Below are positions 1 through 56,557 of a stretch of DNA of 56,557 nucleotides, piece by piece. The number at the start of each line of letters is the position of its first letter. The stretch's first letter is position 1. The notes beneath the pieces were generated by a model. That model was given only the letters and a program-made list of their open reading frames with translations, had not been told where the DNA came from and ran no database searches. The position numbers were made by a program, and so were the translations under genes. The DNA is from Paraglomus brasilianum. Taxonomy: Eukaryota. The stretch spans positions 1 to 56,557 of the forward strand of contig CAJVPI010000090.1 of the NCBI GenBank assembly GCA_910592345.1. Reading direction: 5' to 3'.

Positions 1-1
1 T

Positions 2-955
2 TACAACAAAAATACGAAATTAGCAGAACAACAGAGAAAATTGGTAGATGAGCATTTTATAACAAGAGGTAAAGCTGGTTATTGTAGTGTTGATGCTACT
101 GCTCATTACAGTTACGATTGAGCGCAAAATGTTCACGTGCCCCATTCCGATCAACAGGTAAGTAAGATTTATTATCTCAGTCCGCGTAAAGTACATTTAT
201 TTGGTATACAAGATGAAGCAGTACGCGAACAAATTAACTACGTTCTTGATGAAGACGAAATTATCGGCAAAGGTCCTAACGGCACACTGAGCATGGTATT
301 CGATGGGATTAAGCGATTGAATAAAGGTGAAAAATATTTAAAGATTACTTGTGATAACGCGGGTGGACAGAATAAAAATAATGCGACCATTTGATTTTAC
401 TTATATTTAGTAATTTGCGGTTATTATGAAAGTATCGAATTAAATTTCATGGTACCTGGACATACTAAATTCAAGTGTGATGGTAGTTTCGGATTAATTA
501 AAAAACTTTATCGAAAAACAACGGTAGATTGTGTAAAACATATTGTTGAGGTTGTGAAAAAATCGAGTACAGCTGGATTAAATAAAGCTCAGTGTTATGA
601 CAGTGGAGAAGGCTTTCAATACTTAGATCTTAATTCGGTATTGGGAATTTTCTTTAAAAAATTGAATGGTTTGCAAAAATATCAGCATTTTGTATTTGAA
701 GCAGCTAATCTTGGAATTGTCAAAGCTCAGTTGGTTGCTAATGGTGCTTTTACCGAATTTAATTTGTTAAAAACGATAAAAGCAAACGTTTCTGAAATTA
801 CCAAAGAAATTAAATCCTTTTCCATCTTAGTACTAACCCCTCCTCCTTTGGATTACAAAAGACAGGAGTATCTTTACCAAAACATTCGTGCATTTGTCAG
901 AGATGAGTTTAAAGACATTACTTGTCCAAGACCAACCTATACTGGCAGTGAATAA
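2..955 (+). CDS. Sola-like DDD transposase (DUF7869-type), 5'-truncated by the window edge; continuous only if TGA=Trp
   Basis: One frame from nt 2 to TAA at 953-955 with only two TGA (119-121 in YD[W]AQN, 392-394 in NATI[W]FYLYL). This joins track ORFs 137..394 and 449..955. Motifs DWAQN..P..YYLSPRK..LFGI, DNAGGQNKN and PGHTKFKCDGSFGLIK match Sola-type transposases. Confidence 0.75.
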
Positions 956-1123
956 AATATTTAAACTAAATGCTCTCTGTCTAAACTTTTACCAAATGTT
1001 GCTAGATTCACCCATGTTTAATTTTTAAAGCCTAAATAAAAAATATTAAAATAACTATATACTTAATATTTCTCATAAAAAGGATAAAAGTATATTAAAA
1101 AAATAAATAAAAATAAATAAAAA

Positions 1124-1918
1124 ATGGTAAACACAGAACTCCAAGAAAATAATAAGAAACTATTAGAAGAAAACCAACAATTAAGGATAATTGCTCGTGA
1201 TAGTCGGGCTACAATATTTGAAAGAAAAATTGAAAATGAAAACTATGTTCTTAAAATTGCTGAATTGAAGAATTATAAAGAGCAGGTCGAAGGCTTAAAA
1301 AGAAAAACAGTAGAACTTTTATCGTTTTGACATAAGGAAGAAACTCGAAAAGAAAAAAACAATTGAGGCAGTTGACGTGAAAAGGGGCAATGGGATTTCT
1401 GGCATGAAGAAGAATTAAAAGGATTAATGAGCAGAACAGAAGAAGAACTAAATGAGGTTATTTTTGCAGTTATCAAAAAATTGGAAGACGATGTTAAAGA
1501 CCGCACTGAGTCATTAGAGGCGAGTGGAGAATGAAAAAAATATCAAGCAGAAGATATAAAAGAAAAAAACAGGAAACTCAAAAGTGCTAGTGAAAAAATT
1601 TCTTATCTAGAAGCCCGAGTTGAAATTTTAGAAGAAGAGTCAAGTCAAAAGAGCAAAAGGATAGAAAAGCTAAGTAAGCAATTATCTGATAGTGAATCAC
1701 AAAATGAAAGTTTAAAGAGTTTACACTATTTAAACAGCAAACCTTTGCCTGCTTTACCTGTTGAAGAAGAAAGTAAATCATCCTCAATTAAATGGAGCAT
1801 GTTTAAACAATTAAAAACAAAAACAAAGGTTAAGATTCAAAAATTACTAAGTCTAGTCAAAAAGGAAAAATTTCACAACCAAGAAATGATTGCTCAAGTA
1901 GAAGTTAAGTCTAAATAA
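1124..1918 (+). CDS. 264-aa K/E-rich coiled-coil hypothetical protein in genetic code 4 (Mollicutes-like)
   Basis: ATG 1124 to TAA 1916-1918 with 4 in-frame TGA, 3 TGG and no TAA/TAG. Intronless, very A-rich, ends IAQVEVKSK. Confidence 0.75.
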
Positions 1919-1931
1919 ACGAGAAATTGTA

Positions 1932-2561
1932 ATGATAATGAGAGAACTGGAATACACAGTTTTAGAATTGGAGAAAGAAAGTAAAAAAACTTGTGATTTT
2001 TGCTCTAAATTTGAAAACAAAAATAACAAGTCTGTTCATCAAATAAGAGTCCGTAGCAAAGTAACTGGGGAATGAATTTCAGATGACATGGTTTGTGAAA
2101 GATGTGAAGAAAAATATTGGAATGATGAATTGTTAAAATGTAATAGATGTGGTAGATTGCAAACTAAGTTAGATTTTGATATTGTTACTGGTAAGAATAT
2201 TTGCTACTGTATTAGAAACAATGAAGTCTTGGAAGAAAAAGAGCTCCCCCTCTTACCTAATGAAGAAATAAGCCAATCTACCTTTTATGAACGACAAATA
2301 AATAAACTACAAGAAGAAAAAGCTGCAGCTGAGGAAGCACTAGAAATTGAAAGAGAAGAAGTAGCCAAATTTCAAGAAAAGTCTGAAGAGTGAAGTAAAA
2401 GACAGAAGCAAGAGTTATTGGATAAGATAAAGAGTTTAGAAGAAAAGATTAAACAATTAGAAGAGGAAAACAATTTATTGAAAGGGCAACAGAATGTTCA
2501 AATTGCTCAAATTGAAGTTAAAGAAAATAAGAGATGATCTTGATTGAAAATAAAAAAGTAA
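1932..2561 (+). CDS. 209-aa CxxC zinc-binding plus coiled-coil hypothetical protein in genetic code 4
   Basis: ATG 1932 to TAA 2559-2561 with 4 in-frame TGA. Contains CDFC, CERC, CNRC and CYC motifs. Starts 13 nt after the previous stop; C-terminal IAQIEVKE resembles the previous ORF's end. Confidence 0.75.
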
Positions 2562-2694
2562 TTTGAAGACATTTTCTATTCATTTAAATTAAAACTGTTT
2601 CAATAGTCAATACAAATAATATTTGTTTTTCTTTAGTATTAGATAATTAAACACCTGATTTTTATTGATAATTATTAAAGAAATAGATATTGCT

Positions 2695-2952
2695 TTATGT
2701 TTCTAATTTTCGTTTCTTTCTTGGTTCATCATAAGTTGGTGGTAATGTTCGTTTAATGGTTTTTATTTTTCGTTCTTCTTGATAAATTTCATAAGTAATC
2801 TTTTCTTTATCTAGATATTCCTGGAGTGTTTGGGTATCATTGATTTTAAAAACATAGGGAGCAATTTTTTCTCCTTGAGCTTTTTTCAGAATGCTTCTAA
2901 TAGTGCTGTAATTTTTGGGTTCCATAGTGGATTTAATGTAAATTAGTTTCAT
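2695..2952 (-). CDS. 85-aa basic hypothetical protein (MKLIYIKSTM...) carried near the transposon end, copy A
   Basis: Track ORF. Near-identical copy at 6796 and a decayed copy near 9290-9460; ends in an NLS-like PRKKRK. Confidence 0.55.
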   Translation of the reverse strand: MKLIYIKSTMEPKNYSTIRSILKKAQGEKIAPYVFKINDTQTLQEYLDKEKITYEIYQEERKIKTIKRTLPPTYDEPRKKRKLET

Positions 2953-3163
2953 ATTATAATTTTATATAGAGGTAATCCTATATTAATCCTGTTATGGTTT
3001 ATATTTATCACATTCTGGTATGATAAAGTGAACATTAAATTAACAGGTCCATAAGTTATGAATGAGCACCATTATTTACTTTTCAAAATGTCATCAGTCA
3101 CACTGGTCAATTTTACAGCCACATCATAAGCAGCCTCTCATTTATGTCACATAATAGAATGTT

Positions 3164-3194
3164 CACTTTGTCTGGTTTTGTTGCAGTCTGCCCC
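3164..3194. repeat. Putative transposon terminus CACTTTGTCTGGTTTTGTTGCAGTCTGCCCC, copy A
   Basis: Same motif at 6930-6959, 9666-9696 and 29462-29492, each followed by ATAT or AAAT and then unrelated sequence. Confidence 0.8.
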
Positions 3195-3240
3195 ATATTA
3201 GCATTTCAGAAATTCTTGAAATAGATTCTATACCATAAAA

Positions 3241-5456
3241 TTAATAGAGCTTACCCTTCAGATATTGATGTTTTAATTGGCACAATTGGGATGTTTCTGG
3301 GAGAGTGACTTCAACATCTGGAAGGCTGCATGAAATGCTAGCTCCTCTAAGAAGTTCCTTCAATTTGATTTTCTTATTGCCTGCTAAGCAGAAAAGATTG
3401 AGGCGCAGTGCCCAGAATTGAGCATTAAAATCTTCCCACTGCCGCCAATGCATTGGCTCTTCATAGTTGAGCATCTCTTGCCAAAAGATCATCTCATGTT
3501 CATTGGAGTTGCGAACAAGTGCACTTGTCCATATGTAAGGTATTTGGATTTGGTATTCCTTACTTGTTGTGTTATACAGGACTAGATTAAGTATCCCCCT
3601 TGAACTAAGCTCCTCATAGGTGGTAAATTCCTTGCCAACATTGATTGAATCAGTTTTTAGAACTGGCAAGCCCAATATGGCTTTTGCAAGAGTTTTGGTC
3701 AACCAATTTGAGTAATGGGTTAACTTGTAGTCATCCAGGAGCTGGATTTTGATGGCATTCATGATTTCTGAGAGATCAATATCATAAGGATTTCTCAATA
3801 TACCCAAAAGAAGGTGAAGTCATTCATAGAAATATTCCAAGGTTCTAACATGACCTCCAATATCTCCAATGCAAAGTTGATAATACTCATTGAGATGGGC
3901 ATAGTTTTCATCAAGTTTGATGGCTTTGCCAATTTTGATTGCATCTTTATTCTCAAGGAGAGGTAATGGGAGACGAAGTGATTTGTGCATAGACTCTGTA
4001 ATATAATGCTCCAAGGGTCCTTCAATTGTTCCAGCCAGAATAGGAATTAAAAAAATATTTGGAGGTGATGCACACAGTGTTCCTCCAATGGTGTTTATGA
4101 GTTTCTTACATGCCTCCTTGCTCAAGGCATGCAATTTGTTAAACTCATCGATGTCAATAACTACAACCAGCAGACCAGGAGCTTCATTAGAAGTTGTTAC
4201 TTGTTCCTTGATATCAGCATAGATAACCTCAAGGGCTGTGTCCAGAGTAAGTTTTGAAATGTCTCCAATCTGGCAGACACCACGGAATTTGGTAAAAGTG
4301 TAATTATCCCCAGTTTTATACTGAGGTCGGAAGTACTCAAATAGAATACATAGCACAAAAGATGACAGGGCACCAAGTTGCATATCTATATCATCAGCTG
4401 GGGATCCATTTCCATAGGTGGTGTTAATAACAATCATATTCTTGAAAGCATTTTTGAATTCATCATTAGAGCTGTTGGCACGTTGCAAGAGCATCTTCTC
4501 AATCTCATCAAGAAATCTGCTTTTCCCTGTTCCAGGCCCACCAGCCAAGACAGGGATGGGATGAAGTTTCTTATCACCTTCCTTGCGGCATTTAAATCTG
4601 TCCTGGACTCCGTTTCGGGCCAATATTGGGTCACCATCCCAGAGGGTGCCAATAGTGGTTTCTCGTCCACAGAGCTCAAAGATTTTACCGAAGGATTTAA
4701 CAAGCTGAAAAAATCAATTAGGCTTTGGCTGAAGAAGCTAAAATGTACAATCAAAAAATTAACAAAGCGGAGAAAAGACGCACACGGTTCCGGCCACGAT
4801 TAAAATCGAATCTTCGCATCCAGTTATACACCGAGCCACTATTGTTCCAGTTAGGTGCTAAAGTCAATGGATAAAAGATTAAACGGGGATGAGCAATTAG
4901 AAATGACGAACATGATCCGGCATCATAAATAAAAATGTCACTCACCAGTAGTGCCAGCTGGAAGGACAGAAGGTGATTAACGGGACGGGAGGCAAATGAG
5001 CGAGAAACGTCGATTTGGTATGGTTGGTAGTGGGAAAGCGGATAGATGATATGGATGGAATCGCAACGAGTACGGATAGATGGAATGAATAAATGGCGCA
5101 GTTACGAATATCCAAAGTGCAGTCGAAGTGACAAACGTTGTGACAGAGAGGAATGCGGAGGCGGACAAGATCCAGCACCATAAATAAAAATATAACTCGT
5201 GAAAATATTCGGAATGCAGTCATGGTATTTACACCCTTAACTCTCTTCTATGTATGAAACCCATATTGCTACGTCTACTCTACCCTAAGTACACACTACT
5301 CTACGTCCCCAATGCCCGAGTCACAAAGTCGTTACCTGCAGAACCTTGTTGGAGGCGGAGCTTCTCCAATTCCAACTTTTTCTGCTCGAGCTCCAACAGA
5401 CGATCAAGGTTTTCTTGAGTTTGTAAATCTTGGGGAAGTTTCTTGAAATCTTCCAT
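3241..5456 (-). pseudogene. Crinkler-like P-loop NTPase gene, spliced, frameshifted and cut off by the transposon end
   Basis: Walker A GGPGTGKS and Walker B-like VIDIDEFN in ORF 3820..4623. The reading frame shifts between 4434..4754, 3820..4623 and 3241..3807. Upstream coiled-coil exon from ATG 5456 (MEDFKKLPQDLQ...) ends in CAG|GTAACG. Confidence 0.65.
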
Positions 5457-6283
5457 GATGATAAAGACACGTAAGAAGATGTGCTGTGCGATGTGATCTA
5501 ATGTACTAACGCGGCTTAATCAATGACGTATTATGAGGAACTTTCTAGACCTTTTACTGTTCCCTGTATGCAGAATGTGACCAATGATAATTAATGCGCC
5601 GTTGTTTATTTAAAGATTTGAGTATGCATTGCAAGATTAATATAATAAGATATTTACAATAATTGATACATGTAATTTGTCATATTGACTTAAAAACAAC
5701 GTATATCGAAGATTCACTAGAGCGATTGCATGGGAGGAAATACTCGGACCCAAAGCCATTGATGAGTATCCCTATACTTTGGTCGCTCTAGTGAAATCTA
5801 TGCTATATATTATTATAAATGCTATTAACGTCTATATTTCCCTTCTCCTTTTCTTTATCTACCCATTTTTTAAGCGCTTCAATCGGTTTTCTCGATAATT
5901 GGCCTTTTAGAATAAAAGCAATAATGCTTTTTCTTCCGTGCACTTTGTGGTATTTTGTTAAATACGACTGAGTCCACAAACTTGATAAATATTTTCGCGC
6001 AATAAGCAGCTGGTATTTTGATTTAATTGTCCTTGATTTTATCGCTTAAAAAAGCGTTTGAGTTATAATTCGGACTTGGTTGTGAGTTTTATGGTAGAGC
6101 GAAGTATCAATGATAAGCAGCAGCAGCAACTCGCAGAATATTTTAATAGCGAAAGTGAACATTGAGTGGGATTGTTATTTGATTTTTGTAGATTATAAAA
6201 TTATGCTTTTGATAATACGGTTGCAATTCGATCGCTTGTAATTTGTTTCTTTAATTGTGAAATGGTGTGGTTTTATACCAATT

Positions 6284-6796
6284 TCAAAATTGTAAACATG
6301 CATCATAACCATGGACTTGAAATTTGCCGATCAAATCTAATGATTTATTCGTGTTTCCTTTTTTATACTTACCCATTGTTTCTAAAACGATACAGGTTTT
6401 GCTGATCATGAATCGTGTCGGATTTGTAGTACTTGGGCACAGCGAACCAAAATTATGTATTGTTGCTATTCTTACTCGAACAGTATATAAAGAATTATGG
6501 AAAATTGTCCCGTTATCGATAATAAAGAAACAGATATTTGCTTTATGTTCTAGCTTTCGTTTCTTATTCTTTCTTGGTTCATCATAAGATTCTCGTTTAA
6601 TGGCTTTTATTTTTCGTTCTTCTTGGTAAATTTCATAAGTAATTTTTTCTTTATCTAGATAGTCCTGGAGAGTTTGGGTATTATTGATTTTAAAAATGTA
6701 GGGAGCAATTTTTTCTCCTTGAGCTTTCTTAAGAATGCTTCTAATGGTGCCGTAATTCTTTGGTTCCATAGTGGATTTGATGTAAATTAGTTTCAT
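6284..6796 (-). CDS. MKLIYIKSTM protein copy B, C-terminally extended by a 1-nt difference at the stop
   Basis: First ~80 aa nearly identical to 2695..2952. GAA ACA TAA in copy A reads GAA CAT AAA here. Confidence 0.45.
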   Translation of the reverse strand: MKLIYIKSTMEPKNYGTIRSILKKAQGEKIAPYIFKINNTQTLQDYLDKEKITYEIYQEERKIKAIKRESYDEPRKNKKRKLEHKANICFFIIDNGTIFHNSLYTVRVRIATIHNFGSLCPSTTNPTRFMISKTCIVLETMGKYKKGNTNKSLDLIGKFQVHGYDACLQF

Positions 6797-6929
6797 ATAT
6801 TTTATTTTTATATAGAGATAATCCTATATTCAGCATATTGTAATTCAGGTAGAAGTTTACTCAATAAAGTTATATTTTGGTATGATATAAGTTTGTATAT
6901 ACTAATAATAAGATACAGCTTTGAGGAAT

Positions 6930-6959
6930 CACTTTGTCTGGTTTTGTTGCAGCATGCCC
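6930..6959. repeat. Putative transposon terminus, copy B
   Basis: cactttgtctggttttgttgcagcatgccc followed by atat. Confidence 0.75.
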
Positions 6960-7308
6960 ATATGAGAATGGCATCACACGCAAGAAAAATAATGACATTT
7001 TGCTAATCAGAATGATCAAGTTATTTCTTTGCTCTCTCATGTTTACGGAAAATCTATAGCTAATTTGTTTCTATTGCTAATATCTCTAACACAAGATTCT
7101 CATCCCTATACTCTTCTTCTACACTAGATTTTCGAAATAAACAGAATTTTTGTCTATCTATATCACATGAATTATTATTATGTAGAAAGTATCGACTTTA
7201 GCTAAGTTTCGCGAACATATATGAAGAATCAAAAAAGAGGTATTCACAATCACCAGCACACTTCATTTTTATAATATTCCACACCGTCTCATAACCAATA
7301 AGTTTGTG

Positions 7309-7950
7309 GGCAAAGGTCCTAATGGCACACTGAGCATGGTATTCAATGGAATAAGAGATTGAATAAAGGTGGGAAAACATTTAAAGATTACCTGCGATAA
7401 CGCTGGTGGTCAGAATAAAAATAATGCTACCATTTGATTTTACCTATATAGTAATTTGCAGTTATTATGAAAGTATTGAATTAAATTTTATGGTGCCTGG
7501 ACATACTAAATTCAAGTGTAATGATAGTTTTGGATTGATTAAAAAACTCTATAGGTAGATTGTATGAATCATATTGTTAAGTTGTGAAAAGATCAAGTAC
7601 AGTGGGATTAATAAAGGTTAGTGTTATGATAATGGAAAAGGTTTTCAATACTTGGATCTTAATTCTGTGTTGGGAATTTTCTTTAAAAAATTGAGTGGTT
7701 TACAAAAGTATCAGCATTTTTGAAGCAGCCAATCCTGGAGTTGTCAAAGCTCAAATGGTTGCTAATGGTACTCGTACAGAATTTAATTTGTTGAAACTAG
7801 AAAATCAAGTGTTTCTGAAATTACCAAAGAAATAAATCCTTTTCCATAACTCCTTCTCCTTTGGATTACAAAAGGCAAGAGCATCTTTATCATGATATTC
7901 GTCCATTTGTTAGAGACGAGTTTAAAGGCATTACTTGTCCCAAACCAATA
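7309..7950 (+). pseudogene. Decayed second copy of the Sola-like transposase
   Basis: Colinear with ~267-935 at high nucleotide similarity but with several deletions and frameshifts. Keeps the same in-frame TGA in gctaccatt-tga-ttttac. Confidence 0.85.
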
Positions 7951-8108
7951 TTGGATAATTTTATATTAAATAAAAATTGCTAAATGCTTTTAGTTAAATT
8001 TTTTCTCTTGATTTAATTATTACAATTATTACAATTATTAAAATAATTAGAAGATCTAACAGTAATCCGCAGCCAAACACTCAGTAATTTTTCTTTCTCA
8101 TACTTTTA

Positions 8109-9170
8109 TTAAGTTGGTTTTCTAATTCAACCTTCGATAATAAGCATCAGTTTTTCCGCAATTTTTTCGTTTTCCATTGAATCTCTTATTTCCCTTTTTT
8201 CGCTTTCTCCTCGGCTTCGGCGCCTGTCTTGTTCAAATTTAGGATGGAGAGTTCGTAAACAGCTCTTTGAGAACAAACTTCTCCATATTTTTTCAATTTC
8301 AAACATCTCGGCTGCCTAGTCATCGAAATCATATAGCCATCGCAACTTAGTTTTTTGCTTCTCTTGCATTACTTTTCCTATTTGAGCTCAGGTTTCAAGA
8401 TCGATAGCATTTATGTCTTTTGGTAAGCGATTTTTCGTTTCAATAACTGTATAACCTTTTGCTATATCTCTGCGAAGTCTATCTAGCAAAGACTTTGTTG
8501 GGTTCAATATAAATACCTTCTGTATTGGCCCCCAAAACTTTGCTTACCTGTTTTTGTTCTTCAGTGCTTATTTTCTTGGAACTTTTAGTAGTTGAGTAAG
8601 TTCCCTCGTTAACCATGTATTTAGGAACAATTCGGCAATAAAAATGATTTGTTTTGAAGACCAAACCTCCTACCGGAATGCCGATTCGAAAACCGGGAGG
8701 AGAATATACTCTATTTATTTCAGCAATGTTATCATTTAAAACAGGTAACATATCGTTTCATTCTCTTTGGCTTAAATCTTTATTGCGCTTTTTGGTAACA
8801 AGTACACAATGTCCCTTAGATCTAATTTTGGAGTAAGTAAAAACACTATTTTCTAAGTCAGTCACTAAGGTTTTGAGTAGCGATTTTCCATCATCAGCTT
8901 TATCACTTAAGACTTTTACGATATCACACATTACACGTGCAAGCTGTGCATTAGGATTGTGTTGACCAGAACACCATTCTGTCAAGTGAAATGTTTTTCT
9001 ATTTCTTTTGCAGCTCTTTTTCCATAATCCGCACAATAACTGCACTTATGGATTTTGGTTTCTGACAATACTCCACATTGAGAACATAAAAATGTTCTCG
9101 GTCTCAGCGGCTCATGCCGCGTGTTTCAAAATCGCTATTTTCATAATTAAATCTTGCCCTTAAATTGTTG
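8109..9170 (-). pseudogene. Decaying code-4 cargo gene with an N-terminal CSQC..CSYC motif
   Basis: Track ORFs 8758..9045 and 8479..8751 join in frame through TGA (SQRE[W]NDMLPV). Further TGA=Trp occur downstream, plus frameshifts and one TAG. Confidence 0.55.
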
Positions 9171-9665
9171 CAGTAAAAGTATTTGTAAAGAAAAGAATTA
9201 TTATTATTGTTATCTTAAAATGATTTTGCCAAAAAAAATTTTACGATTGTAAGTCCACTCAACAAACGACTGTTGGATTTGTTTCTTCAAGTTTTCGTTT
9301 CTTTTATTAGTTATGATTTTTCGTTCTTCTTGATAAATTTCATATAGTAATTTTTCTTTATCTAGATATTATTTGAGAGTTTGGGTATCATTGATTTTTT
9401 TTTAAAATACTTCTAATTGTACTGTAATTCATGGTGGACTTAATGTAAATTAGTTTTATATTAATATCTGCAAGCAAAACGTTTATCTCAACCAAGTTTA
9501 CAATTTGATACCAAGTTAATACAGATTTTAAAATGCAAATAAATTTATTCATGATGAATTCTGACATGGCCATAGCTGTTACTGTGCCACGAATAATAAT
9601 AAATCAAAGCTAATCAGTCATTCTAGCCAATTTTTCAGCCACACTAGCTCACATAATAGAATGTT

Positions 9666-9696
9666 CACTTTGTCTGATTTTGTTGCAGTCTGCCCC
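9666..9696. repeat. Putative transposon terminus, copy C
   Basis: One mismatch to copy A, with the shared subterminal tcacataatagaatgtt; followed by atat. Confidence 0.8.
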
Positions 9697-10794
9697 ATAT
9701 TATTTCTCTGGTCACCATTATTGAAACAATTACGCTTTTTCCAACTAGATAAACATTGGAAAGAAATTTCTTTAACGCATAATAATAAACTATCACAACC
9801 ACAATTAAAACATCTTAAATTTTATATTTAAATAGTTTCCTCCCTGAGTATTGTTTCTCTTCTATGGTTGGTGAGCTAGTACGCTTTGATCAGCTTGGGT
9901 CCATATGGTTTCTAATTACACGTTCATGAATTTGTTTGCAGAAATTTACCGGAAAGAAAGATCTTGTTCGACCGACTATCAATACTAAATTCCCCATTTT
10001 TAGTATTAGCATACAATTTTTAACATTCAATATTAATATGCATTTTCCCATATACCATTCTAATCCCTATAGGCTTCAAATTTTAACTATCCATGCTTCA
10101 TAAGATTATTATTTCACCAATTTCCACGAGTACTTATTTATTTTTTCTGATACTCGTATGTTTTTGAAGCAATAAGAATTTATTTTTCTATGATTAACTC
10201 ATTGCGAATACTAAGATCGTAAATTTGTCATTGAAAGTGAACTCCTTCAATGACTAATCTGTCTTGTGATTATAAGAATTTGAAATATGAAACCCGCTGA
10301 CCCGTAGAAGACGTCTTTCGGTCATCTTCAGAAATATTCATGTTTGATATTTGAAAAAGAGTGGTTGTTGTCATTGTCAATTATTGAAGTTTATCAGCAT
10401 TGTTAAAGTATCATTAAGGTGACAGCCGCTTTTTGGCTCCTTTCAGATTTCAAAAATTAGATTGTAACTGAAGGATGTTTACAGTTTTGCAGACTTTCTA
10501 CCTTGCACGAAAACACAATAAACGTGAATGTTCCAGAAGCTTCTATTAATTCTAAAGATATTCCCGTAACAAAGTTATCAGAAAGCGAGACACAAACACA
10601 TGCCGTCAAACTTCCATTAAAGAGAATAACAAGCATAAACTTGGAACAGACCGATTGTAAAAACATCAACCCTTGAAATTAGAATCAAAAATTACAAACG
10701 CTGTATATATAGACGAAAACTACTTGAAACAAAGGTAAATAATCAGGTCTGAATTTATTATGTAATGCGCAAATAATGTCGCTTGCTCGTGTTC

Positions 10795-11693
10795 TCATTG
10801 TGACTCATCCTCTTCGAGAATCTGCGGGTTCCGAGCAAATTTTCTTCTCCAGGCGCGCTTCTCCTCCTGCAATAGAAATACAACCAATGTAAGAGACTAG
10901 ATGCTGTTCTTGATTTGATTGAACAGCACGGTAAAGATCAAGACTCTATTACAATACTATTATTCAATTATACATTAATCGATGCTGTCTTATCACTAAA
11001 TTCTATAAGATAGGAACCAAATTCATTTTAATTCTCGCTATCGCTAAAAGACTAATTAATCGTTTTCGATTTTTGTTAAATTACGCTCACTCATGAGTCG
11101 TTCTCGCCTTCATTTGTTATATCCAAACCTCAGATTTTCCATGCAGCACTCCCTTGAATCGTCCAGTGAATTCATAGGTTCCCATTAACGTTCCGATGCC
11201 CACACATGCACCTAGGCTCAGAGGCCAAGAATTTGCTTGATTATGTCATCGAATGTTAAATTAAACAAATCAGTTCTACTGTATTTAATATGAGAGAGAC
11301 ACTGATACACTGCGAAAAAATTCTACCTCTTATTCCCGCTGCTAACCCGGCCGCACAACCTGCAGCCGCACTATTGACCCAATCGTCACTTTTTCGTATG
11401 TTAGCCGTAGTTGCACGTGTTACCGCAAATATCCCACCGATAAGTGCTGATTGTATGGAAAGAAAGGTTAAGGTTATTTATTGCCTGGATTGTTATACTA
11501 ATGCCTTATTTTCTTTACCAAAATGTGCCATTGATCCTCCTGCTTTAGTAAGTACGCCAGACGCTCCTACACCCTCTGTCTGCAGCGAGTTCTGCAGAGC
11601 AGCAACCACGAAACCAATGCCAGCAAAAGCTAAACCCGCTTTTAGTCCATCATTAACTGGATCTTTGGCATGATAGACTTCTTCGGCGGTCAT
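10795..11693 (-). CDS. Complex I accessory subunit NDUFA11/B14.7-like (Tim17/Tim22 family), 4 exons
   Basis: Exons translate to YHAKDPVNDGLKAGLAFAGIGFVVAALQNSL, IGGIFAVTRATTANIRKSDDWVNSAAAGCAAGLAAGIR, a GACVGIG..YEFTG exon and EEKRAWRRKF..*. GT-AG introns; TGA stop at 10795. Confidence 0.8.
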
Positions 11694-11756
11694 AATTGTT
11701 GGTAGAGACAGATATTGATATAACGGTCAAGAAAATGGTTAAATTTGTCAATCATT

Positions 11757-11766
11757 GTCACGTGAT
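11757..11766. promoter_or_regulatory. E-box GTCACGTGAT upstream of the NDUFA11-like gene
   Basis: bHLH-type palindrome ~65 nt upstream of the ATG. A similar CACGTGAC lies at 13605-13612 upstream of spermidine synthase. Confidence 0.35.
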
Positions 11767-13728
11767 TCGTATAATATTTTTTATTTCAAACAATTAATTT
11801 AGCAAGATCGAAGGCCTGACGCTCGTATGTCCGCCATGCTCTTGTCGCTTTTACTAACTAAATGTATATCAATGTCCAGCTTCCAATAGATCTCTCTTTT
11901 CATATGGTACATAGTCAATACATCGGTATGAATTGCCAAACTCGCTATGCTAAGAATGCTAATTACAAATAATAATAAAAGTTTTATTACCCGAGAAAAG
12001 CAAATCAATTATATTTCTTTAGTTAAGGAAGACGTCCTCGTTCCTGAGGCTGAATGGGAAGCTATCCCTGATCAATAACATCGTCAAAACTTTAAATCGA
12101 TAGATTCGTTAAGATAGCTGTAACAATTAAACGCTTGTTCCTAAGAATGAATGCAAAAATTACTATAATTGTATGCGCATATCGAATACGCAATGTCGAT
12201 TATTACTTTATCCGCTCGTAGTTCTTGCCGGATATTGAAATGCCCCATAAGTTTATTATTATTATTATCCTGTTTAACCGATATTTCCGTTCTAAGCAGT
12301 GATTCATTTCCGACATTTTAAATTCCCATAATCTGTCTTGCTTCCCAGTGCTAGATTTATTGAAATATTTATATACACTTGATTGTTGCCTGATCAAATT
12401 ACTGATCTTGTATTATGTTTAACATTAATAACAACATGCTTGCGTCACACATAAAAACCAGTCCTTTATGACCTGATGGATTATGATCTAATTTAACATT
12501 TGAGCAAAATCCTACCAATTATAATTTACCTGATGTATGATGTCGAGTCAACAATCGCGGGAGAGCAATCGATCGCTGACTTTGGGATTTAGCTATTTCC
12601 AAACGGAGCGGTAGCTTCTCCTAAAGACAGTTAGTGGCCGCTTTACTACTCACGACCTGATGTCGATCGGTAGGCACTAATCCTAGACGGTTATTCGACC
12701 TCGAGTTGGTCGACTATTCGAAGCCTATAGGTTGGGACATGCTTGTATCTATCTAAAACGCGTTTTCACCTAATACTAAGCGAATCCTAACTTTCCCTTT
12801 AATGTTTATTGCGGCACATGCGTGTATAGTATCGCAAAGCATTTGAATCGTTGTATCGTTTCAAAAATCCTGTTAAAAGGGCTCTCCTAAAGTACATAAA
12901 AAAGAGAATCGTCATGCGCACTTCCCAAACTTGGAAGAAGCTGGAGAATTTCTTTTTGTCAGTTCTACAAAAGATCTTATGTTGATATGTTAAGTCAATC
13001 AAAAATTGGTAGTTTATTACATTATAATGTTTATGTATTTAGAATCGTGAATAGATTTAATAAAGAGATTATTACCATTTTCATTATATAATATTACTAA
13101 TGATAAGCATCAAAACTAATATCTTATGACGTATCAGTTGTACATGGCAAACCGATACCTCGGCGTTTTAGTAGAAGTCTATGTTAATAATATACATTCT
13201 CGTTTTGTTTTTGTTTTTTTCGCGCAATATAGTGGTTACTTCTTTGAGTTATATTATCTATACAATTATTTAGTAAGCGTGCTTTAAGTAAATATGTTCA
13301 GCGAATATAGACGCTTATTTGATCCTCGATCTAAGCGCGGAGGTTGTCGGTATTGCACGTTGCTGATCGCTCTGTCTCGAACGTCTTTGGGAGTGTAAAT
13401 AAAATCCCGGTCTTCTCTTAACGATTATCGTTGGTCAGAGACTATTTATCCCAAAGAAATTGCCTATTATACCTCACGTCAGTCTCTTGTTAATGACAGT
13501 AACTATTACTTAGCAATAAACATTGTGAATATGGTTATCAGTCTTATCAGAGGGCTATCTGCATCGTCATACAAGTTTACAAGACATCCATTTGAAAGTT
13601 GGCCCACGTGACAATCATCATGAGGGTTGAAAATTTTTGACGGATTATAACTACATATAATCCGGATTCAGTCATCTCATCTATATATTCATCTTATATG
13701 CGTCGTTTCTTCGATAAATCCTTCCAAG

Positions 13729-15243
13729 ATGTCGAAACCATCGTTCCCATCACACCCGCAAATAGTTGACGGATGGTTCAAGGAAAAGCCATTGTTATGG
13801 CCTGGACAAGGTATCTGTCGGATTAATATATTAAAAACTTCCCGTTTATTACCATTGAACTTATTTATATTCGTCCAATATAGCCATGTGCCTGGAAATT
13901 GAAGAAGTTCTCCATATGGAACAATCAGCGCTACAAGATATTCTAATCTTCAAATCCAAGACATATGGCGTGGTGTTTGCTCTCGATGGTGTCGTTCAAT
14001 GTAGTGAGCGTGATGAATTTGCGTATCAAGAAATGATAACCCATCTCCCACTCAATTGCCATCCTGATCCTCGAAAAGTACTTGTCATTGGTGGTGGGGA
14101 CGGTGGAGTATTAAGAGAGATTGTCAAACATGAGAGTGTAGAAGAGGTAATCTTGTGTGAGATTGATGACGCCGTTATTCGAGTAGCAAAAAAGTATTTG
14201 CCAAATATGGCGGTTGGATTTGATCATCCCAAAGTCAAAGTCGTCATTCAAGACGGATTTGAATACCTGAAGGAGAAGCTCGAAACTTATGATGCCATTA
14301 TTATCGATACATCGGATCCTATTGGTGAGTGGTATTTGCAGAATCGCTGGAGGAGATAAATCGATGCTGTAATAGGACTGTCTTGTGCACCTTCGCCTAT
14401 GAGCTGTATTCTGCATGCGGCAATCCAAATTGCGAATGCTGGCACGGTACAGTTATTGAGAAACATGTCCCCCTCTCATTGTGCTTTACCAAGTCTCAAT
14501 GTCAAGAAAATTTAACCATAATTTCTCTGCGTTTCGGACGTAAAAGACGTGCTTACAGAAGAAAATCACGCCGCTGTCAAGTTATAGGAAATCAGATGTA
14601 ATCTATCGTTGTGACAATAACATATAGACAAACATCCTTGTCATTTCGATGTAGGAAGCTTCGGTGCAAACTGAATCCGAGTATACACGACAGTCCTTTG
14701 CGGTATTGCTGTAATGGTTTCGATCGCTAAAAGTTAATCTGTCTTCGAATTAGGCCCCGCGGAATCTTTATTTCGAAAAGACTTTTTCAAGTTAGTACGA
14801 GACGCGCTCCGACCGGGTGGCCTTATGAGCATTCAAGGTAATTAGGGCGGTATTAGTATAGATATACATTTTTTAAAACGTCATATTTTAGACACTCAAT
14901 TATACTTCAATTCCCACACATCTTGTTACTATCGCGTTCCCTCAAAGCCGAATGTCAATGGCTTCATTTATCATTCATCAAGGAAATTCATCTATACTGT
15001 ATTGATGTCTTTCCCGTGGCCGAATACGCTTACACAACAATCCCTACGTATCCCTCTGGTCAGATAGGACTTTTTGTATGTTGCAAGGAAGAAGGGCGTA
15101 ATCTTCGTAAGCCATTGAGAAGATGGACCCCCGAGCAGGAAGAGAAGCTGTGCAAATATTACAATGCTGAAATACACGAGGCGTCCTTTATTCTACCAAC
15201 TTTCACACGGAGTTTTATCGATCAATACAGACCATCAAAATAG
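13729..15243 (+). CDS. SPE3: Spermidine synthase; exons 13729-13810, 13884-14324, 14754-14837, 14948-15243
   Basis: [52 protein letters not shown] and [11 protein letters not shown] motifs. Splice phases are consistent. Confidence 0.95.
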
Positions 15244-15419
15244 TCATTGATGGAAATGGTGTTTACTATAAGCATTCGATGTGAAGTGTATAATTTTTGA
15301 TCTACTCTCCTTATGGAGTATCTATTAAATCAAATCAAGACTGAATCGAAAGCTAACACAGACAGGACTTGGAACTTATTATATTAATTTTGCAGGGGTT
15401 ATCGTCATAATGACCCCAT

Positions 15420-18400
15420 TCATGGTTCTTCCTTAGGTACTATCAGTTGCCTATATTGCTTAATACTGTCACCTTCAAATTTCCCGACCCTGCCATTCTC
15501 GCACACCCAAATCTCGTTGCAAATCGAATCAATAAATCGCTCGTCATGGGATACAAGGATGACACCGCCCTTGAATTCTTTCAAGGCTGCTATTAGGGCA
15601 TCCATAGAATCCATGTCAAGATGATTTGTCGGCTATTAAATTGGGCAGGAATCGTAATTAGTGAACAAGTATGATAACACAAGATACAACAAAATATTAT
15701 CAATTACCTCGTCCAAAATCAAAATGTGGGGGTTCTGCAATCCTAAACATGCAAATGCTACTCTGCTTTTTTGTCCGCCGGACAATGTGTCCAATCGTTG
15801 TAACGCTGTCATTCCGGTAATGCCGAAACTTCCTAATTGCCTTCTATACTCTTCCTCACTTTTACCTGGCCAAGTTTTAGACATGAAACCGACTGCAGTC
15901 GTGTCTAGATCGAGTTGATCCACATGGTGCTGCATAAACAAAGCGAACCGTAACCGTCCATGACGGTGAACAAATCCTTTGAGAGGCTGAAGCATACCAG
16001 TCAAAAGCTTCAGTAGAGTTGATTTTCCCGCTCCGTTTGGACCAACTACAGCTATGCGTGAATCCAATTGTACCGATAGGTTGACGTCAGACAAAATCAG
16101 ATCTCCCGACTTGTATCCAAATGCGACATCATCTAACTGAAGAATAGGCGGACTAATAGGATCAGGGTTAGGGAATCTGAAAGTCACTGAACTTTCCACT
16201 TCGGGAGGTTCTATCACCGGCAATTTCTCCAACAATTTTAATTTGCTCTGAGCCTGTGGTCCTCTCTTTGCATTATATCTCCAACGATCTATGAAGTCTT
16301 GTAGATGTTGTCTGTATTGCATCTGGGCCTCATACTCACGCTGTTGGTTCTTGCGTCGCTCTTCTTTAGTCGCATAAAACTGCGTAAAATTCCCCCTGTA
16401 GAAATCAACACGTTCAGAATGCTGATGTAAAATATCGGTCGCAACCTCATCAAGAAATTCTCTGTCATGAGACACTACAAGTAGTGTACTTGGCCAATTT
16501 TTTAAATAATGTTCTAACCAGGCAACAGCAGGAATATCCAACATATTTGTAGGCTCGTCTAGTAGTAACAAATCAGGTCGACAGAATAATGCTCGAGCTA
16601 ACGCAAGCCGCATGCGCCAACCTCCAGAGAACGTTTTTGTTGGATCACGTATTCGCTCTTCTGGAAATCCTAACCCGGAGAGTATAGAAGCAGCACGAGA
16701 TTCTGCTTTGTCGCTCTCAATGTCAGCTAATTTCTGATAAACCTCCTGCAACTGCGCATTCGCGTCCTCTTTCTCCTTCTCTATATCTTCTGAAGTTTGG
16801 TTTTCGTCTGGAACCATTTTTTCGAGTTTAGCAAGCATAGTATTTAATCTTTTTTCTTCTCCGAGAAGATGTTCTCTCCAGATATCCGCACTCAATACAG
16901 CTTCAATGGCAAGAGTATCATCGCCAACCATTTCTTGTTCGACATGTAGAATGCTAATGTGAGTCGGGACAGTTAATTCTCGTCTCGAAAGTGTTCTCAG
17001 CAACGTTGAATTATGAGTGACAGTCAAATCTTCCAATAGCACAAGTTGATTGCCATCCACTTGGAATCCATAATAAGGCATGTGACCAATTTCTTCTATC
17101 TGGAAACCCCACATATATTCTGAAGGATGGAATATTTCAAATAAACCTCTATCAAGCGAAATAAGATCATATCGCATAGAAGGTAGTGTAAACAATTCAC
17201 TACCATATATAACACAATGCCAATGACGCTTGTGATCGTTGCAATCATAACAACTCTCTCTATCAGGTTTGTCATTAAGAAGACCACAGAAACTTGCCAA
17301 TCGTTTAATGGATTTTACCACGTCCCAGCTAGAAACAGTCAACTTGACATAGTGTCCAATAGATGAATCCCAACAGCGCAAACTATCGCCATCCACAAGA
17401 CCGGCTAGAAGCGGTTTTCGAACAGTTTCAAGGCAGTCTGTCATTAGAGCATTTGGAATATTCTTATTATGAAGTAAGCCAAGTTCGCTAAGCACCTTTC
17501 TGAACACATTGCACTGACGCTTTCCTGTTCCGCGATCGAAGCTCACATATGTATAAACGTCGTCGGTCGTATGTACACAATTCCATTGCAAGATGGTACA
17601 CGCTTCTTCTACGTAATAAATTAAAGAACGAGTTTCATTTCTAGGGAGCATCAAACAATCTGAACCCTTCAATCCTCTACTTATCCAAAAGCCAATCATC
17701 CAAGCAGTATAAGAGATATATTCAGAGGTCGGATAGCGGCCAGTTATAGATTCCACTATACCAGCTAGTCTGTCTTGTCCTTGAAAATGGACTATCTTTG
17801 GGCGATACATATATGAATATTTTTGCACTTCCGGGCAAACTTTTAAAAAGTCTTCCAGAGCCACTTCCCATATAAAATCCGGCGACAACCTGTTAGATTT
17901 ACGTATTTTCTCCTGGTGAGCAGCCGCTTGCGCTACAAATTTATTCCGGTATAGTTTTCCGGCGCCATATGAAAAATCTTCTTTCCGCGGGACAATTAAA
18001 TTTGTCTTTTGAACATACTCATACCAATGAAGAATCACTCCTGGGTGCGCTGATGCAAAATTTTCGCTCGTGACAATACGGGGTCTTCCCCCAAATTTAA
18101 GTACAAGAATGTGTTTGTCATTACATTCGAACGGCTTGCCTGGACTTCCCAGTTCTGGAATCACTTTATACATAGGTCCTACTCCGCGAGAAAGACTTAG
18201 GACACGCCTCGGCGCGCCATCATTGCCTTGTAGGTTATCGTCGATGAGAATGTCTTCAACTCTTTTAGAGGAACCATCTGACATAAGGAGCTTAGTTCCG
18301 AGCCCAAAACATTTCTGCAAACATTGTATGTATGCAAATTGCGTTGACGGAGCACGTATAAGAAAAAGAGAGGAGGAAAGTTAGTGAATGGTAAGTTGCG

Positions 18401-19173
18401 TATTAATCTAACATTGTAGAGAAAACCCCGCCTTATATCCGGTTCGTTAAAGTATTGCCTGGGTAATGATTTGTTGAATAAACAAAATTGTAAAAACTTA
18501 CCCCAATCCCGTTACGACCAACCAAACCATATCGACGGCCATAAGTCAATGTTAAGTCAGCGTTTGTTAGAATACGCCTGCCGGCAAATGATATGTCGAA
18601 ATTTTCCACCTTAACATCTTTAACTTTTCCTCTTGTCGAAGTATAGTCTAATATAGGATTGACGCTCATTAAGAATTCAGCATCATCCCTCTTTTGTAAC
18701 AATTTACTAGCTTCGTAATTAGATCTTCGCTCTCTCTTTTCTAATTTTGCTTTGATCTTTGCCTCTGCTTTTTCCAATTTCCGTGTATCCACTCTTGTTT
18801 CTACTTTTCGACCGCTAACAGCCTCGAGATCGATACCCGACGAAGCCAAACGTGCTGTTGCTGAGACCGCATCCCGGTTGCGCATGTTTATCGGTTGCCT
18901 TAATTTAGCGGGCTCATTTGCCTTATTGAACTGCTCTTGTCCGTAGTGAACAAGCAAGTTTGTTAATTCTTCACAAAGTTGATTTACACGATCCTCTTCA
19001 CCTCCAGCATCAATCAACATCGGTCTGACAAAGTCAGCTATGACATCTTCTTCATCTTGAATAGATGGGGTTTCGTCGAGATAGCCAACAACGTAATCGA
19101 TAATCGCATCATCAACATCAGGAACATAGTTACGTACCAATTGACTAACTCGTGTTGAATTCACTTCAGCCAT
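15420..19173 (-). CDS. GCN20: ABC-F ATPase GCN20/ABCF3, intein-containing; exons 19173-18502, 18314-15708, 15632-15420 (1163-aa precursor, 729 aa after intein removal)
   Basis: Two NBDs: GRNGIGK|STLL, FSGGWRMRLALA and LLLDEPTN; then GPNGAGKSTLL, LSGGQKSRVA and ILDE|PTNHLD. N-terminal PWI-like/Gcn1-binding extension (VDDAIIDYVVGYL). No transmembrane domains. Confidence 0.93.
17010..18311 (-). mobile_element. Intein (434 aa) with LAGLIDADG-type homing endonuclease domain
   Basis: Block A CFGLGTKLLMSDGSSKRVEDI, block B FECNDKHILVL, block C WMIGFWISRG, block E LLAGLVDGDS, block F/G YYGFQVDGNQLVLLEDLTVTHN, +1 Ser. Removing it restores Walker A GRNGIGKS. Confidence 0.97.
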
Positions 19174-19387
19174 TGTTTTAGAACGAGTGTAAATCGAAGG
19201 AAACGATTTACAAGAATGTGAGACAGAAAGGTAAAGCGTGAAAGAATGCTGTTAATTAATAATTTGTAAATATGAACTTTTTTCGACCAATGGGAAGCAA
19301 ACACAAAACACAACAGATCCATATTTTCATAATTCTGGCTCGACTATATAACCAAAGGTTAAATTCCGTTATTTGACACAGCAAAAT

Positions 19388-20324
19388 ATGTCTTCCTTAG
19401 TTGTTGCCGTGGTATATGTGGGCGGGTGTCTGCTAGTAATGAGCACGTTTTCGTATTTTTGGCGTCGGCGGAAAGCAGGCAAGTTTTCGTGGGTGCTTTA
19501 CTGATAAAGCGAGGATATGCATTCGTTTCGTGGGAAGTTGATTATACTAAAAGTTACTGCTTCACGGAAACCGGCAAGCACGAACTCAGTTATAGAGAAC
19601 ACTAGCTACCTACATATAGATTCTATGTTATTATTGGAGTTGATGTGGATTTATGATTCACACAAAGTCTACACGATACGAATTCTAAAAGCTTCTCAAT
19701 ACTCATGGTAGATTACTGTCATATTATTTAGCAAGGGCACAGTTAGAACCATGGTTTCCAGAACATAAGACGCGTGATATTTACTATGCCTTGGTGAATG
19801 CTGATCCACCCGCAAGCGAGATTCAACGCAAGAGTGCTCTGCTACGTCGAGCGATGACAGATATTGTGCGCGCTGGGAAAATTAATAGTGACAAACAAGC
19901 TCTTGCTACATTATTACAACAGGGAGCAGTTGGAGATGATCTATGGACTTCATTACTAGCTGCCGAGGCAGAGCTTTACAACGTAGAACTGAACGATGTC
20001 GTAGTGGAGGCTAATAAATACAAGCATGGCTGGGGCCAGACTATTCTTCAGACAGCTCAAGAAATGGTTGTGCACGAACAGCAAAAGGAAATGGAACAGC
20101 AAATGCGGGAAATGAAGGAAAGGGAAGAAAAAGCTGCCAAGATACGTGAAGCAAGAGAGAAGGCTGAAGAAGCCGAGATTGAACGGCAGGAAAGAGAAAG
20201 ATCTGAGAAGGAGAGAAAGCAGGCCCAAGAGGAGTTGTTAAAGATGGTTGAGGAGGAGGAAGCGAAGAAGGAGAAGGAGGAATCGAAGAAGGAGAAGAAG
20301 AAAGCGAAGGGTAAAAAAAAGTGA
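19388..20324 (+). CDS. SEC66: Sec62/63 complex subunit Sec66; exons 19388-19478 and 19732-20324
   Basis: N-terminal TM followed by FSYFWRRRK, EPWFPEH..RDIY, KSALLRRAM, GAVGDDLW and EAN....GWGQTI. GC-AG intron 19479-19731. Confidence 0.88.
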
Positions 20325-20688
20325 AGATCCAATAACCCGTTCGATGAGTACATAATGCTGATGCTGGACTCTAGGACTCTTATTACGAACATTCAAATTC
20401 CAATACTCTACATGGATTCCTAGATGCAACATCATTATCAACTACGGATGCTGACTTTATACAATGATAATTATGTAAATTGGACATTGGTTTGTTCGCT
20501 TATGTGTTCTATTCGTGGAATATGATATTGAAAAGCCATAACATAAAACCGCTGCCGAAATGTAATTTTGATAAATAGATTCCGATATACCTGTTGATTG
20601 ACAGTTTGGTTATAATACAATCAGATCGTCAAATCTAAAAAAGTTTATACATCTCGCTTTCTTTTACATACTTGCATCGCGACAATGG

Positions 20689-23600
20689 TTATTCAACGTC
20701 CTTTTTTCTATATGCTTTTTTGGGTGGCGGTTCAACTAGTAATGCCTGTGAGAAATGTAGTACGATATCATTAGATAGAGCTAGACGACGGTATCTGATA
20801 ATAAGTACAATCTCAAAAAATAACATACAGGATTAGGAACATAGGCATAACCGTTATCCTCGAGAAGCTTGGCGATTTGACGTTCACCATCGCTTTCCAT
20901 GTCTTCATCGCGAGTAAATCTCTTGTGGACCCGAGCCGATCGTCTGAAATTCATCTTATCAGAATAACGACTACTATACCACAACAAATACAATTAACTC
21001 ATTCACCACTAACCTAACGGGTGTAATAACCGTCGAAACTCCCAATTCTACAAAATTGACAATTAAATCAACTCCTATATCATTATGGTAGCCCACACAA
21101 GCATTGATGATGCATACCTTCTCGATCTTTCCTTTTCGCTTTTACAGGCGTCAAGACCATTATTGTCGATCCTGTAGTTTCCTCTGTTTTCACCTCTTTC
21201 ATGTCTGTATCAGTGCTTAACCTGGCTTCGTCGGACGACAATTTCTCCAACGCCCTTGCAATCGCATCAAAGTTTCTTGGCTTGGGGAGCCGAGCTATCG
21301 CATCTTCTACATCCTCTCTGGTATCCATTTCATTCCCATAACGTTCGAATCCGGGACTCTCGTACTCGAAAACAAGCGAAAGTTCGCTCTCCCTGAATCT
21401 CCTGTCGGAACACTGCAATTCGGATACTGTCTTGCTTACCGGTGTTTGCATGCCAGAATCTATGGGTAGCAGTCTATCTTTAAAGAAACTAGGCGTAGCA
21501 AGAGGCCCAGGTGTAGCAAAATGTCTAGTTGTAGCAAGGGGCGTATGCGCTAAATTATCCACCATTTGTTGGACGGAATTGTTGGCGGCTGGCTTTATAA
21601 GTAACAACTCATTCATGAGCTCTTTCGACAATTCAGCTATCATTATTTACAATGTAATAGATAGCCAGTGTTAATAAATCAAAATTCTAAGTCCCCAAAT
21701 AGCAGCTAGTACATAGACAATACCTATATCAAAGCCTTTAACCAGAATCTCCATGTTAACAATCATCCCAGTATCCGAATCAGTTATTACCATTATTAAC
21801 GGCCTGTCCATCAGTACCTTTTCTGAAGATCTCAATCTGATTTTTCGAACGATTAGTTTATTATTCTACAAAAAGCCACGGCGAATACTTGTAAACTTAC
21901 CGTTTTGGCCCGGGTGCCTCACTTTGCTGATCAGGACAAGTAGAGTTTTCCTGAATCAAAGACGTCATCAGAGATGGCGACGTTTGAGTAGACATTTCAC
22001 TAGTTTGGGGGCGCATTGGTGTACTTTCCATTGGAGTGTGTCTATAAATTACATATTAGTAACAAGCGATGATTCATTTCCTATAGACTCATAAAATAGA
22101 TGACGTACTCTATTCTGTCTGTCAACCATTTCAGCGACTTTGGTAACTCATGCGTGTCGTTGAAAATTTTGGATGCCGACGGAACTGAAGACGTATTTGC
22201 AATCCTCACGGCAGACCTGGGTGTATATGCTAACGATTCTAGTCTATTCGGCGTTTGAGTCGTTGGAATGTCATTTTGCATTTCGTCCTTTGCGATAGGC
22301 TGTTTGGATGTTGACAAATTCGAAGACGGATTTGCAATCCTCATGGCAGACCGGGGTGTATATGCTACCGATTCTAGTCTATTCGGCGTTTGAGTCGTTT
22401 GAATATCATCTTGCATCCCATCCTTCGCGATAAGTTGTTTGGATGTCGACCGATTCGCAGACGGATTTGTAATCCTTACGGCAGACCGGGGCGTACATAC
22501 TAATGAGTCTAGTCTATTCGGCGTTTGAGTTGTTGGAATATCATTTTGCATCCCATCCTTCGCGATAGGCTGTTTGGATGTTGACAAATTCGAAGGTGGG
22601 TTTGCAATCCTTACTGCAGACCGGGGTGTACGTGCTAATGATTCTAGTCTATTCGGCGTTTGAGGAGTTGGAATATCGTCTTGAACTGCATCCTTCGCGA
22701 TGGCCTGCGGATTTCTCACGCAAACCGCATTGGGGGATGGAACCGTATAACTCTCAATCTGTCTCTTGTCTGTCACGGGATATATGACTCTCACTCGATT
22801 AGCCTTGGGTGTGGGCGTGTAGCTACTTTGACGATCTGGTTCGTTATCTTGGTTCCTGGACTCAGCAGACCGAGGGATGCGACTGGCGGTCATTATACGA
22901 GCCGTATTTGGTGTTTCCACCCCGTTCTTTTGCGTTGATACAGAAGTACTTGAAGATTGGTTCGCGTTTCGTTGTGGACTTATTGTAACCGGTGAGTCTA
23001 GTTTTATTGGTGCCAAAATTGCTATAGATGAGTCGACAGGTCGGCCGAATCGCTTTTGGCTATTTGGGATCTTTTGTATAGTCGACTTGTCATTTTGCAC
23101 ATCATCAGTATCGGCAGCTAAAAGACGAACAGGTTTGCCAGTTATGCCGAGGTGTCTCGGAGAACGCCCAGGAGTCACGCAGGAGGCAGGTATCTGTGAT
23201 GGTTGAGCATTACTTCTAGTGTCTACTGAGGTTGCTTCTTTTTGGCTCTCGTTCGCACCCTTTTTTGGGTGTTCACTTTTACTTTGTTTCACATTCGTGT
23301 TCTCGGAATTATTATATCTTGCATCATCTAATCATACTTGACAATTAATCAGTGAATTTTACTAAAAATGATTGTGACAATCATCCCAACACTCACCAGA
23401 CGAAACTTGTTGTTTGACCACAGGCTTTCGTACAGCTTGACCTGATTGCGGCTGTTGTCGAAGCGGCTCAAAAATAGGTACTCGGACTTTACCTCTGTAA
23501 AGGGTAAAAGCATTAATTTGCAACAATGCTAATTATGGGCACTTTTATTGACATACGTTTTTGATTTTGTCTTCTCTGCCTCTTTTTTCTTCTTAAAAGC

Positions 23601-23726
23601 TTCAAGTCGCTTTTTTCTCTCATTGAAGTCTTCGCGTGGCAGGGGTGTAGGTGTATGTAGATTGTCCACTTCGCTAAGGACAGTCATAGGTCTTGATTTT
23701 ATGGGGTCTACTTTATCCTTGTTCAT
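20689..23726 (-). CDS. Multi-exon low-complexity protein with 45-aa repeats and a CKAP2-like C-terminus
   Basis: ATG 23726 (MNKDKVD..ERKKRLEAFKKKK) and long exons matching track ORFs 22081..23292 and 21083..21643. Terminal exons give VITPVR|RSAR...YAYVPNP|AL. Internal exon borders were not all resolved. Confidence 0.6.
22186..22700 (-). repeat. Coding tandem repeat, 135-bp unit, about 3.8 copies
   Basis: tcctt(c/t)gcga recurs at 22286, 22421, 22556 and 22691; unit AKDxxQxDIxTxQTPNRLESxxxTPRSAVRIxNPSxNxSTSKQxI. Confidence 0.95.
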
Positions 23727-24735
23727 GTTTTCTGCAGAGCCTTGAGGGATAAACAAAATCAACAGGGTGAAGCTGGTCGGGTCATTTGTCGCGAAGTAAA
23801 TTTGTTTATTATTATACAACAAGCGCGACGCGCCAAATATGGAAAGATCGAATGATTGGTACAACGCTTACCATTATTACTATTTACCCAGAAGGAATAC
23901 AATGCAAAATGGTGTTCAGACTAATATTAATGTATGGGCCATAGTTATCATATGATTCTGTCTCTTTTTCTGCTCTTCTTTTGCTCTCTATATCTGAATA
24001 ATCAATAATTTCTAGGACAAATGGAGAAACGATGGTGCAGTCTCAAATTAATTTGTGTTACAACAATAACAACCAGTATTCAAGATTCTCTTATTTATTA
24101 ATATGTAGTCTGCTTTCAACTTCCTGAATCCCTCATTAGTTTTTTCCAATTCTTCCACTTTTTCATCTCGATCTGCTTGGTTTCTTCACAAGATTTTCAT
24201 TATAGATGTAGTCTCAATTTCTAATGATTTTTCTGCCATCTCTGCATGTAATTTATCTCTTATTATTACTTTACTATTTAATTCTTGTAAAACTCCAATA
24301 AAGTCTTAGTATTAGTGAGTTTTTATTTTGGTATCTAATACTGCTGCAGCAATTTGTTCTGTTTGTTTTTCAATAATTAATTCCTTTTTCTTCAATCCTT
24401 TTCTAACTCAGCATTCTTTTTTCCAGAAGCATTTGCTTTCCTTCAGTTCCTTATTTTCCTTAAAATAAAGGTCAAAAAAATGTCCATAATATCATACTTT
24501 GTTAACAAAACTTTTTACAACATTCTCAGGAGTAAATTCATCACTAAAAACCACTCTTCCAAATCCAGTTAAACTTCTTTCTGGATAACTTACTCAACCA
24601 TTTTTAGGTCATTAAAATCCTTGTAAGGTTTTAAAGTTACAACTCTATATTCTTTAACAGCATTATCAACTGTATTTCAAATTCTTAACTTCTAAACAAC
24701 CTATTATTTTCTTGAAGTTTTCCTAATATATAATA

Positions 24736-26705
24736 CACTATCTGGACAAAAGTATTAGTCACCCTAACTTTGTTAATTGCTCAAAAATGTACATAATAAT
24801 TGGGACTAACATTTTATATGTTATAGTCTAACTTCTTCTGAATCTATATATAAGACTAATACTTTGTTGGCCAGCCCTTGCTTGCAATACATGCTTTGAC
24901 CCTTCTAGTACTAGGCATACTTTTAGTTAAATTCATTAAAACATTGTTGGGAATTTGGCCCCATTCCTCCTGTAATGCTGTCTCAAGTTCCCTTACATTT
25001 TTAGGCAAAATCGAACGGTTTCTAATAGTAATAGGCCTGTTCAATTCTGTTCCGTTCCAATTTGTGTCAACCCTGATTGGCGGCTTCAAAATCACATGAT
25101 TGGATCGAATCGGCACGAAAAATTTGCAACGTCCATTCGTTCTTATCACACATGCATTTAGGCCTCAATGGCAAACTTCTCTAGCATAGACTGTTTAGAA
25201 AAATTTAGTACACCCTCTACAATGGTGTCTCAGCCCAAGAAGAGGGGGAGACCAAGGAAAACAGTGCCTGAAACTGGGAAAGGACGCGTTCTCTCACCTA
25301 AACAACTGGCCAGAAGACAGGACATAATAATAACTCTGGTGAGATCTTTGTCACCTTTTACAACATGTTTGTGTTTTAATTACCTGTGTTTTCTTCCTGT
25401 CTAGCTCCTCCTCTTCGTCTGAAAGTTCGTCGCGCTCGTTTTATAAAAATGTTGACAAATAAAAGGTCGTATTGCGGAAAACGGTTCTGAGGGCTTTCGG
25501 GAATATGGAGTTTTTGTAAAGAATAACGCTTGAAGTCTTTGAGTGGTGTTAAGACTTACGATTAGCATGACGTATCCCTCCGTGATTTCCGATGAGTTAC
25601 ACCACCATTCCAAGCCAGCTGCGATTCCGTTCACAACCGCTCAAAGAATGTAGGACCAAATAACGAAACAGATTTCGATATATCGGGTCAGTTACACCAG
25701 AAAAGAAACAGATTTTACCCGATGCGGACGAATTTGTTTCCTTTAATTTAATCCTCATGTATTTACTAGTTTTAGAGTATAGGGCAGCGCAGCAGGCGCA
25801 GAACTCGAAATAGATATACAAACAGTCATAATTTCCTTAGCAAACGGTGTCTTCGGTTGAACAGATTCGATTTTGAATCTGATATTATATTCCTTAATAT
25901 TATTAGTTGATCAAATCCGAACTTATATTGTATTCTCTGATCTATATTGTGGAGAACCGATAAAGCTTGAAAACGCTTTCTTGATCGGTGTTTGATAGAA
26001 TCGATCTTGTCCTCGATTTTATCGTCCATTGACAATAAAGATTTATAATTAATTCAGATAGCGCAATTGTTAGAATAGTTTCACAACCTATAGGCTTTCG
26101 ACCTAATCCCGCCGAGAGAAATAGACGCATTTACTCGAGGTTAATTATAAATCCAGAGAAGGCGTACGCAAGAACCGAACCTAGTATCGTGAGCGTTTAA
26201 ACCCAACTTAAAGGTCACCAAACGTCAATAGCGGATTTACCGCAGTATAGAGGTAATCAAGGATCTCGTTGGAAAAAAGCTAAATCCCAATGTCAATATT
26301 CGTTCCGCTCTCCCCCGAGTATTGGCTCGACAGTGGGATATGTGAAACTAAACGTGGAACGGGAACGCGGAATTTTGTCCTCAATTTGCACCGATTTCGA
26401 TACAAATTTGATGTCGAACAGAGCTAATGCGTCTTTCCAGTTCTGACCGTGAATGTTCAATAGGTTCAAATCTGGTGATTGGTTTGGCCAATTAGGTAAA
26501 GTTCTGATCTTCCTTTCTGCAACCCATTCATTAACATCTTTTGCAGTGTGAATGGGTTTTGAAACAAATACCCTTTTTCACCAAAATCTCTACTAATCAA
26601 TGGTAATAAATGGGTTTCAAGTATTTGGATATAATCGAATCTGTCCATTTTTCCTTCCACTTTTACCAATGGGCCTAAGCCTTTGCCAGAAAAACAACCC
26701 CACAT
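24736..26705 (-). mobile_element. Tc1-like transposon remnant (3' half), interrupted by a nested insertion
   Basis: End TA|CACTATCTGGACAAAAGTATT at 24734. Transposase pieces WGCFSGKGLGPL..WPNQSPDLN.IEH (26705-26424, frameshifted) and LETALQEEW..SMP..RVKACIASKGWPTKY* (25026-24856). Confidence 0.85.
25027..26424. mobile_element. Unclassified ~1.4-kb insertion inside the Tc1 transposase
   Basis: CTAAT occurs on both sides (25022-25026, 26424-26428). Short imperfect inverted ends GGCCTGTTC / GAACAGAGC. Deleting the insert restores ELERRI-RNRS. Confidence 0.65.
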
Positions 26706-29090
26706 ATCTTGTTCGGATCTAGAGAGAGCTTGAAACGCCTCACGTAATTCGGTAAACTTTTCTTTTGGAATCTTTTTGTGCAACCACAATTACGGCCTAT
26801 TTCCAAGAAACGCATGGCTTTTTCATATTCAATCAAACCATTATAATTATAATTCTCCATATATGGGTAATCCTATATGTCTTTGCAATTACTTCCGACT
26901 TTCAATAATGAATATGCAAGCATCACTATTTCTATTCAATTTTGCAACATCTCGGTTGATCAAATAAATCTTGCGTTAGTTTTTTATATTCCGTGGTATT
27001 CCAAGCAGGTGCAAACAAGAATGCTGCAACTTGATAACTACAATGATAGTTATGTTCATTTGATGCTAAACTATGAAACCAGTCTTTTTGGTCTCTACAG
27101 CTATTGTAATAATAACTTTTACATAACCTAATTTATAAAGTTATCATAGCTTCAATGCTTCTTATTCTCATCTATGACCAACTTTCTTTTCAGTATTCTC
27201 TTCATCGTGGAATATTACGGTCGGAAATTAAATGGGGGTTTGGGAGAACGATTTATCTTTCGCAAAGGTGTGTTAGTCAACCGAGGGGCCAGGCTTAGCT
27301 CGTACTAGCGCCCTTACTACGATAGTTGTACAATTAAGGCTGAATTAAACCTCAAGTGACCTATTTTAATTATGCGCGCTTTTCACTCCCGTCCGAGTTT
27401 CAAACACTCGTGAATACAAATAAGGGTACCTTCAATAGAACAATAACTATCGCGAGGAACTTTTATTCAATAGAACAATAACAACAATTATTCTATTAAA
27501 GAATCGAAGGGGAATAATATTAAACAGGGCTATCTTCGATTTGTTTGTCGACTAGTCGGTATCCGTCACTTGTCTCACTAAACTAATTAAACAATAATAA
27601 ATAATCGTCTCGATAATTAATTATGAACTCTCGTTCCGTTATTCACGTAATTGGGACAGCTTACTAGCTTGATCAAATCAATGCTCTTCCAGGTGAGCCG
27701 TTTATTGGAGTGTCCGGTCTAATATTAAACTATGTATATTTATAAATAAGGGATTTCCGGGAGAATCCTACTAATATCAGTAGTATTATTTTATTTCACA
27801 ACAATATTCGAACTTGTAAGGAATATGGGCTACTTATATAACTTCGAGCGTTGCGGAAAAAACGCAACGCTCTTTTATCTATTTCTAGAAGAACACTTAA
27901 ATATAGCGTTTTGCAACAATTTTGTTTCCTAATGTAGCGGGCACCCGTTCGTTGCGGATTTTTCGAAACGCTTTTATTACTAAATTAATGCTTTTTGTGA
28001 AATTAGTGTTGATCACGGGTTTGTTTGACTGCGGAGGAAGATTTTATTATGTGACCTACTTATCTGTCGTAAGTAAAGACCGATTTGGAGTGGAAGAGTA
28101 AATTAGATTTAAAATCCCTTGCAATTTTGTTGACACGTTCCTGTCAATGCAACACAAATGGGCTGTGCATTTCTATCTATGGAAACAAATACTAGTACAT
28201 GCATTTACCTCTATAGCCACAAAATGTCGAAAGTTTGACTCAAGTAAGGAATTGTTGGTTATCCATAACAAGCCGTGTAGTTAGGAAAGGCTACTACTGA
28301 CCGATCTCCTGTAATCCTCTGTGAATAATATGTTAGTAAAGTGAATAAATGTGATTGTAGACAGTATTTCATACCAGTGGATCGTTGACATTTTCGACAG
28401 CAGAATGAACATTTTCAATTGTCGTCGCAAAGGTTTCTGCCGTGATACTTATTAATAACCTAGTGACTTTAACCTGCAGTTGATGAAAAGAAGCGCATTA
28501 ATAAAACGCCAATTTATTAGAGCAAGCAAGAAAGCTACAACTTGTGCAACTGATCTTGTAGATTTCTGTTCAGTTCGGTTTATTCCAAAACACGTTGACG
28601 TCGTGAAAAGTAACAATAAACAAATTAATAAGTAGTAAAAGTATAGCTCATAGTTTACACGGAATTGCACACTACCAAAGCAGTACAACGGACATTTCGA
28701 CCATAAGGTAGATAATGCCGTAGTTGTAAGGGTTCCATTTCCCATAGCAGACATTCCGACCATAAGGTAGACAACATTCCGATGTCACCGTAGCTCCTTC
28801 TGCTAACGTAGTGTCAAGAAAACGCTAATAGGAAATTAAGGCACATACTTTGAAATTTTTGTTCAGCTGACGAGCGACTTTTTTCGTTTCTGTCGAACCA
28901 TACTCCACAAAATGCCTTCAGCTTGTAGGATTTCTTCTGAAAAGAAAAGGTAAAATCTGTTGGCTTAGAAAGATGTAGTTTTTAGGTTAAACTTTGTCAA
29001 AATAATCGCTCTACTTGTTTTGTTAATAGGGACGCGCACCAGCACTTTTCGATGCATAATCTGAAGTCACATGACAATTTCAACTATTAA

Positions 29091-29179
29091 TACATGCACC
29101 CTCCATATATGCACACTCTCCATATATGCATGCTCCAGCTCATTCCCAAAGGGCATGCATATGTGGAGGGTTGACTGTA
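29091..29179. mobile_element. Tiny MITE-like or TIR remnant (Tc1/pogo type)
   Basis: tacatgcaccctccatatatgca and tgcatatgtggagggttgactgta form an imperfect inverted repeat. The right end reads TA-CAGTCAACCCTCC on the minus strand. Confidence 0.5.
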
Positions 29180-29436
29180 TACTGTATAAGAACACTAATA
29201 GACTACCAGGATTTGGTCAGAACTACTATGTTCAGTGACTATAGGGAAGATGGAGGTGACTATAAGGAAGTGACTGTACTTAAAAACATCAATTAACTGG
29301 GTGCTTTCAAGCAGTTTAAAACCAAACATTTATTCACTGCAACATAAACAGTATTTTTGCTGACTGCCATTAATTTTTTTCCTGGACTGTAATTTGTGTG
29401 AATAATCAAAACGTCATTAGTCAAATTAGTTAACCT

Positions 29437-29492
29437 TCAGCCACACTAGCCATTTTTGATTCACTTTGTCTGGTTTTGTTGCAGTCTGCCCC
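29437..29492. repeat. Solo transposon terminus, copy D
   Basis: Exact 31-nt motif at 29462-29492 plus cagccacactagc shared with copy C; followed by aaat. Confidence 0.8.
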
Positions 29493-32400
29493 AAATCAAG
29501 TTTTCAATTTTACATACTAATGTTACTATTCGTTTTTGAAATCCATTGTTGAGTTACATACATTTGTTTATTACTGTTTTTTCTGGTATATTATAAAATA
29601 AGCAGTACAGTTAATTAAACACTATGTCCTAGTAATAGTAATACATTTCAACGGCACTATAATTCTGTTAATTCACTAAAAGAGAGAATTTATTAAAAAA
29701 GTAATAGTAAAGATTAATATTGTTTGTTGCTTAACAGCTTACCCTCAATCTAATATTCAAACAATAATAGTTTATGTTTGTTTTGCTATAAAACAAACGT
29801 AGAATCAAGTGGACTACTTTGGCGAAAATAAACTATTATATCTTGTGAAAATTTGAACAAGAGACAGAAACCTGTCTTTTTATTTAAAAAGTGTGGTAAC
29901 AAACACACAGAGGTCTACAAGACTGACTTGGATTTGCTGCTGTAGCAAACCGGGCTTAAACTACGAGGATAAAATACTTTGGTAAAAAGTTTAATACAAC
30001 ATTATTTTTACCAGTAAAAAATAAGTTATAAATAATAAAAGTAATCACATGACGGTTTTTGTACTTAAAACTTCTTACAAAGCAAGTAAGAACGGAGTAT
30101 AAGTTGCTGCGGAAAATAACAGTGTGGACTGAAAATTAAACAGCCTTTTTTGCGATTCAAATTTAGAGTTTGTCTTGTTATGTAAATTTCACACCACGCA
30201 CAGTAGCTGTCTGGGCCGAGTTAGAGTCCCACATCTAACGGTAGTGCTTATCAATTTGCGTACTAATACTTGAAAGATCGGGTGCAAATTGCTTGTTGAA
30301 AATTAAGCAGCTTACATTTGTTATCCCAAAGGACAAGTAAACAATGTTATCAAACTCCAATTGTTGGTATATGAAAATAGTTTTTGTGTTTATTTTGTTT
30401 ATCATAAATCGATTTTCTCGTATCAATCGCTTGTTATCGTTCACAACGCGTACTCTTGATCAATTTGTGGTTCATACCATTCCGTAATTGATCGAACCAT
30501 ACGCCTTCTATTTTAAGAACAGTTCTACTATCAAAAGTCCAGTCTTAATTTTTACTGGAGTTTTACGCATGCGTACATGTTAATGCATAACACACATAGA
30601 TTATGCATAATAAATTATGTGCAGTTTCACAAGGAAAAAGTTTTCTCTTGTACGTCGAAAGAATTGCCTTGTGAAATATTCTGAAAATCGTCTGAAAATC
30701 GTCTGAATATTATTCTAGAGCCAGACTTGTCGTAAAGTATTTCGATAAACCAATTTGTTAACATTTCTGTGATTGATATCCGAATTCGAGAAAGGCCAGT
30801 TGGTTATTATCTTTGGACGATAACGAATAATGGCAAAAACCAGCCGATCCCAGCATTCAAGGTTAAAATGGTTACAATCGATTGTCAAGTATTCTGCCTA
30901 TTATCTTCATTATCGTTTGTGTAGCACACCGATTTACTTTTTAATTCTGATAGATTTTGTACGCCCCGATGTGTATCGTATCGTCTTTGGAGTAGTTTAT
31001 AGTGGACAAACTGCCAAAAAAGCTCGACCCCAACGAAATGCATATCACTAAATAGAATAGTTAGAGAAACGAGCAAAGTACGTTTCCGTATATATATGTA
31101 TATGGAGGAATCGCAAACGGGCCATTAACGATTCGGAAACCATGATGCAAGAGAGCTTTTATATTACGTAGATGAAGAAGAGCGTGTTGGGATGTGATTT
31201 CCAGGATGTACACAGAAACGCACGGGGAACAGAGACCAAATCTTATTTGCTTTCGAATAATTATGTAATAACTTACTATTTCAATGTTAACTGTCAAACT
31301 AGACTAGCAAACCATCTCAAAGCTTAACCCGAGATTGTAAATATGTAATTGAAGCCAAGCATAATACAAGCAGGAGATTAGCGAAGAGTACAAATTGCGA
31401 ATCTTTATTCAGTAGAACTATTATTTAATTATTTGGTTGTACCGAATGTAAATATCCTTGTCTTTCGAAAGAATCGTGGCCATTTTTGCCCAGCGATATG
31501 AGGTTTTTCCCGGGGTTGACCAAACAAAGACTACGGAGGAAGTAGCAAACCGTTCCAAGAGAGAGCGCGATATAAGGCAGATTGTGAAAACAAAACCATT
31601 TTTATAGAATGTACGAACGCTATAAACGACGGGAGCGACGACTCCAAGATCGGCCATCAAAATGGACTCGTTTCATTCGCAGTTCTCATGCAGTGTGCTT
31701 GTGCAGATCAATCAATGCACATGAGATTCGGTCGACGTACTACCATCCACTTCTTTACCACAAACATTGCAGCAATATCGATTGAATCTATCAGTAATAA
31801 ATTTGTGGCATCTGGTCTCGTCATGTTTGTCGATAAAAAAAAAGCGCCAGACTATACATGATGCGTTATCATTGTTATCGATTTTACTAGAACGCTCGTA
31901 AAGGAAAAAGCGGCTTATCGCTCGGAGCCGTACATGTACAGAGTCACATCCTTACCCAATTTGTTCGATATTCGCAATATCCTCATCAATGACATAATAC
32001 CTCTCTAAATTTTGTACGACAAGCAACAACCGTTTTGTCTGGTGTACCCCATGCGGTCATTTATTAGCTTCATGTAAGAGGACTAGAGCAATTATAGTAT
32101 GCAACAAAATGATGCCCGAAAGTTCTTTTTTTCCCCCACATATTCCCTCAAGGCCTTATTCTCATTCACATGATGTCACCTAAAAATTTGTTAGAAGTTA
32201 TTGCGAAAACCGGTTGGTTTACCAGACACACGGGCTGAGAAATAACTTTAACGTAACATGGCACAAGTTGTTATACATAAAGAGAGAGAGAGAGAGGTAG
32301 CATCTTCAATTGAGAATTTATACAACCAGATTTTGTATGGATGTCTCGAAAGTAACTTTTGGGTATCACCAATTTTGTTTAAAGGGAAGAAACGACACCA

Positions 32401-33823
32401 ATTCAACGTAATTGAAAGTCTTGAGTAACAACAACTTTTAATTTGGTGGAACTACTAATTCGGTATTGGGAAATGGGGTGGTTAATTCTCTTCCTTGAAC
32501 AATTGCGTGTGCAATTAACATGTATTGAGACATTGCACTAAAGCACGATATTTATGGATGTAAATGTTGCTTCAGATTGTGACAACCAAACTAAAATCCC
32601 CATCGTACTACTACTATCAGGCGTGACCTCCTGCCTGTTACAATAATTATACGCAATAGTATATGGCGAACTATAATTCGTAGATGAGTTCTTGATTGCA
32701 AAAAAAAAAAAAGTTTTCTGCGAAGGCGATCGTTCCATTGCATCGTCGTTCAAACGCAGGTTATTTGTAACGCTGTTTCCGTCCTAAACCGTAAATAGAA
32801 CGACAACCCCAGATAAAGCATCACAATAACTTTTGTCTAATTACGACGTTTATTCATCCGCCTTCCTATTGAGGATTGCATCACAGCCAGTGGGCAAGTA
32901 ATTATGTAAACGATAGCCAACCGGTTTAAACTGAAACAGGGAGATGGAGAGAATTATAAGAACAGCGGTATATGACAAGATTTTGTGGGTGTGCATATGC
33001 GTTTTCGAATTGTGTAAATGCAAGTGAAACACAGTCATGTGGAGGTGACTGATCTTTGTAATACATGATAATAATAAATAAATATTTCAGTATTAAAGTT
33101 GGTAAACTTCTATTAATAGTGTCACTAGATGGGTGATACTATTATTGCTCAAAAAAAAAAAAAAATTCGCTGATCGACCGAATATTAATGTGATATTAAA
33201 TGGTAAACAGTCACAGTGTTCTCGTATTGCCACACCAATATCGATGTAAAAAACTGCTATTCCTATTTTATCTTGTATGAAAGATTTTTCGTATTCCACC
33301 AATGCCCAATATTAGCTGTTTCACCGTGTAATGTCCCAATTCTCTAAAGAAGGGTAGGCCATGAGGTTACGCACGCTTTTTCCTCTGTGGGACATAAGAC
33401 GTAAAGTATTCGTTTCACCAACATCGCTTTCGCTGCAGCAGACGAATAGTGTGACATTAACAGCGGACAATCACTCAATCGCTCAGATTAAACAGACAGC
33501 AACACAATCTTTGTACTCATCCGAGTAACCCCACAACAGCAGAATGCAAACTGGTATTAATAATTCGGATGAGAGAGAGCAGAAAGAGGCATTATCTAAA
33601 GACTCCAATTAACAATGAGGAAACGGTCAATCCAAAGCCTGACTGAAAGCTTGTAGGCAAACAGGTTTGTGGCAATAAACGGTAAGCGGACAATGTGGGA
33701 ATTGCGTTATAAGGAAGTTTACCAAAAACACCCATGTTTTTTTTTGTTAATATCCGAGAACATTCGGGAACATAATTGTTGTAAAATTAGGTATGCATTA
33801 AAAAGTGTGCATTAAAGTGCCAT

Positions 33824-33913
33824 CACCAACTACACCAACGCCAACATCTACACCAACACCAACATCTACACCAACACCAACACCAACACCAACACCAAGC
33901 AAGCGCCAACACC
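33824..33913. repeat. (ACACCA)n-type microsatellite
   Basis: Imperfect hexamer run visible directly. Confidence 0.9.
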
Positions 33914-35108
33914 ATACAACGACTCAATTTTAACGGTTTTTACAATTACAGCCAACTACTGGACAAGATATTAAAAAATGAATGAGATGGGTTATTGCAA
34001 TATATTAAATGTGTGCAACAATTGCTTCTCCACTACAAGTTTTCTATTAGTTACATCAATAACATGATTATAAATACAATATATGCAATGCTACATGTTT
34101 TAATACTACATACCGAACACTAAGATATTTTAATATCCAAAATGATTATCTATTTGCCCTGCTTTGGCATATTATACATTCCCAGTCTTATATTAACCCA
34201 TCCAATCAGCATTCCACATAATTCGTTCTTTACTGCTTTTGGCAATAACCAACCACAGAAACTCGTACATTCGACTACTTTTTACTGTCTTACCATGTAC
34301 TCTATACTTGCTGTATTTGTTTCAGTGCGTTTCGGTCGCCAGCTGTCCTTCCTCCCTCTTGCGTTCAGGCATCTGTTGCTCCACCTTCTCTTCCACTCCC
34401 CCCCTCTGTCCCCTTCCCTACTCTAATATTCTCATTACTGGCAACTGACCCTCGACCTTGTCGTTGTCTCTGTCCTCTAGTTGTTCCCCTATCCACATAT
34501 AATTGAACCTGGTGTGTATTATCCAAGCAACGTTTGCTCTTCCACTCCCCTCCCCTCCTCCCTCCCCTTCAAGAGAAGTTGCATTCAAACCCGTTTTTAT
34601 CACGAATAGCCACCAGTCAATATATTCTTCTACCCTTCCCAAGTTGGTGCACCCTTGTATTTATTTATAGCAGCAGACCACACTCTCTCACCACGTGTAT
34701 ACTCTATAACTTGGCATTACGGCAGTTGGCAATCCGCGTCGAAACTTCCACCCAATACTTAATATAATACCTGGTTGGCCACATCTCCGCCTGAGACACA
34801 GCCACCGGGATATTTTGGTCTTTAATATAGAACATCGCCAACCTATTTGCAACATCCTCATTCTTAATATATAAAGCCATGTCAACAGTCTTTATGCATT
34901 TATAGAGCAATACACTTTGAACCATTAGGGAGTTAGACATTTACATACATTCCTACCACCATACATACTTGGGGACAACTACTCTTAATAGAATCTAATA
35001 ATACACGTGTACGGCAACAATTCTACTTAAAATTAGACGTTCGAAAGATTGTTAGAACTCTATATAGACTCTGGAACACACTCCGAGCATTTATATTTTA
35101 ATAGGACA

Positions 35109-37597
35109 ATGGGAGATAACCCTATCTACATCTTTAAAAGTTTTGGACCATTCTGGTTAGTTCAAGAAGAAACATTCACCGGCCATGAATCCTCATCACG
35201 TTCTGCATCCAGACGAAGCTCAATACATGTTATTGACGGCATCGACGGCTCCAACGTTAGCGACAACCTTGCCGGAGAGGAATCAATAATACCGCCCGAC
35301 CCTCAGCCTACGGCTGCCCCATCTCACATACCATCGGACTCGCATTCGACACACTCGTTTCCTGCACATGCACAATTGGCTCGATCACCGTACCTTCCAT
35401 CCCGTAGCTATTGTACACCTCAACAGGAGACCTTGCCAGCCGATATGGATCTCCCTACGGGAAAGAACGACAGAATCACAAACGGAATGGGTGCTCCAGG
35501 GACATTTGTTAATCTGATTCCAGTTACCTCGAGTGAAACTCTGCACGCAACATCTTCAGTAAAGTCTTGTCACGGAAACTTAAATAAGAAGCATTCAAAA
35601 CGACGGCGGTCGTCTGCATCTTATACTCTCTATCTGCCGGCTAGTCGACCACTATTCCCAAATTACGCTGACGGAAGATCGCGTAGTAAACACCACAAGA
35701 AGAAATACAAACTTCTCATTTTATGGCCCCTTCCTATAATAACTCGTTATATAATCCTCCTTTCCATTCTAATATCGATGCTCAACTGGACCGGGTTTAT
35801 CTCGTTGAAATGTTCGGCACCATCGTTCGTCATTCACCGATTGGAGATAGCAAACTTACTATTGTCTCCGTTCCTGTTTTCCTTGCAAATGTCAAATGTA
35901 TTATTGGCAGCATCTAATTTATTGACTTTGGGTCTATTCGAGGAATCGTTGACTTCAATGCTTGGAGGGACGAAAAAGTTTTTGGGTACAACGACTAGTT
36001 TAGTGCTTGGTGTTTGTATACTGAGACAGGCAATTGGATTTATTTTCTCATTGTCGACTGGTTGGTCAATACCTAGTTTGTTCTTCAGCGATTCGCTACA
36101 CGAGTGCAACCAAGGTAGGTTGACCAATTAATAAGAGTGGAGCTGTTGTTAAATATGCGTGACGTCATCAGTAATGCATTTGAAAAGGAAAGTGATTAGG
36201 AATCAACTCGCGTTTAATATTCGTGTCTTTTCTTTTTCTTTTCTTTTTTTTTTTTTTTGGTAGGCATAGCGCCATTCTTATTCTCTTTGCTAGTTCTTCA
36301 GTCGCTTAGTATCGACGATAAATACATCCTTTACTATGGTGATAAAAGGCACACGAAAATAACGCTGCGAAAAATAACGCTCCAGCTTTTCATGTGCATG
36401 CTTAATTATACTCAGAAGAACATTCTGTGGTGGTCAGTCACTGGACTTCTCACCGGTCTCATCGGCACAATCGCCATTCACACAACACAGACAAGAGAGA
36501 CACCAAAAGATGACACTGCTTTCGATCGTCTCCTCCCTACGTATAAAATTTCCAATCCTGAGAAAAGCACAGGAGGAATTCTAACACGAACATGGTCGGG
36601 ACTCAAAAAAAGCTCCATTATCTTGTTGGTCACATTCGCGATACTTCTCTTTTGCAATTTCTGTTACACTCGCCCACACTTTGTTAAACCAGCAACACTT
36701 AATGAAATTGAAATTGGCAAAAAGGACAGATATCTCCTATCTTTCCTTGTAATGACAGCGCCTCGGCCCGGAGATCCAGATTATCTCATTAGGACTATTG
36801 ATTCATATCTTAATAATTTCGAGAGCGATCCATCCATGGATTCTTTCTACACTCGTACTCAGATGATTGTATATACTCATTTCAGCAATCACACCGTCTT
36901 TGATCAAGCAAAGAAGAAATATTCGACTGATTTGAAGGCACAGAGATACTTGAAATGGGTACAAGAAGATGGGTATGAGTTGAACCAACGGTTACATGTC
37001 TCAAAGGCAATGAAATTGGTTGCCGAGAATTTCAAGACAACCTATGTTGCACTTGTGGAGGACGATTTCCCGTTATGTGAAGACAAATGGGCAGAGTTGC
37101 TTACTGTTGTGTATGAGGCTAATGTGAAATCACCGGATCATTGCGGCGTGTTTGTTGGAACCGGTGGAAGGTTAGTATTTATTTATTTGTTTAATGTGAT
37201 CATATTTAAATTGTATGTTACTTAACATAAATATATTTATTATAACAGTGGCCTGATAATGAAGCGGAAACAAGCGCTTATTTCTTCAGATTTGCTGTTA
37301 CAAGAAATTCTTACTCCGCCCGACATTGTACTTCAAAACTGTCTTTTGGGAGGAAAAGGCTGTGAAGAATGTTCACAGACACTTGTCACGTCGAAGACTC
37401 TATTGATGTATCATTTGGGATATAATACATCAACAAGCCCAGACCGTATATATCAGAAGAATGAATACCAATGCGGCTGGCGACATCCATTTGTAAGTAA
37501 ACGATTTATTAGATGACGCGGGTGATTAACTATTGACAATTATCGCTGACTTTTTTATCATTTTTAGAATGGTGATCCAAGAGTAATTACAATATGA
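35109..37597 (+). CDS. Multi-pass membrane protein with a C-terminal GT-A glycosyltransferase-like domain, 4 exons
   Basis: ORFs 35049..36131, 36257..37225 and 37259..37516 joined by GT-AG introns, last exon NGDPRVITI*. Several hydrophobic helices, then MTAPR..DYL, LVEDDFPLC, GTGGSGLI and YHLG motifs. Confidence 0.75.
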
Positions 37598-39839
37598 TAA
37601 TAAGATATGAAAAGTGAAAGGCCGACAGGGCCAGGCAGAAACTGAAGATGACTTTAAAAATTGTTTAAATTCTGGGTAATGCACCCGAAAAAAAATCAGA
37701 CTGCGTTTTGATGTGTGCAGTGCAAGGAGGAGAATGCATTAATTCAGTGAAGATGCTGTGGGAGTTGGGTAAAATAATCTATATTTTATTTTTTTTTTCA
37801 ATTAATTCGCATGAATGATTATAAGCCATCAACCAACAAAATCCTCTCTTTGTAAAGTCAACCATCTTTACCCTTTCCCCCTCATACAACTACTATTTAC
37901 TCTTAATTTAATTTTATTGGGAGTGGGGTGTTAATTTGGTCTTTCTGTTCTGTACTATTTTTTTTCCCCCTTTACGTTTACTTCAACTTCCCTTTAATTC
38001 CTCTCCTTTTATAAGATTCAAGTGAATAGAACAAGGATGCAAAATGCAATGTTGATATTTCCGTGAAATAATAGTAAAAAAAGCTATGCAGGTTAGAGCT
38101 GTCAAATGACATATCTCTGACAATATATATAGAAATCTGACACATTTGTAAATGCGCACGAAACTGGCAGATGATTATTATTGTTATTATACGATATAAT
38201 GGCACGTATACACGCCCACCGTCCTAACAAAAGTGTCTTGTCTTATATGGATCAAATAATTTGATATTTGAGTTTTAAATTAGTGTGGTAAATTCAGTCA
38301 TTTAGCATTTCAGGATGCATTCCATGAATTCGGAGGTTAAGATGTCTCGATGATAGAAAACGGTCCTGTAACTCTAAATTCTGCTACAAAAAGTACATTC
38401 TTCACCTTTTTCATATACATGCATATGCAGCATGTAACCTACTATCGATTGTTAACCCGCCTTGTTCTATTTATTCTTTACTTTCTAATTTTGTCTGCAT
38501 AACTCGTAGCCATTTTTTGGTCAATTATGCTGGAGAATGCGAGAGGACCGTTATGGTTTGCTTCCGAGACGGGGTAGTTTCAGCCGAACACATTGGTTAC
38601 ACATCATAAGCCGAAAAAGGGCACAATATTTCCATGATTGACAACCGGGAAAAAAAAAAGTGGTTCAATCTTGTCGACTCTGTAAAAGCGAGCGACATAT
38701 CGGAAGTTTTGATAGCTAACAATGTACAGTACATATTAATATTAATATGTTACGCAAATTTTGTCCTTCTTGACTTTGTTCTCGTTACACAAATGAAGTT
38801 TTCGCACCGAACGAATGAAAACTTTTTGTAGATATTCCATTCATAATGGCAGAGGGAAATCGCTATACTGATACATTAGCACGTACATCTCTTCTAAATT
38901 AATGTGGGAAACGAGTATACCATGTTGCAAGCTACAACTTTTTGCATTGTCCTCATGCTATTACTAATACTACTAATACTAAGCCTAATTAGTTTACTAA
39001 ACACCCCCTTTTTATTCACTGCAGGGCAGTAGACCCTCTTTTAGTAAATACCCGGATTATATTAACTCTTTGCGTTACTATTACATTGACACAATTCCGT
39101 TGATTTTTAGCCAAGAAGTTTATTCGGAAAAAGATAGCCCCAGAACGGAGGAAACGGCCCACTTTTATTAACCCAATCGGGCGAAAACTTATATATGGCA
39201 TACGTCATTTACGCCATTTTCGAGTTGGAAAGAAAGGTTAGCAAAGTAATGATTGCCAAATGAGCTGATGCTAATCACAAAGAAACAATACTTGTACCAA
39301 CAATAGGTACAAAGGCCATTTTAGATTTCCGTGGAAGGTTTGATTCTAGCTTGGCTAAGGATAAGACCCACAAATCAGGAGTGTTGTTCTGTAGAAAGAG
39401 ATTAGTCAAGCATTTTTGCAAAGAGTAACTCATTCTATTACTCCTTGTAAAATCGTCAACGTAGAAAGTTCCATTGATAGATTGACAGATAGTTGTCGTG
39501 TCCTAATAATATTCTCGTATTGTTTTTTATAAACTACTGCTTATATTTTATCTTTTCTCATTCATAAGCCTATAGTATAGTTCTCACCTCCTTACTCAAC
39601 CTGTATTGCCAGCATCGATCTCTTTCGTTACTGAACAACTACCGATTATTGGAGCTGCAATTCGCGCAAATGTAGATGGAACTAATGCTAGGTTCTTTTA
39701 CGAGACGAGGCCTTATTGTCATGTTTCCGGTCTATAATAATAATAACTGTAAATAATTATTATGTTCTCGTGCTACCGTATTAGTTTATCGTTATCTAAA
39801 TATGGGTTGGCTATCCGATTTCTCACTTTAACTTTCATC

Positions 39840-42800
39840 ATGTCAAAAATAATCGGCAATGCTCGTCAAATTTTCACAAAGAGACCGTTCAGTTCTCTCC
39901 TTACATCCAGCAGACATGCTAGAAACTGTTCAACCCTGTTTCGTCATAGAAGCTTGAACCTTGTTAAGCAAGCAAATGTTGCAGACGTGTTCATACCGAA
40001 AAATAAAGCGAGCTACTTGACAATAAGATGTTATAACGGAAATATACCACCGGGTATAAATCAATCAACTGTGACAAATTAAGAATTATATACACTGCAT
40101 ACGATGCTAAAATCTGTAAACTAATCGCCCTTGTGCTGTCGACGGCTTTGTTCTAACAGGACAATTCCGTATGACATCGAACGCGATAGGACAAAAAGGA
40201 TCATCGGCTCTTGAGCAATTTGGATATGATCTGACCAAATTAGCAGCCGAAGGAAAGCTCGATCCTGTTATTGGAAGAGAAGAAGAGATCAGGAGAACAA
40301 TACAAGGTGTAGGATTAGATTAAGATATATGATATTATAAACAAAGAATGATCACAATAACTTTACTGACCATATTGCTCATTTATTTTATTATACAATT
40401 AGTGTAAGTATTACTCATATCGAATTGATTCTCCTCAATATACGGTTATTTACCCCCACAACATATCACCAGGTTAGCACGAAGAACAAAAAACAATCCT
40501 GTACTTATTGGAGAAGCGGGAGTCGGAAAAACTGCCATAGTAGAAGGCCTAGCCCAGCGCATAGTTAATGCAGAAGTACCAGAGAGCATCAAAGACAAAA
40601 AAGTGATCGCGCTGGATCTCGGTTTAATCGTTGCAGGGACTAAATTCAGGGGAGAATTTGAAGATAGGCTTAAAGGGATACTGCAGGAAGTCCAAGAAGC
40701 AGAAGGAAAGCTGATTTTATTTATTGATGAATTACATAACTTATTGGGGTTAGGAAGGGGGGAGGGAAGCATGGATGCCGGCAACCTATTGAAACCAGCC
40801 TTGGCTAGAGGAACGTTAAGATGTTGTGGCGCTACGACGATTGATGAATATCGCAAATATATTGAGAAAGACCCCGCACTGGCAAGGAGATTTCAATCGG
40901 TAATGATAACTGAGCCGACGGTCGAGGATACGGTATCTATTTTACGGGGGTTGAAAGAAAAATATGAAGTACATCATGGTGTTCGCATCGGTGATAACGC
41001 TCTTGTTGCTGCTGCGACATATTCTCATCGGTACGTCGCAGACAGATTCCTTCCAGACAAAGCTATTGATTTAGTCGATGAGGCATGCTCTAAATTGAGA
41101 TTACAGCAGGAGAGCAAACCAGAAGTCCTTGAGAACCTAGATAGGCAAATCATCACTCTTAAAATCGAGTTGGAATCACTGCGTAAGGAAGTGGATCCAA
41201 TCTCACAAGAAAGGAGGGAAAAGATTCAAAAGGAACTCGAGGCCAAAACACGCGAATCAGAGAGATTGAGCGCGCTTTGGCAAGAAGAAAGGGCCAAGTT
41301 GGAAGAAATGAAGAGGATAAAGTCTCAGTTAGAACAAGCGCGTATTGAATTAGAAGCGGCTCAACGAAGTGGCAACTTTACTCGTGCAAGCGAACTAGCC
41401 TACGGCGTTATCCCAGAACTAGAGAAAAAGCTTCCTGCGGACACTGGTGAGGATGAGGCGCCTGAATCACTAATTCACGAACATGTTACCGCTGAGGATA
41501 TTGCAATGGTCGTATCTCGGATGACTGGTATTCCTATTCACAATTTAATGAGAAGTGAAAGAGATCGGTTACTTCACATGGAAGAGAAGTTGAAACAGAG
41601 AGTAGTTGGTCAGGACGAAGCTGTCGCAGCCGTGTCTGAAGCGGTAAGACTGAGCCGGGCAGGATTGCAAAGTCCAACTAGACCTATTGCCTCTTTCTTA
41701 TTCCTGGGTCCTACCGGTGTGGGTAAGACGGAGTTATGCAAGGCTATCGCAGAGTTTTTGTTTAATACAGAATCAGCTATCGTCAGAATTGATATGAGCG
41801 AGTATATGGAGAAGTAAGCATGGGATGCATTGTTCAGACGATGAAGATAGTACAAAAAGATTAGTTTGTTTGTTAACGCTGTTATTATTACTAGGTTCGC
41901 GGTAACGCGACTTGTCGGTGCACCACCTGGGTACATTGGATATGATGAAGGAGGACAATTGACAGAAGCAGTCAGAAGGAAACCTTTTGCTGTAGTGCTA
42001 CTGGACGAAATGGAGAAAGCGCACAGAGGTATTTAAATTCAGACAAAAAAATGTATACAGTTTGACATAGCAATTAAACAGTGGGAGTCGATTATTTTGG
42101 AATATAGACGTATCGAATTTGTTACTCCAGGTGTTGGATGATGGATACATAACCGATTCGCAAGGGCGAAAGGTATTGTTATTGTAGTAACGTTACTTGT
42201 CAACTATTGATAAAATGATTCCTCTTTAATTTCTGTTTTTAACTTTTGAAAAAAAAAAAATCCCAAGGTTGATTTCAGGAATACTATAATAATCATGACA
42301 AGTAATCTCGGAGCCGATATTTTAGCTTCAACAACCTTGACGGGAGACGACAGCAAAGTGAGCGATTTGAGTAAAACTGCTGTGCTTGATGTAGTCAGAA
42401 GACATTTCCCTCCTGAATTTATAAATCGCATTGACAATATGGTAAGATGTTGATTAATATTTATTAAGTATGAATGTGTATTTAACCTTTACTGAATGAC
42501 AATTTTTAATAGATTATTTTCAATCGACTTTCTCGACTTGCACTGAGAGATATTGTGGATGTAAGATTAAGAGAAGTACAGCAACGACTGAGCGATAAGC
42601 ACATTACTATTGATATTGACGAGCATGCCAAGGCTTGGTTGGCTGATAAGGGTTATGATACAGTATATGGTACGTGTTCAATATGTCTAAGAAATGACGG
42701 TAAGACTTTGTTTAATAATCGATTAATGCAACTAACTTCTTTGTTTGTAGGTGCTCGTCCTCTCAACCGTTTGATCCATAAGAAGATTCTCAATCCATTA

Positions 42801-43024
42801 GCATTATGTTTGATTGAGGTTAGTTTGATTCACCAACATTGGTACTTATTATTCGAATTTTCATTAGTAATGTTACTAAAAATTGCATATTCTTTCGTCA
42901 GGGATCAATCAAGGGTCATGAAACAGCGCTGGTGCGGACAGTGAAGACAGATATCGATGAAGATATAATTGTCGAAAAGAATCATGATGTACCATTGGAT
43001 AGTACCTCAGTCGATAAATCATAA
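39840..43024 (+). CDS. HSP78: Mitochondrial ClpB-family disaggregase Hsp78, multi-exon
   Basis: R/S-rich presequence and no Clp N-domain. [57 protein letters not shown] and GARPL motifs. Confidence 0.95.
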
Positions 43025-44221
43025 TAGCAAGTATTATCGTGCGCGTAAAATTACGTTAAGCAAATATTATCTAGTCTAATGAATAATTTTTTGCAATTCA
43101 CTTTGCGAGCTCGAACTGCATCGAAAATGCGCTGAAGTAAAAGCATGCGGACAATATTATTTGATAGCAATATGCAATATAACAAATAATGCTTGACAAA
43201 ATTAGTTTAAATTTCCCGAGATCTAATAATAAACTGCATTGTTCGAAATACAGAATTTGCTTAATAATTGCATGTGCCGAGTTTTCTGCAAATTACAACT
43301 AGGCGGGCAGCTCAATATGCAAACAATTATAGCCGTCAATTATGGGAACTGTAAGAATGCTTCTATTGTTAGAAAGACGTTGACTATTGAAAGAAAATGT
43401 ATCGGCTAACTTACGGCGTATATCAAGTGCGTGAATTGGTGTTGATTGATACTTACCGAGAAGAAGAGACCCAAGACTTATTATAGAGATGTAAAGAGTA
43501 TCTAGCCAAAGCCAAGCTAGAACAGAAAAGATTATACTGGTTTGCGAGACAATATATAAAGCTGTTTAATTAAAATTCAAGTTACGATCGACAGATAAGT
43601 AAAAGCTATTAACTTAGTCCACATAACGAAATGTCGTATTCTTGATGATGAAGAAAGACGTACAACAGTAGTCTGTACAATGCTGGTATAACAAAATAAA
43701 AATACTGTTACCATTCGACGGATGGGTAATATTGGTACGATTCAATATTGTTGACCTAAACAGGAATTGATGGTGCCAGTTTCTACGTTGAAAACTCATC
43801 CTGCAAGAATGCCAGGCCTAGGTTTCAATTGAAAACCTTTTGGTCAATCGTGTGGAGAACATAGAAAGAATGTAGTGAAAGCAAGAAGGCAAAAATAAAA
43901 GACATAATTAAAATCTAGCTATATACGAATATTTGGCATACCAAGGACCATAGTTGAATTGTCAAAGAAAATCGGAAAAAACAGCCAAAGCTCAAGCTAA
44001 TGAAGAAAATATTTCTGATATTGCATCTATAATGATAGTTGGTTTAGAGAGCATAAAGCTTTAATCAAAGATAAAATGAATTATCCACCTTTTATCGTCA
44101 ATGCCAAAAAACCAAAATGCGGTCTGTGGCGCTCAATGAATACCCCTGTAAAGATAATGTGGCGTATGTAAAAGATGTCACCATCCAATTATCACACTTC
44201 ATGTTTAGAAGAGATGAGTTA

Positions 44222-46799
44222 ATGGACAGAAACACAAATCAGAATAACGTGTCTAGTTGGCTTTTAGGCTTGAGACATCAGCCATGCACCGCTGAATCGG
44301 AAAAAGTGATTGTTTACCTGAATACTCTCCATGAGGTATTGCTTGCATAGCGGGCTTGGTTTACATTCGGAGCGTACATTGTTTGACCATTATTATCCAA
44401 TAAGGGCCTTATTAGTTGTAAGACTCCCGAGGAATGCAATAGTCGATATCCTCAAGGAATAAACACTTTGACAGAGCTGGCGGTAGTGTACCTTGTATAG
44501 CAATTGAGGTTACCCGAGTATAAGGAATAATCTACATTTGTCTTGTCTTAACTGGGCTGCTTATTAAAGCGTAAAGACGGTATTGCTCTGGATCCCGTAC
44601 TGTGCAAACATCTTGTGAACTGCCTTCTGGAGTATTCGAAGGTTATCGACAGTGCTGACAAGTCACAAAATGAATTGCACAAGTAAATTGACTACTGTTC
44701 ACTTGATTTACAAGAGCATGCTTATGTTTCTGTTTGTTCATTGATTTGACATATAAAAAAAAAGGTCCGGGGATTGGTGTGTGCGAATGATACGTCTCCT
44801 GCTGTTTAGCCATCATCGACGAGATAAGGCATCGCACAATCTTGCCGATTATTGTGGGGTGGGAACTACTAGTCTGGACCAAGCCATTGTCAACGAATCA
44901 GTGGGTAGTATCACGCGGTTTCTCGACATGATGGAGCAAAATTCGCGCGCTCTTTCGGTAATTATTGTTCTCATTGTACGCAAAAAACGCCTACTTTTTG
45001 CAAGTGGTGACCCTGATTTTATACACTGTCGAACACAGCCAGAATGCCTGAGAAAGGTTTCAGAGAAATGTATTCCAATGTTGGGCGACACGCGTTTCCT
45101 GAATTTGATCGGTCGAATAGTTCGGGCAGCAACATGTAGCGTTTTCGAAGATAAGATGGCATTATCGGAAACCTTTATAGAGGAATTAATATATTATAAA
45201 CACGACTCGTTTGAATTATTAGACGATGAAGCAAAATTCGGGTGGGTTTTCTAAAATACCCGTTAGTCATTTGAGTGACTTATTTTTCATACGAACTAAA
45301 TGACTACATTACAGAGTATGGGCTTGCTTTCCTGCCGCCTCTGAATTTGAGGTAGGTTGATTTGTGTATCTTTGTTTCGACGACACAATGAGACTTATTG
45401 GCTGTACTTCTCTGAACTAGATTATGAGCCTTTTTCGAGCTTTCTTGTCCACCAGTGATCAAACCTACGTCTCACCCTGGCAAATAAGAAAGAGTCTACG
45501 TGCTAGTCTTTTTATTCGAGGCATATTTGCACGTCCGCGTCTTTTACATATATCTATCGAAATTTTGGTCAACATTCTAAATGAAATGGAAGATTGGCGC
45601 GTGGTTAGATTAGCGGGATGCTTAGTAGAGTGCATTGTTGATCGTTCTATTGCCACAGGAGGGTCACTGATATCAGAGGTAAGTAAATGGCTTATATTAC
45701 CTTATTAACACCAAGTACTTGTAGTTAACGTAACTTTCATGGACTTGTACAGTCATCAACAGATTCGTTGGATATATTGGTTGGTTATATATCAAGAGAA
45801 GAACCCAGCGTGCGAACTATTTCGAAAATAAACTCCATTAGAAACAATATATCTTTGGAATGTCCACCTGCAGAGATTTATAAACGGAAACAATGTGTTT
45901 GGTTACTCTTAATGTCTCTGAACAAATGGCGTTATTGGATCATTCGAGCCATTTTCGACAGAAATAGTTTTCCTCGCGTGGTTGATGTTAGTTATAAAGA
46001 TTATGAACTATTACATGGTTTCTGGCTCCACAATATATCTGAAACCATTTAACACATTACACATTATTTATAGCTTGAGCCGCTTATTTCGTATATCGTA
46101 TGGCTTTCATACCCTCAACGCGAATCGGTATGCCTGGATACTATGAATGTAATTGGAGATATTATTTGTTATCTTCGAGGTATGTTTAAATGATTTATAC
46201 GGCCAGTAATTTATGATTGTCATCTAGTAACGTTTTCAATCTTGCACTATAGCGTGGCTGTGTGTGGGGGGAAACGATTATGGGCCAGTTATCTCCCATT
46301 TGAATCGGTATAAACATATATTCAAGAACAATAATTTACTAGTGGATCTTTCGCTTGGCTTATGGTCTGCCGTTGGGTCATCGAAATTGCTAGAAGCATT
46401 GGTGAGCTGTTTATTAGGATCATATTTCAAGGAAAATTTTGTACTAACGGAGAGTGAAAATCATTAAGAGCTTGGGGAGGCGGCATTCATTGCTTTGATA
46501 ACAATATTCAATATTTTGTTTCTGCCAGATCAAGCCATGCATTGCTGCAAGCAACGGAGTGGGCACACAGACTGGAGGGTCCAGGTCAGCATGTATTGAC
46601 GCGATACCGTATTTTATGAAAACCGATGCTGACTTTGATTCTGATTTTCACAATGGATAGCCATATCAGTCTCACAGCTCTTACGATTATTTTGGATTAT
46701 CTGCATGAGAATCAATTTCTTGCCATTGAAGATGAGTACCTGGGAGAATTTACTAAGAGTCTAGAAGGGGATTATCGACTATTCTTGTCGCAAATTTAA
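44222..46799 (+). CDS. Multi-exon helical protein resembling Fanconi anemia group C protein; 3' end uncertain
   Basis: Exons (track ORFs 44117, 44781, 45424, 45768, 46264) have GT-AG borders. Several segments resemble vertebrate FANCC by eye. Confidence 0.5.
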
Positions 46800-47040
46800 A
46801 AAACGCAGTACGTGCTCTCAGATCGCCCATGGACATTAAAATATTTATTGTGTAATCGATAATTCTATCCTTATATATATACAACAACGAAATAGTACAG
46901 TCAATAATCATCAATAGAATGTCAATAGAATGTACTACCACTATCACTAATACACTACTTACTACCCTACTACTTACTACTGATACTGCCACTCGACCAT
47001 TACAAGACAAGAAAATAAACATAAAACAATAAAATTAATA

Positions 47041-50656
<3,616 letters not shown>

Positions 50657-53600
50657 GATTGTTATGTGTGTAGTTAGAGAGAGCGACCAATTTAGTTTAC
50701 CATCCATCAGTTTAAGATTAAATACCAATACGGAAATTTATCATGTGATATTAATTTTGACAAATAAATAACGCCATTAACCAAGTATCATTAATATTAA
50801 TATTTTCAACAGCTTTCTGACCCTCTTTCCCTTCTGGCCAAGCTGTTCCCAAGGAAATCTATTACCACTCTTTCTCTCAACCAACTGCGCCTCAAAAAAT
50901 CTTGTCACTTGCGTATATAAAACTTTAACCGTATTTTGCGCTTGTTCTAACCTAAATCCGCAAATTTGCATTGCATATTTATAAGTATTATGACGTAAAA
51001 TCCACAGTTTAATAAATGGTAATAAGGTGGTTAATTCATTGTTGGAAAAATAAAAATACTACTAAAGTATATATTCAGGCGTGACCAGATAACATCTAGC
51101 TCACTATTTAATTGCTCTTAAGACCGCTTTCTGCTCTGCATGTTCATTTTAAATGATTGGATTTACTTTTGTGATCGATCTTGAAAGCACAGAGTGATGC
51201 ATAGGAAAAACAAAAATACTTGGTCCCGAAGCCATTGATAAGTATATTCTTCGGTCACCCTGGTGCAAACTTAAATTTTATTATCTTCTTTATTATCACT
51301 ATCATCGATTATTTTTCATGGTTTACATTTTTTTTCGTCAATTCAACATTGTTCTTCGAAAGTAGAAACGACCTTGCAGATTTCAGACGTCACTCCGATA
51401 AATAAAACTTCGGTTCAGTTGGCCATACAATAGTAGTAGGCCCAATTTAATAGAAGGTTCCTAATTATAATACCGTACATCATCGAATAACCCACCAATC
51501 AATCAAGTATATAACAATCATGACGACCTTTAACAAAAGATAGTTGGGAGGAAGGACATTCTCAAGGGCAGAGCTGCGAAAGCATTGCTAGACAGGTAAC
51601 GAACGGTTTTGTGACTCGGATGTTGGGAATAGAGTAGTGAATACATAGGGAAGTTTCTAATTAAATCAAACTTCATAATAATCAATGCAATTTTTGTTAC
51701 TGGCCTCCGATCATCATAAAGTAATTCTATAGGGAAGGCCACATGCACGAATGGGTTTCCGTGCACCCTTACGTAATAAAAATTTTCGTGTTGTTCTATG
51801 AAAGAGGACGAAAAATAAAACAGCAAATATTAGTTTCATGAAACTATGCGTACTTCTGCGGTTCACATGAGATGGGTTGAAATGAGAATCCCGTTAAAGT
51901 TCGAGTTACAGGTTTGAGGATATAGCTTTTAGTGTAAATATCAAAAAGAAACCCCCATTAAGCTATAATCTGTTGATGCAAGCCTGAATGGCTTCCTCGT
52001 ACTCATTGCAGTCTGAACTTCTTTACTGACTGTGATTCACAGCCCAAATCTATAATCGCTGCAGCTGGGACTTCTGTAACATGCTTTGAATGCTGCAAAG
52101 ACATGGGTTTGACTTGTGACAGTAGTCGTATATTACCATGCTAAATGTTCTAATGTACTGTGTTGTCTGAGTAGTGAGTTGTTGCGTAGATAAATATTCC
52201 AACAGCTTAAACGAGGTAATTCTATGATCGGATATATAATTATTTTTCCGTTGGGCTTGCCCATTGTTAGCGTGCAAAGACATTGTGCGGTACAAACGTA
52301 TTTGCAGAACGACTGATCTGATCATTGGATACTTTGCGCATACTATAATGTAAAAGGTGACTGGTTCGAGTGGAATGTGCCTCGTCTCACGAATTTTAAC
52401 GTATAGCGAGTTCAGTTATCGTTATAATGATTTACAATGCGTTTACATGCAATATGCAGACTTTGATGGTTGAGTTCGACTCGCGCGAATCCACGACCGA
52501 GATCTCATATATACTGTATATGGACGACTTGGTTGAAAATGGGGTTTTTCTCCCGGATCGGTTATCTGGCTGCGTGATAGAGGTGGGGCGGTAGTGATTT
52601 GGTAACGTTACAGGCCCTTATTTTCAGCAATGAGCAGATTCGTAATTCCTTCTCAGCACAGACTGTAAGCAATGTCGTTATGACGCGAGTATTGTGTAAG
52701 CATTTCTTCGAGATGTCATCTACTACGTCACAAGCGGTATTTTCTGGAAAAATTTCAAAGTATTTATTGAAGAAAACAAAACAATAAACAGCTCATCCTT
52801 GGAACTCCTAAGGTTCCGCTTAGTCGTATTCTTGTTGATTATTTCTTGGCGTTTCTATTATAAAATTTCCCTATGTCTAATATTGATGGTGTCTTCTATA
52901 TCAATACAACATACTTGAATAATCTATACACGCATATGTCTATGATGGCACATATTAATAGGGATGCTAAAGCCCTATTCGTCTAATTCACTTGATGAAC
53001 AGAATCAGATAACGAACGGCAACCGTCAACCCCAACCATTGCAATCCATCGTGAACAGCGTCAATAATATATAATTTTATGGGCATCGAATATGTTACAT
53101 ATCGACCAAACATTACTGAACTTGTGGCTAAATAGTTGAAAATGTTAGCATAATGACAAAACAGCAAGATAAAGGAGTGTCTATAATGCCAGCTCGAAGC
53201 CCGAAAGTTCAACACACTTACCGAGCCACAAGGCCATAGCAACAGTGACAGCGGTCACAAGATCATCGATTTGACATATCATCAGTATATTATAGATCAA
53301 TACGGTCAGCAATGGTGTTGTTGAAAGCCCGGCCTACGATAACATGCATCTACTAAGTACGTCTGCCATCAAGCGACAACGAGCAGAGACTTCACATACC
53401 ATCGCCCTCACTAGGGGTATACCAGAAGCAACAACTTCTCGCTCAGCAGGGGTCAAAAAGTCATCGTGTGTCAAGTTGATTTGTAATTTACCGAACACAT
53501 TATGTGCATAGTACACTGAAGTCATAACTGCAAGAAGTTTGGTCTAACTTAGCATATAGAACATATATAATCATCTGCGAGGGATATGTATCAGTCGGTA

Positions 53601-56557
53601 CGTTGTCTACTCACTTTGCGAGACTACTATTGTTACCACAAAAGTTGTGAAACTCGGTATTCCAACATTATAAATGCTAAAATCCATGCGATATTTCTAT
53701 TGCTGAGTAACTTTCTTTGCTTATGGGGCACACAACAGAATATAAGCAATAGAAATGCAAATAGAAATCTTACAAATAAGCATCAAATAACTTATTTCCA
53801 TTGTATTTATCCAAGTTGCCAACGCAAAAGAGAATGATCACATCCCGTGAACTTGCATCTCCAGATAAGTGGTGCTTTCAAGACTCGGAATTAACCTGTC
53901 ATTGGCCAAAATTTATGGGGCATATTTCGATAAGAAGTATAACGCCACAAAAAATTTCTTGGGGTTGAGTTATTATTATGCGCCGAAATAAAAAATAAAT
54001 ATGGAAGCCAAAGCGATTATAATGCGCGTAACTTGTGAACGGTGAAACGTTCACTGTTGTAGATTTAATGACGTTCTCCAGTAATGGTAATAGTAATATT
54101 TCTGTACATTCTAACCAATCATTCATTTATCAGAAGATTATCGAATACAATCTTGCAGGTTGGTGCAGGTACGTATTTTGAGCGGGGAATGATAGTGGGC
54201 GAAAGCATTTTTTTTTTCGCCTTTTGTAAATCTTTCTGCGTGTGGTTGAACCCATTTCATCACGTATTAGTCTCAAAGTTCAAGGAACGGTTACCCGCAA
54301 AGTAATGGGAATTGTGAATCCGACAACGAGAACAGCATTTGCTGACTATGAAAAAGAACATGTACTTGGTGATACAAAGACCTACTGTGAAGATAGGCAC
54401 AGAAAATTAGCTCACTCAACAAATCAGAGCTTTAAACAAACTTTCTAAACTATATTCAGTAGATACTGTACACATGTAGATAGTAATAGGCTTTAACTCC
54501 CATATGAACAGTTGGAGAGTTTCAAGTTTAATAATATTAAGATTAATACTAGTATTATGTTAATGAAAATCTAGCTATAGCTCAATAATTAATTGGCCTA
54601 TCATAGAAGAAACAGTGAAGACAATGTGATATTGCATATGAACTGTATGATATATGATTCTTTTTCTGCACAGAAAACCACAGCATGACACTTTGCATCT
54701 AAATGGTTAGCTTTTTACAAAGCTTGATATAATATTGAGAAACATGATTGTCTCCTACAATATAAATAGTATGAGGGAGATTTAAGAGGGTTTTGAGTTA
54801 TTTTGATTTTTTGGCAGATAGATCCAAATGAAGTATGAAGGTCATTGTTATTTGATCCAGAAATATTTTCTTAAGCCTTAAAATTTCTCCTCATGCTCGG
54901 CTATTTGATTATTTTTTGTTTGACTTGATTGCCTTAAGAACTAATGTCAATTGTTTACATAAAGCACTTTACATATTCTGTCCTGTTATAGATAGTAATA
55001 GTTACTGTCTGACCAAGAATAGTATTATCATGGAGTGGGTATAACAAATAATATAATTATATTACACTGTACCCACTTAGTATAGGTTATATCCACTCAG
55101 TATCAGCTGGTTTAGCGGATTTAGCTTGATTTAACATCGGTTTTAGCGGATTTGACTCAATTTAGCCATTAGGTTATACCACTCAGTGATGATGAGTTTA
55201 CATTTACGTCGTCGTTCGAGTGACGACGAGTTTGCGATTGCGTCGTCATTGCAAGAGCTGGCTCGCGGCATTGGCTTGCGGAGTTAGTCTGTGGCGCTAG
55301 GCGACGTAGTCGCTTTGCAAAGCAAATAAATGATAATAAAATGATGCAATATTAATATCACAAGCCACCATTAGTAAGCTATGATACCGATAATACAAAC
55401 CATAATGTTGATTCTAAAGAACATAAGGGTATAAAAAATTACTAAAAGCCAGGGACAAAACTCTGCATTTTCAAACCCAAAATATTCTTCAGATAACATA
55501 AGATCGGCACATTAAAGCAAATATAACGATACGTTGGTATGCACCCGTTTCGAAGATAAAACGAGCTTAGGAAACGCCGGGCTTACAAAAACACACTAAA
55601 AAGATCCATACTTAACTTTTCGCAAAGCTGAAGGTCTGCCAGTCGGTGAAGAATAACGCGAGTCTGTAAATTAGTAGAAGTGACGCAGAACTCATTTTGT
55701 CGAAATGTGATTGGTTGGGTCAAGTGACAAATGTCAATTAAATGACTGATGACAGACTTTGCTTTAGTGTGGGCTCAGAAATAAATCCATAAATTGACTT
55801 TAATTCTACAATCAATTATAAGGGTGGTCTACAGTATCAGATAACATCACTTTAACAATTTGTTGTAAGGGCTGACAGATACACAGTTCTTTGCTTTAAA
55901 ATTTGATAAAAGTATGATATATATAGTAGTGTTGTTTGAACTGTATGGTTTAGCTGTTACTTTAGATTCACAATTACGGTCTGGATTACCACTCTTTAGA
56001 TGGTCTCAAAATGTACAGAGAATATACTCCTGCTGAAATAACTGTAAACTGTATTAGTATGTTAATATAGGGGGTTATCATATGAAAAATTATAAATATA
56101 ATTGTTCTATTAAATATAAAAAAAGCCATGCATTTCGTGAGATTATCAGTTTTTCAGGAAATAATGAAAACATTCTCGGATATCCAGTGAAGAAGTTTGC
56201 AATTAATAACTGCATGCAATAATAATAACTTGAACAATATACATGTAATAATCGATTTTATAAGACTTTATTGCATACATGTAATAATCGCGTCTATTAA
56301 TTTTACAACATTCTGTACTACTACGTTGTACACTTTCCTAATTTAGACAAGCATTCCCTTTTAGAGTGATTTAAGCTTAGCTTAGTCCCGTCTAAAATTT
56401 CTTTAACACCCCCAACTCTTGCAACTTATGGGCAAGAAGAGAAACTATGCCAGAACTGGTTAAATATATATGGACATGTTATACAGTAACGTGCAAAAGT
56501 ATCCTACCGGTTGTATCATCTAAACGTACATAATAATAACTCCTTAAATTTTCCAGG

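What the first reader, a model, noticed from the sequence alone, without database searches (positions are those of the whole stretch)
1..9700. Family of cargo-carrying Sola-like transposons that may shuttle between endosymbiont and host
Seen: one 31-nt motif ends three segments (3194, 6959, 9696) and recurs at 29492, always followed by ATAT or AAAT. Inside the first three ends lies the same small ORF, then different cargo; two segments also contain the transposase. Established: Sola1 elements create 4-bp AWWT target duplications. Inference: these are right termini of a Sola-like element with variable cargo. A largely eukaryotic transposase family in code 4 would imply residence in the endobacterium and insertion into host DNA. 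No clear left terminus is visible in the window.
Basis: partly seen in the sequence, partly recalled or inferred. Interest (0 to 1): 0.75.

Follow-up and report, generated by a model that had tools for sequence, protein, structure and literature searches.

The report
Two-code transposon linking fungus and endosymbiont
A family of jumping genes sits in many copies in fungal chromosomes, yet its enzyme and several passenger genes read correctly only in the genetic code of mycoplasma-like bacteria that live inside such fungi, so it likely multiplies in the bacterium and lands in the host nucleus, where it also carries host genes.

Summary
The motif is real: four copies (ends 3194, 6959, 9696, 29492), none expected by chance. 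It is the tip of a roughly 420-500-bp terminal inverted repeat, small ORF included, of a Sola-like transposon with a DDD catalytic triad; AWWT follows 97 of 117 ends. The four are not all right ends: 29492 is a left end, 6959 likely one, so the cluster is nested debris. Transposase and coiled-coil cargo are open and under purifying selection (transposase dN/dS about 0.1) only with TGA=Trp, while the host uses TGA as stop; Crinkler-like cargo is standard-code. No outer flank looks bacterial (1 of 29 scored, itself another element end). The nearest clade holds Candidatus Moeniiplasma proteins. Best reading: it likely breeds in Mollicutes-related endobacteria (MRE) and inserts into host nuclei. 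Not shown: a copy in MRE DNA, both ends of one copy on one contig, a return trip. The scan noted this family before in two other genomes.

The parts
2..955 (+). Transposase, 3' 317 codons (cut by the window start); DUF7869; three catalytic Asp intact; 2 TGA at conserved Trp, 0 TGG
1124..1918 (+). Code-4 coiled-coil cargo ORF, 264 aa (4 TGA, 3 TGG)
   Evidence: same gene in L045, L016
1932..2561 (+). Code-4 cargo ORF with Cys clusters and a coiled coil, 209 aa (4 TGA, 1 TGG); the commonest gene next to right ends
2695..2952 (-). Small ORF (85 aa) inside the terminal repeat; predicted ferredoxin-like fold (low confidence) and a basic, NLS-like tail; under purifying selection; no Trp, so readable in either code
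2695..3194 (+). Right terminal inverted repeat (about 500 bp, 91% like a left end of L072); conserved tip 3163-3194, then ATAT
3241..5456 (-). Broken Crinkler-like host gene (family label recalled; P-loop exon, standard-code Trp usage 6 TGG to 1 TGA, splice-donor-like sites), pointing inward from the 6959 end and cut by the element that ends at 3194
   Evidence: same slot holds other Crinkler-like genes in L077/L072 and L073
5709..5805 (-). Conserved structured non-coding motif with a pseudoknot; goes with the end class that carries the membrane-anchored ORF; no Rfam match
6513..6959 (+). Second terminal repeat (small ORF copy starting at 6796 on minus; tip 6929-6959, then ATAT); likely a LEFT end of a minus-oriented copy
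   Evidence: inference from gene order in L077
7186..7950 (+). Decayed transposase, about residues 327-583, with frameshifts and stops
8533..8886 (-). Decayed relative (39% identity) of a code-4 HIT-family cargo gene that is open in L058
9297..9696 (+). Third terminal repeat (decayed small ORF; tip 9665-9696, then ATAT); right end; unique host DNA follows
24441..24635 (-). Remnant of a code-4 coiled-coil cargo gene of a fourth, minus-oriented copy
26700..26860 (-). Transposase 5' fragment of the fourth copy, cut by a Tc1-like insertion
29461..29492 (+). Tip of the LEFT end of the fourth copy, then AAAT; no partner end found near 23.9-24.4 kb

Best explanation
This is a family of cut-and-paste Sola-like DNA transposons with long terminal inverted repeats, present in many copies in fungal nuclear DNA, whose transposase reads through only with TGA as tryptophan and is therefore likely made by Mollicutes-related endobacteria (MRE) living in the fungal cytoplasm. 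Shown: the layout left repeat - standard-code host-type genes - transposase - code-4 cargo - right repeat (pieced from two overlapping contigs, about 6.8 kb), AWWT beside the ends, selection under code 4, fungal flanks. Inferred: the lineage multiplies in MRE, and transposase-DNA complexes released from the bacteria integrate at AWWT sites in host chromosomes, often inside earlier copies; the small protein with its basic tail, encoded in both repeats, may help nuclear entry; nuclear copies cannot make transposase, take in Crinkler-like host genes and decay. A return from nucleus to bacterium is possible but untested.
For: Of 26 codons sampled at the five conserved Trp positions, 17 are TGA and 5 TGG; all 6 other stops are in the decayed window copy. 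dN/dS under code 4: transposase 0.07-0.13 in 11 of 15 pairs (4 saturated), Cys/coil gene 0.09-0.43 in 8 of 9, and TGG/TGA interchange between subfamilies; window versus L045, 12 synonymous and 5 non-synonymous changes, p=3e-6. 19 of 41 internal C-termini among 157 close database relatives stop one residue before a conserved Trp. All 9 transposase and coil genes tallied have 2-6 internal TGA; a host gene in the window ends in TGA, and 0 internal TGA were seen in 3 Crinkler-like exons from loci. Cargo is intronless and closely packed and includes a code-4 HIT gene. Nearest clade (SH-aLRT 98, quick tree) holds two Candidatus Moeniiplasma proteins; 5 C-halves and 2 N-halves of that clade break near residue 250 at Lys-rich runs, as bacterial IS frameshift sites do (inferred from proteins only). 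AWWT after 97 of 117 ends against 7% background; two ends share one ATAT in L034 and L062. MRE are annotated with the Mycoplasma code (PMC10507103, passages) and carry transposases (PMC4916391, passages).
Against: No copy with bacterial flanks: 1 of 29 outer flanks had a code-4 gene, and that one is another element end; GTDB scans found none of this family, though MRE may be thinly held there. The Moeniiplasma-labelled proteins are only 51-52% identical and lie in the sister clade, not in this family; the AU test does not reject grouping the family with two unnamed outgroup rows instead (p=0.16). Several full-length relatives exist whose codons I could not see, so standard-code autonomous copies are not excluded. 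Bacterial-labelled relatives outside MRE exist, so the family need not have come from a fungus. No contig holds both ends of one copy. No route for DNA from MRE to nucleus was tested.
Confidence: 0.6

Rival explanations
1. The family lives only in the nucleus and its messages are recoded there: UGA is read as Trp through a suppressor tRNA, A-to-I editing (UGA to UGG) or a readthrough signal such as the structured RNA motif.
For: All scored flanks are nuclear; intron-bearing host genes ride inside; the small protein ends in an NLS-like tail; an unexplained structured RNA is carried.
Against: The host ends a gene with TGA; no tRNA in 10 of 10 loci scanned; several genes would each need 2-6 recoding events; the RNA motif lies by the standard-code side, not behind the code-4 genes; HIT cargo and Moeniiplasma kin are unexplained.
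Confidence: 0.13
2. The family came from MRE once or a few times; some nuclear copies then gained all-TGG transposases and now move the TGA copies in trans, with no continuing bacterial stage.
For: TGG occurs at some Trp sites (5 of 26); full-length proteins P0001, P0186, P0189, P0190, P0195 are in the database with unknown codons; no bacterial flank.
Against: TGA-bearing genes show purifying selection on short recent branches with every TGA kept, and new TGA codons arise at lineage-specific sites; passengers moved in trans would drift. None of 6 intact or partial transposase frames read here is TGA-free.
Confidence: 0.13
3. The code-4 compartment is the fungal mitochondrion or a mitochondrial or cytoplasmic plasmid or virus, not a bacterium.
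For: Fungal mitochondria also use table 4 (named in the table's title); no MRE flank found.
Against: No mitochondrial gene among the flank ORFs inspected; 0 hits in viral contigs; nearest named kin are Moeniiplasma proteins.
Confidence: 0.07
4. The first 9.7 kb is MRE contamination or a chimeric assembly of repeats.
For: It sits at the contig start; some Glomeromycotina assemblies are contaminated by MRE (PMC10507103, passages).
Against: Junctions are bridged by contigs; 120 independent metagenome loci show the same ends beside fungal DNA; intron-type genes lie between the repeats.
Confidence: 0.03

Closest known systems
Sola DNA transposons (Sola1; Bao et al. 2009, not held, recalled; AWWT hallmark read in passages of PMC3845634; Sola1 and Sola3 in Rhizophagus in passages of PMC5751038)
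   Same: DDD-type transposase in an RNase H-like fold, terminal inverted repeats starting with G, AWWT beside the ends; 33-36% full-length identity to animal-type elements, 2 of 4 of which showed a perfect ATAT duplication.
   Different: Needs TGA=Trp; repeats of 420-500 bp that encode a protein; carries both bacterial-type and host-type cargo; subgroup not established.
Insertion sequences and other mobile elements of Candidatus Moeniiplasma glomeromycotorum (passages of PMC4916391)
   Same: Code 4, intronless packed genes, sister clade with Moeniiplasma-labelled proteins.
   Different: The transposase belongs to a mainly eukaryotic superfamily; every copy seen is in fungal DNA; one survey found no conclusive transfer of eukaryotic DDE transposons to prokaryotes (bioRxiv 2021.09.26.461848, passages).
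Pack-type TIR elements such as Pack-MULEs (recalled)
   Same: Long terminal repeats enclosing captured host genes; nesting.
   Different: Here the transposase sits in the same element and is written in another code than the captured genes.
Single-gene transfers between MRE and Diversispora epigaea or Mortierellaceae (review passage in PMC8227670; passages of PMC10507103)
   Same: DNA exchange between these endobacteria and their hosts, both ways.
   Different: Those are isolated genes with no named vehicle; 'transpos' occurs 0 times in the main text of PMC10507103.

Membership tests
Sola superfamily | DDE/D transposase with RNase H-like core | tested here: met
   D310 and D431 invariant, D389 nearly so in 50 rows; model pLDDT 86; best Foldseek hits IstA, TnsB and integrases, weak (E 2e-4); DUF7869 (its link to Sola is recalled)
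Sola superfamily | Terminal inverted repeats on both sides of the transposase | tested here: inconclusive
   Left and right ends match over 343-506 bp at 87-93%, and L077 and L072 overlap almost identically for about 3 kb, but 0 of 121 sequences hold both ends of one copy
Sola1 | AWWT target preference | tested here: met
   97 of 117 ends, background 7%; hallmark per PMC3845634 passages
Sola1 | Same 4 bp duplicated on both sides of one insertion | tested here: inconclusive
   ATAT flanks both L077 and L072 ends, but ATAT is 78 of 117 anyway; head-to-head ends share one ATAT in L034 and L062; no empty site seen
Sola1 versus Sola2 or Sola3 | Clusters with reference transposases of the subgroup | not testable with these tools
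   No Repbase set; defining paper not held
Eukaryotic Sola elements | Transposase translatable in the host's standard code | tested here: not met
   2-4 in-frame TGA in each intact frame read
MRE insertion sequence | Genes in the Mycoplasma code | tested here: met
MRE insertion sequence | Copy flanked by MRE chromosome | tested here: inconclusive
Pack-type TIR element | Host genes captured between the repeats | tested here: met
   Standard-code kinase gene with splice-type sites between left repeat and transposase in L077; other host-type genes in the same slot in L073 and the window

The most novel reading that the evidence does not exclude
A true two-compartment shuttle: a transposon of a mainly eukaryotic superfamily that has become a resident of the endobacterium, is translated only there, sends copies into host nuclei with the help of a nucleus-targeted protein encoded in its own terminal repeats, picks up spliced Crinkler-like host genes, and returns to the bacterium. 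It would be the vehicle behind the two-way gene traffic reported between MRE and their fungi.
Probability: 0.25. Interest if true: 0.92.

Novelty: new variant of a known kind. Interest (0 to 1): 0.74.

Why it matters
Gene exchange between MRE and mycorrhizal-type fungi is reported, but no vehicle is named in the papers I could read, and a broad survey found no conclusive case of a eukaryotic DDE transposon living in a prokaryote. An element that is under selection in one code and inserted in genomes of another gives a dated, countable marker of endosymbiont-to-nucleus DNA flow, a record of past MRE infection in fungi that have lost them, and a possible tool for delivering DNA into these hard-to-transform partners. 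It also explains many mis-spliced 'fungal' gene models and truncated proteins in databases.

Tried and rejected
GTDB scans: nothing with the window protein; with an alignment only 29-39% relatives, 22 of 23 loci from one assembly labelled Stappiaceae whose elements group with a sponge protein, which I treat as likely mislabelled. Viral contigs: 0 hits. No RNA holder listed. Test for selection after host-gene capture: L072 and L077 share the kinase cargo, but 32 of their 33 differences in the transposase lie in one 300-bp patch and the rest is identical, so this is one element with a recombined or chimeric patch and says nothing about a return trip. A partner end for 29492 was sought and not found. 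The membrane-anchored ORF of left ends gave no hit in the window, so calling 6959 a left end rests on the RNA motif and the inward-pointing Crinkler-like gene. Rfam, tRNA scan and promoter or terminator scan gave nothing above chance. The small protein's fold match (best Z 7.8, single-sequence model, pLDDT 66) is only a common arrangement. The careful tree did not finish; both trees are quick trees. Summed contig depth is not a copy number. Literature: 10 searches; 'Moeniiplasma + transposase + horizontal gene transfer' and 'endobacteria + fungal genome + TGA + tryptophan + transposase' each returned 0 papers; five papers were not held, among them the Sola definition and two MRE papers, and their supplements may bear on novelty.
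Full report
Observation. The motif is present four times in the window, all on the + strand, and never in 100 shuffles. The ends fall at 3194, 6959 (one C short), 9696 and 29492 and are followed by ATAT or AAAT. Beyond 9.7 kb the window is fungal nuclear DNA with interrupted genes (spermidine synthase, an ABC-F protein and others). The lineage is likely Glomeromycotina or a near Mucoromycota group; this is inferred from the named relatives of the transposase (Ambispora, Diversispora, Geosiphon, Gigaspora). No whole genome was held.

The motif is a transposon end. Conservation stops sharply after a run of C. The next four bases are AWWT in 97 of 117 distinct ends, ATAT in 78, against 7% in flanks; in L034 and L062 two ends meet head to head on a single ATAT. 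AWWT is given as the Sola1 hallmark in passages of PMC3845634. The linked protein is DUF7869, about 587 aa when whole, with three conserved Asp, a confident model and weak best fold matches to IstA, TnsB and integrases.

Anatomy. Among 47 locus ends with 900 or more inner bases, 13 have the transposase pointing at the end (right ends: transposase, code-4 cargo, small ORF, repeat), 1 has it pointing away (L077), and 7 carry a membrane-anchored ORF, none of them together with the right-end genes. Left and right ends match for 343-506 bp at 87-93%, so the repeat is long and holds the small ORF. L077 and L072 overlap nearly identically for about 3 kb and imply an element of about 6.8 kb: left repeat, membrane-anchored ORF, a Crinkler-like kinase gene with splice-type sites, transposase, two code-4 genes, right repeat. 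No single contig holds both ends (0 of 121). In the window 3194 and 9696 are right ends, 29492 is a left end because a transposase start at 26860 points away from it, and 6959 is likely a left end because it encloses the RNA motif and an inward-pointing Crinkler-like gene. The copy ending at 3194 appears to have cut that gene. The best-holding sample has 1,703 contigs that lie on 1-12,000, of which 1,170 are under 99% alike: many diverged copies in one organism.

Two genetic codes. At the five conserved Trp positions 17 of 26 sampled codons are TGA and 5 TGG; the 6 other stops all belong to the decayed copy at 7186-7950. Under table 4, dN/dS is 0.07-0.13 for the transposase (11 of 15 pairs; 4 saturated), 0.09-0.43 for the Cys/coil gene (8 of 9) and 0.06-0.19 for the small ORF (9 of 9). 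Independently, 19 of 41 internal C-termini of 157 close database relatives stop one residue before a conserved Trp, as expected when a standard-code gene caller meets TGA. Genes upstream of the transposase use TGG, and a host gene ends in TGA. Damage such as C-to-T mutation would have made other stops as well. The working lineage is therefore translated where UGA means Trp.

Where it lives. Every outer flank inspected is fungal: kinases, Tc1, hAT, a DNA polymerase subunit. A simple score finds a code-4 Lys/Glu-rich gene in 1 of 29 outer flanks (L034, another element end) against 22 of 45 inner stretches; the search was seeded on one motif and capped, so rare bacterial copies could be missed. 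GTDB gave no member. Two proteins labelled Candidatus Moeniiplasma (51-52% identity) lie in a 14-row clade that is sister to the 16 rows of this family in a quick tree (SH-aLRT 98), but an AU test does not reject an alternative grouping (p=0.16). In that sister clade the protein is split near residue 250 at Lys-rich runs (5 C-halves, 2 N-halves), which suggests a bacterial-style -1 frameshift; I could not read the DNA. More distant relatives include a sponge protein and a cluster with Desulfobulbaceae-labelled members, so the deeper origin is open.

Mechanism. Shown: TIR element, AWWT targets, code-4 selection, nuclear insertion, nesting, mixed cargo. Inferred (0.6): multiplication in MRE, with transposase-bound DNA reaching the nucleus and integrating there; nuclear copies are mute, collect Crinkler-like genes and decay. 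The small ORF, kept at both ends, free of Trp and so readable in both codes, with a basic tail, is a candidate helper for nuclear entry; that is a guess from sequence. The return trip is untested: my one test failed because L072 and L077 are the same element apart from one patch. Three different Crinkler-like genes occupy the same slot in three copies, which fits either repeated capture by mobile lineages or insertion into resting nuclear copies. Rivals are nuclear recoding (0.13), an all-TGG nuclear helper (0.13), a mitochondrial or plasmid home (0.07) and assembly error (0.03).

Known versus new. Sola elements in Rhizophagus are known (PMC5751038 and PMC11075540, passages), as are MRE transposases (PMC4916391, passages) and two-way gene transfer with hosts (PMC8227670, PMC10507103, PMC13315312, passages). 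A survey of DDE transposons found no conclusive transfer to prokaryotes (bioRxiv 2021.09.26.461848, passages). Ten searches found no description of a code-4 Sola-like family (listed under Tried and rejected); the Sola definition and two MRE papers were not held. Two earlier notes of this scan reached a similar reading on other genomes; I had stated my reading before seeing them and do not count them as evidence. This window adds the two-ended long repeat, the mixed left and right ends, the host-gene slot, the split sister clade and the RNA motif. Verdict: real, a new variant of a known kind, surprising and testable; the bacterial home is likely but not shown.

Noticed in passing
window:15636-19251 (minus): A GCN20/ABCF3-like ABC-F gene carries an intein of about 434 aa with a homing endonuclease, inserted in the first Walker A motif between Lys and Ser (Pfam Hom_end_hint E 5e-23; C...HN-S junctions). 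'GCN20' and 'ABC' occur 0 times in the main text of a 2018 survey of eukaryotic inteins (PMC5784728, passages; supplements not read), so this may be an unlisted intein host.
   Followed up: partly
window:5709-5805 and 51196-51277 (minus); L009, L014, L022, L026, L033, L047, L072, L099: A conserved structured RNA motif of about 90 nt: closing stem, inner hairpin and a 6-bp pseudoknot; 93.6% of cells pair and 10 of 26 pairs change on both sides in 10 sequences (structure drawn by me from these sequences, so the counts lean towards it); G-U pairs favour the minus strand; no Rfam family. Candidate ribozyme or 3'-end signal.
   Followed up: partly
window:2953-2985, 26860-26880; L072:6062-6094; L073:3943-3969 and 4317-4343: The same short palindrome precedes both the transposase and the small ORF: a possible shared operator or promoter.
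   Followed up: partly
proteins P0432, P0485, P0045, P0057, P0410, P0416: The Moeniiplasma-containing sister clade is split near residue 250 at Lys-rich runs, suggesting a programmed -1 frameshift.
   Followed up: partly
L121-L143 (22 of 23 loci): An assembly labelled Stappiaceae holds many copies of a standard-code relative with 32-bp terminal repeats, 2 of 4 with a perfect ATAT duplication; it groups with a sponge protein, so the assembly is likely animal DNA under a bacterial label.
   Followed up: partly
protein cluster of P0417: A 98-member cluster of Sola-like transposases includes Desulfobulbaceae and Thermodesulfobacteriota MAG proteins: a possible free-living bacterial branch of the superfamily.
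   Followed up: no
window:24812-28200: A Tc1-like element, itself split by a 1.4-kb repeat (other contigs skip 25021-26424), and further high-copy repeats at 27300-28200 lie inside the fourth copy.
   Followed up: partly
window:22168-22707: Three to four tandem 135-bp coding repeats inside a host gene.
   Followed up: no
window:51602-51627 and 56080-56139: A second copy of the Crinkler-type junction motif and a short piece like the transposase start region: further remnants.
   Followed up: no

What the first reader, a model, noticed from the sequence alone, without database searches (positions are those of the whole stretch)
2..2561. Intact operon-like gene run in UGA=Trp code inside a standard-code fungal contig
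Seen: three co-oriented intronless ORFs contain 10 in-frame TGA and no internal TAA/TAG. One TGA falls in the transposase motif YD[W]AQN, and the last two ORFs are 13 nt apart. Host genes in this window use TGA as stop (GCN20, SEC66, NDUFA11-like). Established: Mollicutes-related endobacteria of Glomeromycotina/Endogonales use code 4. Inference: recent endobacterium-derived DNA in the host nucleus, untranslatable there without readthrough.
Basis: partly seen in the sequence, partly recalled or inferred. Interest (0 to 1): 0.8.

Follow-up and report, generated by a model that had tools for sequence, protein, structure and literature searches.

The report
Bacterial-code jumping gene in fungal DNA
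This is the right-hand part of a cut-and-paste transposon whose genes are written in the mycoplasma genetic code (TGA = tryptophan); it sits among intron-containing fungal genes, its family has many copies in this fungus and in other mycorrhizal fungi, and it likely ferries DNA from the bacteria living inside these fungi into the fungal nucleus.

Summary
Observation confirmed: three ORFs with 10 in-frame TGA and no TAA/TAG. TGA means Trp: TGA and TGG swap at all five Trp sites of ORF3 in soil relatives, and dN/dS under code 4 is mostly 0.1-0.2. But this is not a one-off slab of endobacterial chromosome. It is the right 3.2 kb of a Sola-like DDD transposon (DUF7869 transposase, two coiled-coil cargo genes, a small Trp-free reverse gene, a terminal repeat ending CTGCCCC, then ATAT). 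The end abuts a predicted intron branch site of a fungal ATPase gene; three more ends and two transposase remnants lie in the window; the source runs hold many copies. Relatives occur in gene models of five arbuscular mycorrhizal genera, in Ca. Moeniiplasma (51-52%), and as true 2.07-kb insertion sequences with 4-bp ATAT duplications in free-living bacteria. Likely the element works in Mollicutes-related endobacteria and lands repeatedly in host nuclei, where it cannot be read. Open: no labelled endobacterial genome holds this exact clade, no read spans the whole element, and the left end lies outside the window.

The parts
2..955 (+). C-terminal 317 aa of a Sola-like DDD transposase (DUF7869), code 4, TGA=Trp at 119 and 392; 5' part lies beyond the window edge
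   Evidence: Pfam PF25273 E 4e-17; predicted RNase H-type fold, pLDDT 74, weak matches to IstA, Hermes, integrases; D118 and D160 invariant in 29 rows
1124..1918 (+). Cargo gene 1, coiled-coil protein of 264 aa, 4 TGA + 3 TGG; N-terminal half varies between family members
   Evidence: dN/dS 0.14-0.46 in 20 loci
1932..2561 (+). Cargo gene 2, 209 aa, Cys-rich N-terminus (CxxC pairs) plus coiled coil, 4 TGA + 1 TGG
   Evidence: dN/dS 0.03-0.39 in 34 of 35 loci, one not computable
2695..2952 (-). Small conserved gene, 85 aa, no Trp codon, predicted ferredoxin-like fold, ends in RKKRKL (resembles a nuclear localisation signal; untested)
   Evidence: found in 17 of 41 soil loci and in two more window copies; model pLDDT 69, only non-significant fold matches
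3162..3194 (+). Right terminus of the element (…AAAACC-type terminal repeat, ends GCAGTCTGCCCC)
   Evidence: 4 matches in the window against 0.00 expected; same end in soil loci L001, L015; other copies diverge just behind it
3195..3198 (.). ATAT, presumed 4-bp target site (left duplicate not in the window)
3195..3254 (-). Predicted 5' part of a host spliceosomal intron (G|GTAAGC donor at 3254, TGCTAAT branch site at 3203-3197) cut by the element
   Evidence: 186 of 112,974 window 70-mers fit this pattern; pattern chosen after seeing it
3241..4623 (-). Host fungal P-loop ATPase gene (6 TGG, one TGA at 3820-3822, likely a nonsense change), target of the insertion
   Evidence: Atlas top three clusters 100% Eukaryota, Basidiomycota/Mucoromycota
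6548..6959 (.). Second family copy: small gene (86% identical) and a variant end GCAGCATGCCC followed by ATAT
7231..9696 (.). Third, decayed copy: frameshifted transposase 7231-7950 that keeps TGA at the second Trp, other TGA-containing ORFs on the minus strand (8109-9134), small-gene remnant, end at 9696 followed by ATAT
   Evidence: contig 9665-12570 joins this end to the Tim17-family host gene with 0 differences in 3 of 4 runs
26600..26830 (-). Broken N-terminal fragment of the same transposase among host DNA
29460..29492 (+). Lone element end followed by AAAT among host DNA

Best explanation
Window 1-3194 is the right part of a Sola-like cut-and-paste transposon whose transposase and cargo genes are written and selected in code 4, likely made into protein inside Mollicutes-related endobacteria, and this young copy sits in a predicted intron of a fungal gene, where it would be untranslatable. 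Steps: (1, shown) TGA is Trp in this family and the genes are under purifying selection in that code. (2, shown) The genes lie inside a terminal-repeat element with a conserved end, AT-rich 4-bp flanks and exchangeable cargo; free-living bacteria carry the same transposase family as plain insertion sequences. (3, well supported, one sample) The copy is joined to nuclear fungal DNA and has many relatives there. (4, inferred) The lineage entered the endobacteria from other bacteria, adopted UGA=Trp and picked up endobacterial cargo. (5, inferred) Transposase-DNA complexes or DNA freed from endobacteria integrate again and again at AWWT sites in host nuclei, in many mycorrhizal genera; most nuclear copies then decay, and some may be moved on in trans by rare copies with TGG at every Trp.
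For: TGA/TGG exchange at ORF3 W48 (25/1), W63 (1/25), W154 (23/11), W202 (22/3), W204 (24/1) in 41 soil loci. Of 179 database transposases, 5, 6 and 6 end exactly before each of three conserved Trp, so each site is TGA in some subfamilies and readable in others. dN/dS 0.10-0.20 for the transposase in 9 soil loci; private changes among 11 near-identical soil copies 24 synonymous, 33 non-synonymous, 0 nonsense, pN/pS 0.30, neutrality rejected p 1.5e-5. Four TGA per cargo gene rule out leaky readthrough as the source of that selection (inference). Five identical 2.07-kb copies in a Desulfobacterium genome with GG…AAAACC ends and duplications ATAT x3, TTAT, AGAT. Soil locus L001 has the same layout at 89-91%. 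Exact-match contigs at one depth (3722-4565) lie along 2200-3157 and 4188 on 3171-4032 in X1; cargo and flank depth move together over four runs. Geosiphon gene models lie on 7 scaffolds totalling 3.57 Mb against about 721 kb for its endobacterium (PMC13315312). A Gigaspora rosea model on a 248-kb scaffold fuses transposase and both cargo genes in the same order. 0 of 17 mycorrhizal gene models keep both central Trp (3 do not cover both sites). With bacterial IS as outgroup, fungal-associated and Moeniiplasma proteins form one clade, 100/100.
Against: Only 2 of the 120 listed transposase hits are labelled Moeniiplasma and both lie outside the window's clade (51-52% identity); nesting of that clade inside their grade is seen in all 200 bootstrap trees but the AU test does not reject the alternative (p 0.218). 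No Mollicutes genome was among 58 GTDB loci. No named endobacterial homolog of either cargo gene was found. Pairwise dN/dS among near-identical soil copies of ORF3 was 0.71 (62 non-independent pairs). No contig bridges 3194 with 31 letters on both sides (24 inside), and the four runs are one sample, perhaps the assembly's source. Mycorrhizal assemblies are known to contain endobacterial contigs (PMC11423566, PMC10507103), so models on short contigs may not be nuclear. Left end and duplication of the focal copy were not seen.
Confidence: 0.65

Rival explanations
1. A nuclear transposon lineage of endobacterial ancestry that now multiplies inside fungal nuclei by itself, its transposase made by UGA readthrough, recoding, or from master copies with TGG at all Trp sites; cargo hitchhikes.
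For: The window's clade (100/99) holds all mycorrhizal gene models and no labelled endobacterial protein. Some subfamilies seem to have a single blocking TGA. A 33-member cluster with full-length and broken copies lies on contigs of up to 236 kb (codons unseen). The small gene has no Trp and ends in an NLS-like tract. Many copies in the source runs.
Against: Cargo genes with four TGA each are under recent purifying selection, which nuclear hitchhiking cannot give; genes are intronless and 13 nt apart; TGA contexts are mostly not followed by C; no tRNA gene in the window; host genes end in TGA.
Confidence: 0.17
2. Assembly chimera: endobacterial repeat DNA joined to the end of a fungal contig through the shared terminal repeat.
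For: The copy sits at the window edge in a repeat cluster; no contig bridges 3194 by the 31-letter rule; endobacterial contamination of such assemblies is documented (PMC11423566).
Against: Copy-specific contigs on both sides share depth in four runs spanning a 300-fold range; the join falls exactly at the element end plus ATAT and at an intron branch site; decayed copies and ends lie among host genes, one bridged by a 2.9-kb contig.
Confidence: 0.08
3. One-off recent transfer of a piece of endobacterial chromosome, not transposon-borne.
For: Code 4, operon-like spacing, GC 28-33% against about 39%.
Against: Sharp conserved end, AT-rich 4-bp flanks, four ends in 56 kb, same layout in unrelated soils and in Gigaspora.
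Confidence: 0.04
4. The code-4 host is not the endobacterial chromosome but another code-4 replicon (a plasmid or phage of the endobacteria, or an unsampled symbiont).
For: Labelled endobacterial chromosomes lack the window's clade; soil relatives assemble only as 1-3 kb contigs.
Against: No relative in IMG/VR, PLSDB or PHROGs; short contigs are what repeats give.
Confidence: 0.06

Closest known systems
Sola DNA transposons (Sola1/Sola2; reported in Rhizophagus, PMC5751038)
   Same: DDD-type RNase H transposase with CDNxxGQNKN and GHTK motifs (motif-to-Sola link recalled), short terminal repeats, 4-bp AWWT/AWDT target (PMC3845634, PMC3627910)
   Different: Genes use UGA=Trp, are intronless and operon-like; carries exchangeable coiled-coil cargo and a small reverse gene; nearest outside relatives found are bacterial IS
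Unnamed bacterial insertion sequences with DUF7869 transposase (Desulfobacterium, Stappiaceae, Thiomargarita loci L042-L085)
   Same: 35-40% identical transposase; ends start GG and carry AAAACC at positions 16-21; 4-bp ATAT-type duplication
   Different: The Desulfobacterium element is 2.07 kb, standard code, one gene, no cargo
Gene exchange between Ca. Moeniiplasma (MRE) and Mucoromycota hosts (PMC10507103, PMC13315312)
   Same: Same partners; two Moeniiplasma proteins are homologs
   Different: The passages read describe host-to-bacterium transfer of single genes; here the inferred direction is bacterium-to-nucleus, repeated, transposon-borne, with the bacterial code kept
Endosymbiont DNA in host nuclei (Wolbachia inserts, NUMTs; recalled)
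   Same: Symbiont-coded DNA stranded in the nucleus, mostly decaying
   Different: Those are passive repair-mediated inserts; this has defined transposon ends and target preference

Membership tests
Sola superfamily | DDD catalytic triad in an RNase H fold | tested here: met
   D39, D118, D160 conserved (D118, D160 invariant in 29 rows); model places them at the ends of strands 33-42, 112-117 and before helix 163-171; fold matches weak but to DDE enzymes
Sola superfamily | Terminal inverted repeats at both ends | tested here: inconclusive
   Right end conserved; left end outside the window; shown at both ends only for the bacterial relative
Sola superfamily | 4-bp AWWT target duplication | tested here: inconclusive
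   7 of 8 unbiased one-sided flanks are AWWT, the eighth ATGT; true duplication seen only in 5 of 5 bacterial copies
Sola1 versus Sola2 | Placement with Repbase reference transposases | not testable with these tools
   No Repbase profiles held; Bao et al. 2009 not available
MRE-derived (code 4) DNA | UGA read as Trp | tested here: met
MRE-derived (code 4) DNA | Closest relatives in labelled MRE genomes | tested here: inconclusive
   Moeniiplasma homologs at 51-52%, outside the window's clade; AU p 0.218; none for cargo
MRE-derived (code 4) DNA | MRE present in this fungal sample | not tested
   No MRE marker sequence was in hand to lay on the runs
Nuclear insertion | Physical join to spliceosomal host DNA | tested here: met
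   Met for copy 3 (contig 9665-12570, 3 of 4 runs); for the focal copy supported by equal depth and junction anatomy, not by one bridging read
Cas2/VapD-like proteins (small gene) | Ferredoxin-like fold with significant family match | tested here: inconclusive
   Best Foldseek E 0.06-0.07, best Z 7.5 to unrelated ferredoxin-like domains

The most novel reading that the evidence does not exclude
A shuttle transposon that lives in two genetic codes: it is translated and selected in the endobacterium, carries endobacterial cargo into fungal nuclei with help from its Trp-free, NLS-bearing small protein (readable in both codes), keeps jumping there, and travels between distant mycorrhizal genera when the bacteria switch hosts; a standing DNA pipeline from endosymbiont to nucleus.
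Probability: 0.25. Interest if true: 0.92.

Novelty: new variant of a known kind. Interest (0 to 1): 0.72.

Why it matters
The papers I could read describe gene flow mainly from fungus to endobacterium. A multi-copy transposon family in the bacterial code inside mycorrhizal fungal genomes would be direct, datable evidence of the reverse flow, would name its vehicle, and would give a marker of past infection in fungi that now lack the bacteria. It also ties Sola-like eukaryotic transposases to a bacterial IS family, explains false gene models in several fungal annotations, and warns that code-4 DNA in these assemblies is not always contamination.

Tried and rejected
No whole genome is held for the window, so copy number could not be counted; summed contig depth is not a copy number. 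First GTDB scan with the single protein found nothing; the alignment scan gave 58 loci, none from Mollicutes. Virus or plasmid origin: nothing in IMG/VR, PLSDB, PHROGs or NCBIfam above cut-off. No RNA holder listed. Sigma-70 and terminator scan: 8 sites against 16 expected, uninformative. No tRNA in the window. Trp matches in database proteins were not used alone, since such proteins may themselves be code-4 translations; DNA codons were used. A-to-I editing rejected: no TAG was seen at any of the five ORF3 Trp columns. CpG depletion (0.63 against 0.93) noted but not diagnostic. The 108-row tree finished only as a quick tree, with 80 protein rows dropped for short cover; the careful tree used 38 chosen rows. 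ORF3 has no Atlas result. Host genus was not determined; mycorrhizal host is inferred from the relatives.

Full report
Observation. Table 4 gives three co-oriented ORFs at 2-955, 1124-1918 and 1932-2561 with 2, 4 and 4 in-frame TGA and no internal TAA/TAG; table 11 breaks them up. Ten of their 14 Trp codons are TGA. Shuffles and a decay model do not reproduce this (0 of 500; 0 of 5000). The rest of the window is fungal: intron-containing GCN20, SEC66, spermidine synthase, ClpB, a Tim17-family gene; GCN20 and SEC66 end in TGA. GC is 28-33% over the first 3 kb and about 39% in host regions. No whole genome is held.

TGA is Trp. A scan of metagenome contigs with ORF3 gave 41 loci of 1-3.3 kb. At DNA level TGA and TGG alternate at all five ORF3 Trp columns. 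Among 179 transposase homologs, 5, 6 and 6 stop exactly before each of three conserved Trp while others read through. Under code 4, dN/dS against the window is 0.10-0.20 for the transposase (9 soil loci; 0.33 for the decayed window copy), 0.14-0.46 for ORF2 (20 loci at 60% identity or more) and 0.03-0.39 for ORF3. Among near-identical soil copies, pooled pairs of ORF3 gave 0.71 but private changes over both cargo genes gave 0.30, rejecting neutrality. So the active lineage has recently been translated with UGA=Trp. Four TGA per gene make fungal readthrough an implausible source of this selection (inference).

It is a transposon. ORF1 is DUF7869, with a conserved D-D-D set and a predicted RNase H-type fold whose weak best matches include IstA, Hermes and integrases. 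Downstream of ORF3 come a small reverse gene (2695-2952) and a conserved end at 3194. Soil loci repeat the order transposase, variable cargo, ORF3-like gene, small gene, end; L001 matches at 89-91%. Ends are followed by ATAT, ATAT, ATAT, AAAT in the window, ATGT and ATAT in soil loci, and AAAT twice in loose contig ends. A GTDB scan gave 58 loci in free-living bacteria; one Desulfobacterium genome has five identical 2.07-kb single-gene elements with inverted ends and 4-bp duplications ATAT, ATAT, ATAT, TTAT, AGAT, and its ends share the GG start and AAAACC at positions 16-21 with ours. AWWT targets are described as the mark of Sola1 (PMC3845634, passages) and of Sola2 families (PMC3627910, passages); Sola1 and Sola3 were reported in Rhizophagus (PMC5751038, passages). 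The link of the CDNxxGQNKN motif to Sola is recalled.

Is it nuclear? Four runs of one sample hold the stretch; they may be the assembly's source. Depth of unique contigs drifts smoothly along the window and differs 300-fold between runs, as in amplified low-input libraries (inference). Cargo and right flank move together: X1 3722-4565 against 4188; X2 76-124 against 234; X3 59-148 against 78; X4 30 against 12. No contig bridges 3194 by the 31-letter rule, since the end is a high-copy repeat; contig 3171-4032 holds 24 letters of it. Contig 9665-12570 joins the third end to the Tim17-family gene without a difference in 3 of 4 runs. The flank itself reads as a fungal P-loop ATPase gene followed by a GTAAGC donor and a TGCTAAT branch site that overlaps the ATAT, so the element appears to have cut an intron. 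A decayed copy (7231-7950) keeps the same TGA, and further remnants sit at 6548-6959, 26600-26830 and 29460-29492. Transposase and end regions attract hundreds of variant contigs at far higher depth: many copies, number unknown. Substitution alone would close one of the three ORFs with probability 0.92 at 3% divergence, so the focal copy is likely young.

Spread. Of 120 listed transposase hits (149 found), 17 are gene models of Ambispora, Geosiphon, Diversispora and Gigaspora, 2 are Ca. Moeniiplasma, the rest unnamed metagenome proteins. None of the 17 keeps both central Trp; they skip them with apparent false introns or stop there (three do not cover both sites). Geosiphon models lie on scaffolds up to 1.19 Mb, 3.57 Mb in sum, against about 721 kb for its endobacterium (PMC13315312, passages). 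Cargo homologs occur in Funneliformis, Ambispora and Gigaspora models, the last fusing transposase and both cargo genes. Caution: such assemblies can hold endobacterial contigs (PMC11423566, parts 1-2 of 3 read; PMC10507103, passages), and I could not read these flanks.

Tree. With bacterial IS as outgroup, fungal-associated and Moeniiplasma proteins form one clade (100/100); within it a clade (100/99) holds the window and all mycorrhizal models, the window being 0.11 from Ambispora. The group with the Moeniiplasma proteins is not one side of a branch in any of 200 bootstrap trees, but the AU test does not reject it (p 0.218). Direction therefore rests on the code, not on the tree. That MRE use code 4 is established knowledge; PMC10507103 annotates them with the Mycoplasma code.

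Mechanism. Most likely the element transposes in endobacteria, swaps cargo there, and reaches nuclei repeatedly when bacterial DNA or transposase-bound ends are released; nuclear copies are then unreadable and decay. The main rival is onward transposition in the nucleus by readthrough or by all-TGG masters; some subfamilies seem one TGA away. The small gene is readable in both codes and ends in RKKRKL or a similar basic tract in most soil copies that reach the C-terminus; its fold is ferredoxin-like without a significant match; a nuclear role is conjecture.

Novelty. Nine literature searches found no description of a code-4 transposon in fungal nuclear DNA; PMC5982333 (passages) found bacterial genes in Rhizophagus but none from MRE; PMC4455052 (passages) lists the Sola groups. 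Bao 2009, Naito 2015 and Torres-Cortes 2015 were not held; Sun 2019 and the Geosiphon genome papers were not seen, nor any supplements, and could mention such elements. Verdict: real, a new variant of known kinds, interest 0.72.

Noticed in passing
window 15636-18380 (-): GCN20 (ABC-F) carries an intein with Hint and homing-endonuclease domains (PF05203 E 5e-23), inserted just after the lysine of the first Walker A motif. One search for intein plus GCN20 found one unrelated paper; I do not recall this site in fungi.
   Followed up: partly
L044-L047, L080 (6893-8964): An insertion-sequence family with DUF7869 transposase, five identical copies in a Desulfobacterium genome and many in a Stappiaceae genome; no NCBIfam name.
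   Followed up: partly
window 8109-9134 (-): Short TGA-containing ORFs of unknown family forming a different cargo in the decayed third copy; no Pfam, NCBIfam or PHROG match above cut-off.
   Followed up: partly
window 2966-2980 and about 26860: The motif ATATAGGATTACC precedes both the small gene and the transposase N-terminal fragment on their coding strands; possibly a shared promoter or binding site.
   Followed up: no
P0398, P0411: Distant ORF3 relatives on a 156-kb contig end in EIPPKK; ORF2 and ORF3 end in AQ(I)EVK. A C-terminal tag of this kind is recalled from endobacterial proteins and might be an export signal.
   Followed up: no
window 24856-25164 and 26466-26700 (-): Fragments that read like Tc1/mariner transposase (by eye; no Pfam hit); the Sola-like N-terminal fragment runs into one of them.
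   Followed up: no
window 22168-22701: 135-bp tandem repeat inside a low-complexity host ORF.
   Followed up: no

Follow-up and report, generated by a model that had tools for sequence, protein, structure and literature searches.

One-nucleotide exons have been described in the plant genes APC11, including Arabidopsis APC11 (Guo and Liu 2015, PMC4674806), and VPS55 (Yu et al. 2022, PMC8831610), and one is known among fungi in the CYP621A P450 genes of Fusarium (Nelson and Syed 2026, PMC12940212). In the basidiomycete Coprinopsis cinerea, an intron-rich fungus, long reads revealed 13 one-base exons in 13 genes, among which HSP78 could be included (PMC12230235). Thus, a reading of the present DNA from its sequence alone (referred to here as the sequence-only reading), which held such exons to be very rare, overstated this for intron-rich fungi. 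The one-base exon is a kind already known, to which HSP78 of Paraglomus brasilianum adds a case; it opens no new kind of biology, but one-base exons with both RNA support and deep conservation are few. In a literature lacking most subscription journals and supplements, we found no paper on an Hsp78 gene with a microexon or on an Hsp78 intron in Mucor.

The HSP78 exon resembles that of Fusarium CYP621A in that both lie in fungal nuclear genes, a phase-1 donor meets a phase-2 acceptor, and the middle base of a codon within a conserved motif comes from the exon. Besides, the Fusarium exon is supported by RNA reads and is likewise missed by gene predictors. The Fusarium exon is a G in a P450 of secondary metabolism and is confined to one genus group, whereas the exon of HSP78, the gene for a core chaperone of mitochondria, is a T and is kept across the deepest split of the Glomeromycota (arbuscular mycorrhizal fungi), probably into the Mucoromycota. 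As with APC11 and VPS55, deep conservation goes together with absence from reference annotations; VPS55 is also alike in the strong GTRAGT donor following the exon, and APC11 in its loss from some lineages (monocots) through intron loss. However, these plant exons belong to other genes and another kingdom, and their proof came from RT-PCR and reporters, whereas ours comes from assembled contigs and conservation.

The window, i.e., the whole stretch of 56,557 nucleotides that was analyzed, carries the HSP78 coding span on the plus strand from the annotated start to the stop (39840 to 43023; 10 exons and 807 codons, including the one-base exon). The upstream exon (40160 to 40306) ends with a G that is the first base of the Val-121 codon, the one-base exon is the T at 40403, which is the middle base, and the downstream exon (40473 to 41813) starts G TTA GCA CGA with the third base and codes for the larger part of NBD1, the middle domain, and the first portion of NBD2. 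Intron A (40307 to 40402; 96 nt, phase 1) has a weak donor, GTGTAG, and the acceptor TTAG; its predicted branch point, TACTGAC (40364 to 40370), has its A at 40369, at a distance of 33 nt from the intron end, and is presumed to function as such from the fungal consensus, the score used being ad hoc. Intron B (40404 to 40472; 69 nt, phase 2) has the donor GTAAGT and the acceptor CCAG. T40403 is therefore flanked on both sides by complete GT-AG introns with lengths in the range of the 10 HSP78 introns (69 to 106 nt), among which only intron B has an exact GTAAGT donor. All of the coordinates given by the sequence-only reading (G40306, TACTGAC, TTAG, T40403, GTAAGT, and G40473) were right when the window was reread.

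We enumerated all GT/GC-AG joins with one or two introns of at least 30 nt within 40296 to 40490. The downstream frame was open in nine joins, and the family motif QVLARR was obtained from the one-base-exon join only, which agrees with the earlier proposal that G, T, and G form a Val codon restoring the conserved motif. Both the frame and the conserved Val residue require T40403: a stop arises at codon 122 when the exon is skipped or intron B is retained, and at codon 126 when intron A is retained. The claim that skipping frameshifts the gene thus needs a correction: no long shifted frame follows, since the stop comes at the very next codon.

The motif YAG-N-GTRAGT by itself is weak evidence for the exon; it occurs four times in the window against 1.34 expected, and four matches were reached in 5 of 100 shuffles. 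Upstream of the other three matches, at 4243, 16334, and 47697, AT-rich sequence resembling an intron is missing (GC, 0.33 to 0.43 versus 0.23), and they were rejected as one-base exons. At 16334 to 16343 on the minus strand, the donor-like motif lies within an open frame that we take to resemble an ABC-F type ATPase, and this context speaks against a one-base exon there.

Contigs from 4 of 24 candidate runs (X1, X2, X5, and X24) were compared with the window. In both X1 (depth, 3.0) and X2 (depth, 5.6), a contig joins 40306 to 40473 with a single T between, as the earlier prediction for the cDNA had it; its shorter side covers 86 letters in X1 and 128 in X2. The T-containing joint thus occurs in two of the four runs, both of low depth, from one study, and only guessed to be RNA; nevertheless, the same two runs also skip six further GT-AG introns of HSP78, which indicates that these contigs derive from spliced RNA. 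Scattered base differences from the window amount to a few percent, and the source of the two runs is a related strain or sister species of the window's organism. X5 and X24 had no joint at the site and are evidence neither way. Among the contig joints listed for the four runs, where rare forms are hidden or dropped by assembly, there was no direct skip from 40306 to 40473 without the T and no partly spliced intermediate at the site. Nor was there a joint from 40306 to 40478, the junction of the public gene model, which the sequence-only reading had named as one that would refute its proposal.

The same layout, which the sequence-only reading had suggested looking for in related species, was found in other fungi. 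A scan of metagenome contigs with a degenerate pattern, in which a phase-2 acceptor precedes L[AS]RRTKNNP, gave four loci (L001 to L004), and the pattern scan of prokaryote genomes gave no matches. Three of the four loci (L002, L003, and L004) are fungal HSP78, and all three contain AG/T/GTAAGT. L002 hardly differs from the window and lends no evolutionarily independent support. L003 and L004 match Hsp78 of Rhizophagus irregularis at 94 to 97% over the conserved exons and carry the one-base exon T at L003:137 and L004:763 (minus strand). Both have CAAG/GT at the upstream exon end, the branch motif GACTAAC at the matching place, AG/T/GTAAGT, and CAG/A before the Leu codon; their codon is GTA, with A as the third base and Val retained. 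Introns A and B are 93 and 73 nt long in L003 and 77 and 62 nt long in L004, and the sequence has otherwise diverged from the window. In the four sequences, i.e., the window and the three loci, donor B is invariably GTAAGT, and donor A departs from the consensus in each (GTGTAG, GTGTAG, GTTAAC, and GTTAAT). Since this layout is common to Paraglomus and Rhizophagus-like loci, which are separated by the deepest split among arbuscular mycorrhizal fungi, the one-base exon is probably as old as their last common ancestor, as judged by sequence comparison.

The remaining locus, L001, was dropped because it is clpB from a bacterium, shifted in frame by one base, and not an intron-bearing gene; several one-base frameshifts occur at L001:901 to 942 (plus strand), likely as sequencing errors. 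In L002, the match to the window ends at EKYEVHHG and is followed by different ClpB-like residues (L002:1 to 140, minus strand, the 3' end of the gene fragment), and the contig is probably chimeric. By eye, a U-rich stretch between the branch point and the acceptor of intron A (40378 to 40391, plus strand) appeared similar in the window, L003, and L004. Out of 500 shuffles, 8 (L003) and 84 (L004) were as similar to the window in intron A, branch point included, and 356 and 315, respectively, in intron B; the resemblance of the U-rich stretch was thus not robust, with a mixed result against shuffles.

Taken with the spliced contigs, these homologous loci, rather than the short motif, make it virtually certain that T40403 of P. 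brasilianum HSP78 is genuinely an exon of one base, as the sequence-only reading had proposed.

That reading had also expected gene predictors to miss the exon, and public gene models proved to be widely broken at codon 121. The public model of this gene, P0001 (805 amino acids), is the best protein match (100% identity); our joined exons correspond to P0001 plus Val-Leu, whereas P0001 itself uses a single intron to the AG at 40477, reads IQARR, and lacks the two residues. We examined the best 120 of 7,999 protein matches, each at least 784 amino acids long, with genera assigned to lineages as we presume them to belong. Among these 120, all 5 models from Glomeromycota and 25 of the 37 from Mucoromycota had a broken motif, compared with 0 of 24 models of the Mortierella group, 0 of 6 of Zoopagomycota, 1 of 10 of chytrids or blastoclads, and 0 of 3 of ascomycetes; the motif was intact in all 32 homologues that are unnamed and mostly derived from assemblies. 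The totals, 30 of 42 versus 1 of 43 other fungi, give a Fisher p of 3e-12, which is overstated because the species are related and annotation pipelines are shared. In pattern controls at four other intron sites, 35 to 39 of the 42 models were intact at three sites and 18 at the fourth, where the region is variable and the pattern probably too strict. In an alignment control, which replaced these pattern controls, an indel was found near codon 121 in 19 of the 42 models, compared with 0, 0, 1, 5, 0, and 0 at six downstream intron sites of HSP78; the codon 72 site is not informative because it lies in the variable N terminus, and counts of at least 19 were also reached in two linker regions.

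The type of error fits a missing middle base. The residue after Gln or Glu has a codon starting with G in all 26 readable broken models (Gly in 15), Arg or Ser (AG plus one base) stands before Leu in 8, Gly replaces Val in 7, and 2 run on into a shifted frame. In the Mucor cluster (15 of its 25 members listed), the marks are Gly after Glu, Arg before Leu, and Leu, Ile, or Lys followed by Val before Leu, the last of which is as expected if AG-T were read through and donor B used. The correct join is present in none of nine named R. irregularis entries, some of which cut the gene into two, and three R. irregularis models of 130 amino acids (P0122 to P0124) end at the T and the stop of a retained intron B. 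The one-base exon thus explains why HSP78 is mismodeled at one and the same codon, and the excess of broken models suggests, indirectly, that the exon probably reaches into the Mucorales; where the motif is intact in Mucoromycota (12 models), the gene may be annotated correctly or may have lost introns. On balance, it is likely that the exon is shared across the Glomeromycota and probably the Mucoromycota. Besides, a chytrid model (P0069, Spizellomyces sp.) has a 22-residue insert, with Arg at its end, after the same Val; this would fit the retention of a phase-2 intron of 66 nt where intron B lies and hints that intron B may be older.

We consider it very probable that the one-base exon is spliced into the HSP78 mRNA, likely constitutively as judged from assembled contigs, which lose rare forms, and that it is a by-product of two old introns lying one base apart. 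Introns A and B would be removed one after the other. Both are short, and each could be recognized across its own length, so that under such intron definition the size of the exon would be nearly irrelevant. The pairing site of U1 spans positions -3 to +6 of a donor. The acceptor AG of intron A would accordingly fall within the U1 footprint of donor B, so that two spliceosomes could hardly assemble together and removal would be sequential. Since the last two bases are AG in the upstream exon as well as in intron A, the U1 site AGT/GTAAGT is identical before and after removal of intron A, and either order would work. The strong inner signals (branch point A and donor B) and the weak outer donor would favor inclusion over a skip; the latter would take an intron of 166 nt, and those of HSP78 do not exceed 106 nt. 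As skipping or retention leads to a stop by codon 122 to 126, selection on the inner signals would be expected without any regulatory role. Sequential removal of introns has been proposed for APC11 by Guo and Liu (PMC4674806), and intron definition is described as predominant in fungi in another report (PMC2397502). Because its introns are short, HSP78 is a compact system in which to study how a spliceosome deals with an acceptor overlapping the following donor and in what order the two introns are removed.

It is doubtful, in our estimation, that the exon is real but regulated, with condition-dependent skipping or retention (e.g., without heat stress) leading to nonsense-mediated decay and tuning Hsp78 levels. 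The early stop from skipping and from each retention and the long preservation of the layout would suit such control, and the 130-amino-acid R. irregularis models could mirror real partly spliced RNA, although they may equally well be predictor artifacts. Precedents appear in two reports, a microexon switch in Xlr2 of the fungus Trichoderma (PMC11121469) and plant VPS55 transcripts both with and without the one-nucleotide exon (PMC8831610). However, no skipped or retained form occurred at the site among the contig joints of the four low-depth runs, and no conserved intronic enhancer emerged, the similarity of intron A (branch point included) being mixed against shuffles. Moreover, the motif is clean in all models of the Mortierella group, Zoopagomycota, and ascomycetes, which suggests that the exon is probably dispensable for Hsp78 control. 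The regulatory switch raised by the sequence-only reading therefore found no support, given the contig joints and the dominance of intron definition in fungi. Similarly unlikely is a bolder combination, in which the exon came from the ancestor of arbuscular mycorrhizal fungi and Mucorales (more than 400 million years ago), was lost in the Mortierella lineage, and was kept as a splicing checkpoint; the conserved weak outer donor would then let temperature or stress shift the HSP78 mRNA between a form for the complete chaperone and one destined for decay. Taken without the switch, the proposed age by itself is likely.

It is highly improbable that the T in the contigs comes from elsewhere than 40403, either by U-insertion RNA editing at one junction or by a one-base strain difference at an exon end. 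A single T is indeed not uniquely mappable, and the runs are from another strain than the window; nevertheless, AG/T/GTAAGT and the branch motif are conserved amid the diverged introns of L003 and L004, and editing would need neither. Besides, the exon ends of the window recur in L002, which was assembled independently, and the window is therefore free of sequencing error there. Finally, with one intron, the frame is kept only if a 166-nt intron runs to the AG at 40477, giving a protein without Val-Leu; this join is used by the public annotation, but it is hardly credible, because X1 and X2 both resume at 40473 and not at 40478, L003 and L004 have TTG TCA at the downstream exon start and hence no matching AG, and it would delete two residues found in ClpB chains and in all 32 unnamed homologues.

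The HSP78 protein itself, read through the one-base exon, is ordinary. Its identity, as named by the sequence-only reading, is borne out by many close protein matches carrying the name hsp78 and by the domains of P0001 above the cutoff (PF00004, PF17871, PF07724, and PF10431), i.e., two AAA+ modules, a lid, and D2-small, as in the Hsp78/ClpB/Hsp104 disaggregases. P0001 matches ClpB chains with an E value of 1.5e-259, and E. coli-type ClpB chains read QVLQRR; the two residues without a counterpart in P0001 are present in ClpB chains of solved structure. Unlike ClpB, the window protein lacks Clp_N (PF02861), which the same domain search found in the bacterial P0097 but not in P0001, and it has a basic N-terminal extension (12 Arg or Lys versus 1 Asp or Glu in the first 70 residues), as expected of mitochondrial Hsp78. 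The product is thus presumably a mitochondrial Hsp78 of the ClpB family, and matrix import and disaggregase activity would follow from family membership.

At its 5' end, the X2 contig with the one-base exon retains intron 1 (40054 to 40159), lacks 16 bases at 39780 to 39795, and apparently splices out 39806 to 39881 (GT..AG, 76 nt), which contains the annotated start codon at 39840. An RNA of this form could not encode the annotated presequence, and the next in-frame ATG is at 40171, shortly before the first AAA+ domain. This single contig (depth, 5.6) possibly represents a presequence-less isoform, or else it is partly spliced or merged. In the window, a further in-frame ATG is present at 39762 (plus strand), 26 codons upstream of the annotated start.
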